Assembly (NCBI GenBank): GCA_036265735.1
Contig: DATAOK010000050.1
Location: 3,968-67,967, forward strand
Direction of reading: 5' to 3'
DNA: 64,000 nt
Source: Gaiellaceae bacterium
Lineage (GTDB): Bacteria; Actinomycetota; Thermoleophilia; Gaiellales; Gaiellaceae
Shown: one piece after another, positions 1-64,000 of the stretch
Numbering within the stretch: position 1 is the first letter of the stretch
How the letters are laid out: each line of letters begins with the position of its first letter
The notes under the pieces: generated by a model
Databases searched by the model: none
Told to the model about the DNA's origin: nothing
What the model saw: the letters and a program-made list of their open reading frames with translations, nothing else
Translations under genes and position numbers: made by a program

Positions 1-607
1 TGAAGACGGCCATCGGCACGACTGTCTCCTTCATGACGCCGTTCTTCCACGCAGCCGCCGCGCGCTGCTGCGACTGCACGGCGAACGAGTCGGCGCGCTC
101 GCGCGTGATGTCCGGGAAGCGGTCGTGCAGGTTCTCCGCGGTCTGTCCCATCGACGCCGCCGACTCGTCGATCAGCCGCTCGGATACAAAACGCGGATTG
201 AAGTCGACGTCGTCGCCCATCGGGTGATGCCCCATGTGCTCGACGCCGCCGGCGAGTGCGACGTCGACAGCTCCGAGCGCGATCTCGCCCGCCGCCGCCG
301 TCACCGCGGTGAGCGCACCTGCGCACATCCGGTCGAGGGCGAAGCCGGGCACCGAATCGGGGATGCCCGCGAGGAGCGCGACGTCGCGTCCGAGCGTGAG
401 ACCCTGGTCGCCCACCTGCGCCGTGGCGGCGAGGATCACGTCGCCGATCCGGTCGGGCTCGATCTTGGGGTTCCGTCGCAGGAGCTCCCGCACGGCCTTG
501 ACGCCCATGTCGTCGGCGCGCGTCCGCCAGAACTGCCCCTTCGGGCCCGCTTTGCCGAACGGCGTCCGCACGCCGTCGACGAAGAAGACCTCGCGCGCCT
601 CACGCAT
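1..607 (-). CDS. acetyl-CoA C-acyl/acetyltransferase (thiolase), N-terminal part; gene runs off the left edge
   Basis: Not in the ORF track because it is open at the window edge. Hand translation of the minus strand from the ATG at 607..605 gives MREAREVFFVDGVRTPFGKAGPKGQFW...GFALDRMCAGALTAVTAAAGEIALG...GGVEHMGHHPMG. This is a thiolase N-terminal domain with the active-site Cys context. Confidence 0.85.
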   Translation of the reverse strand, partial: MREAREVFFVDGVRTPFGKAGPKGQFWRTRADDMGVKAVRELLRRNPKIEPDRIGDVILAATAQVGDQGLTLGRDVALLAGIPDSVPGFALDRMCAGALTAVTAAAGEIALGAVDVALAGGVEHMGHHPMGDDVDFNPRFVSERLIDESAASMGQTAENLHDRFPDITRERADSFAVQSQQRAAAAWKNGVMKETVVPMAVF

Positions 608-635
608 CGCGAGGCCACCTTAGCGTCGCCTTGAC

Positions 636-645
636 TGACCGGTCA
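636..645. promoter_or_regulatory. perfect 10-bp palindrome TGACCGGTCA, candidate repressor operator upstream of the thiolase gene
   Basis: Seen directly about 30 nt upstream of the thiolase ATG, in the divergent intergenic region. Context is TTGAC-TGACCGGTCA-ATCAG. Confidence 0.3.
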
Positions 646-665
646 ATCAGAGACGAGATGGGGAT

Positions 666-1337
666 GTGATCACACGCCCACGGCCCATGTGCTCACATGG
701 GCCGGTGGACTGGGACGCCGCCGCCGCGAGGGCGATCGCGCGCTACGAGGGCGGCGAGACACGCGGCCTCGACCAGCGGCAGCTCACCCAGCTCGCGAAC
801 GCCGCGTGGGCCGCGGGCCTCAACCTCCTGATGGCGCGTCGGCCTAACGAGTCGGCCGTCTGGCTGCGACGCGCCGCCGAGCGCTACCGCGAGAGCTGGG
901 ACGGCGCTCCGCCGGACTCGTGGGGTCGCCCGATCGCGGCGATGAAATCGCTCCTGCTCGCCGGCGACGACGCGCGAGAGGCCGCGCGATGGGCGCTCGA
1001 CGCGAAAGCGGCAGACGCGGCATCACCGATCGGGACGTACGCCGCGACGCTCGCCTACCTCGTGCTTCGTGACGATGAGGCGGCGCGCGTGCTCGGCGAG
1101 ACGCTGCGCGACCGTGACGACTTCCCACACTCGGTGGCCGACGCCGTCCTCGCGGTCGCGGCCGCCGATCGTGCGACGTTCGCGCGCGCCGTCGAAGAGC
1201 TGCTCGACGACTTCGAGCAGCGGACGGATTTCCTCGAGGACGTTCCCGTCGCGGACACCGTGCTCGTCCTGCAACGCCTTGCGATAGACCGCGGCGTCGC
1301 CGCCGACGAGCTCCGCGCGTCGCCGCGACTGCCGTAG
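666..1337 (+). CDS. hypothetical Ala/Arg/Asp-rich helical protein
   Basis: ORF track, GTG start at 666. ATG 687 or GTG 705 are equally possible starts because a 9-bp hairpin GGCCCATGT-GCTC-ACATGGGCC sits at 682..703. No family recognised. Confidence 0.45.
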   Translation: MITRPRPMCSHGPVDWDAAAARAIARYEGGETRGLDQRQLTQLANAAWAAGLNLLMARRPNESAVWLRRAAERYRESWDGAPPDSWGRPIAAMKSLLLAGDDAREAARWALDAKAADAASPIGTYAATLAYLVLRDDEAARVLGETLRDRDDFPHSVADAVLAVAAADRATFARAVEELLDDFEQRTDFLEDVPVADTVLVLQRLAIDRGVAADELRASPRLP

Positions 1338-1425
1338 AGCAGCGCGGCCGCCGCGGCATCGAGTAGCGCGATCGTCGCATTCTCTGAGCCAAGTGCAGAC
1401 GAACGGAGGAGTGCGTCGGTACCCG

Positions 1426-2451
1426 TCAGTAGCTGCTCGAAGTCTCCCAGAGGTTGATGTCGCTTTCGGTCGCGTAGCGCTCGATCTCGTCAAGCTCATC
1501 AGGCTCGAACGAAAGACCCTCGAGCGCCCGCACGTTCGCCTCGAGCTGCTCGTCACTCGACGCCCCCACGAGAGCGGACGTCACGCGCGGGTCGCGCAAG
1601 ACCCACGCAAGCGCGAGCTGTGCGAGTGACTGGCCGCGCCGTGCGGCGATGTCGTTGAGTGCGCGCACCTTCGCGAGCGTCGAGTCGTTCAGCTGGTCAG
1701 GCGAAAGTGACCCAGGCCTGCTCGCCCGGGAACCATTGGGTACGCCGTGCACATATCTGTCCGTGAGGAGTCCCTGCGCGAGAGGCGAGAAGACGATGCA
1801 GCCGATGCCGAGGTCGCCGAGCTCATCGAGTAAGTCGCCCTCGATCCAACGGTTGAACATCGAGTACGACGGCTGGTGGATCAAAAGCGGCGTTCCGAGG
1901 CCGCGCAGGATTTCGTGCGCTTCGCGCGTCATTCGTGCGGAGTACGAGGACACGCCAACGTACAGCGCCTTGCCTTGCCGCACAACCGTGTCGAGCGCGC
2001 CGAGCGTCTCTTCGAGCGGCGTTTCGGGGTCGTAGCGGTGCGAGTAGAAGATGTCGACGTAGTCGAGGCCCATGCGCGCCAGCGATTGGTCGAGCGATGC
2101 GAGCAGGTATTTTCGCGACCCCCACTCGCCGTATGGGCCCGGCCACATGTCGTAGCCCGCCTTCGTAGAGATCACGAGCTCGTCTCGGTACGGGTGGAGG
2201 TCGTCGCGGAGGAGTCTGCCAAAGGTCTCCTCGGCCGACCCGTACGGCGGGCCGTAGTTGTTCGCGAGGTCGAAATGGGTGATGCCGAGGTCGAACGCTC
2301 TGCGCACGATGGCGCGGCTGCGCTCAAGCGGCGCGTCACCGCCGAAGTTTTGCCAGAGTCCGAGCGAGATCGCCGGCAGGTGCAACCCGGAGATGCCGGA
2401 TCGGCGGTACTGCATCTGCTCGTAGCGGTTGTCGGCAGGCGCGTATGTCAT
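1426..2451 (-). CDS. aldo/keto reductase (YghZ/Tas-like)
   Basis: 341 aa. YRRSGISGLHLPAISLGLWQNFGG...GITHFDLANNYGPPYGSAEETFG and the overall length match the AKR family. Confidence 0.9.
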   Translation of the reverse strand: MTYAPADNRYEQMQYRRSGISGLHLPAISLGLWQNFGGDAPLERSRAIVRRAFDLGITHFDLANNYGPPYGSAEETFGRLLRDDLHPYRDELVISTKAGYDMWPGPYGEWGSRKYLLASLDQSLARMGLDYVDIFYSHRYDPETPLEETLGALDTVVRQGKALYVGVSSYSARMTREAHEILRGLGTPLLIHQPSYSMFNRWIEGDLLDELGDLGIGCIVFSPLAQGLLTDRYVHGVPNGSRASRPGSLSPDQLNDSTLAKVRALNDIAARRGQSLAQLALAWVLRDPRVTSALVGASSDEQLEANVRALEGLSFEPDELDEIERYATESDINLWETSSSY

Positions 2452-3251
2452 TCGGCCTCCTTCGTCATGGCGCGTTCGAGCTCTCCCTGTGTCGCTCCGG
2501 TCATGATGGCGACCGCCTCCGCCATCGTGTGCGACTGCGGCGTCACGACTGCGACGCGTCGCCCGAGGCGCATGATGTGGATCCGGTCGGCGAGGTCGAA
2601 GACGTGCGGCATGTCATGACTGATGAGCACGACCGGCAGGCCTCGGCTCCGCACGCGGCGGATGAGGTCGAGGACCTGTCCGGTCTCCTTGACGCCGAGT
2701 GCCGCGGTCGGCTCGTCCATGATCACGAGCCGACGCGCCCAGGCCGCCGCCCGAGCGACCGCGACGCCTTGACGCTGTCCGCCGGAGAGGCTCTCCACCG
2801 GGACAGCCATCGACTGGACTTGGATCCCTAACTCATCGAAATGGCGCTCGGCGTCGCGTCGCATCGCCCGCTTGTCGAGCAGGCGGAACAGGCGGCCGAA
2901 CGGCCCATGGCGGCGTTGTTCGCGGCCGAGAAAAATGTTGGCGGCTATGTCGAGCGCAGGTGCCACCGCTAGATCCTGGTAGACGGTCTCGATGCCTGCA
3001 TGCCGCGCGTCGCGCGGGGTTCGGAACGACGTGCGATCGCCGTCGAGTCGAATCTCTCCTTCGTCGGGCTGCAGGGCGCCCGAGAGTGCCTTGATCAGCG
3101 TCGACTTCCCTGCGCCGTTGTCGCCGATGATCGCGGAGATCTCACCTGGAAGTAGATCGAAGTCAGCGCCGGCAAGTGCCGTGACATGACCGAAGCGCTT
3201 GACGAGCCCACGTGCCTCGAGCAGCGGTGCTAGCGTCGGCGTGTCGCTCAC
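2448..3251 (-). CDS. sugar ABC transporter ATP-binding protein
   Basis: Walker A GDNGAGKST, ABC signature LSGGQRQ and Walker B LVIMDEPTAAL. Its start overlaps the permease stop by 4 nt. Confidence 0.9.
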   Translation of the reverse strand: MSDTPTLAPLLEARGLVKRFGHVTALAGADFDLLPGEISAIIGDNGAGKSTLIKALSGALQPDEGEIRLDGDRTSFRTPRDARHAGIETVYQDLAVAPALDIAANIFLGREQRRHGPFGRLFRLLDKRAMRRDAERHFDELGIQVQSMAVPVESLSGGQRQGVAVARAAAWARRLVIMDEPTAALGVKETGQVLDLIRRVRSRGLPVVLISHDMPHVFDLADRIHIMRLGRRVAVVTPQSHTMAEAVAIMTGATQGELERAMTKEAE

Positions 3252-4264
3252 GACCGTCTCCTACGCACGAGCTGGTCGACCGAGACGGCGAGGATCACGA
3301 GGACGCCTGTCACCAGATACTGGTAGATGACCTCGACGCCGACGAGCGTCAGTCCGTTGCGGAAGACGCCGACGATGATTGCGCCGACGAGGGTTCCGAG
3401 CACACTCCCTCGCCCGCCGAAGAGGCTCGTGCCGCCGAGTACGACGGCGGTGATGGAGTCCAGGTTCTCCGTTGTCTGACCCGCGTTCGGATCGCCGAGC
3501 TCCGTGCGTGCTGCGAGCAGCATCGCAGCGATCCCGACGCAGAGTCCCGTGGTGACGTACACGCTGAGCGTGACCCGGCTGACTGAGACGCCTGTGAGGC
3601 GTGCAGCCTCGGGGTTGTCGCCTACGGCGTAGACGTGTCTACCCCAGGCGGTCTGCGTGAGCACGTACCACGCGACGCCGAAGATGATGAACATCAGGAC
3701 GACGCCGTACGTGAAGTCGGCGCCGACGAAGCGGAATGTCCGTCCAAAGAAGAGGAGCTCACTCGGCAGGTTCGGGTACGTGAGGTCCTTCGAGTAGATG
3801 TGAGTGAGTGCCAGCGCGATGTTGAACGTCCCGAGCGTGACGATGAAGGGCGGCAGGCGCACGCCGGTGACCAGTGCTCCGTTGAGAACGCCGAACCCAA
3901 TGCACGCGAGGATCCCGAGTGCGATCGCGAGAAGCGGCGTGACGCCGCTCGCGACGGCGAGCTTCGTCATCACGATCTGACCGAACGCCATCACCGTGCC
4001 GACAGAGAGATCGATTCCCGCGGTCAGGATCACGAGTGTCTGCCCGACGGCAAGCACGCCGACGACCATGACCTGCTGCAGAATCAGCGAGAGGTTCTGT
4101 GCGTGCAGGAACGCATCGCTCTTGACGGAGAAGAACGCGCACGTGAGCACGAGCGCGAGGAGCGGCGCGACTCCCTGTGTGCCGAAGACGCGCCGCGCTG
4201 CTTCGAGTCCGCCGGGGCGAGGGGGCGCCGGCTCGGATGCTGTCGTGTCGCTCGTCGAGAGCAT
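3248..4264 (-). CDS. sugar ABC transporter permease (ribose/fructose-type, BPD_transp_2)
   Basis: 338 aa, polytopic. The TAGIDLSVG motif is typical of RbsC/FrcC-type permeases. Confidence 0.9.
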   Translation of the reverse strand: MLSTSDTTASEPAPPRPGGLEAARRVFGTQGVAPLLALVLTCAFFSVKSDAFLHAQNLSLILQQVMVVGVLAVGQTLVILTAGIDLSVGTVMAFGQIVMTKLAVASGVTPLLAIALGILACIGFGVLNGALVTGVRLPPFIVTLGTFNIALALTHIYSKDLTYPNLPSELLFFGRTFRFVGADFTYGVVLMFIIFGVAWYVLTQTAWGRHVYAVGDNPEAARLTGVSVSRVTLSVYVTTGLCVGIAAMLLAARTELGDPNAGQTTENLDSITAVVLGGTSLFGGRGSVLGTLVGAIIVGVFRNGLTLVGVEVIYQYLVTGVLVILAVSVDQLVRRRRS

Positions 4265-4324
4265 CGTCCCGGAGGTGGCGGCCGGAACGCAAGGCCCCGG
4301 CCGCCGGTGAGGAAGCTCTTCTGC

Positions 4325-5341
4325 CTAGCCCCAGCAGTTCTTGAGGCCGTACGCGATGCTCTTCGACGGCACGCCGGCGAGGGGCTTTCCTGTGATGAGG
4401 TTCACTCCCGTATCGGTGTAACCCGAGACCTTCTTGCCGGTCTTCGCGTAGTTCACCACTGCCGCGACGCCCCTTGACGCCATCAGCAGCGGATACTGCT
4501 GCGACGTCGCGTCGATGATCCCGGCCTTGACGTTCCGTACCCCCTGGCAGCCGCCGTCAACGGAAACCACCGTGACGTCGTCGGATGTCTTGCCGGCGTT
4601 TTTCAACGCGGTGAAGGCACCCGCAGCGCTCGGCTCGTTGATCGTGTAGACGACGTCGATGTTCGGGTTCTTTTGGATGCAGTTCTCCATCGCGGTCTGC
4701 GAAGGCGCGGTCTGCCCTTCGCCGTTCCCGACGCATGCGATCTGCGAGTCACTGTTCGAAATACCGAAGCCCTTGAGGAAACCGTTGTGACGAAGCGCAC
4801 CGACGGAAGAGCCCGCGTGCTCATCGAGCATCGCGATCGTCACAGTCTTGCCCTTGGTCGCCGCACGTGCGTATTTCCCGATCAGGACGCCGGCGTTGAA
4901 GTTGTTCGTCGCGAAGAGGGCGTTCGTGGCCGACTTCGGGACCGTCGGCGAGTCCAGGGCAATGACGAGCACGCCGGCCTTACGCGCTTTCGCAATCGCT
5001 GCGTTCTCCGCCTTGCCGTCCGCAACGGTGATGAGGATGCCCTTCACTCCGGCCGTCGTCATGTTCTCGATCGCCGCGATCTGGCTCGCGTTGTCGGAGC
5101 TCGACTTGCCCGCGGCGTACATGAGCTGAGCGCCGGACTTCTTGGCAGCAGCTGTCGCGCCGGCGCGCATCTTCACGAAGAACGGGTTCGTCGCATCTTT
5201 CGTGATGAGGCCGACCTTGATCGCGGCCGCGGGAGCAGCAGGGCGGGCCGAGGCACCCGCGGCAATAACTGCGGCGGCGGTGAGGACGACAGCTAGGAGG
5301 ACGGCTCCGACGAGTGTCTTGCCTACGTGCCTCTGAGGCAT
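4325..5341 (-). CDS. sugar ABC transporter substrate-binding protein (periplasmic-binding-protein/LacI-like fold)
   Basis: The track ORF extends to 5578, but I place the start at ATG 5341..5339. It is preceded by GGGAGAA and followed by a signal peptide (MPQRHVGKTLVGAVLLAVVLTAAAVIAAGASA). The body IKVGLITKDATNPFFVKM... is RbsB/FrcB-like. Confidence 0.85.
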   Translation of the reverse strand: MPQRHVGKTLVGAVLLAVVLTAAAVIAAGASARPAAPAAAIKVGLITKDATNPFFVKMRAGATAAAKKSGAQLMYAAGKSSSDNASQIAAIENMTTAGVKGILITVADGKAENAAIAKARKAGVLVIALDSPTVPKSATNALFATNNFNAGVLIGKYARAATKGKTVTIAMLDEHAGSSVGALRHNGFLKGFGISNSDSQIACVGNGEGQTAPSQTAMENCIQKNPNIDVVYTINEPSAAGAFTALKNAGKTSDDVTVVSVDGGCQGVRNVKAGIIDATSQQYPLLMASRGVAAVVNYAKTGKKVSGYTDTGVNLITGKPLAGVPSKSIAYGLKNCWG

Positions 5342-5387
5342 TGGTTTCTCCCTTCCCTTCGAGGGGCGGATGTCCGCGTCGTGTTCT

Positions 5388-5402
5388 TGGTACCGATAAC
5401 AG
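5388..5402. promoter_or_regulatory. candidate LacI-family operator, copy 1 (TGGTACCGATAACAG)
   Basis: A 15-bp motif repeated 66 bp away in the divergent promoter region between the ABC operon and the lacI-type gene. It is a pseudo-palindrome, TGTTATC|GGTACCA. Confidence 0.4.
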
Positions 5403-5453
5403 ACTTTCACGCCCAGAGTCAAGGGGTTTCCTATGGAGCACGTCGTAGTTCTG

Positions 5454-5468
5454 TGGTACTGATAACAG
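5454..5468. promoter_or_regulatory. candidate LacI-family operator, copy 2 (TGGTACTGATAACAG)
   Basis: 14/15 identical to copy 1. It ends 3 nt before the regulator ATG at 5472. Confidence 0.4.
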
Positions 5469-5471
5469 CCC

Positions 5472-6491
5472 ATGCCTGCGACTCCGGTGACGATCAAGGA
5501 CGTGGCCCGGCGCGCAGGCGTCTCGGCCATGACCGTTTCACGCGTGATCAACAGCAGCCCGAGCGTCAGCCCTGACACGAGGTCGCGGGTCGAGCTGGCG
5601 ATCGCGGAACTCGGCTACATCCCGAGTCGCCTCGCGCGGGGACTCTCGGCTCAGCGCACCGGCACGCTCGCACTGATCGTCCCCGACGTGGCGAACCCGT
5701 TTTTCACGCTGATCGTTCGAGGCTCAGAGGACGTCGCACGCCGAGCCGGCTACCGCGTGCTTCTTTGCGACACGCGCGCCGATCTCGACCTCGAGCGGGA
5801 GGTGATCGACGAGATGATCGCGCACCGTGTCGAGGGCATCCTCATCGCGCCGGTCAGCGACCGTTCGCGCGATCACCTGCGTCAGCTTGCGCGTTTCGGC
5901 GTGCCGTTCGTCCTCGTCGACCGGACTGTCCCCGGCCTCGACGCCGACACCGTTCTCGGCGACAGCACGGGCGGCGCGCGGCGGCTCGTCGAGCATTTGA
6001 TCGCCCTCGGGCACCGACGGATCGGGATGATTACAGAGTCGGGCACCGTCTCCACCGCGCGCGACCGCCGGAGCGGCTACGAAGCCGCTCTGGCTGACGC
6101 CGGGCTCGACGTAGACCCGGAGCTGCTCGTTGAAGGCAGCGTCGATCCAGACGGCGGGCGCGAAGGCATGCGCCGCCTGCTCGAGCTCGACCGTCCCCCG
6201 ACGGCGGTCTTCACCGTCAACAACCTCGTCGCGCTCGGGGCGATCGAGGCAGTCCGCGCGGCCGGACGTGAGGTCCCCGACGACGTCGCGCTCGTGTGCT
6301 TTGACGACATCGAATATGCATCGCGACTGCATCCGTTCCTCACCGTTATGGAGCAGCCCGCGGAGACGTTCGGGACGCTTGGGACGCAGCTCCTGCTCGA
6401 ACGGATCGAGAGACGAGCGGGGAAGCAGCGGCGAACAGTCGTGCTTCCCGGGCAATTTGTCGTGCGACGATCCTGCGGCGCCGCCCCATGA
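5472..6491 (+). CDS. LacI family transcriptional regulator
   Basis: N-terminal HTH TIKDVARRAGVSAMTVSRVIN followed by a periplasmic-binding-protein-like sugar-binding domain. Confidence 0.9.
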   Translation: MPATPVTIKDVARRAGVSAMTVSRVINSSPSVSPDTRSRVELAIAELGYIPSRLARGLSAQRTGTLALIVPDVANPFFTLIVRGSEDVARRAGYRVLLCDTRADLDLEREVIDEMIAHRVEGILIAPVSDRSRDHLRQLARFGVPFVLVDRTVPGLDADTVLGDSTGGARRLVEHLIALGHRRIGMITESGTVSTARDRRSGYEAALADAGLDVDPELLVEGSVDPDGGREGMRRLLELDRPPTAVFTVNNLVALGAIEAVRAAGREVPDDVALVCFDDIEYASRLHPFLTVMEQPAETFGTLGTQLLLERIERRAGKQRRTVVLPGQFVVRRSCGAAP

Positions 6492-7360
6492 GCCTGTACG
6501 GCGGGATCGAGAGCGGCGGGTCGAAATGGGAATGCATCGTCGGTACCGGCCCTGAGGACCTGCGTGCGAGCCTGACGATCCCAACGACCACGCCCGACGA
6601 GACGATGGAGCGCGTCATCGACTTCTTCGTTCGCGAGGGGCCGGTCAAAGCCATTGGCATCGGCTCGTTCGGTCCGATCGACGCGCGTCGTGACTCGCCT
6701 ACCTGGGGGTACATCACGACAACTCCGAAGCCAGGGTGGGCGAATACGAGCGTCGGCCGGGAGATCCAACACCGACTCGGCGTCGCCGTCGTGTTCGACA
6801 CCGACGTCAATGCCGCCGCGCTCGCAGAGCATCGTTGGGGCGCCGGCCGTGGCTTGCGCTCGCTCTGGTATGTCACTGTCGGCACCGGCATCGGCGGCGG
6901 GGGTGTCGTCGACGGAACCATCCTCCATGGGCTCTCGCACCCGGAGTTCGGGCATCTGCGCGTTCCGCGTGACGGTGACGCCGATTCGTTTCGCGGCACG
7001 TGCCCGTTCCACGGCGACTGTCTCGAAGGCCTCGCCTCCGGCACCGCGCTGGAAGCACGCTGGGGCAAGCCCGCAAACGACATAGAAGCCGAGGAGGCGT
7101 GGGCCCTCGAAGCGAGGTACCTGGCGCTCGGACTCCTCGCGGTCGTCGCCGTTCTCTCACCACAGCGCATCGTCGTCGGCGGGGGCGTCGCGCGTCGGCC
7201 CGGCCTCCTCGCCGGTGTGCGGGAGGAGCTGAGCGCTCTCATGAACGGCTACCACGGGTTCGAGCCGACCGACGACTTCGTCACGGCGCCGGAGCTCGGA
7301 GCGCGCGCAGGTGCGCTCGGCGCGATCGCGCTGGCCGCCGACGGAAAGGTCGATCGATGA
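6488..7360 (+). CDS. ROK family sugar kinase (fructokinase/glucokinase-like)
   Basis: MSLYGGIESGGSKWECIVG N-terminus, plus the Zn motif HPEFGH...CPFHGDCLE typical of ROK kinases. ATGA overlap with the lacI-type gene. Confidence 0.85.
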   Translation: MSLYGGIESGGSKWECIVGTGPEDLRASLTIPTTTPDETMERVIDFFVREGPVKAIGIGSFGPIDARRDSPTWGYITTTPKPGWANTSVGREIQHRLGVAVVFDTDVNAAALAEHRWGAGRGLRSLWYVTVGTGIGGGGVVDGTILHGLSHPEFGHLRVPRDGDADSFRGTCPFHGDCLEGLASGTALEARWGKPANDIEAEEAWALEARYLALGLLAVVAVLSPQRIVVGGGVARRPGLLAGVREELSALMNGYHGFEPTDDFVTAPELGARAGALGAIALAADGKVDR

Positions 7361-7365
7361 CCTGT

Positions 7366-7389
7366 TAGGGCGTCGCCGCGATTGCCCTA
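7366..7389. terminator. inverted repeat TAGGGC-N12-GCCCTA between convergent genes
   Basis: Seen directly. The right arm contains the pgl stop codon (CTA = TAG on the minus strand, 7387..7389). Confidence 0.35.
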
Positions 7390-8061
7390 GAGCAGCGCGG
7401 CCGCCGCGGCGTCGAGCACGGCCGTCGTCGTACCGTCGACTGCGCGCACGAGGCTGCCGGGCGTTTCGTGTGACGGCTCGTCGCCGAACGCGCGCTTGCA
7501 CGCCTCGGCCTTGTCCGCTCCGCTGACGAGGAACAGCACCTCCCGCGCACCGCGCAGCACCGGCAGCGTGAGCGTGATGCGATCCACGAAGGGCTCGTGC
7601 TTCGCCTCCGCACCGATCACACGACGGCCTGTCACGTCCAATGTCGGCTGCGAGGGAAAGAGCGATGCGATGTGCCCGTCCGGACCCAGGCCGAGCAGCA
7701 GGAGATCGAACCGCTCGAGCGATCCCAGCTCGTCCTCGTACTCCGCCGCGCCCGCCTCGCGCCCGAGCTCGCCGCGCATGCGATGCACGGCGCCCGTCGT
7801 GACGTGGTCGAGCAGTGCCCCTTTCGCCATCCGGTAGTTCGACCGCTCGTCGTCGATGGGGACGCAGCGCTCGTCGCCCCACCACAGCTCGACGCGCGAC
7901 CAGTCGGGCTCGAGCTTCGCTGCGAGCTCGTACGCGACCCGTGGCGTCGAGCCGCCGGTCAAGACGACGTGACCTCCGGAACCTGCCGCCGCCGCGAGCC
8001 GCTCCGCCACGACCTGTGCCGGGTTCTCCGCGATGACGATCCCGATGTCGTCAGCTGCCAT
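7387..8061 (-). CDS. pgl: 6-phosphogluconolactonase
   Basis: 224 aa. VVLTGGSTP...ELWWGDERCVP...LLLLGLGPDGHIASLFP are signatures of the family. Confidence 0.85.
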   Translation of the reverse strand: MAADDIGIVIAENPAQVVAERLAAAAGSGGHVVLTGGSTPRVAYELAAKLEPDWSRVELWWGDERCVPIDDERSNYRMAKGALLDHVTTGAVHRMRGELGREAGAAEYEDELGSLERFDLLLLGLGPDGHIASLFPSQPTLDVTGRRVIGAEAKHEPFVDRITLTLPVLRGAREVLFLVSGADKAEACKRAFGDEPSHETPGSLVRAVDGTTTAVLDAAAAALL

Positions 8062-8851
8062 CTGCGAGCTCGCGTGCCCGCGTCATCGCCGCCTGAATCG
8101 CGTTCAGGAAGGCCGCCCGCACGCCTGCTTGCTCGAGCTCGCGAATCGCGGCGATCGTCGTCCCGCCCGGCGACGTGACGGACTCGCGCAGCTCCACGGG
8201 ATGCATCTTTTCGTCGCGGAGCTGCTTCGCCGTTCCGAGCATCGTCTGGACGACGAGCGTCGTCGAGATCTCGCGAGACAGGCCGAGCAGGATCCCAGCC
8301 TCGATCATCGCCTCCGCTAGTAGTGCGAAGTACGCCGGCCCGGATCCAGAGACGGCCGTGATCGCATCCATCGCCTGTTCCGGGACGCGGACGACGCGGC
8401 CCAGATGGGACAGCACGTCCTCCGCGATCGCGAGCTGCCGGTCGCCTGCATGTGCGCCGGGGGCGATTCCCGCCATGCCCTCGTGCACCGTCGACGGTGC
8501 GTTCGGCATGGCCCGCACGACAGGCACGCCGTCGGCGAGCTTCGCCTCGATTCGCGCCGTCGGGATCGCTGCGGCAACCGAGATCACCGTCTGCTCGGGT
8601 GCCAGCACGGAGCCGACGTCGTCGAGCAACGCTTCAATGTCCTGCGGCTTCACGGCGATCACGACGATCGCTGCGCCGCGAACCGCATCGCCGTTCGACG
8701 TCGTCGCATCCACGCCGTGCCGCTCGGCGAGCTCGGCCACTCGCTCCGCACGCCTGCTCGTCACGACGATGTCGCTCCAGCCTGCGCTCAGCAGCCCGGA
8801 GAGCAAGGCTTCACCGATGCGGCCGCCGCCGATGATCGCGATGCGCTGCAT
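8051..8851 (-). CDS. proC: pyrroline-5-carboxylate reductase
   Basis: MQRIAIIGGGRIGEAL Rossmann N-terminus and the C-terminal VTSPGGTTIAAIRELE motif. Confidence 0.9.
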   Translation of the reverse strand: MQRIAIIGGGRIGEALLSGLLSAGWSDIVVTSRRAERVAELAERHGVDATTSNGDAVRGAAIVVIAVKPQDIEALLDDVGSVLAPEQTVISVAAAIPTARIEAKLADGVPVVRAMPNAPSTVHEGMAGIAPGAHAGDRQLAIAEDVLSHLGRVVRVPEQAMDAITAVSGSGPAYFALLAEAMIEAGILLGLSREISTTLVVQTMLGTAKQLRDEKMHPVELRESVTSPGGTTIAAIRELEQAGVRAAFLNAIQAAMTRARELADGS

Positions 8852-8860
8852 GGGCGGAGG

Positions 8861-9703
8861 TTACGCGGCGACGAGCCCGCGCGAATAGCCGGTGAGGAGA
8901 TACATGCTCGCGAGACCGGACCACCGGCCGTACGGCTCGAGCAGCTCCGCGGTCTCCCAGCCCTCGACCGGACGCCCGCGCATCGCGCGCAGAAGCTTGA
9001 TGAGACCGAGGTCGCCGACGAGCCCGTAGTCGTACCGTCCAAGCCCTTGCAGGCACACCACACCGACGGACCACGGCCCAAGCCCGCGCTCGCGCTCGAG
9101 CCTTTCCGCGACCACCGATGTTTCGATGTCGTGGAACCGCTCGAGCTCAATCGACCTGCACAGGCGCACCAACGAAGCGCCGCGCCGCGCGTGCAAGCCG
9201 AGCGCGCGCAGGCGCGACGGTGCGAGTGCACCGAGGTCGTCCGTCGTCGGCGCGACGTGCAGCGACTCCGGGCCCGCAGGACAGATCGACCTGATGATCG
9301 TCTGCTCGAGCCGCCGCGCCCGCTTCGCCTCGATCAACTGTCCGCAGTACGCGCGCAGCAGGGCCTGCGCGACCGTCGCGACGCGCACGGGCCGTAGGCC
9401 GCGCAGCGCGCGCGATGCCCGCCCGAGCATCGGATCGTCCCGTACCGCACGCAGGAAGTCGGAGTGGTCGTCGTCGAGCGCGAGGACCCAGCGCAATCGC
9501 TCGACCGCCGCAAGAGACTCTCCGCGGATCGTCACCGTCCCGTCGGTCGACTGCCACGCGCGCGCAAGCTGCGGCGCGCCGTCCACTGCAAGCACCGCTG
9601 TGAAGAGCCCTTCGCGAAATGTCCGCGTCGCATCGCTCGCGAGTCGCGCGGACAGCGCGAGCGAGTACGGCCCGCGTGGTCGAACCGCAAGCTCAGCCGT
9701 CAA
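8861..9703 (-). CDS. DNA-3-methyladenine glycosylase II-like HhH-GPD protein (AlkA family)
   Basis: The HhH-GPD region is LRALGLHARRGASLVRL...GLGPWSVGVVCLQGLGRYDYGLVGDLGL. The track ORF runs to 9844 but that part overlaps the upstream gene. I place the start at TTG 9703..9701, overlapping the upstream TGA. The start is uncertain. Confidence 0.7.
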   Translation of the reverse strand: MTAELAVRPRGPYSLALSARLASDATRTFREGLFTAVLAVDGAPQLARAWQSTDGTVTIRGESLAAVERLRWVLALDDDHSDFLRAVRDDPMLGRASRALRGLRPVRVATVAQALLRAYCGQLIEAKRARRLEQTIIRSICPAGPESLHVAPTTDDLGALAPSRLRALGLHARRGASLVRLCRSIELERFHDIETSVVAERLERERGLGPWSVGVVCLQGLGRYDYGLVGDLGLIKLLRAMRGRPVEGWETAELLEPYGRWSGLASMYLLTGYSRGLVAA

Positions 9704-11034
9704 TGCTCGGCGCGGACGCCCTCGGGCGCAGCGCGCATGCTGAGCTCCGCCGCGCGGTCGAGCACGTCCAGCGCTTCCGTCTCCGCACCCGTCTGGCGGA
9801 GCATCCGGCCCCACGCGCGGCACGCGGTTGCCGCGTGGCGCCACCGTCCCTGTTCCTCGAGGATGCCCACTGCCTCAGCGTACGTGTCGCCTGCGACGGT
9901 GCTATCGCCGACCATCACGAGCCCGTCTGCGAGCGCGGACAACGCGAGAGCACGGTCGACAGGGGACGTCTCGCCCGCGAGCGAGATCGCGAGACGGGCA
10001 AGGCGTACGGCCTCCTCACCGTTTCCTTGCAGGGCCGCGACACGCGACCGCTGCGTCGTGATCTCGAAGCGCTCCTGCGGCGTGACGTTCGCTCCGAGCA
10101 GCGCGTCCGCCTCGTCGAGATGCGTCGCGGCTGCGGCGTGGTCCTCGCGGGAAAGCGTGATGTAGGCGGCGAGAATGTGCGCGCGCGCGAGATTGAGCGT
10201 GTCCTCGGTCGCCTGCAACAACGCGATCGCCTTCCGAACGTTCGTCAGGGCGACCGACTCGCGTCCTTCCGTGTGGGCGAGGCGCGCCATCGACCAGTAG
10301 AGGCGTACGCGCATGTACGGGTCGCCCGTGTCCTTCACGCGCTTGAGGGCATGTCGCACGACTTCCTCGGCGCGCCCGAGGTCGCCCATGTCGCTCAGCA
10401 CATAGCTCAGCAGCGTCGCGTACCGCGCCTCGGCCGTCGTGTCGCCGCGCTCCGAACAGCCGTCGATGCATCGCTCGAACAACTCGACGGCCTCCTGCGG
10501 GCGGCCGGCCTCGGTGTACGCCTTGCCGAGGTTGTAGTAGAGGTCGAAGCGGTCGACCGGGTCGAACGCCTCGCCCTCGAGCGCTTCCTCGAGCAGCATT
10601 GCCGAGCGCGCGTACTCGCGCTTGTTCTGGAGGAACAACGCGAGCGCGAAGCGCGCACGCGATGCCGACGGACGATCGCCGTCGGCGACCGATTCGCGAA
10701 TCGCTTCGTTGAGTGCCTCCTCTGCCCCCTCGTCCTCACCGAGACGAATCGCGAGCTCGAGGTCGATCAGTCGCAGCTCGCGTGCAGCGCGCGGATCGAC
10801 GTCGGATCCCGTCTCGAGGTAGTCGGCCGACACGCCGAGCTTCGCGGCGAGCCGACGCAATGCTTTGACGGAAGGCTGTCGCGATCCCGCTTCGATGCGC
10901 GAGATGTAGGCGTACGAGACTCCAGGGGCGGCCAACTCACGCTGGGAGAAACCCTTCTCCAGCCGCAGGCGCTTGAGCCGCTCCCCAATCGTCTCGCCCG
11001 CGGCTTGCGGAGATTCGGGATGCACCGGATCCAA
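9700..11034 (-). CDS. XRE-family HTH regulator with a long TPR-like C-terminal domain (RRNPP-receptor-like architecture)
   Basis: 444 aa. The HTH is IGERLKRLRLEKGFSQRELAAPGVSYAYISRIEAGSRQPSVKALRRLAAKLGVSADYL, followed by about 370 aa of repeated helical-hairpin (TPR-like) sequence. TTG start at 11034; GTG 11025 is an alternative. Confidence 0.85.
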   Translation of the reverse strand: MDPVHPESPQAAGETIGERLKRLRLEKGFSQRELAAPGVSYAYISRIEAGSRQPSVKALRRLAAKLGVSADYLETGSDVDPRAARELRLIDLELAIRLGEDEGAEEALNEAIRESVADGDRPSASRARFALALFLQNKREYARSAMLLEEALEGEAFDPVDRFDLYYNLGKAYTEAGRPQEAVELFERCIDGCSERGDTTAEARYATLLSYVLSDMGDLGRAEEVVRHALKRVKDTGDPYMRVRLYWSMARLAHTEGRESVALTNVRKAIALLQATEDTLNLARAHILAAYITLSREDHAAAATHLDEADALLGANVTPQERFEITTQRSRVAALQGNGEEAVRLARLAISLAGETSPVDRALALSALADGLVMVGDSTVAGDTYAEAVGILEEQGRWRHAATACRAWGRMLRQTGAETEALDVLDRAAELSMRAAPEGVRAEH

Positions 11035-11115
11035 TTGTGACGGGTTGCCTCGGGTTCGTCAATCGCTACCGCTTGACAACGCGAAGCGCGCTTGTTCTTT
11101 TCGACGGCACACCCC

Positions 11116-11137
11116 GAGTCCCTCGTCCGAGGGACTC
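11116..11137. promoter_or_regulatory. perfect inverted repeat GAGTCCCTC-GTCC-GAGGGACTC upstream of small peptide gene 1
   Basis: Seen directly. It ends 7 nt before the Shine-Dalgarno sequence of the 11157 ORF. It could be an operator or a 5'-UTR hairpin. Confidence 0.4.
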
Positions 11138-11156
11138 CCGAACAAAGGAGGAGCTC

Positions 11157-11255
11157 ATGCTCCGCAACACCACCTACGTCCGCCTGGTCGTCCTCATGAC
11201 GATCCTCGCGGCGCTCGCCCTGATGCTCGGCAGCGAGCCCTGGGGCCCCGCGTAG
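11157..11255 (+). CDS. 32-aa short hydrophobic peptide, paralogue 1 (MLRNTTYVRLVVLMTILAALALMLGSEPWGPA)
   Basis: ATG preceded by AAGGAGGAG at a 5-nt spacing, in frame with track ORF 11037..11255. It has a paralogue 83 nt downstream. The shared C-terminus differs only by synonymous changes. Confidence 0.6.
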   Translation: MLRNTTYVRLVVLMTILAALALMLGSEPWGPA

Positions 11256-11338
11256 GCCGGCGGCCTGCGGCAGGAACGAGGGCGCACGTCCCTTTTCCCA
11301 CACCGCGTCCCGAAGGGGCGCCTACCCAAGGAGGAGCT

Positions 11339-11437
11339 TTGCTTCGCAACACCCTCTATCTGAAGTTCTTCGTCGTCATGGTCGTCCTGGCGTCGCTCGC
11401 ACTCATGCTCGGCAGCGAGCCGTGGGGCCCCGCATAG
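11339..11437 (+). CDS. 32-aa short hydrophobic peptide, paralogue 2 ((TTG)LLRNTLYLKFFVVMVVLASLALMLGSEPWGPA)
   Basis: TTG preceded by AAGGAGGAG at a 4-nt spacing, in frame with track ORF 10973..11437. Same 99-nt length as paralogue 1, and 23/32 residues identical. Confidence 0.55.
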   Translation: MLRNTLYLKFFVVMVVLASLALMLGSEPWGPA

Positions 11438-11453
11438 GTCGATAAACGCTACG

Positions 11454-11480
11454 GCGGGCGGGAGTGCGACTCCCGCCCGC
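11454..11480 (+). terminator. 12-bp perfect stem-loop GCGGGCGGGAGT-GCG-ACTCCCGCCCGC
   Basis: Seen directly, 16 nt after the peptide-2 stop and 14 nt before the next GTG start. There is no U-tract. Confidence 0.5.
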
Positions 11481-11494
11481 TGTACCCTCGCGCC

Positions 11495-12925
11495 GTGACG
11501 GTCGTCGAGCTTTGCGTCTACGCGCTGCTCCTCGCCGTCGGAGCGGCCGTCGTCTGGCGCTGCCCGCTCGCCGCGCTCTACCTCTTCGTCGTCGGTCTCG
11601 CGCTGCACAACGCCGTGATGGCGGCGCTCTACAAGGCCGGCGTCCACGGAGCGACGCTCACCACGATCACCGCGTGGAAGGAGATCCTGCTCGCGGTCGC
11701 ATTGCTGCACGTCGCGCTCGACGCATGGCGCGAGCGGCGGCTGCCGTTCGCGTGGAACGTCATCGACTGGATCGCCGTCGCCTTCGCGACGTTGGCAATT
11801 CTCTATGTGTTCATTCCACAGTCCGCGCTCGACGGCGCCGCCGACCACAAGGCGATTGCACTCGGCCTGCGTCACGACGTCGTCCCGGTTGGCGCGTACT
11901 TCCTCGGACGCTCGCTCATCATGCGGCGCGAAGACCTCTACCGCATCGGCTGGACGCTGCTCGGCGTCGGCGCCTTCGTCGCGGCCCTCGGCATCGTCGA
12001 CATGTATGCGGTCTCGATCGGCTGGTGGCGGACGAACGGAGTGATCGACTACTTCCATCGGCACCTCGGCTACGACTACCACGGCACCGGCACGCGGACG
12101 GAGTCGACCGGCGCCGTGTACGGCCTGCCCGAGAACTTCATCTACAACGTCGGGAACGACAAGCCGTTCCTGCGGCGCCTCGTCTCGACGTTCCTCTCTC
12201 CGCTCGCAAGCGGCTATCTCTTCGTCGTCGCACTGCTGATCGGCTTGCACGCACGTGCACTCGCCGTTGCGCTGTCCGTCGTCGTCGCGGCAGGCCTACT
12301 CTTCACGTTCTCGAGGTCGTCGCTCGTCGCACTTGCCGGCGCGCTCGTTGTCCGCGCGATCTTGCGCCGCCGTCCCCAGGAGCTCGCCACTGCCGTCGTC
12401 GTGATCGCGGTCGCCGTGGGGTGGGCGCATCTCTTTCCGAAGATCGGCCCGACCGGCCACTTCACGAAGACCGACCTGACGTATCAGCACGCGCAGGCAA
12501 CGAAAGGGCCTGCGACGGGCAACTTCACGGCCGTGAGCGAGAACGAGCCGTCGCTGCACGAGCACTGGACGAGCCTGAAGGACGGCGTGCGCACGATGGT
12601 TCATCATCCGCAGGGCTACGGCCTCGGCAACGTCGGCCAGACCGCGTCGCGCACGGGGACGCCGCTGAAAGCCGGCGAGTCGAACTACACGGAGCTCGGC
12701 GTCGAGCTCGGCGTGATCGGGTCGCTCCTCTGGATTGTGTGGAACCTCGGCGCGCTCTGGCTCGTCCGCCACGAGGTGCGCATCGCCGCTGCGTTCGCCG
12801 CGATTCTCGCGCTTGCGATCCAGACCGACGTGATCGGCGACCCGTGGGTCGCGTATTGCGTCTGGGGTCTCGTCGGGGCATCTGTCCCAAAGAGCGTCTT
12901 GTGGGCGCGCAGCTCGCACATCTAG
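11495..12925 (+). CDS. O-antigen ligase/polymerase-like (Wzy_C family) polytopic membrane protein
   Basis: 476 aa with many TM segments. LLFTFSRSSLVALAGALVV and the periplasmic-loop/C-terminal GESNYTELGVELGVIGSLLWI resemble Wzy_C signatures. Confidence 0.8.
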   Translation: MTVVELCVYALLLAVGAAVVWRCPLAALYLFVVGLALHNAVMAALYKAGVHGATLTTITAWKEILLAVALLHVALDAWRERRLPFAWNVIDWIAVAFATLAILYVFIPQSALDGAADHKAIALGLRHDVVPVGAYFLGRSLIMRREDLYRIGWTLLGVGAFVAALGIVDMYAVSIGWWRTNGVIDYFHRHLGYDYHGTGTRTESTGAVYGLPENFIYNVGNDKPFLRRLVSTFLSPLASGYLFVVALLIGLHARALAVALSVVVAAGLLFTFSRSSLVALAGALVVRAILRRRPQELATAVVVIAVAVGWAHLFPKIGPTGHFTKTDLTYQHAQATKGPATGNFTAVSENEPSLHEHWTSLKDGVRTMVHHPQGYGLGNVGQTASRTGTPLKAGESNYTELGVELGVIGSLLWIVWNLGALWLVRHEVRIAAAFAAILALAIQTDVIGDPWVAYCVWGLVGASVPKSVLWARSSHI

Positions 12926-12934
12926 CGTCGCGGC

Positions 12935-13396
12935 GTGTCACGCCTGCTCGTCGTCGTCGCGATCGCGCTCGCGGTGCTCGCGATCGTGCTGCAGTCGCGT
13001 GAGCATCGTTCGCCTGCAGTTCTCGCCGACCCGGTCCGTACGCCCGGCGTCCTCAATCCCGATGTGACGCAGTCGAACGTCAAGCAGACGATCTGCGTGC
13101 CTGGGTGGACGCGCACGGTGCGCCCGCCGGTCGAGTACACGAACGCGCTCAAGGCGAAGCAGATGCGTGCATACCACGAGCTCGGATCCCCCTCGGACTA
13201 TCAGGAGGACCACCTGATCAGCCTCGAGCTCGGCGGGAACCCGACGGACCCGAGGAATCTCTGGCCCGAGCCGTATCCGCGCGCCGCGCAGGTCGACCGG
13301 CTCGAGAACGATCTGAACGCGAAGGTCTGCAGCGGCGCGCTCTCTCTCGCCGACGCACAGCTCCAGGAAACCGCGCTCAAGCACAGGGACGGCTGA
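12935..13396 (+). CDS. membrane-anchored small protein with an HNH-like motif (EDHLISLELGGNPTDPRNLWP)
   Basis: GTG start and an N-terminal TM anchor MSRLLVVVAIALAVLAIVL. The His-Me-finger-like D-H...N motif was seen by eye. Function unknown. Confidence 0.55.
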   Translation: MSRLLVVVAIALAVLAIVLQSREHRSPAVLADPVRTPGVLNPDVTQSNVKQTICVPGWTRTVRPPVEYTNALKAKQMRAYHELGSPSDYQEDHLISLELGGNPTDPRNLWPEPYPRAAQVDRLENDLNAKVCSGALSLADAQLQETALKHRDG

Positions 13397-13416
13397 CCTC
13401 GGTATCGTCGCCGGAG

Positions 13417-14259
13417 ATGGCAATTGCCCCCGCGACGCACATGGGTCCCGTCGAGCTGTCGGTCGGCGACCTCGATCGCACGCTTGCGTATTGGCAGGAC
13501 GTCGTCGGCCTCCGCGTGCTCGAGCGCGAGAACGGAACCGCGTCGCTCGGCGCCGACACGGAGCTCGTCCGCTTTGTCGAAGAGCCGGGTGCGCGGCCGG
13601 TCGAGGGTCACACCGGCCTCTACCACGTTGCGCTGCTCGTGCCCGATCGGCCGAGTCTCGCGGCCTGGCTTGCGCACGCCGCGCGCGATGCCGTTCGCCT
13701 CGAAGGGCTTTCGGACCATTTCGTCAGCGAGGCGCTGTATCTCCGCGATCCCGACCGGCATGGGATCGAGATCTATGCCGACCGTCCTCGTGACGTCTGG
13801 GAGGACAAGGTGAAGCAGGTGATGACGACGGAGCCGATCGACGTCGAGGACCTCCTCGGCGAGCTCGACGACCCGTCGACCGAGCCGTTCGACGGCCTGC
13901 CGGACGGCACCATCGTCGGCCACACCCATCTCCGGGTCTCCGACATCCCGGCGACGGTCGAGTTCTACCGCGACGTCCTCGGCATGGACGTGATGGCCCA
14001 GCTCGGGCCCGCGGCGGCGTTTCTCTCTGCGGGCGGATATCACCATCACGTCGGGGCGAACACGTGGGAGAGCCGCGGCGCCGGCCCGGCGGGTGAGGGC
14101 TTCGCGACCCTCCGGCACGCAGCGATCGTCCTGCCGGACACCGCCGAGCGCGACCGCGTCGCGGGCCGCGTGGCCGACACCGGCCAGGAGCCGGAGGTAC
14201 GGGAGGACGGCGTCCTCGTCCGGGACCCCTCGCAGAACGCGCTGCTCCTGACAGCCTGA
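13417..14259 (+). CDS. two-domain VOC (glyoxalase/extradiol dioxygenase-like) family protein
   Basis: Internal ATG of track ORF 13105..14259. VELSVGDLDRTLAYWQDVVGLRV and HTHLRVSDIPATVEFYRDVLGMDV are two VOC modules. The start is uncertain. Confidence 0.75.
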   Translation: MAIAPATHMGPVELSVGDLDRTLAYWQDVVGLRVLERENGTASLGADTELVRFVEEPGARPVEGHTGLYHVALLVPDRPSLAAWLAHAARDAVRLEGLSDHFVSEALYLRDPDRHGIEIYADRPRDVWEDKVKQVMTTEPIDVEDLLGELDDPSTEPFDGLPDGTIVGHTHLRVSDIPATVEFYRDVLGMDVMAQLGPAAAFLSAGGYHHHVGANTWESRGAGPAGEGFATLRHAAIVLPDTAERDRVAGRVADTGQEPEVREDGVLVRDPSQNALLLTA

Positions 14260-14286
14260 CCCTTCCGCTATACCTGTGACGAGGCC

Positions 14287-16128
14287 GTGGGCAAGCCCGT
14301 CGAACAACTGTCCCAGGTAATCGTCCGGTTCGCCGGCGATTCCGGCGACGGCATGCAGCTCACCGGCTCCCAGTTCACGTCGGAGACCGCGCTGCTCGGG
14401 AACGACATCTCGACGTTGCCGGACTTTCCCGCTGAGATCCGCGCACCCGCCGGCTCGCTGCCGGGCGTGTCGGGCTTCCAGCTCCACTTCGCCGACCACG
14501 ACATCCTCACACCGGGCGACGCGCCGAACGTGCTCGTCGCGATGAACCCGGCCGCCCTGAAGACGAACATCAAGGACCTGCCGAAAGGCGGGACGCTGAT
14601 CGTCAACTCCGATGCGTTCAACGAGCGCAACCTGCAGAAGGCGGGCTACGCGGAGAGCCCACTCGCCGACGGGTCGTTGGACGAATATCAGGTGCACGAA
14701 GTGCCGTTGACGACGCTCACCGTCGGCGCGCTGAAAGGGATCGAGGGCGTGACGCCGCGCGAGGCCGAGCGCTCGAAGAACATGTTCGCGCTCGGGCTGA
14801 TGTCGTGGCTGTACGGGCGGCCGACGGATGCGACTGAGGCGTTTCTGACGTCGAAGTTCGCGAAGCGGCCCGAGATCGCCGAGGCGAACCTCAAGGCACT
14901 GCGCGCCGGCTACGCGTTCGGCGAGACGACGGAGACGTTCGCGATCACGTACGAGGTGAAGCCCGCGAAGCTCGCGCCGGGGACGTATCGCAACATCACC
15001 GGCAACCAGGCGCTGTCGTACGGGCTGATCGCCGCGTCGAAGCTGGCAGGACTGCCGCTCTTCCTCGGCGCGTATCCGATCACGCCTGCGTCGTCGATCC
15101 TCGAGGAGCTCGCGTCGTACAAGCAGTTCGGTGTGCGGACGTTCCAGGCCGAGGACGAGATCGCCGCCGCCGGCGCCGCGCTCGGCGCGTCCTTCGGCGG
15201 GGCGCTCGGCGTGACGACGTCTGCAGGCCCGGGCATCGTGCTGAAGGCCGAGACGATCGGCCTCGCGATGCAGCTCGAGCTGCCGCTCGTCATTTGCGAC
15301 ATCCAGCGCGCCGGCCCGTCGACCGGGATGCCGACGAAGCCGGAGCAGGGCGACCTGCTCATGGTGCTCTTCGGCCGCAACTCGGAGTCGCCGGTCCCGG
15401 TCGTCGCCGCGATGTCGCCGTCCGACTGCTTCCACGCGGCGATTGAGGCGTGCCGCATCGCGCTCAAGTACCGCACGCCGGTGTACCTCCTCTCGGACGC
15501 GTATCTCGCGAACGGGTCGGAGCCGTGGCTGCTCCCGGACGTCGCGTCCCTGCCCGACATATCGGTCACATTCGCGACGCAACCGAACGACGGCGATGCA
15601 TTCCTCCCGTACCTGCGTGACGACGAGACACTCGCACGGCCGTGGGCCGTGCCCGGCACGCCGGGCCTCGAGCACCGCATCGGCGGGCTCGAGAAGGCTG
15701 ACCGCACCGGCAACGTCTCGTACGACCCGGACAACCACGACCTGATGACGCGGCTGCGCGCGCAGAAGGTCGCGGGCATCGAGGTGCCGGAGCTCGAAGT
15801 CGACGACCCGGACGGCGACGCGTCCGTGCTCGTTCTCGGCTGGGGCGGCACGTACGGGCCGATCGCGGCGGCATGCCGCCGGGTCCGCAACAACGGCCGC
15901 AAGGTCGCGCACGCGCACCTGCGCCATCTCAACCCGTTCCCGCGCAACACAGGCGAGGTGGTCCGCCGGTACGACAAAGTGCTGATCCCGGAGATGAATC
16001 TCGGTCAGCTGCTGAAGCTCATCCGCGCGGAGTTCCTCGTCGATGCGGTCGGCTACAACCGCGTGCGCGGGCTGCCGCTGCGCGCGGCGGAGGTTGCAGA
16101 GGCGATCGAGGCACTGGTGGATCAATGA
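14287..16128 (+). CDS. korA: 2-oxoacid (2-oxoglutarate):ferredoxin oxidoreductase subunit alpha
   Basis: 613 aa. FAGDSGDGMQLTG...AYPITPASSILEEL...GPSTGMPTKPEQGDL are typical of KorA/OorA. Confidence 0.9.
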   Translation: MGKPVEQLSQVIVRFAGDSGDGMQLTGSQFTSETALLGNDISTLPDFPAEIRAPAGSLPGVSGFQLHFADHDILTPGDAPNVLVAMNPAALKTNIKDLPKGGTLIVNSDAFNERNLQKAGYAESPLADGSLDEYQVHEVPLTTLTVGALKGIEGVTPREAERSKNMFALGLMSWLYGRPTDATEAFLTSKFAKRPEIAEANLKALRAGYAFGETTETFAITYEVKPAKLAPGTYRNITGNQALSYGLIAASKLAGLPLFLGAYPITPASSILEELASYKQFGVRTFQAEDEIAAAGAALGASFGGALGVTTSAGPGIVLKAETIGLAMQLELPLVICDIQRAGPSTGMPTKPEQGDLLMVLFGRNSESPVPVVAAMSPSDCFHAAIEACRIALKYRTPVYLLSDAYLANGSEPWLLPDVASLPDISVTFATQPNDGDAFLPYLRDDETLARPWAVPGTPGLEHRIGGLEKADRTGNVSYDPDNHDLMTRLRAQKVAGIEVPELEVDDPDGDASVLVLGWGGTYGPIAAACRRVRNNGRKVAHAHLRHLNPFPRNTGEVVRRYDKVLIPEMNLGQLLKLIRAEFLVDAVGYNRVRGLPLRAAEVAEAIEALVDQ

Positions 16129-17114
16129 GCACGATGCGCGACTACAAGACCGACCAGGAAGTCCGCTGGTGCCCGGGCTGCGGCGACTACGCGATCCTCG
16201 CCGCGATGCAGTCGTTCATGCCGGAGCTCGGCATCGAGCGCGAACGCACCGTCTTCGTGAGCGGCATCGGCTGCGCCGCGCGCTTCCCGTACTACATGAA
16301 CACGTACGGCATGCACTCGATCCACGGGCGCGCGCCGGCGATCGCGACCGGTCTCGCGTCGTCGCGGCCCGACCTCTCGGTCTGGGTCGTCACGGGTGAC
16401 GGCGACGCGCTGTCGATCGGCGGCAACCACCTGATCCACGCGCTGCGCCGCAACGTGAACCTCAAGATCCTGCTCTTCAACAACCGCATCTATGGGCTGA
16501 CGAAGGGCCAGTACTCGCCGACGAGCGAGATCGGGAAGGTGACGAAGTCGACGCCGATGGGGTCGCTGGACTGGCCGTTCAACCCGCTGTCGCTCGTGAT
16601 CGGTGCGGAAGCGACGTTCGTCGCGCGCGCGATCGACACGGACAAATCGGGGATGACCGACGTGCTGCGCGCGGCTGCGGCGCACAAGGGCAGCGCGTTC
16701 GTCGAGATCTTCCAGAACTGTCCGATCTTCAACGACGACGCGTTCGCGTTCGTGCGCGACGACAAGGAAGGCGTCAACCGGATCATCCTCCGTGACGGCG
16801 AGCCGATCCGCTGGGGCGCGGATCTCGAGAAGGGGCTGCGTCAGCGGCGTGACGGGTCGATCGACGTCTGCGCCGCGGACGATCAGGACGTCCTTGTGCA
16901 CGACGCCCGGCATCCGACGCCGTCGCTGGCGTTTGCGCTCTCTCGCGTGACGCAGGAGACGCACGGCGGCACCCCCGTCGGCATGTTCCGGAATGTCGAG
17001 CGTCCGGTCTACGACGAGCTCATGGCGGAGCAGATCGCGACCGCGACCGAGAAGCTCGGTGCAGGCGACCTCGAGGCATTGCTGCACTCGGGCGAGACCT
17101 GGACGATCGCCTAA
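16125..17114 (+). CDS. korB: 2-oxoacid:ferredoxin oxidoreductase subunit beta (TPP-binding)
   Basis: ATGA overlap with korA. WCPGCGDYAIL...GIGCAARFPYY...VVTGDGDALSIGGNHLIHALRRN is the TPP motif. Confidence 0.9.
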   Translation: MSTMRDYKTDQEVRWCPGCGDYAILAAMQSFMPELGIERERTVFVSGIGCAARFPYYMNTYGMHSIHGRAPAIATGLASSRPDLSVWVVTGDGDALSIGGNHLIHALRRNVNLKILLFNNRIYGLTKGQYSPTSEIGKVTKSTPMGSLDWPFNPLSLVIGAEATFVARAIDTDKSGMTDVLRAAAAHKGSAFVEIFQNCPIFNDDAFAFVRDDKEGVNRIILRDGEPIRWGADLEKGLRQRRDGSIDVCAADDQDVLVHDARHPTPSLAFALSRVTQETHGGTPVGMFRNVERPVYDELMAEQIATATEKLGAGDLEALLHSGETWTIA

Positions 17115-17398
17115 GCGCTTTTTTCGTCGATCGAGAAGTGGAAGTGGTCGCCGTGCGCATGCACGTCGAGCCGCTTGTCGTCGAGCACCGCGGCGGCGGT
17201 CTCGTCGAGGAAGAGCACCGCGCCGCTCTCGCGCACGACCGCGTCGCCTTCCACCGGCGACTCGGCGAGCTCGAAGTCGAGTGCGGTCTCGCCGTTGTCG
17301 GCAACGCCGGAGATCCTGAGGCCGCCGTCCGAGCCGACGCCGCCCTCCGTCACGATGTCGCGAATCACTTCGACCGCCTCTGCGGACAATTCGAGCAT
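17111..17398 (-). CDS. HesB/IscA-like domain protein lacking the conserved cysteines
   Basis: Start moved to ATG 17398 (MLELSAEAVEVIRDIV...) with GGAGAGG 8 nt upstream. 95 aa. Confidence 0.55.
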   Translation of the reverse strand: MLELSAEAVEVIRDIVTEGGVGSDGGLRISGVADNGETALDFELAESPVEGDAVVRESGAVLFLDETAAAVLDDKRLDVHAHGDHFHFSIDEKSA

Positions 17399-17406
17399 TG
17401 AGCCTG

Positions 17407-17466
17407 CCTCTCCGAGAGAGGTCACCCTAAACAAAGCAGCCGGACGCGCGCCGCAACGCGCCCGGC
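17407..17466 (-). repeat. post-stop 'hairpin-TTTAGGGT-hairpin' module, copy D
   Basis: Read on the minus strand: GCCGGGCGCG..CGCGTCCGGC (9/10 stem), CTGCTTTG, TTTAGGGT, GAC, then CCTCTC-TCG-GAGAGG. It starts 8 nt after the stop of the 17475..17834 gene. Confidence 0.5.
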
Positions 17467-17474
17467 TTTGCCCG

Positions 17475-17834
17475 CTATGCCGTACGCCGCACGCCGTCCG
17501 TCGCGGGGATGAGTGCCTGCTCGAGTGCACGCTCGAGCCGGCTGCGACGGAAGGGCTTCATGACGTGGTCGACGGGAGCCAGCTCGCGTGAATCGGGACT
17601 CGGACCGTCAATCGACACGCACAGGATTGGCAACTGCGGGAACCGACGCCGCACGCCGCGGGCGAGCCGCACGCCCGGGCGCGACGCCGGTTCCAGCAGA
17701 ACGAGATCGGGCTCCTCGCCGTCGACCCATTCGCGTGGGCCGATGGGGTCATGGCCCAGTCGATGGCAGAGGAGCTCGAGTAGCGACCGTGTCGCCGGAT
17801 CGGGGTCAACGATGAGGATGGTCGCCACGCGCAT
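17475..17834 (-). CDS. single-domain atypical response-regulator receiver (Glu at the phospho-acceptor position)
   Basis: ILIVDPDPATR...PDLVLLEPAS...ILCVSIDG...VMKPF. The fold signatures and Lys are kept, but LLE replaces the canonical LLD. Confidence 0.65.
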   Translation of the reverse strand: MRVATILIVDPDPATRSLLELLCHRLGHDPIGPREWVDGEEPDLVLLEPASRPGVRLARGVRRRFPQLPILCVSIDGPSPDSRELAPVDHVMKPFRRSRLERALEQALIPATDGVRRTA

Positions 17835-17885
17835 ACTCTCGGCAACTCACGAGGGAACGGCGCATGGCCGTGGTATGAAGACGGT

Positions 17886-18584
17886 ATGAACGGGTCCACC
17901 GTCCTCGTGATCGACGACGACGACGACATCCGGGGCCTCGTCAGGACGCTGCTGGAGCGGGGCGGGGCCACCGTCCACGACGCCGCAAACGGCCGCGAGG
18001 GCCTACGGGAGTTCCACGCCCGCCGGCCCGACCTCGTGGTGCTGGACGTCTCGATGCCCGAGATGGACGGCTGGAGCGTCCTCGAGCGGATTCGCGACAT
18101 GTCCGAGGTGCCCGTCCTCATGCTGACGGCGCGCGGCGACGAGCTGGAGCGCGTTCGCGGTCTTCAGGCCGGTGCGGACGACTACGTCGTGAAGCCGTTC
18201 GGCCGCCAGGAGCTCGTCGCGCGAATCAGTGCGTTGCTCCGGCGCGCGTCCCGGGGCGGCGGCCGGGAGCAGGAGGCCGACTCGTACGCCGACGCGTATC
18301 TCACGATCGACTGGACGCAGGCCCGGGTGGCCGTCGGGGACCGGGAGGTGCAGCTGACGCCGCTCGAGTTCCGGCTGCTGTCGACCTTCGTGCGGCACCC
18401 GCGCCAGGTGCTGAGCCGCGAGCAGCTGCTCGAGCTCGTGTGGGGCGACGCGTACGGCGTCGGCGGCGACCAGGTGAAGCTCTACGTCGGCTACCTCCGC
18501 CGGAAGCTCGACCCCGACGACGCGGACAGCGTCCCGATCGAGACCGTGCGCGGCTTCGGCTATCGCTACAAGGCGCCGGGCTAA
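17886..18584 (+). CDS. OmpR/PhoB-family response regulator
   Basis: VLVIDDDDDIRGL...DLVVLDVSMPEMDG...YVVKPF receiver, plus a winged-helix C-terminus ...LTPLEFRLLSTFVRHPRQVLSREQLL...VRGFGYRY. Confidence 0.9.
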   Translation: MNGSTVLVIDDDDDIRGLVRTLLERGGATVHDAANGREGLREFHARRPDLVVLDVSMPEMDGWSVLERIRDMSEVPVLMLTARGDELERVRGLQAGADDYVVKPFGRQELVARISALLRRASRGGGREQEADSYADAYLTIDWTQARVAVGDREVQLTPLEFRLLSTFVRHPRQVLSREQLLELVWGDAYGVGGDQVKLYVGYLRRKLDPDDADSVPIETVRGFGYRYKAPG

Positions 18585-18955
18585 GTTTCGTCAAGGAGCG
18601 CGCGGACGCGCGTCGAGAGCTCGGCGGGCGAGAAGGGCTTCTTCACATACGCATCAGCGCCCGAGTCGTAGCCGCGGCGGACATCCGACTCCTGCGCCTT
18701 CGCAGTCAGCAGGAGGACGATTGTGTCGCGGAGCTCGTCGTCGCCGCGGATCTGCTCGAGCACCTCGAGGCCGTCGAGGCCCGGCATGCCGATGTCGAGC
18801 ACCGCGAGGCGCGGACGATGCTCGCGTGCGAGCTCGAGGGCGCGGTCCCCGCTCGAGGCCGAGACGACCTCGTAGCCGTCGCGGCGTAGCCGCGTCGTGA
18901 CGAGCAGCAGGATGTCATCGTCGTCATCGGCGACGAGCAGCAGCTCTCCGCTCAT
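18581..18955 (-). CDS. single-domain response regulator (CheY-like receiver)
   Basis: MSGELLLVADDDDDILLL...LAVLDIGMPGLDG...LLLTAKA...YVKKPF. ATGA overlap with the upstream kinase stop. Its stop overlaps the convergent OmpR-type gene stop. Confidence 0.85.
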   Translation of the reverse strand: MSGELLLVADDDDDILLLVTTRLRRDGYEVVSASSGDRALELAREHRPRLAVLDIGMPGLDGLEVLEQIRGDDELRDTIVLLLTAKAQESDVRRGYDSGADAYVKKPFSPAELSTRVRALLDET

Positions 18956-20697
18956 GCGACGAGCTCCGCAGTCGCGCGCTGACGCGGTACACGCAGCGGT
19001 AGCTGGATCCGGAACGTCGTGCCGCCGCCTTCTCGGCTCGCGACGGCGATCGTGCCGCCGTGCGCCTCGACGATCGCACGCGAGATGAAGAGGCCGAGCC
19101 CGGTCCCCGGGACTTGCTGTGCGACGACACGAGACGAGCGGAAGAAGCGGTCGAAGACGAGCTCTGCCTCGCCGGGCCCGAGACCCATGCCGGTGTCCGC
19201 AACCTCGAGCAGCACGCCGTTGGCAGCGGGCTCGACGTTTACGTCGACACGGCCGCCCTCCGGCGTGAACTTGATCGCGTTCGAGATGAGATTGTCGAGC
19301 AACTGGAAGAGCCGTCCCTTGTCGGCCTCGAGCATGACAGGACCGTCGCCGTTGAAGGCGATGGTCAGATGCTTGCTCTCGGCGCGGGGCCGTGCTTCGA
19401 GAACGGATTGACGCGCGACGGCGCAGAGGTCGAGCTCCGACCGCTCGAGCACGAGGCGCCCTGCCTGCACACGCGCGACGAAGAGCAGATCGTCGACCAG
19501 CCGGAGCAGTCGCTCGGAGCTCCGCGACACGACCTCGAGATACGAGCGGCGCTCCTCGTCGAGCGGGGCGCCGACGTCCTCGAGGGCGAGCTCGACGTAG
19601 CCCATGATCGACGTGAGCGGCGTGCGCAGGTCGTGCGAGATCAGCGCCACGAACTCGTCCTTCAGCTTGTCGGCTTCGACCAGCTGCTCGTTCTGCACCG
19701 CGAGCAGCATCTGCGCGTGCTCGGCGTCTGCGCGCGCCGACTGCTCGCGCTCGCGGATGCGCTCGAGCGCGCGGAGGATGCCCACGAGCCGCGCCACGAC
19801 GAGGATCGCGATCGCGGTTGCCGCCAGCACGATCGCGTACGGATCGAAATGGATCTTCCGGATGTGTTGAACCATCAGGACCGCCGGCGCACTCACGAGC
19901 GCGCCCGTGAGCAACACGATCCGCACGGGATGGATGCGCAACCGCACACGCCGTCGCCGCGGCTTCGAGAGCTCGCGCATCGATGGATGAAGCGCCGCCG
20001 CCGCCCAGAGGATGTAGCTGAGCAGCCAGCCGAGGTCGGTGAGGTCGCCGCTGCGATACGAGGCGCTCTGGACGCCGTAGACGTCGTCCGCGACGAGCAG
20101 CGAGGTCAAGCTCAGCACGAGCAGCACGAACGCCGGCGTGCGCCAGGCCGCGGTAACGAAGAATCCGGCGAGCCCGGCAAGCAGGAGCACGTCCATTCCC
20201 GGGTAGGCCATGGTCACCGCACGCTCGGTCACGGATCCAGGGCCGTCTTTGATCCCGTCCATGATCCAGACCCACTGGAAGAGCGCGAACGCGATCGTGA
20301 CGATCGCCGCCTCGTCGATCGCCGCCAGGCGGTGGTGCCCTCCCGCGCGCACGACGAGCAGAATGAGGCCACACGTCACGATCGGGTAGCCCGCGAGATA
20401 GAACACGTCCGCCACCGACGGGACAGGCGGGTTCACGATGATGTTGAAGATGATGTCCGCGACCGCGAAGAAGAGGTTCCCGAGCGCAAAGAGGAACCAC
20501 GGCAAGCGGAAGTCGGGCTTGTTGACGTAGACGGCGGCCGCGATCGCGACCGACGAGCCGACGCCGATCAGGTCGTAGAGGACCGACTGCGCGTTTCCCC
20601 GCGGGACGAGGAAATAGACGACGCAGAGAACGAGTCCGGCGGCGAGAAAGAGCGAGCCGGTGCGGAACCCCCTGACGGCCTGTGGGAGATCGTGCAC
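18952..20697 (-). CDS. sensor histidine kinase with a polytopic N-terminal membrane domain
   Basis: HisKA FVALISHDLRTPLTSIMGY. HATPase N/G boxes LISNAIKFTPEGG...DTGMGLGPGE...GTGLGL. Start set at in-frame GTG 20697 because the track start 20901 overlaps the upstream gene. The start is uncertain. Confidence 0.8.
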   Translation of the reverse strand: MHDLPQAVRGFRTGSLFLAAGLVLCVVYFLVPRGNAQSVLYDLIGVGSSVAIAAAVYVNKPDFRLPWFLFALGNLFFAVADIIFNIIVNPPVPSVADVFYLAGYPIVTCGLILLVVRAGGHHRLAAIDEAAIVTIAFALFQWVWIMDGIKDGPGSVTERAVTMAYPGMDVLLLAGLAGFFVTAAWRTPAFVLLVLSLTSLLVADDVYGVQSASYRSGDLTDLGWLLSYILWAAAALHPSMRELSKPRRRRVRLRIHPVRIVLLTGALVSAPAVLMVQHIRKIHFDPYAIVLAATAIAILVVARLVGILRALERIREREQSARADAEHAQMLLAVQNEQLVEADKLKDEFVALISHDLRTPLTSIMGYVELALEDVGAPLDEERRSYLEVVSRSSERLLRLVDDLLFVARVQAGRLVLERSELDLCAVARQSVLEARPRAESKHLTIAFNGDGPVMLEADKGRLFQLLDNLISNAIKFTPEGGRVDVNVEPAANGVLLEVADTGMGLGPGEAELVFDRFFRSSRVVAQQVPGTGLGLFISRAIVEAHGGTIAVASREGGGTTFRIQLPLRVPRQRATAELVA

Positions 20698-20735
20698 GGT
20701 CTTACGTTCACTGTAGGCAACGTCATGCCTTCCCG

Positions 20736-21569
20736 CTATGCCCCGGAAAACGCACTGATTGCTGCGGCAACCTCGTCCGGCCGGTCCTCCTGAAGAAAGT
20801 GCGAGGCGTTCTCGATCAGCACAGGCCCTTGGGCCCCGGGAATGAGGTCGACGAACGCCTGCGCGATCCCCACCGGCAGCACCGCGTCGTCGGCGCCCCA
20901 AACGACGAGCGCCGCCCGGTCCCAGCTGCGGAGCGCGTCTCGCACGCGGTTCATCGGTGCAGTGTTCGGGTGGTCGGGGTCGGTCGGGACGAGTTCGGGG
21001 AACGCGAGCGCGCCCGCCTTCGACTCCGGCGTTGGGAACGGCGCGTCGTAGGCGGCGCGCGTCTCGTCGTCGAGGCCGCTCGTCGTGCCGGCTTCGACGA
21101 GCCGGCCGATGTCGAGCGCACCGCCGAGCTCGCGTACGACGGCGCGGAAGCGCAGCCAGGTATCGCTCGGCGCGGAGCCGCCGCCGATGCCGGTGTTGAG
21201 GATGACGAGCCGCGCGACGCGCTCAGGGTTCTCGACCGCGAAGCGCAGACCGATCGGCCCGCCCCAGTCGTGCACAACGAGCGTGATGTCGTCGAGGCCC
21301 AGCTCTGCGACGAGACGTGCGATCGAATCGACGTGGCGGTCGTACGAGTACCAGCCGATGTCCTCGGGCTTGTCCGACTGCCCGAACCCGATCAGGTCAG
21401 GCGCGACCTTGCGTCCCGGCAGCTGCGGGATGATGTTTCGCCAGAGATACGACGAGGTCGGCTCCCCGTGCAGGAGCACGAACGTCGGCGGCCCGGTGCC
21501 CTCGTCGACGTAGTGCATGCGCATGCCCTCGAAATCGAACAGATGGGGAGTATCCCCATTCGCTGTCAC
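20736..21569 (-). CDS. haloalkane dehalogenase-like alpha/beta hydrolase
   Basis: MHYVDEGTGPPTFVLLHGEPTSSYLWRNIIPQL...LVVHDWGGPIGL...ASHFLQED match the family pattern. Confidence 0.8.
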   Translation of the reverse strand: MTANGDTPHLFDFEGMRMHYVDEGTGPPTFVLLHGEPTSSYLWRNIIPQLPGRKVAPDLIGFGQSDKPEDIGWYSYDRHVDSIARLVAELGLDDITLVVHDWGGPIGLRFAVENPERVARLVILNTGIGGGSAPSDTWLRFRAVVRELGGALDIGRLVEAGTTSGLDDETRAAYDAPFPTPESKAGALAFPELVPTDPDHPNTAPMNRVRDALRSWDRAALVVWGADDAVLPVGIAQAFVDLIPGAQGPVLIENASHFLQEDRPDEVAAAISAFSGA

Positions 21570-21587
21570 GTCGCTCTTCGAGACCTG

Positions 21588-22343
21588 TCAGGTCGGGCCG
21601 ACTTCGCGCGCCAGGCGCACCGCCGACGCGACGCCTTGCGTCCACGGGTCGCCGTGCCCGAACGCGAGCGTCGGCGCGTCGAGCTCTTCGACCGTCGAGA
21701 GCGAGTCGAGCATCGTCGCGCTCGAAAGGTTGAATGCCTGCGGCAAGAGCTGCGGACCGCGCCGGCCGGTCAGCGGATTGAGCGTGCAGAGCTGGTCGCC
21801 CATCAGCAGCACGCCGCGCGACTCGAGCAGGAACACGGCGTGGCCTGACGTGTGACCGGGCGTGTGCACGACGCGCGGCCTGCCCGGCACGTCGAGCTCG
21901 TCGCCGTCGCGGAACGTCGTGACCTCCTGCACCGGCTTCGGGACGCCGCCCGCGGACATCAGGTGCCCCATCAGCTTGTACGCATGCGGGTAGCGCAGGT
22001 ACGCCGCCATCGGCTTCTCGTTCTTGCCGAACGCCTTGCCGGTCGTCGTGAGCTCCTTGTCGCCCTCGTGGACGTACACGGGCACGCCGAGCTCGGTGCG
22101 CGCCTGCTCGGCGAAGCCGATGTGATCGCCGTGCCCGTGCGTCAGCACGATCGCGTCGACCTGGCCGCGGCTCCGGTCGAGCAGCGCGAGCCCGTGGTCG
22201 AGCTGCGCGTAGTACGCAGGCGCGCCGCAGTCCACAATCGTGACGCGGCCGCCGTCCTCGACGAGATACCAGTTGACGAGGCTCGTGCCGAGGCGCACCA
22301 CCCCGTCGGCGACCTGCGTCGGTTGCGTGTCCCGCGCGAACAT
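21588..22343 (-). CDS. MBL-fold metallo-hydrolase
   Basis: THGHGDHIG metal-binding motif; 251 aa. Confidence 0.85.
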   Translation of the reverse strand: MFARDTQPTQVADGVVRLGTSLVNWYLVEDGGRVTIVDCGAPAYYAQLDHGLALLDRSRGQVDAIVLTHGHGDHIGFAEQARTELGVPVYVHEGDKELTTTGKAFGKNEKPMAAYLRYPHAYKLMGHLMSAGGVPKPVQEVTTFRDGDELDVPGRPRVVHTPGHTSGHAVFLLESRGVLLMGDQLCTLNPLTGRRGPQLLPQAFNLSSATMLDSLSTVEELDAPTLAFGHGDPWTQGVASAVRLAREVGPT

Positions 22344-22376
22344 GAAGCGCGGAGACTAACCGCGCAACCGCACGCG

Positions 22377-23252
22377 ATGCCGAGGCGTTATGGAAGCACG
22401 GTGCCGGCCGCCGAAGACACCCAGATCACGCAGGAGCACGGGGTTCCCGGTGCGCCTCCGCCCGGTCCGCCACCCGCGCCGCCCGGCATGTTCGCGGATA
22501 TCGGGCCCTGGCTCGCGCTGTTCGGGCTCGCGGTGCTCGGCGGCCTCGCCGTCTGGTTCTTCGTCCTTCACGACCGCGGGAATCACGGGAAGGTCGTGCC
22601 CGCCGTCGTCGGGCAGCCGCAGCGGCAGGCAGTCGAGACCCTCACCGGCGACGGGCTGAACGTGCAGGAGATCGTCGGCCCCTCGTCACGGCCGCGCGGG
22701 ATCGTCGTGTCGCAGAGACCCGGCGGCGGCTCTCAGGTCGCGAGTGGGCAAACCGTCACCCTGCACGTCTCGAACGGCCACTCGCTCGCGGTGGGGGCGC
22801 CGCGCATCACGAACAGCACGACGACGACGACCGCTGCCACGACGACGACAACGGCGTCCCAGGTCACGGTGCCGGACGTGACCGGCCAGGACATGGCGAG
22901 CGCCGCAGGTCAGATCGAGGCCGCCGGCTTCGTCGCCGAGACCGACCCGGTCCCCGGCTCCGGGACAGCCGGAACCGTCACGGCGCAGGACCCGCCGGCG
23001 TCGGCGCAGGCGCCCGCCGGCAACGTCATCCGCCTGTCGGTCGCGACCGGCAGCAGCCGGCCGCCCGTCACCGTCCCGAGCGTCACGGGCCAGAAGGCGG
23101 CGGCCGCGCGCGCGACGCTCCTGAACGCGAACCTGACGACGAAGACCGTCTACAAGCAAGGCCCGCCGAAGAGCATCGGCGTCGTGCTGGCTGAGAGCCC
23201 GACCGGCTCCCAGCCGCGCTATGGGCAGGTCACGTTGACGGTCGGTTCTTGA
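22377..23252 (+). CDS. membrane-anchored protein with three PASTA domains and no kinase or PBP domain
   Basis: Internal ATG of track ORF 21852..23252. A Pro-rich N-terminus, one TM segment (WLALFGLAVLGGLAVWFFVL), then three VP(A/D/S)V(V/T)GQ...-type PASTA repeats. A poly-Thr linker separates repeats 1 and 2. Confidence 0.75.
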   Translation: MPRRYGSTVPAAEDTQITQEHGVPGAPPPGPPPAPPGMFADIGPWLALFGLAVLGGLAVWFFVLHDRGNHGKVVPAVVGQPQRQAVETLTGDGLNVQEIVGPSSRPRGIVVSQRPGGGSQVASGQTVTLHVSNGHSLAVGAPRITNSTTTTTAATTTTTASQVTVPDVTGQDMASAAGQIEAAGFVAETDPVPGSGTAGTVTAQDPPASAQAPAGNVIRLSVATGSSRPPVTVPSVTGQKAAAARATLLNANLTTKTVYKQGPPKSIGVVLAESPTGSQPRYGQVTLTVGS

Positions 23253-24483
23253 CGAGCGCGAGGCGGGGGAGGCTCGGAAGCCGGGGCCGCAGCCGCAGCC
23301 GGCGGGCCGCGACCGCTGTGCCGGCGAGTCCGGCCGCACCGCCGACGAGAAACGCGAGGTCGGTGCCGCCGACCGTGCACAGCCAGCCGGCGAAGAGGCC
23401 GGCGAACGGCCCGGTGCCGTTGAATGCATAGAAATAGATCCCGATCAGGCGGCCGCGCAGCCGATCGGGTGCGGCGAGCTGGATGCTCGCGTTCGAGTTC
23501 GCCGACCAGGCCGTGAAGCCGGCCCCGACGAGGAAGAGCAAGACGCCTGCGAACCAGACGTTGTGCCCTGTCGCAAGAAGCATCGTCGCGCAGGTGAAGA
23601 CGCCGGCGCCGAGCAGCAGCACGCGTAGCGATGCACGAGCGCGTGAAGCCGCGAACAGGGCACCGGCGAGCGCGCCTGCGCCGAACACCGCCGACAGGAA
23701 TCCGTAGACGTAACCCTGGCCGTGCAGGGTGATCTTCGCGAGCACCGGCAGCGTGACGTTGTAGTTGAACGTGAACGTGCTCAGCACGAGCGTCAGCGCG
23801 AGCACGATCAGCATCCGCGGCTGCGTGCGCACATAGGCGAGGCCCTCGCGCGTCCCGCGCAGGAGCGACGGCCGCTCGAACTCCTCGACGGGGAAGAACT
23901 CGCGTGTCCGCATCAGGAAGAGACCGAGGAGAACGGCGAGGAAGCTGACCGTATTCACGAGGAAACAGATGCCGACTCCCGCGAAGCCGAGGATCGCCCC
24001 GGCGAGCGACGGGCCGAAGATGCGCGACGCATTGAACAAGCTCGAGTTGAGCGCGATCGCGTTCGGCAGCACCTCGCGCCCGACCATGCGGTACGTGAGC
24101 TGCTGGCGCGACGGCACGTCGAGCACGAGCACACAGCCGTTCAGGAACGCGATCACGTAGAGCATCCACGGCCGCGCAAAGCCGCCGAGCGCAATCCACG
24201 TGAGCGCGGTCGCCGTGACCAGCTGCGCGGCCTGTGTTCCGAGCACGAGCCGGCGCGCGTCCATGCGATCCGTGATCACGCCGGCGAACAGGCCGAACAG
24301 CGTGAACGGCAGGAACTGCGCGAGTGCCATCAGGCCGACGGCGAACGCGTCGTTGTGCGTCAGCTCGAGGATGAACCAGCCGAGCGCGATGCGCTGCATC
24401 CACGAGCCGGTCTGGGAGACGATCTGTCCGGTGAAGAAGAGCCTGTAGTTCCGGTAGCGCAGGCTCGAGAACGTTCGCCTCAC
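23230..24483 (-). CDS. MFS transporter (EntS/MFS_3-like)
   Basis: 417 aa, about 12 TM. The N-terminus FSSLRYRNYRLFFTGQIVSQTGSWMQ is typical of this MFS subfamily. Confidence 0.85.
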   Translation of the reverse strand: MRRTFSSLRYRNYRLFFTGQIVSQTGSWMQRIALGWFILELTHNDAFAVGLMALAQFLPFTLFGLFAGVITDRMDARRLVLGTQAAQLVTATALTWIALGGFARPWMLYVIAFLNGCVLVLDVPSRQQLTYRMVGREVLPNAIALNSSLFNASRIFGPSLAGAILGFAGVGICFLVNTVSFLAVLLGLFLMRTREFFPVEEFERPSLLRGTREGLAYVRTQPRMLIVLALTLVLSTFTFNYNVTLPVLAKITLHGQGYVYGFLSAVFGAGALAGALFAASRARASLRVLLLGAGVFTCATMLLATGHNVWFAGVLLFLVGAGFTAWSANSNASIQLAAPDRLRGRLIGIYFYAFNGTGPFAGLFAGWLCTVGGTDLAFLVGGAAGLAGTAVAARRLRLRPRLPSLPRLALVKNRPST

Positions 24484-24926
24484 GGGCGCTCCGACTCGTC
24501 GAGCAAGAGCGTCAGCGGCGCGACGGCGGCTTCGACGGCTGCGAGCTCCTCGGTGGACAGCTGCCCGAGGCGCGTCACGAGCCAGGCTGTCCGGCGCGAC
24601 CGGACGCGGCGGAGGACGCGCTGGCCCTCCTCGGTCAGCGTCAGGCCGACGCGACGGCGGTCGTCGTCGCTCGGAGTCCGCGTGACGAGCCCGTCCTGCT
24701 CGAGGCGGTCAACGCGATTCGAGAGCGCCGGCGGCGAGACGCGCTCGCGTGCCGCCAGCTCCCGCACGCCGATGCCCGGGCTGTACTTGATCGCGACGAG
24801 GAGCGAGACCTGCTCGGGGGAGACGCCGACCTCGCGCGCCTCGCGGCGGAGCTCGCGGCCCACGCGCAGCAAGACCGGGCGCAGGGCCTCGGCCAGGGTC
24901 ATCGTGTCGAGCTCGGTCTTCGGCAT
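24480..24926 (-). CDS. MarR family transcriptional regulator
   Basis: 148 aa, winged HTH ...GVRELAARERVSPPALSNRVDRLEQDGLVTRTPSDDDRR. Overlaps the MFS start (operon). Confidence 0.9.
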   Translation of the reverse strand: MPKTELDTMTLAEALRPVLLRVGRELRREAREVGVSPEQVSLLVAIKYSPGIGVRELAARERVSPPALSNRVDRLEQDGLVTRTPSDDDRRRVGLTLTEEGQRVLRRVRSRRTAWLVTRLGQLSTEELAAVEAAVAPLTLLLDESERP

Positions 24927-24947
24927 ATCGTTAACGGTGTTAACGAT
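24927..24947. promoter_or_regulatory. perfect 9-3-9 palindrome ATCGTTAAC-GGT-GTTAACGAT, candidate MarR operator
   Basis: Seen directly, abutting the MarR ATG (24926). It is unusually AT-rich for this sequence. Confidence 0.5.
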
Positions 24948-24966
24948 AGCTGAAGCGGAATATTCC

Positions 24967-25338
24967 TCAGTTCGGGACTGCGTAGACGGTGCCGTGGCCG
25001 GCCAGCCGGTCGCCGACGAGGATCGTGTAGGAGTAGAAGCCTCCGCCGGCGAGCTTCACACGGAAGCGGTAGAGCCCGCTGCCGAGCTCCTGCGCCGGGA
25101 CGCGCTCGGTCCCGCGCGGCCCGGTCAGGGTCACGAACGCGCGGTAGCCGTCAAGCGGCCTGCCGCGGCGCGTCACCTTGACCACTGCGGTCCACGGCTT
25201 GGTCGCGGCCGTGACGAGCGGTGCTTCCGTCTGGAAGTGCGGGCGGTCGGTCCATGCGCCGAGGGCCGCCACGCACGCAACGATGACGACGAGAAGGGGG
25301 ATAGTCCGGAGCCGCATTCCGACCATTCCTTTCTCCAT
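24967..25338 (-). CDS. small secreted protein (Ig-like/FixH-YtkA-like guess)
   Basis: C-terminal part of track ORF 24967..25878. Candidate starts are 25338, 25326 or 25317. Signal peptide MRLRTIPLLVVIVACVAALGA. Confidence 0.5.
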   Translation of the reverse strand: MEKGMVGMRLRTIPLLVVIVACVAALGAWTDRPHFQTEAPLVTAATKPWTAVVKVTRRGRPLDGYRAFVTLTGPRGTERVPAQELGSGLYRFRVKLAGGGFYSYTILVGDRLAGHGTVYAVPN

Positions 25339-25394
25339 GGAACGACGGGGCGCGCGGATTTGTTGCCGCGAGGCCGCAGAATCACTCGAACGAG

Positions 25395-26000
25395 TTAGAC
25401 GGTCGGCGTCGTCGCGTCGGGCGCGTGCACGCCCTCGACCGGCAGGCCTGTGGCGACTGGCTTTCGCGAGAAGAAGCGCCGCCGAATCTGGAGCGCACCC
25501 ATCACGAGCGCGGACGCGAGCGCGACGCCGATCGTCCAGTGCTGGAGGCTGAGCGACGTCGAACGCGCCTGCGCCTCCCACTGCCCGGGGTCGTAACGGT
25601 TCGAGCCTGCATACGCGGTCCCCGCGGGAATGAGGTCGACGCCGTTCGGATAGCGCGCACTGTGATGCGCCTCCCACGTCGACGTCTTGTGCACCGTCGC
25701 CATCGCGATCACGATCGCGGCGATGCACGACACGTAGAACCCGAACGGGATACGCATCGCGAGCAGCCCGATCACGACGAGCACGAGCGGCGGTACGAAC
25801 CCCCAGAGCCAGATGTGCGTGATGTTCGACGTCGTCGGGTCGTGCCACGTCGCGACGACGTGGCCGCCGCGCTGCCACTCGATCTTGTGCGGCTTCTCGA
25901 GCGCCAGGGTTGCGGCCATCAGCGACGAGAAGAAGAGGGGGATCGCGATGAACGCAGCGATCGAGAGCGGCGCGCGCGGGCGGCCGCGGAAGAACCTCAC
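25395..26000 (-). CDS. hypothetical 4-TM membrane protein
   Basis: 201 aa. Its start overlaps the upstream ABC ATPase stop by 4 nt. No family recognised. Confidence 0.55.
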
Positions 26001-26773
26001 TGCATCCTCCCGCCGGCTAGTACCCGGGAGAGGAACTCGCGCGTCCGCGCCTCGCGGGGATCGCTGAAGATCTGTTCCGGTTGACCCTCCTCGAGGATGC
26101 GGCCGCCGTCGAGGAAGCAGACCTTGTCCGAGACCTCGCGCGCGAACGCCATCTCGTGTGTCGCGACGATCATCGTCATGCCGCTGTCCGCGAGCTCGCG
26201 CACGAGCGCAAGCACCTCCGAGACGAGCTGCGGATCGAGCGCGCTCGTGATCTCGTCGAGCAGCATGAGCTTCGGCTGCATCGCGAGCGCGCGCACGATC
26301 GCGACGCGCTGCTGCTGGCCACCGCTCAGGCGGTCGGGATACTCCTCGGCCTTTGCCTCAAGTCCGATACGCGAGAGGAGCGTGCGCGCGGCCCATTCGG
26401 CTTCGTCGCGGGGCACGCGTCGTGCCTTGCGCGGCGCGAGCATGACGTTCTGCAGCACGGTCATGTGCGGGAAGAGGTTGTACGCCTGGAAGACGATGCC
26501 GATCTTCCGGCGAACCTCGTTGACGTCGACCTTGTCCTTCGTCAGGCACTGGCCGTCGACCGTGATCGTGCCTTCCTCGACGCGCTCGAGCATGTTGATG
26601 CAGCGGAGCAGCGTCGACTTGCCGGAGCCGGACGCGCCGATCAGGCAGACGACACCGTGCTCGGGGACCTGCAGCGTGACGCGGTCGAGCACCTGGAGCT
26701 CGCCGAACCACTTGCAGACGTTGTCGACGTCGACGAAAGGCCTTGCGCCGTTGCCGTTTCCGTGGGTGCTCAA
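25997..26773 (-). CDS. amino-acid ABC transporter ATP-binding protein (GlnQ-like)
   Basis: [44 protein letters not shown]. Confidence 0.9.
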
Positions 26774-27486
26774 AATGCCTGTGCGCGCTCGCGGCGCTCG
26801 CGCTGTGAGACGAGATAGTCGGTGAAGCGCGCGAGTGGGATCGTCAGCAGGATGAAGAACACCGCGGCGACAAGCAGTGACGGGAAGTCGCCGTTGTTGT
26901 TCGAGAACTGCTGTGCGAGCGACGCCGCCTCCGTGACGCCGATCACCGAGACGATCGCCGTGTCCTTCTGCAGGCCGACGAAGTCGTTCAGAAGCGGCGG
27001 AATGACGCGTCGCACAGCCTGCGGGACGATGACGTACCGCATCGTCTGCCAGTAGGAGAGGCCGAGCGAGCGCGCCGCCGCCCGCTGGCTCGCGTGCACA
27101 GACTCGATGCCCGCGCGATACACCTCGGTGACGTACGCCGAGTACACGAGTGTCAGCGTGATGACGCCGTAGGTCGTGAACGATTGATTGGAGATGTAGC
27201 CGAGCTGCAGGCCCGGGAGCCCGAACCCGATGAAGTACGCGACGATGATGATCGGCGTGCCGCGGAAGAAATCGGTGTACGCGATCGCCAGAGCCCGGAG
27301 CGGTCTCGCTCCGGGCCCCGGCAGACCGCGAACAAGTGCGATCCCGAGCGCGAGCACCAGTACGAGCACCTCTGCAACCACCATCATCTTCAGGTTCAGC
27401 TGGAAGCCGGCCCAGACGTCGGGCATCGCCAGCGTGAAGCTGTGAAGGTTGAAGAAGGCGTGGAGTACGTGGCGCAGCGCGTGCAT
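26770..27486 (-). CDS. amino-acid ABC transporter permease (HisM/GlnP-like)
   Basis: 238 aa. EAA-type loop ...[30 protein letters not shown]. Confidence 0.9.
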
Positions 27487-27493
27487 CGAGTGC

Positions 27494-28291
27494 TTACTTC
27501 AGGGTCGGGATCTTGGCGAAGTTGAGGTTGAACCACTTCTTCTGGAGCTTGCCGACGGTGCCGTCCTCGATCAGTCCCGTGAGCGTTTTGTTCACGATCG
27601 ACAGCAGCTTCGAGCCTTTCTGGAGCACGGCGCCGTACTGCTCGTGCGTGTTGATCTGACCTGCCACCGGACCGAACTTCGACGGGTTCTGCTTCTTCTC
27701 GAGCGAGACCAGCGGCACGTCGAGGATCAGCGCCTGGCAGCGGTTGATCTGCACGGCCTGGTACGCAGCCGCGGTGCCCGGGAAGGTCAGCGGCTGCTTC
27801 GCCGGATGCAGTGTCGTCTTGATCCAGTCGAGACCGGTCGTGTTCGTCTGCGCGCACGTCTGGAGCTTGCGCAGGTCGGCGAGGCTCTTGGGCGGTGTCG
27901 TCTGCTTCGAGATGAGCACGCCCTGGTTCGCGTTCAGGTATGACGACGTGAAGTCCACCGTGTGCTTGCGCTGCGCGGTGATCGTCGCCTCCTGGAACGA
28001 GATGTCGAACTTCTTCGTGCCGGGCGCGAACAGCGAGTTCCACGGCGAGTACATCCACTGCGGCTTGAGCCCGAGCTTCGTGGCGATCGCCGATGCGAGA
28101 TCGACCTCATAGCCACGCGGGTTCGTCACGGTGTTGCCGCGGACGGTGCCCTGTGCGAACCCAGGCGCGGGGTCGCCAAAGGCGACGATCAGGGTGCCTG
28201 CCTTGATCGTCGGGACGGCCGACTTGCCGGCCGACGCTGCCGGCACGGCGACAAGTGCCGCGACCGCGAGCAGCGGGAGAAAACGCTTCAC
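27494..28291 (-). CDS. amino-acid ABC transporter substrate-binding protein (family 3)
   Basis: GTG start at 28291 after GGAGGG, signal peptide VKRFLPLLAVAALVAVPAASA. The remainder of the 818-aa track ORF is read-through artefact. Confidence 0.85.
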   Translation of the reverse strand: MKRFLPLLAVAALVAVPAASAGKSAVPTIKAGTLIVAFGDPAPGFAQGTVRGNTVTNPRGYEVDLASAIATKLGLKPQWMYSPWNSLFAPGTKKFDISFQEATITAQRKHTVDFTSSYLNANQGVLISKQTTPPKSLADLRKLQTCAQTNTTGLDWIKTTLHPAKQPLTFPGTAAAYQAVQINRCQALILDVPLVSLEKKQNPSKFGPVAGQINTHEQYGAVLQKGSKLLSIVNKTLTGLIEDGTVGKLQKKWFNLNFAKIPTLK

Positions 28292-28329
28292 GGGAGCCCT
28301 CCTGTGAGTTGATGCTAGAGCGGAAAAAT

Positions 28330-29301
28330 CTACCGCGGTCCAGGCAAAGCTGATAGCGCGTCCCGCGTTAAGGCCTGGAAATGCCCGATCAGCTGCTCGC
28401 TCCGGCCCATGAGGTAGCCGTGCTCGAGCCCGCCCGAGGCGATGCCGCGGTGGACGCCCTCGACGAGCACGCGGTCCTCGCGGCCGACCTGGTCGTCGAA
28501 CTCCATCAGCTCGTCGATCCACGCCTGGTCGACGCTGCTCCCGAAGAAGTAGTCGAGGAAGCGGTAGGTGCGGTCGGGGGAGACCGGGACCATCGGCCCG
28601 ATCGAGATGTTCGGCCGCCCCGGGAAGATGTTGACGCCGAGGTTCGGCCAGAGGAAATGGAACTGGCTCCGGGGTAGCTCGCCGTCGAGATGCATTCGTG
28701 TCCGCGCGGTCTCGCGTGTCGGCCCGTTCTGGCTCGACAGCCGGCCGTCGGTCGAGAGCGCGTATGCGTCGACCGAGACGTCGAGCATCTCTGCGAGCTG
28801 CGGGTGCGCGACGGAGCAGTGGTAGCACTCGAGGAAGTTCTCGCACGCGATCTTCCAGTTGGCCTCGAGCTCCGTCTCCCAGCGCGAATAGAAGACGAGG
28901 TCGTCGATGTCGAGGCCCAGCTCGGCGACCTGCGCGGGCATCGACCCGAGCGCCGTCTCGAGCGGCTCGGGGTCGGTGGCCATGTTCACGAACACGAACG
29001 GCCCCCATGTGCCGAGCGCGACCTGCCGCAGGCCGAGCTTGCAGCGGTCGAAGTCCTCGAGCTCCTCCGAGCGTGGAGCAGCTCGGAGCGCGCCGTCGAG
29101 CCCGTACGTCCACGCGTGGTACGGGCACTGCAACGTCTCTCGTGTCCCGGAGCCCTCCGCGAGGGGGAAGCCGCGATGCCGGCACACGTTGAGGAACGCT
29201 CGTAGCTCGCCGTCGCGGGCGTGCGTGATCACGATCGGCATGCGGCCCGAATGTGCGGTGAAGAACGTCCCCGGCTCCGGCGCCTGCCCCGTGTGCCCCA
29301 C
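28330..29301 (-). CDS. Rieske [2Fe-2S] ring-hydroxylating oxygenase alpha-subunit family protein
   Basis: Rieske motif CRHRG...CPYHAW and mononuclear iron motif ENFLECYHCSVAHP. The first canonical start is GTG 29301, but conserved N-terminal sequence continues in frame up to 29400 (see findings). Confidence 0.85.
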   Translation of the reverse strand: MGHTGQAPEPGTFFTAHSGRMPIVITHARDGELRAFLNVCRHRGFPLAEGSGTRETLQCPYHAWTYGLDGALRAAPRSEELEDFDRCKLGLRQVALGTWGPFVFVNMATDPEPLETALGSMPAQVAELGLDIDDLVFYSRWETELEANWKIACENFLECYHCSVAHPQLAEMLDVSVDAYALSTDGRLSSQNGPTRETARTRMHLDGELPRSQFHFLWPNLGVNIFPGRPNISIGPMVPVSPDRTYRFLDYFFGSSVDQAWIDELMEFDDQVGREDRVLVEGVHRGIASGGLEHGYLMGRSEQLIGHFQALTRDALSALPGPR

Positions 29302-29413
29302 GTACTGCCAGGCGGAGCCGAAGATCAGCTCCTGTTCCTGCCGCAGGATCTCGGGATCCGTGTACCAGCGATAAGGAAGCGTGCGCTCGATTGACTGAAT
29401 CTACCCGCGTACC

Positions 29414-30397
29414 ATGCGCCGGGTGAACAGAGCGCGCCGCATCTTCGAGTTCTTCAAAGCTCACCCTCGAGTCCTGATCGCGACGCAGCTGCTCATCCTC
29501 GCAGTGTTCTTCGTGTCGATCGGCCTCGCGCTCCGGGGGTCGTTCAAGGATGCGGGCGACGACCTTCGGAACGCGGACCCGATCTATTTCCTCCTCGGCT
29601 GCGGTGCGCTTGCCGCCTACTACCTCGTCTTCGTCTTCGGCTGGATTCGGATCCTTGCCGACTGGAAGATCCAGATCTCGTATCCGCAGGCGCTGCGCGC
29701 GGAGATGGTGTCGATGCTCGCGAAATACGTGCCCGGCGGCGTCTGGACGCCCGCCGCGCGCGTCGTCGCCGCGCGGCGCGCCGGGATCAACGACGCCGCG
29801 CTCGTGACGGTTTCCATTCTTGTCGAGGCCGGGATCTCGGCGGTCGCCGGCGTCATCGTCTTCGTCGTCTCGCTCGCGTGGGTGCGCGGCGTCAATGCGC
29901 CCCTCGCGCCGCTGATCGCGTTCGCGGTGATCGTGTCGGCGCTCTTGCACCCGCGGATCTTCTGCCCGCTCGCGTCACGCGTCCTGCGCAAGCTCGGGCA
30001 CGGCGCGCTGCCGCCGCTGCGCGTCGCGACCATGGCGTTTCTGCTCGCGTTCTATTCCTTCACGTGGGTGATCGGCGGCTCGGCGCTGTGGCTGCTGCTC
30101 CACGCGGTCGGCGGGCATCCGAGTGTCGGCTCGATCGTTTTCCTCGGCGGCGTCGCGGCCGTCGGTGCGATCGTCGCGGTGCTGGCGGTCTTCGCGCCGT
30201 CAGGTATCGGTGTGCGCGAGGCGTCGATGTACGGGCTGATGCTGGCGATCGCCTCGGAAGGCACCGCGGTCGCCGCGAACGTCCTGAACCGCGTCGCGAT
30301 CACGATCGTCGAGATCCTGCTGCTCGTCGTCGGCGGGCTGATCCTCCGCCGCACCGACGACGAGGGCGAGCCGACCGCACAGCCGAGCGAAGGCTAG
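29414..30397 (+). CDS. flippase-like/lysyl-phosphatidylglycerol-synthase TM-region family membrane protein (UPF0104)
   Basis: 327 aa, about 8 TM. ...MVSMLAKYVPGGVWTPAARV... is typical of the family. Confidence 0.75.
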   Translation: MRRVNRARRIFEFFKAHPRVLIATQLLILAVFFVSIGLALRGSFKDAGDDLRNADPIYFLLGCGALAAYYLVFVFGWIRILADWKIQISYPQALRAEMVSMLAKYVPGGVWTPAARVVAARRAGINDAALVTVSILVEAGISAVAGVIVFVVSLAWVRGVNAPLAPLIAFAVIVSALLHPRIFCPLASRVLRKLGHGALPPLRVATMAFLLAFYSFTWVIGGSALWLLLHAVGGHPSVGSIVFLGGVAAVGAIVAVLAVFAPSGIGVREASMYGLMLAIASEGTAVAANVLNRVAITIVEILLLVVGGLILRRTDDEGEPTAQPSEG

Positions 30398-30418
30398 GGC
30401 GCCGAAGCGGCGCCCTAG
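30394..30418. terminator. bidirectional hairpin CTAGGGCGCCG-AAG-CGGCGCCCTAG containing both convergent stop codons
   Basis: Seen directly. TAG 30395..30397 is the plus-strand gene stop, and CTA 30415..30417 is the minus-strand gene stop. Confidence 0.55.
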
Positions 30419-31929
30419 GCAGGCGCTTTATCGCCCAGTTGTTTTGCCCACCAGCCCTTGTCGTCCGGGGTGAGCTCTCGCCCCTGCGCCTGCAGGTTGC
30501 CGACGTAGACGGCCAGGTCGCGCTCCCTCCGTTCGAGCCGGGCTTCGAGGTCTGCGAGCTCCTGCTCTCTCTTCTCGAGCTTGTCGAGCCGGATGTCGAC
30601 ATCGGCTTCGATCTGCGCCTCTCGGAGCATCACCGCTTGCTCGCGCTCCTCGATCTCCTTGAGGCGGGAGTTCATGCTCGTCTCGATCTTGTCGACGCGA
30701 GTACGGCGTTTCTCGACGTGCTCGTGATTCGACGCAGCGAGCTGCTCGCTCGCGGTGAGCTCGGCCTCGCGCTTGACGACCTCGCGCTCGCGCGCGTCGA
30801 GCAAGGCAGCCTTCTGCTCGACCTCGACGAGACGCGCGCGGTCCTCATTGGCTCGGATCGCGTTCGACTCCTCGCGGTGCAGCTCTGCTTCCTTCGCGGC
30901 GAGCTCGAGCTCGCGCGCATCAAGGTCACGCATGCGTGCGACGAGATGCTCCTCCGCCTCGCCGCGGCCGGCCATCGACTCGCGGAGCTTCTGCTCCTCG
31001 TCCCGGACCCGCTGCGCTTCTGCGCGTAGACGTGACTCTTCCTTGGCGAGCCTTGCCTCGGCCTCTGCGAGCGCACGCTCGGCCGCCGCGGTTTTGCCCT
31101 CGACCTTGGCCAGCTCCTTGTCGCGGCCCGAGAGCCGCTTTTCGCGCTCGTTCACCTCGCGCTCGCGGGCGCGGGCGGCCTGATCGCGGGCCTCGATCGC
31201 CTGCTCGCGCGCCGTCAGCCGCTGGGCGGAGTCGCGCTCACGGTCGCTGAGCTGGGCCTCGGCGCGCTCCAGCCGCGCCTGCCGCTCGTGCAGCTCGCGC
31301 TCGCGCTTCTCCTGCTTGGCCGACAGTCCGCCGGCCTCGCGCTGGAGCCGCTCGTTCGCGTCCGCGTGCTCGCGGGCAGCCGCCTCGGCCTGCGCCTTCG
31401 CAGCCTCGAGCTCCTGGCGCTGCCGGTCGGCGTCGCGGTGGCTCTGCTGCGCCGCCCGCTCGGCCTGCTCGAGCTGCGCACGCATCGTGTCGAGCTCGCG
31501 CCGCGTCGTCTCCGCGGCCCTCGAACGCTCGGCGAGGTCGCGCTCCTGCTCGACCAGCCTGCGCTCACGTTCGTCGAGCGCGTCGCCCGCGGCGGAGATC
31601 TGACCGGCCTTCTGGATCAGCTCTGCCTCGCGCTCGGCGACATCGTGCTGATGGCTCACCGTGCCCTTCTCGGCGCTCATGAGCGACTTGCGCAATTCGC
31701 CTTCGCGTGCGAGCGCGGAGTTCAGCTCCGCCCGCAGCGCCTCGATCTCGGCGGCCTGCGCGCCGTCGTCCGGCAGGATGCCGGCGGCTCGCTCGACACG
31801 CGTCTCGACGGTGACGACTGCAATCGGCTCGCTTGCCGTCAGCTCGGCTGTCGCCGACGTGCCGTCGGACTTCTTGCGCTCGAGCTGAGCGCGCAGTCCG
31901 GTTCCGAAACCCTTCTCAGTTTCGCTCAT
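30415..31929 (-). CDS. 504-aa Glu/Arg/Ala-rich coiled-coil protein, last gene of the tad operon
   Basis: ATGA overlap with the tadC stop. About 400 aa of uninterrupted heptad-like ERE/AEA sequence. Short non-repetitive ends (MSETEKGFGTGLRAQL... and ...GWWAKQLGDKAPA). Confidence 0.75.
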   Translation of the reverse strand: MSETEKGFGTGLRAQLERKKSDGTSATAELTASEPIAVVTVETRVERAAGILPDDGAQAAEIEALRAELNSALAREGELRKSLMSAEKGTVSHQHDVAEREAELIQKAGQISAAGDALDERERRLVEQERDLAERSRAAETTRRELDTMRAQLEQAERAAQQSHRDADRQRQELEAAKAQAEAAAREHADANERLQREAGGLSAKQEKRERELHERQARLERAEAQLSDRERDSAQRLTAREQAIEARDQAARAREREVNEREKRLSGRDKELAKVEGKTAAAERALAEAEARLAKEESRLRAEAQRVRDEEQKLRESMAGRGEAEEHLVARMRDLDARELELAAKEAELHREESNAIRANEDRARLVEVEQKAALLDAREREVVKREAELTASEQLAASNHEHVEKRRTRVDKIETSMNSRLKEIEEREQAVMLREAQIEADVDIRLDKLEKREQELADLEARLERRERDLAVYVGNLQAQGRELTPDDKGWWAKQLGDKAPA

Positions 31930-32825
31930 GACTTGAAGATGGTCAGGAAGTTGAGGATCGCCGGCCCAAGCACGACGATGAACATCGACGGGAAGATGAA
32001 GAGCACCGTCGGGAACAGCATCTTGATCGGCGCCTTCATCGCCCGCTCTTCCGCCGCAGCCTGACGGCGAAGGCGTGTGTCCGCGGCCTGCACGCGCAGG
32101 ATCCGCCCGAGCGAGATGCCGAGCTGGTCGGCCTGGATGATCGAGCGCACAAACGACGAAAGCTCCGGTGCACCGACGCGCTGCTCCATCTTCTTCAGCG
32201 CGTCCGACCGGCCTTCGCCGACGCGGATCTCGCCGAGCATGAGCGCGAACTCCTTCGAGAGCGGCCCCTCCATGTGCTCGGTGATCTTCGTGATCGACGC
32301 GTCGAAGCCGAGACCGGCCTCGACCGAGACTGCAAGCAGATCGAGCGCATCCGGCAGCGCCGCGCGGATCGTCTCGCGCCGCGCCTTCGCGCGTGCCGAG
32401 ACGATGTACTCGGGGACGACCCAGCCGCCGACGGCGAACGCGATGGCGAACAGGAACGCGATGCCCGCGCCGCCGAGCCCTCCGAGGATGAAGCCGAAGA
32501 GCAGACCGCCGAGTGCGGCCGAGCCCTTGATCGAGAGGAACGTCTGCGGCGAGAGCGTCATGCCCGCGGTGATCAGCTTCAGCGACACCGCCTCGACCGA
32601 CGTCTTCGGGGACAGACGAAGCACGGCGTTCGCGATCCGTCCTGACATCGGGGCGACGACACGCTCGCCGAACGTACGCGTGTCGCCTTTCTTCAGGACG
32701 ATCTTGCCGTAGGTGGATGCACGGCCGACCGCGGCACGCCGGAGGCGGGCCGGGCCTGTCGCGACCTCGGCGACGAGGAACCCTGCGCCGACGAGGCAGC
32801 CCAGAGCGAGTACGAGCAGGATCAC
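31926..32825 (-). CDS. tadC: Flp pilus assembly platform protein TadC (T2SS-F family)
   Basis: 299 aa, T2SSF-type topology and sequence (...ALPDALDLLAVSVEAGLGFDASI...), in tad gene context. Confidence 0.85.
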   Translation of the reverse strand: MILLVLALGCLVGAGFLVAEVATGPARLRRAAVGRASTYGKIVLKKGDTRTFGERVVAPMSGRIANAVLRLSPKTSVEAVSLKLITAGMTLSPQTFLSIKGSAALGGLLFGFILGGLGGAGIAFLFAIAFAVGGWVVPEYIVSARAKARRETIRAALPDALDLLAVSVEAGLGFDASITKITEHMEGPLSKEFALMLGEIRVGEGRSDALKKMEQRVGAPELSSFVRSIIQADQLGISLGRILRVQAADTRLRRQAAAEERAMKAPIKMLFPTVLFIFPSMFIVVLGPAILNFLTIFKS

Positions 32826-32832
32826 GTCTGCA

Positions 32833-34716
32833 TCACCCCTTGAACGACACGATCTTCTTGAGCAGGAGAGAGCCGACAGCCATCATCACGAGCCCCAAGA
32901 TGATGAGCATGTGGCCGATATGGCGGTGGTAGAGCGGTGCCATGAAGCTGCGGTTGATCAGCGTCAGCACGGCGGCGAGCACAAAGGGCAGGCCGACGAG
33001 AACGTAAGCCGACGCTCGACCCATTGCCGTGAGCGCGCGGATGCGGCGCGCGAACTGCTGACGCGCCCGCACGGTCTCCGCGACCATGTCGAAGAGCGCG
33101 GCGAGCGAGCCGCCGACCTGGCGCTGGATCGTCACGGCCGTGATCACGAACGTGAAGTTCTTCGAGCCGACGCGCTCGGCCATCTCCCCGAGCGAGTCCT
33201 CCATCGGCCGGCCGAGCTGCGTGTCCGTGAGGACGCGCTTGAACTCGCGTGACGCGGGCTCGAGCCCTTCGTCGACCACCGACTGGATGCCCTGGCGGAA
33301 GCTGTGGCCGGCTTTCAGCGACGCGGCGAGCGTCACGAGCAGGTCGGGCAGCTGGTTGTCGAATGCGCGCAGGCGCTTCTTCGCCTTCATGTGCACGAAG
33401 CCGAGCGGGATCGAGCCGCCCACGAGCAGGGCCACGAAGAACGCAAGCACCGAGCCGGTCACGAGGCCGACCAGAAGGCCGAGCGTGAAACCGGCGCCGA
33501 CCATGATGTACGCGAACTCGCCGGCCCGGATCGGCAGGTCCGCCCGGTCGAGCAACGTCGACAGCCAGACGAACTGCTTCATGTCTCCTAGCGCGCGCTC
33601 GGTCGCCTTCACAAGCGAGCCGAACGACGAGAATCGCGCGTCCTTGTTCTTCTTGACGCGCGTCGTGGAGACGTGCGGATCGAGACGACGCTTCACCCAG
33701 ACGGTCTTCTGCCCCTGGAGCACGAGCAGGTAGCCGAGCAGGACGATCACCATCATCGACATCGCGACGACGAGCGTCCCTACGCCCGAGTAGAAGCTTC
33801 CCGGAAGCAGCCGGGACGGGCCGGGAGACGCGACCGCGCCACCCGGTCCGGCCGGCACCTGCACGTCCCGCGCCGCCGCGCCCTGCCCCGGCACGGTCAC
33901 GCGCAGCTTGAGCGCGTCGCCCGGCCGCGCGGCGGTCAGATAGCTGACCTGCCATGTGCGCGACAGCTGCGACGCGATACGTGAGTAGACGTCGGAAAGC
34001 GCGCCGCTGTCCGACGCGCGGAAGAACGAGCCGCCGGTCGAGGCGGCGAGCTGCTGCAGCGGCTGCGGGCTGTACTCCGGCCCCGCAATCGCGATGGGGT
34101 ACACGGTGACGTTGGCGCTGCGGGCCGCCTTGACCGCCGCGTCGAGCGTCGCCTTGCTGGAGACGTCCTTACCGTCCGTGAGCACGATCAGGACCCGGCC
34201 GCCGACCGTTCGGGCCGAGAGCTGACTCGCGCCGACGACGATCGCGTCGTAGAGCGCTGTCCCGGGATGCTTGTCGACCGAGAGCGTGCGCAACGCGCCG
34301 TCGGCGTCGATCGTCGACGACGAGAACGTCGTGAGCGGGAGCGCATGCGAACCGAATGCGAGGACGCCGATCGAGTCACCGCGGGGCTTCGTCTTCACGA
34401 ACCGGTCCGCGGCTGCGGTCGCGTCCTTGATCGACTGGCCCGCCATCGAGCGCGAGCGGTCGATCTCGAGGAGGACGGTCGTGGAGCGGCCGAGGTTCAC
34501 GGCCTGGAGGCCGTTCACGAGGGCACCGTTCTCCCAGACACGCGGCAGGCTCGAGCTCGGCGAGCTCGTGACGACCGACAGCGACACGCTCGGGTACTGC
34601 TGCGTGTTGACGCTGCGGACGTGCACGCCTGCGTGCGCGCCCGTCGCGAACCAGAGCATCATCGCGGCCGCACTGAAGGCTGCGGCGAGAAGCCGACGCG
34701 GCTGCTGTTCGTTCAC
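32833..34716 (-). CDS. tadB: fusion protein: signal peptide + vWA domain + TadB-type T2SS-F platform domain
   Basis: 627 aa. The N-terminal half has a vWA MIDAS-like LLEIDRSRSMAG...VLIVLTDGKD. The C-terminal half carries TM segments and T2SSF sequence (...QLPDLLVTLAASLKAGHSFRQGI...). GTGA overlap with tadA. Confidence 0.8.
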   Translation of the reverse strand: MNEQQPRRLLAAAFSAAAMMLWFATGAHAGVHVRSVNTQQYPSVSLSVVTSSPSSSLPRVWENGALVNGLQAVNLGRSTTVLLEIDRSRSMAGQSIKDATAAADRFVKTKPRGDSIGVLAFGSHALPLTTFSSSTIDADGALRTLSVDKHPGTALYDAIVVGASQLSARTVGGRVLIVLTDGKDVSSKATLDAAVKAARSANVTVYPIAIAGPEYSPQPLQQLAASTGGSFFRASDSGALSDVYSRIASQLSRTWQVSYLTAARPGDALKLRVTVPGQGAAARDVQVPAGPGGAVASPGPSRLLPGSFYSGVGTLVVAMSMMVIVLLGYLLVLQGQKTVWVKRRLDPHVSTTRVKKNKDARFSSFGSLVKATERALGDMKQFVWLSTLLDRADLPIRAGEFAYIMVGAGFTLGLLVGLVTGSVLAFFVALLVGGSIPLGFVHMKAKKRLRAFDNQLPDLLVTLAASLKAGHSFRQGIQSVVDEGLEPASREFKRVLTDTQLGRPMEDSLGEMAERVGSKNFTFVITAVTIQRQVGGSLAALFDMVAETVRARQQFARRIRALTAMGRASAYVLVGLPFVLAAVLTLINRSFMAPLYHRHIGHMLIILGLVMMAVGSLLLKKIVSFKG

Positions 34717-36149
34717 CGGTAGCCGCCGAAGCTCGGGCTGTTGTACGTCCCGTCGCCGTCCTCATGCGGACGACCGAAGAACGTCGCAGGAAGCACGACG
34801 CCGTTCGCCGCCATCTTGTCGATGAAGTGCGGCTTGAGCCCCGTCGGCGCGAGCGGCGACAGGAGCCGGGCGGAACGTCCGGTGGGATGCCCGTCCTCGT
34901 CCGGCGGCTTCGCCAGGAAGATGTCCTGGAGGGTGACCACGTCGGACTCCATGCCGACGACCTCGGAGATGTGCGTGATGCGGCGCGAGCCGTCGACCAG
35001 GCGCTGGATCTGCACGAGCAGATCGAATGCCGACGCGATCTGCTCGCGGATCGCACGGTGCGGAAGCTCCACACCTGCGGTCATCACGAGTGTCTCGAGC
35101 CTCGACAGCGCGTCGCGCGGCGAGTTCGCGTGGATCGTCGTCAGCGAGCCTTCATGGCCCGTGTTCATCGCCTGGAGCATGTCGAGCGTCTCGGCACCGC
35201 GGACCTCGCCGACGATGATCCGGTCGGGGCGCATGCGCAGTGCGTTCCTGACGAGCTCGCGGATGCGGATCTCGCCCTGGCCCTCGATGTTCGCGGGCCG
35301 CGACTCGAGCGTGATCACATGATCCTGCTGGAGCTGGAGCTCCGCAGCATCCTCGATCGTCACGATGCGCTCGTCGTCCGGCACGAATGCCGACAGCGCG
35401 TTGAGCGTCGTCGTCTTACCGGTGCCGGTACCGCCGGAGATAAGGACGTTGAGCTTGCCCTTGACGCAGGCCGAGAGGAACTGGGCGGCCTGCGACGTGA
35501 GGGAGCCGAACGCGATGAGGTCGTTCATCGTGTACGGGTCGCGCGAGAACTTGCGGATCGTGAGCGTCGGCCCCTTCAGGGCCAGCGGCGGAATGATCGC
35601 GTTCACACGCGAGCCGTCAGGGAGGCGTGCGTCGACCATCGGCGATGCCTCGTCGATGCGCCGACCGACCTGCGACACGATCTTGTCGATGATGCGCAGG
35701 AGATGGGCGTTGTCCGCGAACGACGCCGACGAGCGCTCGATCTTGCCGTCGCGCTCGATGTAGACCTTGTCGGCCGCGTTGACCATGACTTCCGTCACGG
35801 TGTCGTCGCGGAGCAGCGGGTCGAGCGGGCCGTAGCCCAGGATGTCGTCGGTGATCTCCCGCACGATCCGCCGGCGCTCTTCGCGCGTAAGCGGCGTGCG
35901 GTCGAGGGCGAGCTGCTCCGACACCGTCCGCATGACGCTTTCCTGCAGGCTCTCGTCCGAGCTCTGCTTGAAGAGCTCGGCGCCGAGCTTCGCGATGCAC
36001 TCGTGATGAATGCGGGTCTTGAGCTCGGTGTACGGGTCGACGACGACGCGCTGCTCGGGCGTCGGCTGTGGGGTCGGCTGGGCAGCAGCCAGCGGATCGA
36101 GCGTGACTGCGCTGCTGCCCTTGTTGTTGATGCGATCGTGAAGGCCCAT
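34713..36149 (-). CDS. tadA: Tad/Flp pilus assembly ATPase (CpaF/TadA, VirB11-like)
   Basis: Walker A GGTGTGKTTTLNAL, Asp box, Walker B and His box (...TGHEGSLTTIHAN...). Confidence 0.95.
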   Translation of the reverse strand: MGLHDRINNKGSSAVTLDPLAAAQPTPQPTPEQRVVVDPYTELKTRIHHECIAKLGAELFKQSSDESLQESVMRTVSEQLALDRTPLTREERRRIVREITDDILGYGPLDPLLRDDTVTEVMVNAADKVYIERDGKIERSSASFADNAHLLRIIDKIVSQVGRRIDEASPMVDARLPDGSRVNAIIPPLALKGPTLTIRKFSRDPYTMNDLIAFGSLTSQAAQFLSACVKGKLNVLISGGTGTGKTTTLNALSAFVPDDERIVTIEDAAELQLQQDHVITLESRPANIEGQGEIRIRELVRNALRMRPDRIIVGEVRGAETLDMLQAMNTGHEGSLTTIHANSPRDALSRLETLVMTAGVELPHRAIREQIASAFDLLVQIQRLVDGSRRITHISEVVGMESDVVTLQDIFLAKPPDEDGHPTGRSARLLSPLAPTGLKPHFIDKMAANGVVLPATFFGRPHEDGDGTYNSPSFGGYR

Positions 36150-36152
36150 GAC

Positions 36153-37358
36153 CTACGCCTTCGAGAACATTCGACGACGCTTTGCCTGCTTCTCCGGATC
36201 CGGGTTCGCAACAGCCCTCGCGACGTCGCGCAGCGCGGACGAGAAGTCCGCACCCGCGTCGGCGAGCACGACGGGTGTGCCGCGGTTGATCGACACCGGT
36301 ACCGCGCGGTCGCTCGGCACCTGGTAGCGGATCTTCCGCTCGAGGGCGGTCTCGACCTCGCTCTCCTTCATCCCGACCTTCGTGTTCGCTCGGTTCAGGA
36401 CGAGGTGAACCTTCTTCATCGGGAACGAGAGGAGCTCGAGTGTCTGCAGGCTCAGCCGGACGTTCTTGATCGTCGGCACGTCGAGCGAGCAGACGAGCAT
36501 GAGCTCGTCCGTCTGGTCGAGTGTTGCGAGCATCGGGCCGTGGAAGAACGGCGACGTGTCGACGATGATCACGTCGTACGACGACCGCGCGACTTCGAGC
36601 AGGCGTCCGATCTTCGCTTCCGTCACGAGCTCGGCGTCCTCCGGGCGCAGAGGCGCGGGGAGGATGTCGAGACCCGACGGATGGCGCGTCGTGTACCCGG
36701 CGAGCTTCTCCGGGTCGAGCTCGCCCGGAGCGGAGACGAGGTCGTAGATCGTCTTCTCCGGCTCGAGTCCGAGCATGATCGCCGCGTCGCCGAACTGGAG
36801 GTCCAGGTCGAGCAACAGCGTGCGGCGCTGCTCGTGCTTCGCGAGCGCGGTCGCGAGATTCGTCGCGATCGACGTCTTGCCCGTCCCGCCCTTCGGCGAG
36901 AACACCGTCACGATCCGGCCGTGCGTGACCGCCGAGACCGGGCCTGCGAGCAGGCGGCGGCCGGCGTGCGAGGCCTTGCGGATCGCGAAGATGACGTTGT
37001 CCATCAGCTGCGGGAGCAGGAGGACGTCTGCGACGTCCGCGTCGAGCGCCTGCTCGAGCAGCTGGCTCGCCTCACCGGAGGCGAGGATGACGATCGGTGC
37101 CCGCGTGTGCTCGCGGACGACTGCCAGCTCGTCGCTCGGCAGCGTCTGCGAGTCGGTCGCGAACAGGACGACGTTCAGGTGGCCGCCGGAAAGCGCGCCG
37201 GATGCCTCCTGCGGCGTCGCTGCGACGCCGACGAGCTCGAGGCCCGGCTCCTTTGCGAGCACTTCGACCAGAGAGGCCGAGCCCTCGCAGGAGCCGCACA
37301 CGAAGAGGCGGATCGCTTCGCGGTGGTTGTCGTTGTTCTCGTGTGACATCGTCGTCAA
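36153..37358 (-). CDS. tadZ: TadZ/CpaE: atypical receiver domain + ParA/MinD-like ATPase
   Basis: N-terminal receiver-like domain, then FSPKGGTGKTSIATNLA (deviant Walker A). Confidence 0.85.
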   Translation of the reverse strand: MTTMSHENNDNHREAIRLFVCGSCEGSASLVEVLAKEPGLELVGVAATPQEASGALSGGHLNVVLFATDSQTLPSDELAVVREHTRAPIVILASGEASQLLEQALDADVADVLLLPQLMDNVIFAIRKASHAGRRLLAGPVSAVTHGRIVTVFSPKGGTGKTSIATNLATALAKHEQRRTLLLDLDLQFGDAAIMLGLEPEKTIYDLVSAPGELDPEKLAGYTTRHPSGLDILPAPLRPEDAELVTEAKIGRLLEVARSSYDVIIVDTSPFFHGPMLATLDQTDELMLVCSLDVPTIKNVRLSLQTLELLSFPMKKVHLVLNRANTKVGMKESEVETALERKIRYQVPSDRAVPVSINRGTPVVLADAGADFSSALRDVARAVANPDPEKQAKRRRMFSKA

Positions 37359-38119
37359 CCTCCGTGGGCGATTCGGAGCTGGCGGGAGCTGAGGCCGTCG
37401 TCGACGATCGTGTTCTGCGTCTCGACGGTCTCCGGGCTGTCAGTGGCCTTCACAACCGGCCGGAGCTCGAATGTCCAGTCATCGTTCTTGATCACGTAGA
37501 AGAGCTTCTGGACCTGCGTGTCCGTCACGGCGAGCAGGACGGACGCGCCGCCCTGCGAGGGCGACGAGAGGTGCACGCCCTGCGACACGTCGCCTGCGGC
37601 GCGCAGGACGCGCAAGTTCCGCAGCACGATGCGCGAGATGCTCGTCCCGTTGCTGGAGTCGCCGACCTTCACGTTGGCGACGATGTCGATGTGGTCGCCC
37701 GTGCGGAGCGTGCCGGCGAGCGTCTGATCGTTGTCACCGGAGACCTGCACGGCGCGGAGCGGCCCGCGCAGCACGCCGCGGATGCCCTGCACTGCGACAT
37801 CCGAGAAGCGCGTGAGCGAGACCTGCTCGCCGGCATAGGTCGGCTGAGCTGCGACAAGGCGCTCGATCTGCGTGTCGCTCGAGATCGCCCCCGGGACGAC
37901 GCTCTGCCGAAGCACCTGCTCCTGGCGGAGATAGCCACCGGAGATGACGTCTGTACCGGAGGTCCCCTCCGGGATGTCCTTCGAGGCGACCCAGACGCTC
38001 ACGTGCTGCTGTGAGTGCTGGACGCTTCGTTTGTAGTTCGTGACGTAAAAGCCGACGAGCAGGGCGGCCAGGACGGCAAGCCCAATCGCGGCGAAGAGGT
38101 TGCGGGCGCGGTAGGTCAT
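37355..38119 (-). CDS. cpaB: Flp pilus assembly protein CpaB (SAF/RcpC domains)
   Basis: 254 aa, N-terminal TM anchor, then ...VWVASKDIPEGT... SAF-like sequence. Overlaps the tadZ start. Confidence 0.85.
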   Translation of the reverse strand: MTYRARNLFAAIGLAVLAALLVGFYVTNYKRSVQHSQQHVSVWVASKDIPEGTSGTDVISGGYLRQEQVLRQSVVPGAISSDTQIERLVAAQPTYAGEQVSLTRFSDVAVQGIRGVLRGPLRAVQVSGDNDQTLAGTLRTGDHIDIVANVKVGDSSNGTSISRIVLRNLRVLRAAGDVSQGVHLSSPSQGGASVLLAVTDTQVQKLFYVIKNDDWTFELRPVVKATDSPETVETQNTIVDDGLSSRQLRIAHGG

Positions 38120-38140
38120 TGGACGGCAGTCCTTCCTAGG

Positions 38141-39079
38141 TCAATTGACGAGTTGCACGGAACTGGCCCCGAAGTCGTCGGCATTACCGCCGCCGCCGTT
38201 GCCGTTGCCGCCGTTGTTGCCGGTCTGGCCCTGGAGGCCCTCCCAGATGATGTCCGTGAACCAGCCGGAAAGCGTTCCGCCGTTGCCCTGGACCTTGTGG
38301 TCCGTGAGGTGGAAGCCCACCCAGCCGATCACGTGGTAGAAGAGGTTCGAGCCCTGCGCGTCGACGCGGTCGTACACAGGAAAGAGCAAGTTCTCGCCGA
38401 TGTTGTCTTGCAGGGCTTGCTGCATCCCCGAGTCGTTGAACTTCGATCCCGGGTCGGAGTAGTAGTCGGTGTCGACCGGCATCCAGGCATCGAGCCCGTG
38501 GTCCATCCAGTCGGCGAGCGTGTGGGGGTTCGTGCCGCCGGTCGAGCCGTCGATGTTCAGCAGCTTGAAGCCTCCGGGGCCGACCATGTTGAGGGTCAGC
38601 GTCGTCGGATGGTCGAAGCAGGGGCAGTTCGCGCCGGAGAGATCTGGGTGAGAGATGTTGACGCCGATCGGCGACGCGAACCGGGCCTCGTTGATGGTGT
38701 CCGTGCGGGCAGCCGCGTGTGCGCCGACCGTGACGGAGCTGAGGCCGAAGAGCTTGCTGAAGAACCCGGGCGCGGGCGCGCTCATCTGCACCGAGATCGT
38801 GTCGTTCGTCGACATGTCGCTCGAGAAGCTGATGCCGGACGCGTCGAGCGCGCCGCCGTTGTCGGCGGCGTACTGGATTGCGAGCGCGGTCGCGGCATCC
38901 GTGCCCTGCGGGAGCCCCTGCGCGCCGGCGAGCGCAGCCGCGTCGGCCGTCGCCTGCAGTTGCCGCTTCGCCTTGAACCAGCTGCCGACGTCGAGGGACA
39001 TCGCGGTCGCGCCGAGCAGCACAGTGAGAAAGAGGACGGTCAGAACCGCGGCCTGGCCGCGGGAGTCTCTCGCGTTCAT
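38141..39079 (-). CDS. TadG-like pseudopilin / pilus assembly protein (TadE/G N-terminal domain)
   Basis: SRGQAAVLTVLFLTVLLGATAMSLDVGSWF...ADAAALAGAQ is typical of the TadE/G-like family. Gly/Asn-rich C-terminus. Confidence 0.7.
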   Translation of the reverse strand: MNARDSRGQAAVLTVLFLTVLLGATAMSLDVGSWFKAKRQLQATADAAALAGAQGLPQGTDAATALAIQYAADNGGALDASGISFSSDMSTNDTISVQMSAPAPGFFSKLFGLSSVTVGAHAAARTDTINEARFASPIGVNISHPDLSGANCPCFDHPTTLTLNMVGPGGFKLLNIDGSTGGTNPHTLADWMDHGLDAWMPVDTDYYSDPGSKFNDSGMQQALQDNIGENLLFPVYDRVDAQGSNLFYHVIGWVGFHLTDHKVQGNGGTLSGWFTDIIWEGLQGQTGNNGGNGNGGGGNADDFGASSVQLVN

Positions 39080-39483
39080 TCCACACGCTCCGTTGTCTTG
39101 CTGTGCAGGTTGCCCGAGGCAAAGACGAACCCGAACAGATCGATCTTGTAGGGGTACGCGGCTTGCACCGTCACGTCGTCACCGGGCTGCCAGGTCGACG
39201 TGATGGTGACGTCCGTGGACTTGAGGGTGATGTCGCCTGCAGAGTCGATGACTGCCTGCGTCGCGACACCGGTGGGACCTGAGGGGTCGGAGGTGTTGCG
39301 CGAAACTGCGGCCTTGCGGGCGCCGGCACGGGTGGCGTCCGTCAGGTCGAGATAGTTGTTGAAGAGGATGCCGAACTGAATGACGCCGAAGAGCAGCATC
39401 GCGAGCAGCGGCAGGACGAGCGCGAACTCGACCATGGTCTGGCCGTCGGAGCTCTTCAGGTTGCGCGGCGTTGGCTTGTTCAT
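39076..39483 (-). CDS. tadE: TadE-like pseudopilin
   Basis: SDGQTMVEFALVLPLLAMLLFGVIQFG (prepilin-peptidase site G/QTMVEF plus a hydrophobic helix). Confidence 0.8.
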   Translation of the reverse strand: MNKPTPRNLKSSDGQTMVEFALVLPLLAMLLFGVIQFGILFNNYLDLTDATRAGARKAAVSRNTSDPSGPTGVATQAVIDSAGDITLKSTDVTITSTWQPGDDVTVQAAYPYKIDLFGFVFASGNLHSKTTERVE

Positions 39484-39566
39484 GGGCGGCGGTTGGTCGG
39501 TGTTCGTTGCGTTTTGGTGAGGCCCCGCGCAGTGCGCGGGGCCTCACCGAGGGAAGTGATGCGTCG

Positions 39567-39761
39567 TTACTTGATCGCGTCTGCGATCCGGTTGATCACG
39601 TTCGTGATGTTGCCTCCGAGCAGCAGCAGGGCGGCAATGACGAGCGCGGAGATCACCGAAAGGATCACCGCGTACTCGGCCATCGTCTGACCCTCCTCGT
39701 CACGGTCGAACCGACCGAGGAGCGTCTGCACGTATGCGGCGAGCTTCAGCACCAGCTTCAC
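39567..39761 (-). CDS. flp: Flp/Fap family prepilin 1
   Basis: 64 aa. ...DEEGQTMAEYAVILSVISALVIAALLLLG is the Flp motif. Confidence 0.85.
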   Translation of the reverse strand: MKLVLKLAAYVQTLLGRFDRDEEGQTMAEYAVILSVISALVIAALLLLGGNITNVINRIADAIK

Positions 39762-39828
39762 CTCCCTTCAGGTGTGACGGGCATGGCCTTCGCCAATGCC
39801 GGCTGCCAAGACTGGATCGCGTGCGTCA

Positions 39829-40026
39829 TCACGGGATGAGGTTCGCCACGTTCGTGATGTGCGACCCGAGATTCGTTCCCAGCAGGAGAATCGCTGCGAA
39901 GATTCCTCCTGAGATCAGCGTCAGGACGATCGCGTACTCCGACATCGTCTGACCGCGTTCGTCGGGCGAGATGCGCGCCGCGAACGACATCAAGTTCTGT
40001 TTGAGCCCTGACGAATGCATAGCCAC
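39829..40026 (-). CDS. flp: Flp/Fap family prepilin 2
   Basis: 65 aa. ...DERGQTMSEYAIVLTLISGGIFAAILLLG is the Flp motif. Confidence 0.85.
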   Translation of the reverse strand: MAMHSSGLKQNLMSFAARISPDERGQTMSEYAIVLTLISGGIFAAILLLGTNLGSHITNVANLIP

Positions 40027-40196
40027 GCTGAAATGACTCCCCTCGTACTCGGCGTGGCCGCGCCGCCAAATTGCACTGTGCGCCGATGATCGTCAGGGCG
40101 TGACCTGCCCTTATCCCCTGTTGTGGTGAATCGTGCTCGGGGATCCCCTCATCGAGGGACTGCGGATCGCTTTGCGCGACTCCGATACAGAGCGCA

Positions 40197-40227
40197 CAGT
40201 CCGTAGCGGCCACGGACTGGTTCTTTT
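40197..40227 (+). terminator. terminator-like hairpin CAGTCCGT-AGCGGCC-ACGGACTG followed by GTTCTTTT
   Basis: Seen directly in the flp/DUF192 divergent region. It is one of the few hairpins in the window with a T-tract. No annotated plus-strand gene lies upstream of it. Confidence 0.35.
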
Positions 40228-40257
40228 CGCCGCGCTCGACGTGAAGGGGGACCGGCC

Positions 40258-40731
40258 GTGTTTCAGTCACACAGACGACGTCAGAAGCAAGTCGTCGAGT
40301 TCGTCGATCTCCTCGTGAGCGACGCGTTCGAGGCGCCTGCCGTTGCCTACGGCGATCTTGCGCGGCGTACGCGCAAAGGCGCGCGCACGAGGTCGGTTCA
40401 GCGCCTCGACGGTGCGGTTGTGTGTGAGCACTGCACGATTGCCGACTCTCCGCTGCCGCGAATGCGCGGCCTGCTCGGGAAGCGGGATCTGCGCTCGGAC
40501 CAGGGCGTGCTGCTTCGCCCCGCCGGCTCGGTGCACACGTTCTTCATGCGCTTCCCGATCGACATCGTCTTTCTGGATCGCGACGGCCGCGTGCTTCGGA
40601 TCGCCGAGTCGGTTCGACCGTGGCGGACTGCGGCCGCGCGCGGGGCGAAAGCGGTGCTCGAGCTCCGGGCGGGCGAGTGTGCCCGCCGCCGGTTGCTGAC
40701 AGGCGACGTGCTCGAGGTCGGCGCGGCGTGA
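40258..40731 (+). CDS. DUF192 (COG1430) family protein
   Basis: ...RMRGLLGKRDLRSDQGVLLRPAGSVHTFFMRFPIDIVFLDRDGRVL... matches DUF192 as I recall it. GTG start uncertain. Confidence 0.65.
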   Translation: MFQSHRRRQKQVVEFVDLLVSDAFEAPAVAYGDLARRTRKGARTRSVQRLDGAVVCEHCTIADSPLPRMRGLLGKRDLRSDQGVLLRPAGSVHTFFMRFPIDIVFLDRDGRVLRIAESVRPWRTAAARGAKAVLELRAGECARRRLLTGDVLEVGAA

Positions 40732-41108
40732 AGCGCCTGCTCGCGCTTGTTGGAGTCGTGGGCGCGTGCCTGCTCGGTGCGGGCGGTACCGGCGCCTCGC
40801 AGTACACGTGCACGATGACCGGGACTGCCGGCGCAGACGTCATGTTCGGCACGATGAACCGCGACGTCATCTGCGGCCTCGGCGGCCCCGACCAGCTCTT
40901 CGGCATGAGCGGGAACGACGTCGTGATCGGCGGCGCCGGCAACGACTACATCGAAGGCGGTCCCGGACGCGACATCCTGCTGGGCGGTCCCGGGAACGAC
41001 CAGTTCCGGAGCTACGACGCTGGGCCTGATGTGGTTGACGGGGGCGCGGGGTACGACGACGCGTGGACTGATCACTTCGACGTCGTCCGCCATGTCGAGC
41101 ATCACTAG
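40728..41108 (+). CDS. small secreted protein with hemolysin-type (RTX, GGxGxD) calcium-binding repeats
   Basis: GTGA overlap with DUF192. Signal peptide VKRLLALVGVVGACLLGAGG, then GLGGPDQLFGMSGNDVVIGGAGNDYIEGGPGRDILLGGPGNDQF. Confidence 0.65.
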   Translation: MKRLLALVGVVGACLLGAGGTGASQYTCTMTGTAGADVMFGTMNRDVICGLGGPDQLFGMSGNDVVIGGAGNDYIEGGPGRDILLGGPGNDQFRSYDAGPDVVDGGAGYDDAWTDHFDVVRHVEHH

Positions 41109-42540
41109 CGCGACAAACGTCCCGGCTCTCCGGGGCTCGACGATCTTCAGCCGCCTCGCGGACGAAGGGCTTGTCGTCACGATCGTCGCCGTCTTCGGGA
41201 CGATCGTGTTCGCGACGGCGCCGTACATGCTGCAGCCGGACAGCTGGCTGACGTACATCGGCGGCCAGCAGATCTGGGCGCACGGCATTCCGCATCGCGA
41301 CTCGCTTGCTCTCGCGAGCCACGGCCAGCCGTGGATCGACCAGCAGTGGCTCGCGCAGCTCGCGATCTACGGGCTCGCCGCCGCGTTCGGCAACGGCATC
41401 ACCGTTGCGATCAACGCGGTGCTCGTCGTTGCGGCCTTTGCGTGGGCGTGCCGCCTCGCACGCAAGTCCGCTTCGGCGCGCAGTGTCGTCCTCTTCGCGT
41501 TCCTCGCGGTTCCGTTCTCGTTCTCGTCGCTCCGCGCGCAGACGTTCTCGTACGTCATGTTCGTCCCGCTCTTCGCGTTCCTGTGCGCGGAGTCGAGGCG
41601 TCCTACGCGTCGCGTGTGGTTGACGCTGCCGCTGCTCGTCCTCTGGGCGAACATGCACGGCTCCGTCGTCATCGCCGCCGCACTCGTCGGCCTCCTCGGC
41701 GTCGTGCAGTTCTTCCAGGGCCTTCGCCGGCGCGGCGCGCTGCTCGCTGCAGGGGCGGCCGCGTCCGTGGTCGCGACGCCGTACGGGTTGTCGCTGCTCG
41801 GCTACTACCGCTCGACGATGGGCAACCCGCTCTTCAAGAAGTACATCTCCGAGTGGGCGCCGCCGACGTTCCCGAGCACCGCCAGCGTCCCGCTGCTGCT
41901 CATCGCGGGTGTCGGCCTCATCCTGATCGCGCGGCGGCCGCGTCACTTCACGATCTTCGAGCTGGCGGCGCTGCTGCTGCTGTTCCTCGGAGGCCTGGCG
42001 GCGGTTCGCTCGGCGGTGTGGTTCTCGTACGCCGCCTTGCTGCTGCTGCCCGGGCTCCTCGACCGCTCATGGCCGCCGCGGCGAGTGCTCGGACCGGCGC
42101 GGCTGCTCGTCGCCGCCACGGGAGCCGGCTCGCTCGTCCTCTGTCTCTGTGCAGTCGGCTACGGCTTCGCGACCGGCCCGAAGATCACCCGGACTTTGTA
42201 TCCGCCGGCCGCGCTCGAGGCCACTCGGGCCGCCCTGGCCGCCCACCCCCATGCCCGCCTGCTCGCGGACGACCGGACGGCCGACTGGCTGCTCTGGGAG
42301 CTGCCTCAGCTCAAAGGGCAGATCGCGTTCACCGGCCGCTGGGAGGTCCTGACCCGGCCGGAGTTCCAGGCGGCCAGGGACTTCATCAAGCAGGCGGAGC
42401 CCGACCCGGCCCGGTACGAGCGCGGGTATCAACTGTTCGCCGTCGACCCGTACTGGAACAAGAAGCTCGCGCGTGCCTACGCCGCGAGCGGCTTCCGCCT
42501 CGTGTATCGCGCGCGCCGAATCGCCGTCTACGAGCGCTAA
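41092..42540 (+). CDS. large polytopic membrane protein, unknown family (ArnT/GT-C-like guess only)
   Basis: Internal ATG 41092 of track ORF 41029..42540, overlapping the RTX-like gene by 17 nt. At least 10 hydrophobic segments, then a soluble C-terminal region of about 130 aa. Confidence 0.65.
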   Translation: MSSITSATNVPALRGSTIFSRLADEGLVVTIVAVFGTIVFATAPYMLQPDSWLTYIGGQQIWAHGIPHRDSLALASHGQPWIDQQWLAQLAIYGLAAAFGNGITVAINAVLVVAAFAWACRLARKSASARSVVLFAFLAVPFSFSSLRAQTFSYVMFVPLFAFLCAESRRPTRRVWLTLPLLVLWANMHGSVVIAAALVGLLGVVQFFQGLRRRGALLAAGAAASVVATPYGLSLLGYYRSTMGNPLFKKYISEWAPPTFPSTASVPLLLIAGVGLILIARRPRHFTIFELAALLLLFLGGLAAVRSAVWFSYAALLLLPGLLDRSWPPRRVLGPARLLVAATGAGSLVLCLCAVGYGFATGPKITRTLYPPAALEATRAALAAHPHARLLADDRTADWLLWELPQLKGQIAFTGRWEVLTRPEFQAARDFIKQAEPDPARYERGYQLFAVDPYWNKKLARAYAASGFRLVYRARRIAVYER

Positions 42541-42554
42541 CACGGGATGCCCAA

Positions 42555-42623
42555 GGCCGCGGACGCGGCCATCGCTTTAGGGTTCACTTGCGCAAAAAGC
42601 TAGGGCCGCCGAAGCGGCCCTAG
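42555..42623 (+). repeat. post-stop 'hairpin-TTTAGGGT-hairpin' module, copy C
   Basis: GGCCGC-GGAC-GCGGCC, ATCGC, TTTAGGGT, TCACTTGCGCAAAAAG, then CTAGGGCCGC-CGAA-GCGGCCCTAG. It starts 14 nt after the 42540 stop. Confidence 0.5.
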
Positions 42624-42838
42624 CAGTTCGCGAACTACACCTTGGAAAGCTTGGCCGCGGGGAAGTTCCGCAGCTTGAGCCGCAAAAGCGCCACAGACAT
42701 TGGTATCCGTCCTTTATCCGCAGGGACTGACCCTCCCAGCATCGGCTTCTCGCTGCCTTTCGGCATCCCTCAGAGGGGCGTTCTTCAGATTGAGTTACAA
42801 AGTTGGCACTTGGGGTCCCGCTCGGGCATCCTCCAGGT

Positions 42839-43090
42839 ATGCCGCTACTTCGTCTTCGTTGTTCCGATTGCGGCTACGGGGCGAGTACGAAACGGATGCC
42901 TGATCGTTGTCCGATGTGCGGCGGCGCAGCGTGGGAGGACGAGATCTTGCGGCGCATCCCGAGCGACGTCGCGCACGACCTCGCGCTTGCGGCACGTCGC
43001 GCGGCGCAGTCCGCAGGAGCGGACGCCGACGCGCCGCTGCTGCGCGAGGCGACCGAGCTCTCAGTGTTCCCGGGCGTCCCGCTCAGCTGA
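42839..43090 (+). CDS. small zinc-ribbon protein (CxxC...CxxC)
   Basis: MPLLRLRCSDCGYGASTKRMPDRCPMCGGAAWE... The first roughly 30 codons use AT-ending codons that are atypical for this window. Weak SD. Track ORF begins at TTG 42803. Confidence 0.4.
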   Translation: MPLLRLRCSDCGYGASTKRMPDRCPMCGGAAWEDEILRRIPSDVAHDLALAARRAAQSAGADADAPLLREATELSVFPGVPLS

Positions 43091-43103
43091 ATTTGCGCAA
43101 GTG

Positions 43104-43171
43104 GCGGAATCCGCTCGCGCGGATTCCGCAACGCGCGAAGACCCCTAACGTGCGGCCGCTGCCGCGGCCGC
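43104..43171 (-). repeat. post-stop 'hairpin-TTAGGGGT-hairpin' module, copy B (inverted relative to copies A and C)
   Basis: Read on the minus strand: GCGGCCGC-GGCA-GCGGCCGC, ACG, TTAGGGGT, CTTCGCGCGTT, then GCGGAATCCGC-GCGA-GCGGATTCCGC. It starts 21 nt after the MarR stop (43193). Confidence 0.5.
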
Positions 43172-43192
43172 AGCGAATCGGTCCCCGCCGGT

Positions 43193-43672
43193 CTAAAACA
43201 GCTCGTCCGACTCGAGCCGGACGAGAAGCTTCCGCATCGTCTGCAGGTCGGTGCGGAGCGGGTTGAGGAAGTACGTGCGAAGCGCAGCGATGTAGTCGAC
43301 CGCGGCGGCCTCGAACGCCTCGAAGCCGTCCCGGGTGAGGCTCGCAAAGACGCCGCGGCCGTCATTGTCGACGTCGTCTCGCTCGACGTAGCCCGCGTCT
43401 TCGAGCCGGTCGATCAGCCGCGTCACGCCGCTCCGCGTGAAGAGCAGGTGCTTTGCGAGCTCACGCATCCGCAGCCGGTTCTCCGGCGCATTCGTCAGCT
43501 CCCAGAGCACCTCGTACTCCGGGAGCGTGAGGCCCGACTGGACGCGGAGCTCGGCGTCGAGAGCCCGGTTGATCGCGAAGTTCATGACGACGAAGGCGCG
43601 CCAAATACCGCGTTCCTCGTCGGTCAGCAGCGGCTTGTGGACGAAGCGCTGCCTGCTTCTCGTCTTGGCCAC
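43193..43672 (-). CDS. MarR family transcriptional regulator
   Basis: ...LTLPEYEVLWELTNAPENRLRMRELAKHLLFTRSGVTRLIDRLEDAGYVERDDVDNDGR. Start set at GTG 43672 after GAGGA. The track ORF extends to 43735. Confidence 0.8.
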   Translation of the reverse strand: MAKTRSRQRFVHKPLLTDEERGIWRAFVVMNFAINRALDAELRVQSGLTLPEYEVLWELTNAPENRLRMRELAKHLLFTRSGVTRLIDRLEDAGYVERDDVDNDGRGVFASLTRDGFEAFEAAAVDYIAALRTYFLNPLRTDLQTMRKLLVRLESDELF

Positions 43673-43745
43673 TCGCACGTCCTCGGAAAAGGGAGGGGGC
43701 AGGGCAACCGTAGCCGTCCCGCCCCCCAGTAGCAACTGCGCGCCT

Positions 43746-44099
43746 TTAAGAGACCTTCAGCGATCCCTTCATTCCGGCCGCGGCATGCCCGGGCACCGTG
43801 CAGCTGTAGGCCTGCTTGCCGGCCTTCAGCGTGACCGTGAGCTTGGCGGACTTGCCCGGCTTCACCAGCGCGGTCTTCTTCCCGCCGATCTTGAAGTCGT
43901 GCGGCAGCTTGCCGGCGTTCTTGACCGTGAAGGTCACGGAGCCGTGCGGGACCGACGTCTTCGAGAGCTTGAAATGGAACTCGGTCGCCGTGACCGTGAC
44001 GGCGGCGCCCGCGGCATGCGACCGGGCGGCCACCGAGGGGCCGGCGACGACGCCGACGACGGCGACAAGCGAGGCGATGAGCAGCGAAACGCGAAGCAT
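43746..44099 (-). CDS. secreted cupredoxin (plastocyanin/azurin-like type-1 copper protein)
   Basis: Start at ATG 44099 (MLRVSLLIASLVAVVGVVAG signal peptide). Copper ligand pattern ...LPHDF... and ...YSCTVPGHAAAGM (His, Cys, His, Met). Confidence 0.8.
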   Translation of the reverse strand: MLRVSLLIASLVAVVGVVAGPSVAARSHAAGAAVTVTATEFHFKLSKTSVPHGSVTFTVKNAGKLPHDFKIGGKKTALVKPGKSAKLTVTLKAGKQAYSCTVPGHAAAGMKGSLKVS

Positions 44100-44211
44100 T
44101 GATTCAGTTCCCCTTTGCTGGAGGCTGGTTACTCGACCAAGGTAGCGCCCACTGCGTTGAGCCGAGTTAGTTGACTGTAAAACGGAGGCGACCCTATACC
44201 TTTCTCCCACC

Positions 44212-45219
44212 GTGGTCGAAGCGAGACGTCAGCCGCCGGCCGAAGAGAGCGACGCCGCCGCTGAGTCGGCACGCCGCCTGCTGGAGAACATCGGGCGGGT
44301 CGTCGTCGGCAAGCCGGAGGAGGTCGCCCTCGTCATCGCGGCGTTCATCTCGGGCGGCCACGTGTTGCTCGAGGACGTCCCGGGCACGGCGAAGACGATC
44401 CTCGCCCGGGCCCTCGCCCAGTCGATCGACGGGGCCGCCTTCGCGCGGATCCAGTGCACGCCCGACCTCCAGCCGACCGACGTCACCGGTCTCTCGATCT
44501 TCAACCAGAAGACGCGCGAGTTCGAGTTCCGTGCGGGGCCGGTGTTCGCGAACGTCGTGCTCGTCGACGAAGTCAATCGGGCCATGCCGCGCACCCAGTC
44601 CGCGCTGCTCGAGGCGATGGCCGAGAAGCAGGTCACGGTGGACGGCGCGTCGCGCCGTCTTCCCGAGCCGTTCCTCGTGATCGCGACGGAGAACCCGATC
44701 GAGCAGGAGGGGACATTCCCGTTGCCCGAGGCGCAGCTCGACCGATTCGCATTGCAGACCGCGCTCGGGTATCCGACCGAGGACGAGGAGGTCTCGATCG
44801 TCGTTGCGCAGCGGCACGGTCATCCGCTCGACGAGCTCACCGCCGTCGTGACCGCGGACGAAGTCCGCGCGCTCGAGCGCGCCGTCGAGAACATCTACGT
44901 CGACGAGCTCATCCTGCGCTGGATCGTCGAGCTCGTCCGCGCGACGCGCCGCGTCGAGGGCGTTGCGACCGGCGCATCGGTGCGCGGCAGCCTCACGCTC
45001 GAGCGGACGGCCCGTGCCTGGGCGCTGCTGCACGGGCGCGCGCACGTCGTGCCGGAGGACGTGGAGCTGCTGTTCCTGCCTGTGCTCGGCCACCGCCTCC
45101 TTTTGACCGCGTCCTTCCTCGCCGAGACCCGGACGCTCGGCCGCGAGGAAGCGCTCGGTCGAATCCGCGCGCGCTGCCTGGAGCTCGCTCCAGCTCCTGC
45201 GCCGGACTGGGACGGGTGA
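44212..45219 (+). CDS. MoxR-family AAA+ ATPase
   Basis: GHVLLEDVPGTAKTILARALA (Walker A), VVLVDEVNRAMPRTQSALLEAM (Walker B / sensor). 335 aa. Confidence 0.9.
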   Translation: MVEARRQPPAEESDAAAESARRLLENIGRVVVGKPEEVALVIAAFISGGHVLLEDVPGTAKTILARALAQSIDGAAFARIQCTPDLQPTDVTGLSIFNQKTREFEFRAGPVFANVVLVDEVNRAMPRTQSALLEAMAEKQVTVDGASRRLPEPFLVIATENPIEQEGTFPLPEAQLDRFALQTALGYPTEDEEVSIVVAQRHGHPLDELTAVVTADEVRALERAVENIYVDELILRWIVELVRATRRVEGVATGASVRGSLTLERTARAWALLHGRAHVVPEDVELLFLPVLGHRLLLTASFLAETRTLGREEALGRIRARCLELAPAPAPDWDG

Positions 45220-45223
45220 GCGC

Positions 45224-46129
45224 ATGTCCGCCCGCGAGCGGCGCACGTTCCCGCTCGTGCCGCGGCGGCGCCTGACGGGCCTGCCGTTCGGCGACCTGCC
45301 CAGCCGCCGGCGCGGCCACGGCACCGAGGTGATCGGCTCGCGGCCGTACGAGCCCGGCGATCCGGTCTCGACGATCGACTGGTTCGCATCGGCGCGCCTT
45401 TCGTCCGCGAGCGGCGGCGACGAGTTCATCGTCCGCGACCGCGCTGCAGACGAGGCGCCCCGCGTGACCATCCTGCTCGACCGGCGTCCCGCGATGGGGC
45501 TGTACCCACCCCCGTTCCCCTGGCTGTCGAAGCGTGAGGCGCTGCGCGAGGCGGCGATCTCGATCGCTGCGAGCGCCGCGGTCGCGCGGGCCGACATCGC
45601 GGCGCTCGACTACGGCACCGGTGAGCCGTGGTGGCTGCCCCCCGGCCGCCGCGACCGGCCGTGGATCGTGGCGGCACGCGCGGCCGAAGCACCCTTCGAG
45701 GCGCCGGAGGACAACGTGGTCCAGGCCCTGACGTACCTCGCCCAGCGCCGTACCGACGTTCCCGGCGGCACCTTTCTCTTTGTCATCTCCGACTTCCTCG
45801 AGCCCGTGCCCCCTGACGCGTGGCTCGACGCGGTCGGCCACGGCTGGGACGTCGTGCCGGTCGTCATCCAGGATCCGGTGTGGGAGCGAAGCTGGCCGGA
45901 GGTCGCCGGCGTCGGGCTGCCGGTCGCGGATGCGGGGCTCGTCAGGCTCGGCCGCCGGCAGGCGGCGCGCCTGCGCTCGGAGCATGAGGCCCGCTACGCC
46001 GGGCTACTCGCGGAGCTGCAGTCGGTCGGCCTACGGCCGGTCGAGCTCGACTCGAGCGAGCCGTACATCGTCGACGAGGCGTTCCTCGCCTGGGCGGAGG
46101 AACGGCGCCGGGGGAGGTGGGCACGATGA
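45224..46129 (+). CDS. DUF58 family protein (vWA-like; MxaS/BatA-upstream type)
   Basis: ...GHGTEVIGSRPYEPGDPVSTIDWFASAR...ILLDRRPAM... is the DUF58 pattern, in the canonical position after MoxR. Confidence 0.85.
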   Translation: MSARERRTFPLVPRRRLTGLPFGDLPSRRRGHGTEVIGSRPYEPGDPVSTIDWFASARLSSASGGDEFIVRDRAADEAPRVTILLDRRPAMGLYPPPFPWLSKREALREAAISIAASAAVARADIAALDYGTGEPWWLPPGRRDRPWIVAARAAEAPFEAPEDNVVQALTYLAQRRTDVPGGTFLFVISDFLEPVPPDAWLDAVGHGWDVVPVVIQDPVWERSWPEVAGVGLPVADAGLVRLGRRQAARLRSEHEARYAGLLAELQSVGLRPVELDSSEPYIVDEAFLAWAEERRRGRWAR

Positions 46130-46941
46130 AGCGCGTCTTCTTCGTCGCGCTGCTCGCGGCCGCGTTCGCGCCGGCCGCAACCGCCGCGCCGCTGAAGGCG
46201 CGAGCCGCGTTCGACGACGCCACGGTGCAGTTCGGTGACGTCGTCCACACGCGCGTCACCGTCGTCGTCGACGCGAGCGTGCGCGCGGCCTCGGTTCGCG
46301 TCGTGGACGATCCCGCGCCGCTGACAACCGTGTCCTTGCCGCGGACGTCCCGCGCCGGCAACGTGATCGAGGTCTCGCGCGATGCGATCTGCGTGACGTC
46401 AGCGTGCGTGTCGGACAGCGGCGTCACGACGCCGAGGCTCGCTCCGGCGCTCGTGCGCGCGACGCTGAAGAGTGGCCGCACGGTTCAGGTCGCCGTGCAG
46501 TGGCCGCAGCTGACCGTCCGCGGCCGCGTGACCGGCGGCGACCTCGGTCGCTCGCAGCCGCCGTTCCGGGCGTCGCTGCTGCCGCCCGCTCCGACATACC
46601 GGACCTCGCCGGGCGCGCTCGCGTGGCTGCTCGACGCGGCGGCGATCGCTCTCGGGCTCGCCGCTGCGGGGCTCGTTCTGCTGCAGGCCCGCAGGTGGAT
46701 GCGCACTCGCGGGCGCGCGGCGCCTGCGGACGAGCTCGAGCGCGCGCTGCGGCTTGCGCGCGAGGCGGAGCTGCGGCCGCCGCCTGATCGGCGCCGGGCC
46801 GCGGGGCTGCTCGCACGCCTGCTCGGGGAGCGAAACGCGGCGCTCGCGGGGAGCGCGAGCGACCTTGCGTGGCGAGAGCCGCAACCTGAGCCCGGCGCGC
46901 TCGAGTCGCTCGTCGGCGACGTCGAGCGAGGACGCGAATGA
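46126..46941 (+). CDS. hypothetical exported protein with a C-proximal TM segment (position of MxaA / BatD-like)
   Basis: ATGA overlap with DUF58. Signal peptide MKRVFFVALLAAAFAPAATA. TM segment LAWLLDAAAIALGLAAAGLVLL. No family recognised. Confidence 0.6.
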   Translation: MKRVFFVALLAAAFAPAATAAPLKARAAFDDATVQFGDVVHTRVTVVVDASVRAASVRVVDDPAPLTTVSLPRTSRAGNVIEVSRDAICVTSACVSDSGVTTPRLAPALVRATLKSGRTVQVAVQWPQLTVRGRVTGGDLGRSQPPFRASLLPPAPTYRTSPGALAWLLDAAAIALGLAAAGLVLLQARRWMRTRGRAAPADELERALRLAREAELRPPPDRRRAAGLLARLLGERNAALAGSASDLAWREPQPEPGALESLVGDVERGRE

Positions 46942-47753
46942 GCTCGATCCCGCTTGCCGACGCGCCGGCGCTGCGCGAGCCCGCGAAACGGACGTTCGCG
47001 GTTCGCCAGCTGCTCGCGCTCGTCTGCATCGCCGCGCTCATCTCGATCGCACTGCTCGCGCGGCATCCGCACACGCGCACCATCGTTCCGCTCCCGGCCG
47101 GCGGGCAGACCGTGCTCGTCCTCGACATGTCGGCGAGCATCTCGACCGACACGTTCTCGCGGATCGGCGGGACGCTCTCCGCGCTCTCTCACAGCGGCAC
47201 GCATTTCGGGCTCGTGCTCTTCTCCGACCAGGCCTACGAGGCGATGCCGCCGGGCACGCCGGCGTCCGATCTCGCGCCGTTCGTCCGCTACTTCACGCTG
47301 CCGCCGCAGAAGACGCCGGGCTTCGCGCCGGCGTTCCCGACGAATCCCTGGCAGGCGACCTTCACCGGCGGCACCAAGATCTCGGCCGGCCTCGACCTCG
47401 CGCACCGGATCGCCGTCGCAGGCAAGCATCCCGCCACCGTCGTGCTCGTCAGCGACCTCGACGACGATCCGGGCGACGTGCCGCGGCTCGCGTCGGTCCT
47501 GCTCGCATACCGCCGCGACCACGTCCCGGTGCGCATCGTCGGTCTCGATCCATCACCCGCCAACGTCGCGCTCTTCAAGAAGCTGCTCTCGCCTGCGCCG
47601 ATCGTCGCGCAGGCGCCGCTGCTCTCGGAGGCGCCGCCACACGACGTGACGCCCTTCCCGTGGTCGATCGTCGCGCTTGCGCTCGCCGCCGCCGCGGCGC
47701 TCGCGCTGCGGCTCGCGTGGGCGCCGCAACTCCAGTGGGGTGAGGCGAAGTGA
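46938..47753 (+). CDS. membrane-anchored vWA domain protein
   Basis: TM anchor then VLVLDMSASIS (MIDAS DxSxS)...VVLVSDLDDDPGD. C-terminal TM segment. Overlaps both neighbours by 4 nt. Confidence 0.75.
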   Translation: MSSIPLADAPALREPAKRTFAVRQLLALVCIAALISIALLARHPHTRTIVPLPAGGQTVLVLDMSASISTDTFSRIGGTLSALSHSGTHFGLVLFSDQAYEAMPPGTPASDLAPFVRYFTLPPQKTPGFAPAFPTNPWQATFTGGTKISAGLDLAHRIAVAGKHPATVVLVSDLDDDPGDVPRLASVLLAYRRDHVPVRIVGLDPSPANVALFKKLLSPAPIVAQAPLLSEAPPHDVTPFPWSIVALALAAAAALALRLAWAPQLQWGEAK

Positions 47754-48364
47754 GCATCGTGCGGCTCGCACTCGCAGCCGTGCTGGCGGCCGCGGCCGTC
47801 TGCGCGGTGTTGCTCGCAAACGACGTTCGCACCACGCGTGACGCTCTGCATAACGGCGACGTCGTCTACGCCGCAACGCCGTCGCGTGCGACGTGGACTG
47901 CTGATACGACCTTCGGCGGCGCCGCTGCGTCGCTCATCGGCACAAGGGATGACGCCGAGTTCCGCGAGGCACTGCAGCACTACGTCGACGCGTCGAAGCT
48001 GCAACTGCGGCTCGACAACGCCGTCGACGTCGAGGGTGCGCGCGGACGCGCACAGGACATCCTCGAGCAGGCGGCCCGCACCGGCGATCCGCAGCGTGCG
48101 TCACAGGCCTTGACGCTGCTCGGCATCCTCGCCTACCGGTCGGCCGCGTCGGGGACGACGCAGAGCCAGGTCGACGCTGCGATCGCGGACTTCACGGACG
48201 CGACGCGCGCGGACCCAGGCAATACCGACGCAGCGTTCGATCTCGAGCTCCTTCTACGGCTCACGACTGCGCACGGGTCGCGCGTGCAGACGGGGCAGGG
48301 CGGCGGCTTCGGGCGCGTGGGGCGCCGGGGTGCCGGCGGCGGCCAGCCCGGGAGTGGCTACTGA
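47750..48364 (+). CDS. membrane-anchored helical (TPR-like) protein with a Gly-rich tail (position of MxaK / BatC)
   Basis: GTGA overlap upstream. TM anchor, a helical repeat-like region, and a C-terminal GQGGGFGRVGRRGAGGGQPGSGY. Confidence 0.55.
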   Translation: MSIVRLALAAVLAAAAVCAVLLANDVRTTRDALHNGDVVYAATPSRATWTADTTFGGAAASLIGTRDDAEFREALQHYVDASKLQLRLDNAVDVEGARGRAQDILEQAARTGDPQRASQALTLLGILAYRSAASGTTQSQVDAAIADFTDATRADPGNTDAAFDLELLLRLTTAHGSRVQTGQGGGFGRVGRRGAGGGQPGSGY

Positions 48365-49329
48365 TGACGTTCTTGACGCCGTTCTGCCTCTTCTTCACGC
48401 TCGCATCGCTGCTGCCGCTCGTTGCCGCGCTTGTCTCGCGCACGCGGACAGATCTCGTCCGCAGGCGGCTGGGCCTGCCGGCACCGGAGCGGGCGACCGA
48501 GCTCCGGCCGCTGCTCGCTGCATCGGCGGTCGCGCTCGCCGGCCTTGCCGCCGCCCAGCCTGCGGTCACGCGGTCGTCGCATCCGCGAAGCCGCACGGAC
48601 GTACAGGCGGTGTTCGTGCTCGACACCTCGCGTTCGATGGCGGCCTCGACGTCGCCGACCTCGCCGACGCGTCTCGACCGCGCGGCCGCGGCGGCGATCG
48701 CGCTGCGCAACGAGATCCCCGACGTGCCGGCCGGGGTGCTCACCCTGACCGACCGCGTCTTGCCCGACCTCCTTCCGGTGTCCGATGTCGGCGGCTTCGA
48801 CGGCGTCGTCAGCCGCGCGGTCCGGATCGAGAGCCCGCCGCCGCAGGCGACGTCGGTCCGCGCGACGACCTTCTCGGCGCTCGGCCAGATCGCCTCCGGC
48901 GACGTCTTTCCGCCCTCGGCGACGAAGCGGATCGTCGTCCTGCTGACCGACGGCGAGAGCAGCCCCGTTGGAACCTCCGATGTCGCCCGCTCGCTCGCGG
49001 GCTACCGCTTCGAGGCGGTGCGGCTCTGGGCGTCGAACGAGTTGGTCTTCAAGGAGGACGGCACGCCCGAGGCGGCGTACCGGCCCGATCCGAGCGGCCG
49101 CGTCGTCCTCGCCGATCTCGCGTCGTCGCTCGGAGGGAAGAGCTTCGAGCAGGATCAACTCAAGGCGGCGACGCGTTACCTGCGCTCGCTCGCCGGCAGC
49201 GGCAGCACGGTCGCGGGTGCTGCCACGGAGGAGCATCGGTACCCGCTCGGCCCGTATGTCGGACTGCTCGCGCTCGCCGCCCTGCTCGCTTTCATCGGTC
49301 CGACAGCGGTACGATTGACCAAGCAATGA
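48364..49329 (+). CDS. BatA-like membrane vWA domain protein
   Basis: MTFLTPFCLFFTLASLLPLVAAL N-terminus typical of BatA. VFVLDTSRSMAAS (MIDAS)...VVLLTDGES. C-terminal TM segment. Confidence 0.8.
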   Translation: MTFLTPFCLFFTLASLLPLVAALVSRTRTDLVRRRLGLPAPERATELRPLLAASAVALAGLAAAQPAVTRSSHPRSRTDVQAVFVLDTSRSMAASTSPTSPTRLDRAAAAAIALRNEIPDVPAGVLTLTDRVLPDLLPVSDVGGFDGVVSRAVRIESPPPQATSVRATTFSALGQIASGDVFPPSATKRIVVLLTDGESSPVGTSDVARSLAGYRFEAVRLWASNELVFKEDGTPEAAYRPDPSGRVVLADLASSLGGKSFEQDQLKAATRYLRSLAGSGSTVAGAATEEHRYPLGPYVGLLALAALLAFIGPTAVRLTKQ

Positions 49330-52091
49330 GTCGGCGCGCCCTCTTTCGCGCGCTCGCCGCAGCCCTGGTCGTGGCCGCGGCAGGAGTGCTTCTCACCTCG
49401 GCGGCTGCGCGGAACAGCGCCTCGCTCAACGTGGGCTGGGGCGGTTTCGGCAACACACCGGACGAGAACCGCCACTCGCCGCTGACGGACATCACGCCGA
49501 AGAACGCGTCCCAGCTCGCGCGCGTGTACATGGTCGACTTCCACGCGATCGACGCGGGCACACGGCGCGGCGAGCAGTCGTTCCCCGTCGAGGCGAACGG
49601 CACGTTGTACGTGACGACGAACGACGACAACGTGTGGGCGGTCGACGCGCTCACCGGCAAGGTCAAGTGGCGCTGGACGCCGGATGATGTCGCAGTCTTC
49701 AGGAACTTCGGCATCGTCGCCAACCGCGGCGTTGCGCTCTGCGACGGTCACGTCTTCGAGTTGACGCTCGACATGACGATCGTGTCGCTCGACGCGCAGA
49801 CCGGAAAGCTCGAGAAGCAGGTGCCGATCGCGCGCGCGGTTCCTGGGGCCTCGTCGAACTACGGTTACTCTGAGACAAGCGCGCCGATCTGCGCGAATCA
49901 CCACGTGATCATCGGCGCGGCGGGCTCCGAGTACGGGGTCCGCGGCTTCGTCATGGCGTATCACACCGACCTCACGCCGGCGTGGCCGAATCCGTTTTGG
50001 ACGATCCCGCCCGCCGGTACCGAGTGGCGCAAGAACGGCACGCTCGTCGGCGGCGGTGTCGTGTGGACGCCGACGACGGTCGATCCGACGACGAACACGC
50101 TCTACTTCGGCACGGGCTCGGCGACGCCGCTCTACTTCCCGCAGATCCGGCCCGGCTCGAACCCGCGCGCGGACTCGCTCGTCGCGGTCAACCTCTCGAC
50201 CGGGCGCATGAAGTGGTGGCAGCAGCAGATGGCGCACAACGAGTGGTCATACGACACTGCGCAGCCTCCGCTCGTCTACACCGCGAAGGTCGGCGGCAAG
50301 ACTGAGCGCGTCGTCTCCGTCGCGACGATGGAGGGCGTCTGGTTCGCGTACGACGCGGCGACGGGGCGTCCGATCTATCAGCGCGTCAAGGTCATCGACC
50401 GTACAGAGCACCCCACGCTGAAGCCCGGCAAGCCGGTCGCCGTCTTCCCGTCGTCGCTCGGCGGCCTCAACTACTCGCCCGCGTCGTTCGACCCGAAGAC
50501 GAACTACATCTACAACGCGGCGGCGGAGACGGCTGCGATCGATGTGCAGACGGAGCTGACGCCGACGCAGAAGAAGCGGAAGTTCACGCTCGGCGACGTG
50601 TTCCTCGGCCTGCAGAACGGCAACTTCGGGACACTGCTGCCCGGCTGGAAGGACCACGGCTCGATCAGCGCGATTGACGTCAACACCGGCAAGCGCGTCT
50701 GGAAGTTCCAGACCCCCGAGCCGGAGCGCGGCGGCGTCACGACGACCGACGGCGGCGTCGGGTTCGCGGGCGGCGGCGACGGCGTGCTCCGCGCATTCGA
50801 CGCGAAGACGGGCAAGGTGCTCTGGACCTATCAGTGCGGCGCGCCGATCGCCGCAGGCCCGTCGGTGTACTCGATCAACGGGAAAGAGTTCGTCGCAATC
50901 ACGGTCGGCGGCACACCGACGTCGTCCAACGGCGGCACGCTCAGTCAGCTGCACGTGTTCTCGCTCGGCGGCACGACGACGCAGTCCGCGTCTCAGTCTG
51001 CGCCGCGTGCGCTTCAGGTCTTGCGGAAGCCGGCGCATGCGACGCGCGCAAAGCGTGTTGCGGCGACCGGCTTCGGCAGCATCGCGACACAGAGCGGGCT
51101 GAACGTGAAGCTGTGGGACGCCAACTCGTCGAACGTCCAGCATGTGACGGGACGGATTCTCCTGAACGGCGCGCCGGTCAAGGGCGCTGCGGTCGTGATG
51201 GACGGCTACCGCATCCCCGGCCTGACCGGCGCAAACGGCAGCTTCGCGACCGACGTCGACATCACGATCCCCGGCCGCCGATCGTTGCGGGTCGCATCGG
51301 TCAAGGGCGCGACGTTGCGCGGCAAACCGCTTACTGCGGGCCAGCAGAGCGCGGTGCTCGGCGCGTCCGGCGGCTTCAGCATCGGCTACGGCATCACCGG
51401 CCTGCACGCGGCGAGGCAGAGCGACGGCAGCATCCTTGTGACGGGGCGGCTCGCCGGCGCGAACAAGCAGGCGCCGCCGCTCGTGCACCTCCTGACCTAC
51501 CAACTCGGCGGCACGATTACCGACGCGTCCGGCAAGCCCGTTGCGGGCGCCGTTGTGATCACGCGCACGCAGGACCGCGACTTCTGGACGCACTCGTCCG
51601 CGTCGGATGCGAACGGGCACTACACGTCGTTCTTCTCCGCTTCCGACGAGTCGGGTGCCGATCCGGTTCCTCTTGCGGTCGGCGTCGCGCAGGGCAGCGT
51701 CTCGTACGGCGGCAATCTCGGCACGAACGTCAACTTCGCGCTGCTGAAGAGCGCGACGATGAACATCCATCTGGGCGCCGGGACGAGCTACACGGTGCTG
51801 CCGCCGGCCGAGCGCGGCGGCGCGGTGTACTCCGGGCTCGTCGTCGGGGTCGTCAGCGGCGGCAAGGTCGTCAAGCCGCTCGCAGAGCGGTGGCCGAGCG
51901 GGAACGGGACGTTCTCGATGAAGCTGCCGGCGTCCGTCCGCGGCAAGACCGTGCGCTTCTGGGAGAACCTCCGCCAGTCGTTCTCGAGCTTCGCCGCGAG
52001 ACCGGGCGGCCCGATCGACCTCAGCACCTGGCCGGCGGCCCTCGGCGATTCGGTGCCCGTGGGTATGGCTTCGCTCAAGCTTCCGGGTTAG
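49326..52091 (+). CDS. PQQ-dependent dehydrogenase-like 8-bladed beta-propeller protein with a C-terminal extension of about 330 aa (carboxypeptidase-regulatory-like repeats)
   Basis: ATGA overlap with the upstream vWA gene (internal ATG of track ORF 48330..52091). MSRRALFRAL... is a Tat-like N-terminus. PQQ-enzyme repeats include ...GTLYVTTNDDNVWAVDALTGKVKWRW... and ...VLRAFDAKTGKVLWTYQ... The C-terminus has GRILLNGAPVKGAAVV...GANGSF and GTITDASGKPVAGAVVITRT...DANGHY. Confidence 0.85.
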   Translation: MSRRALFRALAAALVVAAAGVLLTSAAARNSASLNVGWGGFGNTPDENRHSPLTDITPKNASQLARVYMVDFHAIDAGTRRGEQSFPVEANGTLYVTTNDDNVWAVDALTGKVKWRWTPDDVAVFRNFGIVANRGVALCDGHVFELTLDMTIVSLDAQTGKLEKQVPIARAVPGASSNYGYSETSAPICANHHVIIGAAGSEYGVRGFVMAYHTDLTPAWPNPFWTIPPAGTEWRKNGTLVGGGVVWTPTTVDPTTNTLYFGTGSATPLYFPQIRPGSNPRADSLVAVNLSTGRMKWWQQQMAHNEWSYDTAQPPLVYTAKVGGKTERVVSVATMEGVWFAYDAATGRPIYQRVKVIDRTEHPTLKPGKPVAVFPSSLGGLNYSPASFDPKTNYIYNAAAETAAIDVQTELTPTQKKRKFTLGDVFLGLQNGNFGTLLPGWKDHGSISAIDVNTGKRVWKFQTPEPERGGVTTTDGGVGFAGGGDGVLRAFDAKTGKVLWTYQCGAPIAAGPSVYSINGKEFVAITVGGTPTSSNGGTLSQLHVFSLGGTTTQSASQSAPRALQVLRKPAHATRAKRVAATGFGSIATQSGLNVKLWDANSSNVQHVTGRILLNGAPVKGAAVVMDGYRIPGLTGANGSFATDVDITIPGRRSLRVASVKGATLRGKPLTAGQQSAVLGASGGFSIGYGITGLHAARQSDGSILVTGRLAGANKQAPPLVHLLTYQLGGTITDASGKPVAGAVVITRTQDRDFWTHSSASDANGHYTSFFSASDESGADPVPLAVGVAQGSVSYGGNLGTNVNFALLKSATMNIHLGAGTSYTVLPPAERGGAVYSGLVVGVVSGGKVVKPLAERWPSGNGTFSMKLPASVRGKTVRFWENLRQSFSSFAARPGGPIDLSTWPAALGDSVPVGMASLKLPG

Positions 52092-52117
52092 CCGACCGCA
52101 CAGATCGAATTCGCCGC

Positions 52118-52188
52118 CGGCCGCGTCAGCGGCCGCGCTTTAGGGGTCTTAAGCGCGTGCCGGGATTCGTGTTCGCGAATCCCGGCAC
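52118..52188 (+). repeat. post-stop 'hairpin-TTTAGGGGT-hairpin' module, copy A
   Basis: CGGCCGC-GTCA-GCGGCCG, CGC, TTTAGGGGT, CTTAAGCGC, then GTGCCGGGATTCG-TGTTCG-CGAATCCCGGCAC. It starts 26 nt after the 52091 stop. Confidence 0.5.
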
Positions 52189-52319
52189 TGCGTAGGCAAC
52201 CCAGCCGAAAGGCTGTATCGGGTGCGCCGGACCGGCGCTACCCTGCGAGCTCAGGGAGAGTGCGGCACCTGGGGAGGGCCGAGGCGTGAGAAAACCACCG
52301 AGTCCGGGAACGCGGACGC

Positions 52320-53027
52320 ATGGCTAACGGCAGGAATTGGCTCCTGCGCTGGTTCGATGCGGACTGGTACCGCTACCTGCGCACGCGCTATCCCGAGCGG
52401 CTGCTCTTCCTCCTGCCCGTCCTGCTCGGGCTGCTCGCGTGGGCTGGATTCGCCGCGGTCAGCGCGATGGGCAGCAGCAAGCCCGCGACCGAGAGCTACG
52501 TCCGGCTCGATACGACGGTGATCAGGACCGTGAAGGTTCGTGAGCACGGCAAGGTCGTGATCAAGCGGATCCCGGAGATCAAGCACATCTACGCGAAGCC
52601 GGTCACCGTGATGCGGACGCGCACCGTCCAGACGCCGGGCGGGACGAAGGTCATAACGGAGCCCGTCGTCCGCTACAAGCCGGTCTACCGCCGCAAGGTC
52701 GTGCTCGTGCACGGCAAGGCGGTCACCGTCAATCAGATCGTCACGAACACGCGGATGCTCACCGACACGCAGATGCTCACGGTGACGAACGAGCACACGG
52801 TCGTCAACGAGCACACGAGCACCGTCGTGAACAGCCAGACCGTGAGCCAGACGGTGAATCAGACGCAGACGGTCACGAAGACGGAAACGGCGCCGATCAT
52901 CACCGTCACGGTCGATCCGATCACGGTGACCGAGCACGAGACGGTGACTCAGCCGCCGGACACCGTGACAGTGACGACGCCCGGAGACACCGTCACCGTC
53001 ACAGTGACCGATACAAGCGGCGGCTAG
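52320..53027 (+). CDS. membrane-anchored Thr/Val-rich low-complexity protein
   Basis: 235 aa. One TM segment (LLFLLPVLLGLLAWAGFAAV), then about 170 aa dominated by (T/V)-x-T-V patterns (…TVTVDPITVTEHETVTQPPDTVTVTTPGDTVTVTVTD). Confidence 0.55.
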   Translation: MANGRNWLLRWFDADWYRYLRTRYPERLLFLLPVLLGLLAWAGFAAVSAMGSSKPATESYVRLDTTVIRTVKVREHGKVVIKRIPEIKHIYAKPVTVMRTRTVQTPGGTKVITEPVVRYKPVYRRKVVLVHGKAVTVNQIVTNTRMLTDTQMLTVTNEHTVVNEHTSTVVNSQTVSQTVNQTQTVTKTETAPIITVTVDPITVTEHETVTQPPDTVTVTTPGDTVTVTVTDTSGG

Positions 53028-53030
53028 CCG

Positions 53031-53354
53031 TCAGCCGCTCATCACGTCGTGCAGCTCGTACCACCCTTCGCGGTCGGGTGGGGTGAAGCTGTCGTCGCCA
53101 CGCGCCTGCGCGTCGGCTCCCATGCGCTCGAGGATCGGCATGAGCGTCTCGGCGATGAAGCGCTCGCCCTGCTCCCGCGTCTCCCAAACGTCGAAGATGC
53201 GGAACACGCCGGCGTCGGTGTCGAAGCCTGCGGTGTGGATCAGTGCGCCGTCCGGCGCCTCTTGGAGATTGAGCTCGGCTGTAACGGCGTCGTAGTTCGT
53301 CGTGCTCGTGTCACCGTCGCGGATCGCGAACTCCTGGATAAAGGCAACCGGCAT
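53031..53354 (-). CDS. small cytoplasmic protein, dimeric alpha/beta-barrel (ABM-like) guess
   Basis: 107 aa track ORF with good codon bias. The family assignment is tentative. Confidence 0.5.
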   Translation of the reverse strand: MPVAFIQEFAIRDGDTSTTNYDAVTAELNLQEAPDGALIHTAGFDTDAGVFRIFDVWETREQGERFIAETLMPILERMGADAQARGDDSFTPPDREGWYELHDVMSG

Positions 53355-53393
53355 TCCTGCTCCTTTGCTGTTGGGGTCCCAGCGCTGACGCGA

Positions 53394-53807
53394 TTATGTC
53401 GCGTGGCCGCGCTCCTGCAGGAGCCAGAGGTTGCCGTCAGGATCGCGGAACTCCGCGAACGTGTTGTAGTCGGCGCGCTCCGGGTGCGGGCCGTCGGTCC
53501 ACGCACCGTCCTTCATGTGGCGAAGGTTGACGACCTCGACGCCGCGTGAGACGAGCTCGTCGCGCGCCGCGACGATGTCCGCGACCATCAGGTGCAGGCC
53601 CTTGATCGAGCCGGGTGTCATGTCGCTGATTCCGGTTCCGATCGCGATCGAGCAGGCGGAGCCGGGCGGGTTCAGCTGCACGACGCGAAAGCTCTCGCCG
53701 GCGCGATGGTCGACGTGCACGTCGAAGCCTGCCTGCTCCGTGTAGAAGGTCTTGGCCCGGTCGACGTCCGACACCGGGACGATGACAAGCTCGAGTGTGT
53801 AGTCCAT
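53394..53807 (-). CDS. VOC (glyoxalase/bleomycin-resistance) family protein
   Basis: 137 aa. ...LELVIVPVSDVDRAKTFYTEQAGF...GLHLMVADIVAARDELVSRGVEV. Confidence 0.85.
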   Translation of the reverse strand: MDYTLELVIVPVSDVDRAKTFYTEQAGFDVHVDHRAGESFRVVQLNPPGSACSIAIGTGISDMTPGSIKGLHLMVADIVAARDELVSRGVEVVNLRHMKDGAWTDGPHPERADYNTFAEFRDPDGNLWLLQERGHAT

Positions 53808-53819
53808 GCGGTTCCCCCC

Positions 53820-55277
53820 TTAGTGAGCGTTGGTCGAGAAGGCGACCACCTCAGGCGTGCTCTCTGCGCCGTGTTTCACACCCGCGCCGACGACGAGCAG
53901 GTCGCCGACGACGGTCGGGCACGAATTGATCCCGGCGGGCATCCGCGCGTGCCAGAGCTGTTGCCCGGTGCGCGTCGAGAACGCGTAGATCGTTCCCTCG
54001 TAGGTCGCCGTGAAGACGACGTCGTTCGCTACGGTCGCGCAGCCGAACGACGGTGACGGCAGCCGGCGCTCCCAGAGCGGCTTGCCGTTAGAGGCGTCCA
54101 GAGCGAGAAGCCGGCCGCGCGCCTTCGTGAGGTCGAGATCGGTGACGGGGTGGCTCGTCGTCGCGCCGCCGATGCCGCAGAGGTCGACGACGGGAACGAA
54201 CAGGCGGTTGTCGGCGTAGGCCATCGGCGTTTCGACGCCGCCGAGAAGGTTGGGACAGACGGTGACCGGCGTCGCCGGCAGTGGGCCGAGGTCGTTGCGA
54301 TGCGTCCCGACGACGGTGCTCCACCGTCGCCTGTGCGTCGTGCGGTCCCACGCGACGACGCGCCCCGCTTTACCCGCGCCGAGGACCAGATCGCCCGCGA
54401 GAACCGGCGTCGCCTCGAAGTCGTAGTCGCGCACGTCGTGCGGCGTCACCTGATCCGTCCAGTCGAGTGCACCGGTATTCGCGTCAAGCACGACAAGCGA
54501 GTCGGTGTACCTCGCCGGCCCGGGGAACGCGCTGCCGTTCGGGAACCGGGCGGTGCCGCCCCAGGGCCCCGGGTTGGCGGTGCCGGCGTACAGCTTCCCG
54601 CCCGAGTCGACCGAGACCGGGTACCAGATCCCACCGCCGCCGGACTGCTGCGGATGCGTCCACGCGCGGTCGATCGTGTCGAAGCGCCAGCGCGCGACGC
54701 CGGTCGCGGCGTCAAGCCCGTAGATCTTCCCGCGGCCGCCGGGCGCGTAGCCGACCGTGCCGACGAAGACGAAATTCTTCCACGGAACAGGAGCGACGTC
54801 GACGAACTGCTCCTGCGCGTTCGTGAGATGCCTTTGCCAAAGCTCGCGGCCGTTCGCGGCTGCAAGCGCGAAGGCGTCGGTGTCCGTCGCGCCGTAGACG
54901 CGGCCGCCCTCGACGGCGATTCCGTTCGGGCCTTCGTTCGGCGCGTCGTAGTGGTGCGCCCAGCGAATCTTCCCGGTCTTCCGGTCGAGTGCGAAGACGT
55001 TGCTGCGGAGATCCTGGATGTAGACCGTGTCGGCATCCGCGACCGGCGGTGCAGAGAAGATCCCGGTCGCGGTCGGCGGCCCCGTCAGTGAAAACCGCCA
55101 GGCGGGTCGCAGTGCATGGACGTTCGCCGCGGTGATCGTCGAGTGCGCTGCGGCGCGGGTGCCGTTGAGGTCGCCGCCCGGAAGCGGCCACGTGCTGTGC
55201 TTCGCGCCGCCGCAACCGGCTACAACCGCAACAACGAAACTGGCGCCGAGCGCGACGCGTACGACCCAGAGGAACAT
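53820..55277 (-). CDS. PQQ-like beta-propeller lipoprotein
   Basis: Lipobox VVAGCGG. Repeats ...VFALDRKTGKIRW..., ...IYGLDAATGVARWRF..., ...LLALDASNGKPLWERR..., ...IYAFSTRTGQQLW. Contains an HDVRDYD motif. Confidence 0.8.
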   Translation of the reverse strand: MFLWVVRVALGASFVVAVVAGCGGAKHSTWPLPGGDLNGTRAAAHSTITAANVHALRPAWRFSLTGPPTATGIFSAPPVADADTVYIQDLRSNVFALDRKTGKIRWAHHYDAPNEGPNGIAVEGGRVYGATDTDAFALAAANGRELWQRHLTNAQEQFVDVAPVPWKNFVFVGTVGYAPGGRGKIYGLDAATGVARWRFDTIDRAWTHPQQSGGGGIWYPVSVDSGGKLYAGTANPGPWGGTARFPNGSAFPGPARYTDSLVVLDANTGALDWTDQVTPHDVRDYDFEATPVLAGDLVLGAGKAGRVVAWDRTTHRRRWSTVVGTHRNDLGPLPATPVTVCPNLLGGVETPMAYADNRLFVPVVDLCGIGGATTSHPVTDLDLTKARGRLLALDASNGKPLWERRLPSPSFGCATVANDVVFTATYEGTIYAFSTRTGQQLWHARMPAGINSCPTVVGDLLVVGAGVKHGAESTPEVVAFSTNAH

Positions 55278-55307
55278 GCTGCCTCGTCCCTATCATGGAT
55301 CCCGATC

Positions 55308-56228
55308 GTGGCGCGTCCCTCGCTGAAGCTCGTGCTGCTCGCCGGGGTCGTGCTGCTCGCCGCGGGGGCGGTCGTGGCTGCACTCGTCTTGCGGAGCACT
55401 CCTGCCTCGCCGTCGGCGTCGACCGCAGCGGCGTCCACCGCACCGAACGCAGGTTTCCCCGTCCCGCCGAAGGGCGGCGTGCTCTTTGCGCGCCAGATGG
55501 GCGGTGAGGCGCTGGCGCTCGGTGTCGTGCCGAAAGGCAGCGGCGTCCTCGTGCAGGCGTCCGTGCTGAGCGGGCAGGGCCAGGGCGTGCCCGGCCTCGC
55601 CGTGTCACTCAACGGGAAGCCCGCAGCCGCGTGCGGGAGCGGCTGCTACAGCAGGACGTTCGCCGGCACGCCGAAGAGCGTCACCGTCCACGTGCGCTCG
55701 ACGACGTGGAACGTTTCGCTGCCGACGCCGTGGCCGCCGCGCGACGGCACCGCGATCGTCGACCAGGCGACCGCCGCCTGGCGCGCGCTCGACTCGTTGA
55801 CGTTCAACGAGCATCTCGCATCCGATGCGATCCACGCGACGACGAGCACATGGCGCATCCAGGCGCCGAATCGCGTCGCGTACACGATCACCGGCGGAGG
55901 CGCCGACGGGATCATTGTCGGCGACAAGCGCTGGGACCGCACGACACCGAACGCGAGGTGGATCGAGTCGCCGCAGAGCGAGCTGACGCAGCCCGTGCCG
56001 CCGTGGACGGCCGTGCGCGATGCGCACGTCCTCGCCGCGGAGACGTTCGAGGGCCACCCCGCCTGGCTCATCTCGTTCTTCGACCCGGGCACCCCGGGCT
56101 GGTTCACGGCCGTCATCGAGCAGAAGACATACCGCACGCTGGAGACTCAGATGATCGCGACGGCGCACTTCATGCACGACGTCTACGGCGCGTTCAACGC
56201 AACGCCGCCGATCACGCCGCCGCAGTAA
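55308..56228 (+). CDS. hypothetical membrane-anchored/secreted protein
   Basis: GTG 55308 inside track ORF 55116..56228. TM anchor LKLVLLAGVVLLAAGAVVAALVL. Divergent from the PQQ-like lipoprotein with a 30-bp spacer. Confidence 0.55.
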   Translation: MARPSLKLVLLAGVVLLAAGAVVAALVLRSTPASPSASTAAASTAPNAGFPVPPKGGVLFARQMGGEALALGVVPKGSGVLVQASVLSGQGQGVPGLAVSLNGKPAAACGSGCYSRTFAGTPKSVTVHVRSTTWNVSLPTPWPPRDGTAIVDQATAAWRALDSLTFNEHLASDAIHATTSTWRIQAPNRVAYTITGGGADGIIVGDKRWDRTTPNARWIESPQSELTQPVPPWTAVRDAHVLAAETFEGHPAWLISFFDPGTPGWFTAVIEQKTYRTLETQMIATAHFMHDVYGAFNATPPITPPQ

Positions 56229-57504
56229 ACGCCGGCTCGGGCGTTACAAGGCGCGTGCGCTCGCGCTTGCCGATGCGCAGTGAGAGACCGGCGGCGAGCA
56301 GGCAGAGCGCGCCGGCACTGAGGAACGCGTAGTTGTACGTGCCGAACCACGTGCGCGTCGCGCCGCCGAACCACGCCGCGAACGCGGCCCCGAGCTGATG
56401 CGATGCGTAGATCCACCCGAAGACGATGCCGACGCGCTCGCGGCCGAAGTGATTTGCCGCGAGCATGACCGTCGGCGGCACCGTCGCGACCCAGTCGAGG
56501 CCGTAGAACACGGCGAACGCGACGAGCGCATAGCCCGAGCCGAACGCCACCGGCAGCGCGATGATCGCGAGGCCGCGAAGCGCGTAGTACCAGGCAAGCA
56601 GCAGCCGCGGGTCGAGCCGGTCGGTGAGCCAGCCGGAGCACGTCGTCCCGATCACGTCGAAGAGCCCCATCAGGGCCAGGAGTGACGCGCCGGTGACCTC
56701 GGTCAGGTGGTGGTCGATCGCCGCGGGGATCAGGTGCGTGCCGACGAGCCCGTTCGTCGAGAGGCCGCAGATGAAGAACGTCGCGCAAAGCAGCCAGAAC
56801 GCGCGCGACTGGACGCCGAGCAGAAGGCCGTCGATCGCGGGGCGGAACGGCCGGTCCGACCGCTCGGGCACGGGGACAGGCTCGGTCGCGCCGTACGGCT
56901 CCAGACCGACGGACTGTGGCCGGTCGCGCACGAAGATCGCGACGATCGGGAAGACGATCAGCATCGCGACGAGTGCGACGGCGACTGCCGCCCAGCGCCA
57001 GCCGTACGCGGTCGCAAGCCACGCAAGCGCAGGGAGGAACACCATCTGCCCGCTGGCGTTCGACGCGGTGAGGATCCCGGTGACGAGCCCGCGCCGCTGC
57101 TCGAACCAGCGGTTGGCGACGGTGGCTGCGAGCGGCACCGACACCGCGCCGGTTGCGCTGCCGACGACGACGCCCCACAGCAGGTCGAGCTGCCACGGCG
57201 AATCCATCAGCGTCGTGAGCGAGGCGCCGGTCGCGATCGTCGCCAGCGCGATCAACATCACGCGGCGAACGCCGAAGCGCTCCATCAGCGCTGCCGAGAA
57301 CGGTGCCGTCAGGCCGAAGAGCACGAGCCCGAGCGAGATCGCGACGGAGATCGTGCCGCTCGACCACCCGTACTCGTTCTCCAGCGGGACGATCAGCACG
57401 CCCGGCGTCGCGCGAAAGCCTGCGGTCGTGATCAGGGTGACGAAGGTGACGAGGACGATCAGCCACGCGTAGTGGCGACGTCTCTTGGTGAGGCGGTCGA
57501 GCAT
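56212..57504 (-). CDS. MFS transporter
   Basis: 430 aa, 12 TM pattern. Confidence 0.85.
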   Translation of the reverse strand: MLDRLTKRRRHYAWLIVLVTFVTLITTAGFRATPGVLIVPLENEYGWSSGTISVAISLGLVLFGLTAPFSAALMERFGVRRVMLIALATIATGASLTTLMDSPWQLDLLWGVVVGSATGAVSVPLAATVANRWFEQRRGLVTGILTASNASGQMVFLPALAWLATAYGWRWAAVAVALVAMLIVFPIVAIFVRDRPQSVGLEPYGATEPVPVPERSDRPFRPAIDGLLLGVQSRAFWLLCATFFICGLSTNGLVGTHLIPAAIDHHLTEVTGASLLALMGLFDVIGTTCSGWLTDRLDPRLLLAWYYALRGLAIIALPVAFGSGYALVAFAVFYGLDWVATVPPTVMLAANHFGRERVGIVFGWIYASHQLGAAFAAWFGGATRTWFGTYNYAFLSAGALCLLAAGLSLRIGKRERTRLVTPEPAFTAAA

Positions 57505-57568
57505 GCTCTACGGCTAAAACGACGAGTTTTTCTTCCCTAATCCGCCGTTCGCGGGCTAGTCTGCCTCC

Positions 57569-59416
57569 GTGGCGGTCACCGAGACGCGCAAGCTCGCACC
57601 ATTCGAGCAGTTCATGGCCTACCGGCGGTTCTCTGCTGGGCTCGAGTTCAGCGCCGACGGCCGGCACGTCTACTTCGTCAGCAACATGTCGGGCCAGTTC
57701 AACCTCTGGCGCGTCAGTGTCGACGGCGGCTGGCCGACACAGCTGACGGCGTTCACCGACGACACCGTGCGCACCGTCGGTGTTTCCTCCGGCGACGGCA
57801 GCGTCGTCTTCTGCGCCGATCACGACGGCGACGAGTTCCATCAGATCTATCTCGTCGACGCGAACGGGGGCTGGGCGGAGAAGATCACGGACGACGCGCA
57901 GGTGCAGCACTTCGTCGACGGCCGCAGCTTCTCGCCCGACGGCTCGAAGCTCGCGTATGCGGCGAACGCGCGGCAGCCGACCGACATGGAGATCTGGTTG
58001 CGCGACCTCGAGTCCGGTGACGTGCATCCCGTCTTCGGCGAGGGGCTCTTCTCGTTCCCGGGCGGCTGGTCGCCGGACGGCACGAAGCTCCTTGGGATCG
58101 ACCTGCGCAGCAACAGCGACACCTCGATCCACGTCATCGACCTCGAGACCGGCGACGCGCCGGAGGCGACGCCGCACGACGAGGAAGGCATCTACACGCC
58201 GGGCCCCTGGAAGCCGGACGGCTCGGGCTTCTACTTCCTCTCGGACGAAGGACGCGAGTTCCGCGGGATCGCGTTCTACGACATCGCCTCAGGCAGCTAC
58301 GAGTGGGTCGAGACGCCGGAGCACGACGTCGAGGAGATCGCGGCCTCACACGACGGCCGCGTCTTCGCGTGGCTCGTGAACGAGGACGGCTACGACCGCC
58401 TGAAGCTGCGCGACATGGAGAGCGGCCGCGACCTGCCGGTGCCCGATCTGCCCGACGGAGCGCGGCCGCACCTCACGGGATTCCAGCCGCCGATCGCGCT
58501 GACCGCGGACGGGTCGCACGCCGCGGTGATCCTCGCCGGCCCGCGACGGCCGCCGGATGTCTACATCGTCGAGACAGCAACAGGCGCTGCGCGCGCCGTC
58601 ACCGAGAGCTGGATCGGGGGCGGCTTCGCGGAGGACGAGCTCACGGCGGTCGAGCTGGTCAGTTACCCGAGCTTCGACGGGCGCCAGATCCCTGCGTGGC
58701 TGTACCGGCCGCGGGACATGGACGGACGCGTGCCCGTCGTCGTCGCGATCCACGGCGGGCCGGAGGCGCAGGAGCGTCCCGTCTACAGCCCCGTGTACCA
58801 GTACCTCGTCAGCCGCGGGATCGCGGTGCTCGCGACGAACATCCGCGGGTCGACGGGCTACGGCAAGAGCTACCAGCGCCTGATCCAGCGCGACTGGGGC
58901 GGTGGCGACATGCAGGACTGGGAGCACGCGGCGAAGTGGCTGCGCGAGCAGGACTGGGTCGAGCCCGACCGCCTCGGTGTGTGGGGCGGCTCGTACGGCG
59001 GCTTCGCGGTGCTGACGTGCGTGACGCGGCTGCCGGAGTACTGGGCGGCCGCCGTCGACATCTTCGGGCCGTCGAACCTGATCACGTTCGCGAAAGCGGT
59101 GCCGCCGACCTGGCGGCGCATGATGAAGAAGTTCGTCGGCGACCCGGAGGAGGATGCGGATCTGCTGCGCGAGCGCTCGCCGCTGACGTACATCGAGAAC
59201 GTGCAGACGCCGCTGCTCGTCATCCAGGGCGCAAACGACCCGCGCGTCGTCAAGAGCGAGTCCGATCAGCTCGTCGAGAAGCTTCGATCGCTCGGCCGGA
59301 CCGTCGAGTACATCGTCTTCGACGACGAGGGGCACGGCTTCACGAAGCGCAAGAACGAGCTGGCGACGATGCGCGCGTCGGTCGGCTGGCTCGAGCAGTA
59401 CCTCCTAGCGGACTGA
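57569..59416 (+). CDS. S9 family serine peptidase (prolyl oligopeptidase/dipeptidyl-peptidase type) with an N-terminal beta-propeller
   Basis: WSPDGTKL-type propeller repeats. Catalytic GVWGGSYGGF serine motif. C-terminal ...VFDDEGHGF (His). Confidence 0.9.
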   Translation: MAVTETRKLAPFEQFMAYRRFSAGLEFSADGRHVYFVSNMSGQFNLWRVSVDGGWPTQLTAFTDDTVRTVGVSSGDGSVVFCADHDGDEFHQIYLVDANGGWAEKITDDAQVQHFVDGRSFSPDGSKLAYAANARQPTDMEIWLRDLESGDVHPVFGEGLFSFPGGWSPDGTKLLGIDLRSNSDTSIHVIDLETGDAPEATPHDEEGIYTPGPWKPDGSGFYFLSDEGREFRGIAFYDIASGSYEWVETPEHDVEEIAASHDGRVFAWLVNEDGYDRLKLRDMESGRDLPVPDLPDGARPHLTGFQPPIALTADGSHAAVILAGPRRPPDVYIVETATGAARAVTESWIGGGFAEDELTAVELVSYPSFDGRQIPAWLYRPRDMDGRVPVVVAIHGGPEAQERPVYSPVYQYLVSRGIAVLATNIRGSTGYGKSYQRLIQRDWGGGDMQDWEHAAKWLREQDWVEPDRLGVWGGSYGGFAVLTCVTRLPEYWAAAVDIFGPSNLITFAKAVPPTWRRMMKKFVGDPEEDADLLRERSPLTYIENVQTPLLVIQGANDPRVVKSESDQLVEKLRSLGRTVEYIVFDDEGHGFTKRKNELATMRASVGWLEQYLLAD

Positions 59417-60805
59417 CTCCGCGAGGTCGCCGGTGGCGTGCGGGGCGAAGGTCTCTTCGGGCCGGCGTCGCGGAATTCTCAGGCCGACGACGAGGCCGAT
59501 CGCGAGCGCGCCGGCGCAGAGGGCGAACGCCGCGGTGTAGCCGTTTGCGCTCGGATAGCCCGTGTGCCCGATCGTGTCGGCGATGATCGACGCGGTCGCC
59601 GCGCCGCCGAAGGCGCCGCCGATCGTCCGCGTCACGGTGTTCATGCCCGTCGCGACGCCGGTCTGCCCGGGGCCGACACTCTCGATGATCAGGTTCGCCA
59701 TCGCGGCGAACGCAAGCCCAATGCCGCTTCCGAGGAGCGCGGATGCGACGTAGATCTCCCACCGCTGCCCGCGCGTGAACGCGAGCATCAGGAAGGAGAG
59801 CATCGCGAGCAGACCGCCCGCGAGCAGCGGCGGCTTCGAGCCGAACAGCCGCTCGAGGCGCCCGGTCTGCGCACCGACGAGCAGCATCGTCACCGTGGAC
59901 GGCACCATGAAAAGACCGGCCTGCGTCACTGAGGCGCCAAAGCCGTAGCCCGTCGTTGTCGGCGTCTCGACGTACTGCGGCAGGAGGATGAACGACGAGT
60001 ACATCCCGAAGCCGAGCAGGAGCGCGACGGCGTTTGTCGTCCACACGCCGCGGATACGCATCATCGTCATGTCGACGAGCGGCTGGAGCGAGCGCGACTC
60101 GTTCCGCACCCAGAGGGTGAGGATCGCGATCCCGACGACGAGGCACGCAATCGTCTTCCAGGCGAGCCAGTGCCACGCCGGCGTCTCGCTGACGCCCACG
60201 AGCAGCGCGACCATCCCGAGCGACATGAGCGCCGCCGCGGTGTAGTTCACTCGTGCCGGCACCTTGATCGGCGACTCGGGCACGAACATGTGGGTGGCCA
60301 CCGTCGCGATCACGATCGGGATCAGCGGCAGCCAGAAGAGATAGTGAAAGGACAGGTTGTCGACGATCGGGCCGGCGAGCACGACGCCCGCGCCTCCGCC
60401 GACGCCGAGCAAAGCCGACATCAGCCCGATCCGAGAGGCGACGCGCTCGCGCGGGAACTCGTCGCGGATGATCCCGAACGCGAGCGGGAAGATCCCGCCT
60501 GCGGCGCCCTGGACGATTCGCCCGACGAGCATCAGCGCGAGCGAGCTTGCGAAGGCCGAGATGAGCGTGCCGACCGAGAGCAGCGCCAGGACGATCAAGA
60601 GCATGCGCTCCTTGCCGTGCATGTCGCCGAGCCGGCCGATCAACGGCGTCGCGACCGACGCGCTCAGGAGATACGACGTCAGGACCCAGCTGACGGAGTT
60701 CTCGGACGTGTGCAGCGCGTGCTGAATGTCCGGGAGCGCGGGTGCGACGAGCGACTGGAGGAGCGCGTACGAGACGCCGCCGAGCGCGAGCACGGCAAAG
60801 GTCAT
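59405..60805 (-). CDS. MFS transporter, DHA2/EmrB-like (14 TM)
   Basis: Start moved to ATG 60805 (MTFAVLALGGVSYALLQSLVAPALPDI...). LIGRLGDMHGKERM is the motif A region. Confidence 0.85.
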   Translation of the reverse strand: MTFAVLALGGVSYALLQSLVAPALPDIQHALHTSENSVSWVLTSYLLSASVATPLIGRLGDMHGKERMLLIVLALLSVGTLISAFASSLALMLVGRIVQGAAGGIFPLAFGIIRDEFPRERVASRIGLMSALLGVGGGAGVVLAGPIVDNLSFHYLFWLPLIPIVIATVATHMFVPESPIKVPARVNYTAAALMSLGMVALLVGVSETPAWHWLAWKTIACLVVGIAILTLWVRNESRSLQPLVDMTMMRIRGVWTTNAVALLLGFGMYSSFILLPQYVETPTTTGYGFGASVTQAGLFMVPSTVTMLLVGAQTGRLERLFGSKPPLLAGGLLAMLSFLMLAFTRGQRWEIYVASALLGSGIGLAFAAMANLIIESVGPGQTGVATGMNTVTRTIGGAFGGAATASIIADTIGHTGYPSANGYTAAFALCAGALAIGLVVGLRIPRRRPEETFAPHATGDLAESVR

Positions 60806-60877
60806 CCCCGGATGCTGGCGGTCGTCCCCCAGGCCGGAAGTAGTACACGAGCAGCCGTTGGTGATAACCATCTGCGG

Positions 60878-61966
60878 ATGACGCCGGTTCACGAGCTCGC
60901 CGATCTGACTGCTCGTCTCGTGGAGCTCGACTCCGTGAATCCGGCGCTCGTGCCCGGCGGCGGAGGAGAGCGCGCGGTCGCATTGGTCGTCGCCGATTGG
61001 TGTGCCTCGCGGGGCTTCGAGGTCGAGATCATCGGTGAGGAGCGGGCGAGCGTGATTGCCCGGCGCCGCGGGTCAGGCGGCGGCCGGTCATTGCTCCTGA
61101 ACGGGCATCTCGACACGGTCGGCGTGGCCGGAATGGAGGCGCCGTTCGAGGCTCGCGTCGGGGACGGCCGCCTCTACGGCCGGGGCGCGTACGACATGAA
61201 AGGAGCGCTCGCCGCGCTGATGCTCGCAGCCGCCGATGCGCCGTCGCTGCGCGGCGACATCGTCTTCACGGCTGTCGCCGATGAGGAGCTTGCGTCGGTG
61301 GGAATGGAGGCAGTACTCGAGCGGGTCACGGCCGACGCTGCGCTCGTCGCGGAGCCGACGGACCTGCGTGTCGCGGTCGCGCATCGCGGGTTCGTCGGAT
61401 TCGAGATCGAGACGAAGGGCGTCGCTGCGCACGGCTCAATGCCGCATCTCGGCGTCGACGCGATTGCGAAGATGGGGCCGGTGCTCGTCGCGCTCGAGGA
61501 GCTCGACCGGCGTTTGCAGAACGGATCCCGTCACCCACTCGCCGGATCCGGGTCGGTGCATGCATCGTTGATCGAGGGTGGCCAGGAGATGTCGAGCATT
61601 CCTGCCCGCTGTGTGCTCGTCGGCGAGCGCAGGACGATCCCCGGCGAGACCGTCGAGCTCGTCGAGCAGGAGCTGCGCGACATCGCCGGCGAGGCGAGCA
61701 TAAGAGTCATCGCAGCACGAGAACCGTACGAGGCGCCGGTCGAGCACGCGTTCGTCGAGCTTGTCGTGCGCGCCGCAGGTGGGCAGGAGCATGTCGGCGC
61801 GCCGTTCTGGACCGATGCGGCCCTGATTGCCGCGGCGGGCATCCCGACAGTTCTGTACGGCCCGGCCGGCGAGGGCGCACATGCCGAGCTGGAGTGGGTC
61901 GACCTCGACTCGCTTGGACGGTTGCGCGAGGTCGTCCTTCAGGTCGCGGCCGAGTGGTGTGCATGA
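60878..61966 (+). CDS. M20 family metallopeptidase/deacylase (ArgE/DapE-like)
   Basis: Internal ATG 60878 of track ORF 60170..61966. ...LLLNGHLDTVG...GRGAYDMKGALAA... Confidence 0.85.
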   Translation: MTPVHELADLTARLVELDSVNPALVPGGGGERAVALVVADWCASRGFEVEIIGEERASVIARRRGSGGGRSLLLNGHLDTVGVAGMEAPFEARVGDGRLYGRGAYDMKGALAALMLAAADAPSLRGDIVFTAVADEELASVGMEAVLERVTADAALVAEPTDLRVAVAHRGFVGFEIETKGVAAHGSMPHLGVDAIAKMGPVLVALEELDRRLQNGSRHPLAGSGSVHASLIEGGQEMSSIPARCVLVGERRTIPGETVELVEQELRDIAGEASIRVIAAREPYEAPVEHAFVELVVRAAGGQEHVGAPFWTDAALIAAAGIPTVLYGPAGEGAHAELEWVDLDSLGRLREVVLQVAAEWCA

Positions 61967-61975
61967 CGTCGTCGT

Positions 61976-62006
61976 ACGGAGGGGCGGCGTGAAGCCGCCC
62001 CTCCGT
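61976..62006. terminator. 13-bp perfect stem-loop ACGGAGGGGCGGC-GTGAA-GCCGCCCCTCCGT between convergent genes
   Basis: Seen directly between the 61966 and 62015 stops. Confidence 0.6.
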
Positions 62007-62014
62007 GACGCGAC

Positions 62015-63367
62015 TCACCTCCCCTTGCCGAAGGCGTGCGCGAGGTCGTAGGTCGCGAGGTCGTGACCGAGCTGGAGGCCCGCGACCGTCGAGAAGCGGT
62101 AGTGGACGCCGCCCCACATCCGAGCGTTCGCGACCTCCGTCCGCAGATCGTCGACCGTCGAAAAGTGCCGGACTGCGTTGAGATTGCCCGCAGGCCCGTT
62201 CGGGTCGAAGCCGTGCAGGTCGAGGTTGATCTGGTTGGTGCCGAGGAAGGCTGCGAACACCTGCGCCATTGCCGAGGTGATCGAACAATGCGCGCACGGG
62301 TATTCGGGGTGGTTCGGCGTTGCGATGAGCGGCCGCCAGCCGGGTTGCTCGATCGTGGCGGCGTTGCCGTCGTTCGACCCCGGCGTCGACCCGAAGCCGT
62401 CCGCGGTGACGGAGGTCGGGTCGATCGCGGTTACCGGGCGCCAGAACAGGTAGTGGTATTTCGCGTGCATCACGGTGATCCCCGTGTCCGCGCCGACGAC
62501 GTTCACCATCGCGGCCAGCCGAGCGGTATCGACGGGGCTCAGATTCCGCGCGTCCGTGACGGCGCGAACCGCGATGTTGTACTGGCGGATCACGTTCGCC
62601 GTATAGAACTTCGCCACGTTCGTCTCGTCGGGCGTGCGCACGGTGCTTGTTGCGCCCCCGACAGCCTTGAGCTCATTGAACGCTGCCACCCAGTCCGCGC
62701 TCGAAAGCGAGGGAGGCGGACCCGGCATGAATTGCGTCGCGCTCTGCATGATGAACGGCTTCATGTCGCCCACCCATGGTGTCTGCGGGGCCTGATACGC
62801 AGACGGGGTCAGCCGCCAGACGCCCGGTCCCGGTGGAAGCGTCGGGAAGGTTGACGTCGACGCAATCGGCTGGAGCCCGTCGCCGGTGCGCGCTCGAATC
62901 ACCTGATCCGACGCGACCCTGCCGATCTTCTGCCCGGCGAGCTTCGCCGGCCCGTCCGGGATCGCTGCGAGTGCCTCGCCGTAGTACGCGCCGAGCGTGG
63001 CTGACGCAGACGGGAAGTAGTGCAGCAACGTGCGGTACGCCGCCTCGACCTCGGCGGCGTCGGACGATGCCTTCCGCCACACGCGGAATGTCGGCCGGAG
63101 CGGCTTGTAGCCGTGTCCGAGCGAGACGGCCGCGTCGTACACGGCTGTCGACTCGTACGCCATGTACTGGAAGCCCTCGTTCTGGAAGGCGCCCGAGGTG
63201 ACGACGGTGTCCTCGGCGATCTTGTTCCACTGCTCGACGGTGTTCCCGGGCGGGAGCGTCACCGTGGACGGACGCGCGGTGCGAGCAGCGGCGGCCGCGA
63301 CTGCGAGCGCTGCGGCCGCGAGGAGCAGCAGCCGGAACGCGAGTGCGAGCGAACGCTTCTTGGTCAT
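62015..63367 (-). CDS. secreted PAP2-superfamily protein (vanadium haloperoxidase / acid phosphatase-like)
   Basis: ATG 63367 after AAGGAGGA. Signal peptide MTKKRSLALAFRLLLLAAAALAVA. ...NHPEYPCAHCS... and ...GGVHYRFS... resemble PAP2/V-haloperoxidase active-site motifs. Confidence 0.7.
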   Translation of the reverse strand: MTKKRSLALAFRLLLLAAAALAVAAAAARTARPSTVTLPPGNTVEQWNKIAEDTVVTSGAFQNEGFQYMAYESTAVYDAAVSLGHGYKPLRPTFRVWRKASSDAAEVEAAYRTLLHYFPSASATLGAYYGEALAAIPDGPAKLAGQKIGRVASDQVIRARTGDGLQPIASTSTFPTLPPGPGVWRLTPSAYQAPQTPWVGDMKPFIMQSATQFMPGPPPSLSSADWVAAFNELKAVGGATSTVRTPDETNVAKFYTANVIRQYNIAVRAVTDARNLSPVDTARLAAMVNVVGADTGITVMHAKYHYLFWRPVTAIDPTSVTADGFGSTPGSNDGNAATIEQPGWRPLIATPNHPEYPCAHCSITSAMAQVFAAFLGTNQINLDLHGFDPNGPAGNLNAVRHFSTVDDLRTEVANARMWGGVHYRFSTVAGLQLGHDLATYDLAHAFGKGR

Positions 63368-63541
63368 CGATCCTCCTTGGATCGGGAATCGCACGATGCG
63401 ATCCCGTCGGGCGAGACGCTAGGACCGACGAGCCCCGCCGCCCACCGTGACGCCCGGCGGGTTCTTCGGGTGCTCGCATGGCGCCGATCGGGATGCTGGC
63501 CCCCTTGACCCTCCGGGCGGCAAGGCGGAGAACTTGATGCC

Positions 63542-64000
63542 ATGGAAGAGGAGCTCCGTCCGTCGCTTGCGCACGTTGTCGCCGTGGCGGACGAGGAGCG
63601 GCGACGGGTTGAGCGCGAGCTCCACGACGTGGCGCAGCAGCACCTCGTCGCGCTCACGGTCAACGCGCAACTTGCCCGCGAGCTGGGCGTGAGCGACATG
63701 CCCGCCGCGCTCGACCTGCTCGACGAGGTGGCTCGTGATGCACGAGGTGCGCTCGAGGCGGTCCGGGCGCTCGCCGCTCGGGTCTATCCGCCGCTGCTGC
63801 TCGATCGCGGTCTCGCGGAGGCGCTGCGCGCGGCAGCCGCCGCGTGCCCCGTCCGCACGCGGGTAGAGGTCGACGCGCTCGACCGCCACCCGGCCGCGGT
63901 CGAGGCCGCAGCGTACTTCTGCTGCGCCGACGTGCTGGACGCAGCAGTCACCGGGCCGGTGCGGGTCCGTGCGTGGCAGGAAGATGGAGCGCTGCACGTC
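63542..64000 (+). CDS. HisKA_3 (NarL-partner type) histidine kinase, 5' part; runs off the right edge
   Basis: Not in the track because it is open at the edge. Hand translation gives MEEELRPSLAHVVAVADEERRRVERELHDVAQQHLVALTV...RALAARVYPPLLLDRGLAEAL. The H-box lies only about 28 residues from the first possible start, with an in-frame TGA at 63506..63508. Confidence 0.7.
   Translation, partial: MEEELRPSLAHVVAVADEERRRVERELHDVAQQHLVALTVNAQLARELGVSDMPAALDLLDEVARDARGALEAVRALAARVYPPLLLDRGLAEALRAAAAACPVRTRVEVDALDRHPAAVEAAAYFCCADVLDAAVTGPVRVRAWQEDGALHV

Follow-up and report, generated by a model that had tools for sequence, protein, structure and literature searches.

A candidate RRNPP-like receptor-peptide cassette in the Gaiellaceae: an HTH/TPR regulator with divergent small peptide genes

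Cytoplasmic TPR receptors for signalling peptides are considered characteristic of the Firmicutes, and the Actinobacteria are thought to use small molecules, for example butyrolactones (PMC10075063, PMC9765709); a preliminary description of the present locus had placed the RRNPP(A) systems in the Firmicutes, in agreement with these reports. In the PlcR/PapR system of the Bacillus cereus group, an XRE HTH is fused to the TPR domain that binds the peptide, and the small papR gene, which lies downstream of the receptor gene, encodes a 48-aa precursor with a long pro-region and an active C-terminal peptide of about 5-8 residues, which occurs as four pherotypes. The NprR receptor has 423 aa, with an HTH plus 9 TPRs, and nprX lies downstream of its gene on the same strand. 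In the Rgg/SHP and PrgX/PrgQ systems of streptococci and enterococci, precursors of about 22-35 aa begin with a basic segment and include a hydrophobic stretch, the hydrophobic mature peptide (SHP, iCF10) being the extreme C-terminus, and the peptide genes are frequently divergent from the receptor gene (PMC10075063). In the leaderless communication peptides (LCP), of which RopB/SIP is the example, an ultrashort ORF divergent from the receptor gene is the mature peptide itself (PMC10518010); the LCPs are hydrophobic, 8-10 aa long and have an Rgg-type receptor. A published in-silico signature of RRNPP systems comprises five criteria, among them a cytoplasmic receptor that has a TPR-type domain and a length of 250-500 aa (PMC10075063).

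We report the analysis of a locus in a 64,000-nt stretch of Gaiellaceae DNA (the window), where an HTH/TPR regulator gene is divergent from two small genes, pepA and pepB. The Gaiellaceae are abundant, almost uncultured soil actinobacteria, and in the literature searched we found no description of an RRNPP-like system in Actinomycetota. Our best reading, held tentatively and with slightly less than even confidence, is that the locus is an RRNPP-like receptor-peptide cassette, a candidate signalling system. On the sequence comparisons below, it would be a two-gene module inherited vertically in the Gaiellaceae/Thermoleophilia, in which the functional part of the precursor is the C-terminal 5-8 residues with an invariant P-W-G-P core. 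A bolder claim, possible but doubtful, is that RRNPP-type signalling appears here for the first time beyond the Bacillota, with a cytoplasmic HTH-TPR receptor for an oligopeptide that is exported and taken back: an ancient chromosomal cassette of the deep-branching class Thermoleophilia with a near-invariant P-W-G-P pheromone, a paralogous, orthogonal P-[IV]-G-P channel and both leader-bearing and leaderless genes. Were the signalling reading true, the known phylogenetic range of this mode of signalling would become wider and there would be a concrete synthetic peptide (xEPWGPx) for probing Gaiellaceae physiology; the near-invariant tail, unusual in itself, could mean a lineage-wide rather than a strain-specific signal. 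Even if the peptide is not the ligand, future work has a well-defined target in an unannotated small-protein family that is linked to one regulator and strictly keeps a 4-residue C-terminus.

The regulator and its divergent peptide genes

The core of the locus consists of the following features.

9700..11034, minus strand: HTH(XRE)+TPR regulator, longest ORF 444 aa
11034..11062, minus strand: promoter-like site of the regulator, TTGACG-17 nt-CACAAT, which stops 8 nt short of the GTG (11025)
11157..11255 (stop codon included), plus strand: pepA, ATG start, 32-aa precursor MLRNTTYVRLVVLMTILAALALMLGSEPWGPA
11339..11437, plus strand: pepB, tandem paralogue of pepA, TTG start, 32 aa, (M)LRNTLYLKFFVVMVVLASLALMLGSEPWGPA

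Pfam assigns residues 20-73 of the regulator to HTH_3 (E 1.2e-13) and finds matches to TPR_12, TPR_MalT and TPR_8 (E 1.6e-16 to 2.8e-11); the AlphaFold2 model (mean pLDDT 89.4) has the HTH and then about nine helical hairpins. There are more than 2,500 homologues, mostly of 441 aa, and the named ones all come from Gaiellaceae MAGs. Across the family the HTH is almost invariant, and the polar and aromatic positions under conservation cluster in the central TPR repeats; foremost is helix A3 (DPYMRVRLYWSxARL), the TPR helix with the highest conservation. The minus-strand HTH/TPR frame had been correctly described, but its length of 444 aa probably had not: since the promoter-like site runs up to the annotated TTG and the homologues have 441 aa, the real start is probably the GTG at 11025, giving 441 aa on a leaderless mRNA. 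One site of the TTGACG-17-CACAAT type was found against 0.1 expected in shuffles, and its CGTCAA box is kept in nearly all related loci.

The start of pepA lies 122 bp from the annotated TTG of the regulator. The two peptide genes form a tandem duplication whose repeat unit measures 182 nt, both have the ribosome-binding site AAGGAGGAG 5-6 nt upstream, and their last 13 codons differ by four synonymous and no non-synonymous changes, so that the residues are identical; the features previously read from the sequence of these divergent 32-codon ORFs, from the strong SD sites to the identical 13-residue ends, are all present. Gene calls in public data include pepA, and a search of a representative library with both window peptides returned 32 clusters (E<=1e-3), none of them annotated, of which 31 are peptides of the pepA kind. 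The one other cluster, a repetitive 1,235-aa protein, is a chance match.

Formally, each of the five features of the published signature (PMC10075063) is present, the export signal being a putative one read from composition only; among them are a receptor of 441-444 aa with TPR matches, an XRE-HTH as in the Rgg, NprR, PlcR, PrgX and AimR members (here HTH_3), and adjacent small ORFs (10-100 aa) with a ribosome-binding site, pepA and pepB. When a profile of the regulator family was searched, PlcR was the best natural match of solved structure covering HTH and TPR (E 1.6e-9), with a colinear alignment through the HTH, the linker and the first TPRs (residues 10-203). Beyond PlcR the profile reached no RRNPP member except ComR, through the HTH alone; no Rgg or PrgX sequence was matched and NprR was not recovered. 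Foldseek placed PlcR at rank 24 and the pLS20 Rap at rank 34 (E about 1e-6 to 2e-5, TM 0.30-0.48), behind generic eukaryotic TPR proteins (LGN/Pins), and NprR was not among the best 50 matches. The proposed similarity to RRNPP receptors is partly supported, by the PlcR profile match, but on the predicted model the fold search does not separate the regulator from generic TPR proteins.

With PlcR/PapR the locus shares the XRE HTH fused to a TPR domain and the small neighbouring gene with a presumed active C-terminal part. It differs from that system in a receptor about 150 aa longer, with about nine hairpins against five TPRs, in a peptide gene that is divergent rather than downstream, in a 32-aa precursor without the long pro-region, in its actinobacterial host and in a tail that is near-invariant where PapR has four pherotypes. 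NprR is similar in receptor size, whereas pepA and pepB are divergent, unlike nprX. With Rgg/SHP and PrgX/PrgQ the locus has in common the divergent orientation, the short precursor, N-terminally basic and containing a hydrophobic stretch, and, presumably, a mature peptide at the extreme C-terminus. The idea that the precursors are SHP-like fails at that end: the presumed mature tail, xEPWGPx, is polar/aromatic, whereas SHP and iCF10 are hydrophobic, and it is near-invariant in the order, with no pherotypes. The nearest likeness to the RopB/SIP peptides is found outside the window, in the M-x-PWGS mini-ORFs of one related clade (loci L074 and L077).

Conservation of the pair and of the peptide tail

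Among the 144 Gaiellaceae/Thermoleophilia loci with at least 300 nt of sequence upstream of the regulator, 129 have divergent peptide ORFs beside the regulator orthologue, 100-250 bp upstream of it, with one ORF in 105 loci, two in 22 and three in 2. The expectation that a small ORF with a conserved C-terminal tail would be syntenic with regulator orthologues is strongly borne out. A six-frame scan of up to about 9 kb in each of the first 80 loci found no such ORF elsewhere except a displaced second copy in L007, and a comparable scan of the 64-kb window found no further ORF of the pepA/pepB type. Since an equivalent ORF occupies the equivalent position in so many loci and practically none occurs elsewhere, the peptide ORFs are not due to chance. 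The scan found no peptide ORF in the other 15 loci; several of these (L066, L067, L078) have an intact regulator, and such regulator-only loci count against the RRNPP reading.

Next to the peptide lies Wzy_C in the near clade and what looks like a glyoxalase/VOC-like protein in the distant clade; in L050 the place is taken by a convergent gene, and in L079 by a tRNA-like sequence on the opposite strand. Because this next gene differs from lineage to lineage, it is the regulator-peptide pair that forms the conserved unit. The cassette lies in a syntenic core-genome region, with an alkA-like gene and proC downstream, and a scan of viral contigs gave HTH-only matches and no phage-borne cassette. 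Many RRNPP systems are carried on mobile elements, so both the core-genome position and the absence from viral contigs count against the RRNPP reading.

Precursors of the family, 27-36 aa long, start with a basic region, continue with about 17 uncharged residues and close with P-W-G-P (+0-1 aa). As judged from composition only, the n-region (median 9 aa) contains 1-3 K/R, and the uncharged run has a median length of 17, its last residue being most often small (G, S, T or A). A signal- or anchor-like N-terminal segment is present in 152 of the 155 peptide ORFs (~97%). The hydrophobic segment varies freely between loci, whereas the P, G and P of the tail are each spelled by 3-4 synonymous codons in 126 unique sequences, which argues that the tail is the constrained part of the precursor; pN/pS between orthologues is saturated (pS ~0.5) and weakly informative. 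The tail core is nearly invariant over the whole order; as the pheromones of known RRNPP systems usually fall into several pherotypes, this near-invariance counts against the RRNPP reading.

Unlike small integral membrane proteins and type I toxins, in which the transmembrane segment would be the conserved functional core, the precursors have a hydrophobic segment that is variable in general and absent in the clade of L074, L077 and L079, where the SD and M-[YT]-PWGS or M(ETRSGVWPWGS)x2 remain and the PWG motif stays. For such leaderless peptides there is a precedent in the 8-aa peptides beside the RopB receptor of streptococci (PMC10518010).

Paralogous cassettes with different tails occur within single MAGs, with PWGP and P[IV]GP tails in two cases (L018 and L048; L043 and L080) and with PWPP and LIVGP tails in a third (L046 and L076). 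Two independent changes of the tail from W to I/V are both accompanied by a change in helix A3 from RVRL to RIRL, RVRI or RVRV, yet L135, a counter-example, has RIRL and keeps W; this co-variation, comprising two events, and the conservation of helix A3 are indirect hints that the peptide may bind the groove. Few specificity positions separate the tail classes (V243I, Y246F, A182E, V183I), and their analysis is confounded by phylogeny, as all members with the P[IV]GP tail belong to a single clade.

How the cassette may work

What is observed of the RRNPP-like reading is the architecture and the conservation of both pair and tail; a mechanism may be added step by step from the analogy with RRNPP systems. 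The basic N-terminus and the uncharged stretch of about 17 residues would bring the precursor into or across the membrane, and a short tail, for example SEPWGPA, would be set free outside the cell. On re-import, this tail would occupy the concave TPR groove of the cytoplasmic, PlcR-like regulator, altering its occupancy at the shared divergent promoter region, with feedback to the peptide genes and perhaps an effect on their neighbours. No oligopeptide permease (Opp-type) genes were found among the subset of window ORFs scanned, and the leaderless mini-ORF products would require non-Sec export; both points count against signalling.

XRE regulators commonly control genes divergent from them, and the peptides could be regulated products, secreted or anchored in the membrane, with an extracytoplasmic role of their own, in the envelope, at the surface or in antagonism, under an XRE repressor whose TPR domain senses something else. 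We consider this rather unlikely, though it accounts for several of the findings: the basic N-terminus and uncharged run fit a membrane anchor, the near-clade peptide gene adjoins that of the Wzy_C envelope protein, and the regulator occurs at some loci without a peptide gene. Against this, L074, L077 and L079 dispense with the hydrophobic segment and retain the PWG tail, and the strongest constraint lies on a 4-residue C-terminal motif, which is unusual for a membrane anchor; moreover, the linkage to Wzy_C is looser than that to the regulator, and the paralogous regulator-peptide pairs were duplicated as pairs.

It is improbable, in our estimation, that the peptide stays in the producing cell and there partners or antagonises the regulator, as SinI does with SinR, with no export or cell-cell signalling. 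The mini-ORFs MYPWGS and MTPWGS, which have no export signal, the lack of pherotype diversification of the tail and the similarity of the regulator HTH to that of SinR all suit such a partner, but a cytoplasmic ligand would have no need of the signal- or anchor-like segment that nearly all of the ORFs encode. By the positive-inside rule, the tail of such an N-terminally basic peptide points outward, again contrary to an intracellular role.

Promoters, hairpins and the downstream gene

Four further features lie around the peptide genes.

11073..11078, plus strand: TTGACA box, presumed -35 of the peptide promoter
11116..11137, plus strand: perfect inverted repeat with two 10-nt arms, GAGTCCCTCG tc CGAGGGACTC, within the 5' leader and immediately ahead of the pepA ribosome-binding site
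11450..11484, plus strand: GC hairpin after pepB, with 16-nt arms and no U-tract
11495..12925, plus strand: Wzy_C (O-antigen-ligase-like) membrane protein, 476 aa (Pfam Wzy_C, E 2.4e-10)

The TTGACA box is kept in 44 of 49 aligned intergenic regions and, together with the GTCAA at 11058..11062, reads GTCAA-N10-TTGAC in the window. This arrangement may represent the back-to-back -35 boxes of divergent promoters or an operator of the regulator; as the spacing between the boxes varies from 7 to 24 nt (commonest 14), they are maybe simply two divergent -35 elements.

The hairpin after pepB (-35 kcal/mol, z -4.7) was equalled in stability by none of 200 shuffles, and hairpins at the corresponding place in related loci have a median z of -2.1, with 65 of 121 below -2; it would form a terminator-like close of the peptide transcription unit. 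The Wzy_C gene that follows is syntenic in 53 of 80 loci and missing from many that keep the peptide. Upstream of it is a conserved TACCCT box (GCTGTACCCTCGC, 6-7 nt before its GTG); it probably has a separate leaderless promoter, and we regard it as a neighbour outside the core module and a possible regulatory target.

A C-terminal Pro before the stop is a poor termination context, and arrest peptides of the SecM, TnaC and ApdA type end in G-P or P-P. The Pro-ending tail resembles such ends, and with the strong hairpin 3' of the ORFs and the existence of mini-ORFs of six codons it could suggest cis-acting leader or arrest peptides, in which stalling at Gly-Pro-stop or Pro-x-stop attenuates the downstream gene. 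This is very unlikely: leaders of that kind always lie ahead of the gene they control and share its transcript, and there is no consistent downstream gene to attenuate (it is convergent in L050, tRNA-like and on the other strand in L079, and differs by clade); Wzy_C lies behind a strong hairpin and apparently has its own promoter, and leader peptides do not typically come in tandem copies, with strong ribosome-binding sites or with a conserved hydrophobic segment; an Rfam scan of 10800..11700 gave no match reaching threshold, and thus no leader element. That the ORFs are precursors of a modified peptide natural product (RiPP) or leaderless bacteriocins, as small, multicopy genes with a conserved Trp-containing C-terminus might be, is hardly credible, given peptides that are neither cationic nor amphipathic and conserved flanks (alkA-like gene, proC, Wzy_C and an unannotated 153-aa protein) without a modifying enzyme, dedicated ABC exporter or immunity gene.

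The inverted repeat in the 5' leader folds at -20.7 kcal/mol (z -1.8). RNAalifold called three pairs for this hairpin, with the stems out of register in the MAFFT alignment and no usable covariation. By eye, individual related loci carry other sequences at the position of the repeat, and these are self-complementary too.

The regulator and its divergent peptide genes

The cassette, in a window of 68.4% G+C, pairs a regulator of the XRE helix-turn-helix (HTH) and TPR type with two small divergent peptide genes, pepA and pepB. The preliminary description of these genes was correct in every element verified, namely the two 32-codon ORFs, their ribosome-binding sites, the domains of the regulator and the shared last 13 residues of the peptides.

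Genes of the cassette and those following the regulator
8051..8851, minus strand: pyrroline-5-carboxylate reductase gene (proC), read from sequence; next after the AlkA-like gene
8861..9700, minus strand: distant AlkA-like 3-methyladenine DNA glycosylase gene (E 1.1e-4 to E. coli AlkA; no Pfam match); overlaps the regulator stop codon
9700..11034, minus strand: regulator, 444 aa; HTH_3 at residues 20-73 (Pfam, E 1.2e-13), TPR_12 (E 1.6e-16), TPR_MalT (E 1.5e-14)
11157..11255, plus strand, divergent from the regulator: pepA, 32 codons, ATG start
11339..11437, plus strand, divergent from the regulator: pepB, 32 codons, TTG start

The AlphaFold2 model of the regulator, for which 73 homologues served as input, is confident (mean pLDDT 89.4) and consists of a five-helix HTH, a linker helix and about nine helical hairpins. 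Within the TPR region of the family, conservation is highest in the central repeats, in helices A2-A4 and B3, which are rich in invariant Arg, Tyr and Trp; the usual TPR geometry would place the A helices on the concave face. A promoter-like site (TTGACG-17-CACAAT, 11062->11034) runs right up to the annotated TTG, and nearly every homologue has a length of 441 aa; translation therefore probably begins at the GTG at 11025, on a leaderless mRNA, and yields a protein of 441 aa. The strong ribosome-binding sites of the peptide genes contrast with this likely leaderless mRNA: AAGGAGGAG lies 5-6 nt upstream of both the pepA and the pepB start.

The two peptide genes form a tandem duplication with a unit of 182 nt, and their last 13 codons differ at four synonymous and no non-synonymous positions. 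pepB is followed by a hairpin of very high stability (-35 kcal/mol, z -4.7), and most related loci have one at the matching position. The conserved GCTGTACCCTCGC, 6-7 nt upstream of the GTG with which Wzy_C begins (window 11476..11497, and the matching place in the related loci L001-L024), contains TACCCT, which resembles a -10 box, and would be a leaderless promoter of that gene. With such a hairpin and a putative separate promoter for Wzy_C, the peptide genes appear to make up a short transcription unit of their own. With its 3' arm the hairpin extends into the sequence immediately preceding GCTGTACCCTCGC.

Between the divergent genes, GTCAA and TTGAC pentamers face each other in the window (11058..11078) and, by alignment of the intergenic regions, in about 44 loci, at a spacing that varies from 7 to 24 nt and is most commonly 14. 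They may represent the -35 boxes of divergent promoters or, alternatively, the operator of the regulator. The pentamers are duplicated as GTCAAatAGTCAA in L074, L077 and L079 and as TTGACAACAATTGAC in L052 and L059.

Conservation of the pair

More than 2,500 homologues of the regulator were found at E<=1e-5; identity is 63-95% for the best 120, and wherever a source is named it is a Gaiellaceae MAG. Scanning one genome per species gave 80 loci, labelled almost throughout as MAGs of Gaiellaceae, Thermoleophilia or Actinomycetota and in a few cases as Solirubrobacteraceae; a further 80 came from metagenomes, scanned with a paralogous subgroup as seed. Among cultured relatives, the described isolate is Gaiella occulta (PMC6741124). 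The cassette was not present in the viral contigs scanned, where matching proteins share the HTH alone.

The pairing count was limited to the 144 loci with at least 300 nt upstream of the regulator; at least one small divergent ORF, 100-250 bp from the regulator, is present in 129 of them (105 single, 22 double and 2 triple), which confirms and much strengthens the arrangement first noted in this window. The remaining 15 yielded no peptide ORF when scanned, and several of these carry an intact regulator. A comparable scan, run in six frames over as much as about 9 kb of each of the first 80 loci, detected no ORF of this type at any other position, bar a displaced second copy in L007, and the rest of the 64-kb window had none. 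On this comparative evidence, the small ORFs are conserved genes linked to the regulator.

The products are 27-36 aa long, with an n-region of median 9 residues bearing 1-3 Lys/Arg, an uncharged run of median 17 residues and a C-terminal tail of 5-8 residues. Invariance across a 46-member alignment is limited to M1 and, within the tail motif, to P, G and P, the Trp exceeding 90%. The Pro, Gly and Pro codons each occur in three or four synonymous forms among 126 unique nucleotide sequences, and it is thus the amino acid sequence, rather than the DNA, that is constrained. Strong ribosome-binding sites precede all family members examined. Such peptides are also among existing gene predictions: of 32 clusters at E<=1e-3, all without annotation, 31 are of this kind. 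Neither Pfam nor NCBIfam has a model for them.

Some individual cases deserve mention. The L007 copies (1688..1783 and 3761..3856) are about 1.9 kb apart; the regulator adjoins one of them and Wzy_C the other, an arrangement suggestive of inserted sequence. The peptide ORF upstream of the L042 regulator is frameshifted, and in L051 a tail fragment alone is recognisable, with other sequence between it and Wzy_C; these defects could be assembly errors or real decay. P0141, a repetitive protein of 1,235 aa, contains IG[SN]DPWGPAPSDG six times, a resemblance to the tail that is probably due to chance.

The gene order in the near clade is proC - alkA-like - regulator <-> peptide(s) - Wzy_C - 153-aa protein. 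Matches to alkA-like and proC lie downstream of the regulator in 61-70 of the 80 loci, so that both may share an operon with it. On the peptide side, a more distant clade (tail N[AG]x[STLF]PWGP-stop) has a glyoxalase/VOC-like protein, judged by its N-terminal sequence, in place of Wzy_C; the paralogous cassettes with P[IV]GP tails occupy another genomic site, a convergent gene following the peptide in L050; and in L079 the peptide is followed by a terminator-like hairpin and then a tRNA-like sequence on the opposite strand. Judged by gene order, the conserved unit is the regulator-peptide pair.

Mini-ORFs and paralogous cassettes

In one clade, whose regulators are mutually 58-73% identical and whose promoter architecture is that of the other loci, the peptide ORFs have no hydrophobic segment.

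Leaderless mini-ORFs upstream of the regulator
L074, ~3790-3815, minus strand
L077, ~3830-3850, minus strand
L079, ~3350-3420, minus strand

They encode MYPWGS, MTPWGS and M(ETRSGVWPWGS)x2, respectively, the last containing an internal tandem duplication; each is preceded by a ribosome-binding site, and those of L074 and L077 also have a GC hairpin behind them. Retention of the tail where the hydrophobic segment is absent argues against a purely membrane-structural role and, as far as the sequences can tell, the tail is the functional part of the peptide. The mini-ORFs resemble the leaderless communication peptides of streptococci and have a precedent in the leaderless 8-aa peptides encoded beside RopB receptors (PMC10518010).

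Three MAGs each carry two cassettes with unlike tails.

Paired cassettes and their tails
OTE_51: L018, GGEPWGPN; L048, AEGPIGPFGI
palsa_556: L043, GELPWGPA; L080, GEGPIGPW
SMAG_U11002: L046, GPWPP; L076, LIVGP

The P[IV]GP cassettes group together in a neighbour-joining tree as a single clade whose sisters are PWGP loci, and L076 is an independent case. In both cases of a Trp to Ile/Val change in the tail, the R-V-R-L of helix A3, the most conserved TPR helix (DPYMRVRLYWSxARL, including R242, R244, Y246 and W247), becomes RIRL, RVRI, RVRV or RIRI. This fits receptor-ligand co-variation, with two events and one counter-example (L135). Among peptide-less loci, L057 has a degenerate form of the otherwise almost invariant helix A3, LLGQVRLHRSLGRL, and in L066, L067 and L078 the helix is intact.

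Relation to known receptors and rival readings

The family profile matches PlcR with E 1.6e-9, one colinear alignment joining family residues 10-203 to PlcR 3-201. Among natural solved structures, PlcR is the best match to cover both HTH and TPR; the entries ranked above it (a fungal kinesin-light-chain-like TPR protein, its derivative and an engineered TPR protein) match in TPR repeats only. No other RRNPP subfamily was reached by the profile, except for the HTH of ComR. In Foldseek against the PDB, LGN/Pins and further generic TPR superhelices lead (E ~1e-7), with PlcR at rank 24 and pLS20 Rap at ranks 34 and 44 (TM-scores 0.30-0.48). The architecture is thus PlcR-like and the fold evidence does not discriminate.

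An in-silico signature of RRNPP systems, applied to Firmicutes and viruses, combines a 10-100 aa propeptide, its export, a receptor of 250-500 aa, TPRs and adjacency (PMC10075063), and the RRNPPA receptors recovered in a survey came from Firmicutes, with Bacilli accounting for nearly all of them (PMC9765709). Full-text literature searches returned no title or abstract describing an RRNPP or PlcR-type system in Actinobacteria/Actinomycetota, Streptomyces, Thermoleophilia or Gaiella.

The most economical reading of the cassette is a receptor-peptide system of the RRNPP kind with a secreted signal, as was originally proposed; we hold it tentatively, with slightly less than even confidence, and are somewhat more confident that the tail binds the adjacent regulator. 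The proposal is supported in part: the conserved pair, the constrained tail and the PlcR match speak for it, the polar nature and invariant core of the tail and the non-discriminating fold do not. Unlike textbook RRNPP systems, the cassette has a presumed mature peptide that is polar and a tail core invariant across an order, sits in the core genome and lacks a detectable peptide ORF at 15 loci, several with intact regulators. If true, the RRNPP-kind reading would place a known kind of system, in a new form, in a phylum for which we found none described.

Less probably, though deserving serious consideration, the peptide is a mere regulated product with an extracytoplasmic role of its own. That it acts as an intracellular partner of the regulator, without export, appears improbable. 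A cis-acting leader or arrest peptide is very unlikely, because the downstream gene is variable or absent and a terminator-like hairpin follows the peptide genes, and a RiPP or bacteriocin precursor, whose accessory genes are absent from the conserved flanks, is the most doubtful of all.

Two further features of the window are unrelated to the cassette: a row of genes for a MoxR-type AAA ATPase, a DUF58 protein and a VWA-domain protein (44212..47753, plus strand), and a gene for a 1,253-aa PQQ beta-propeller protein (48330..52091).
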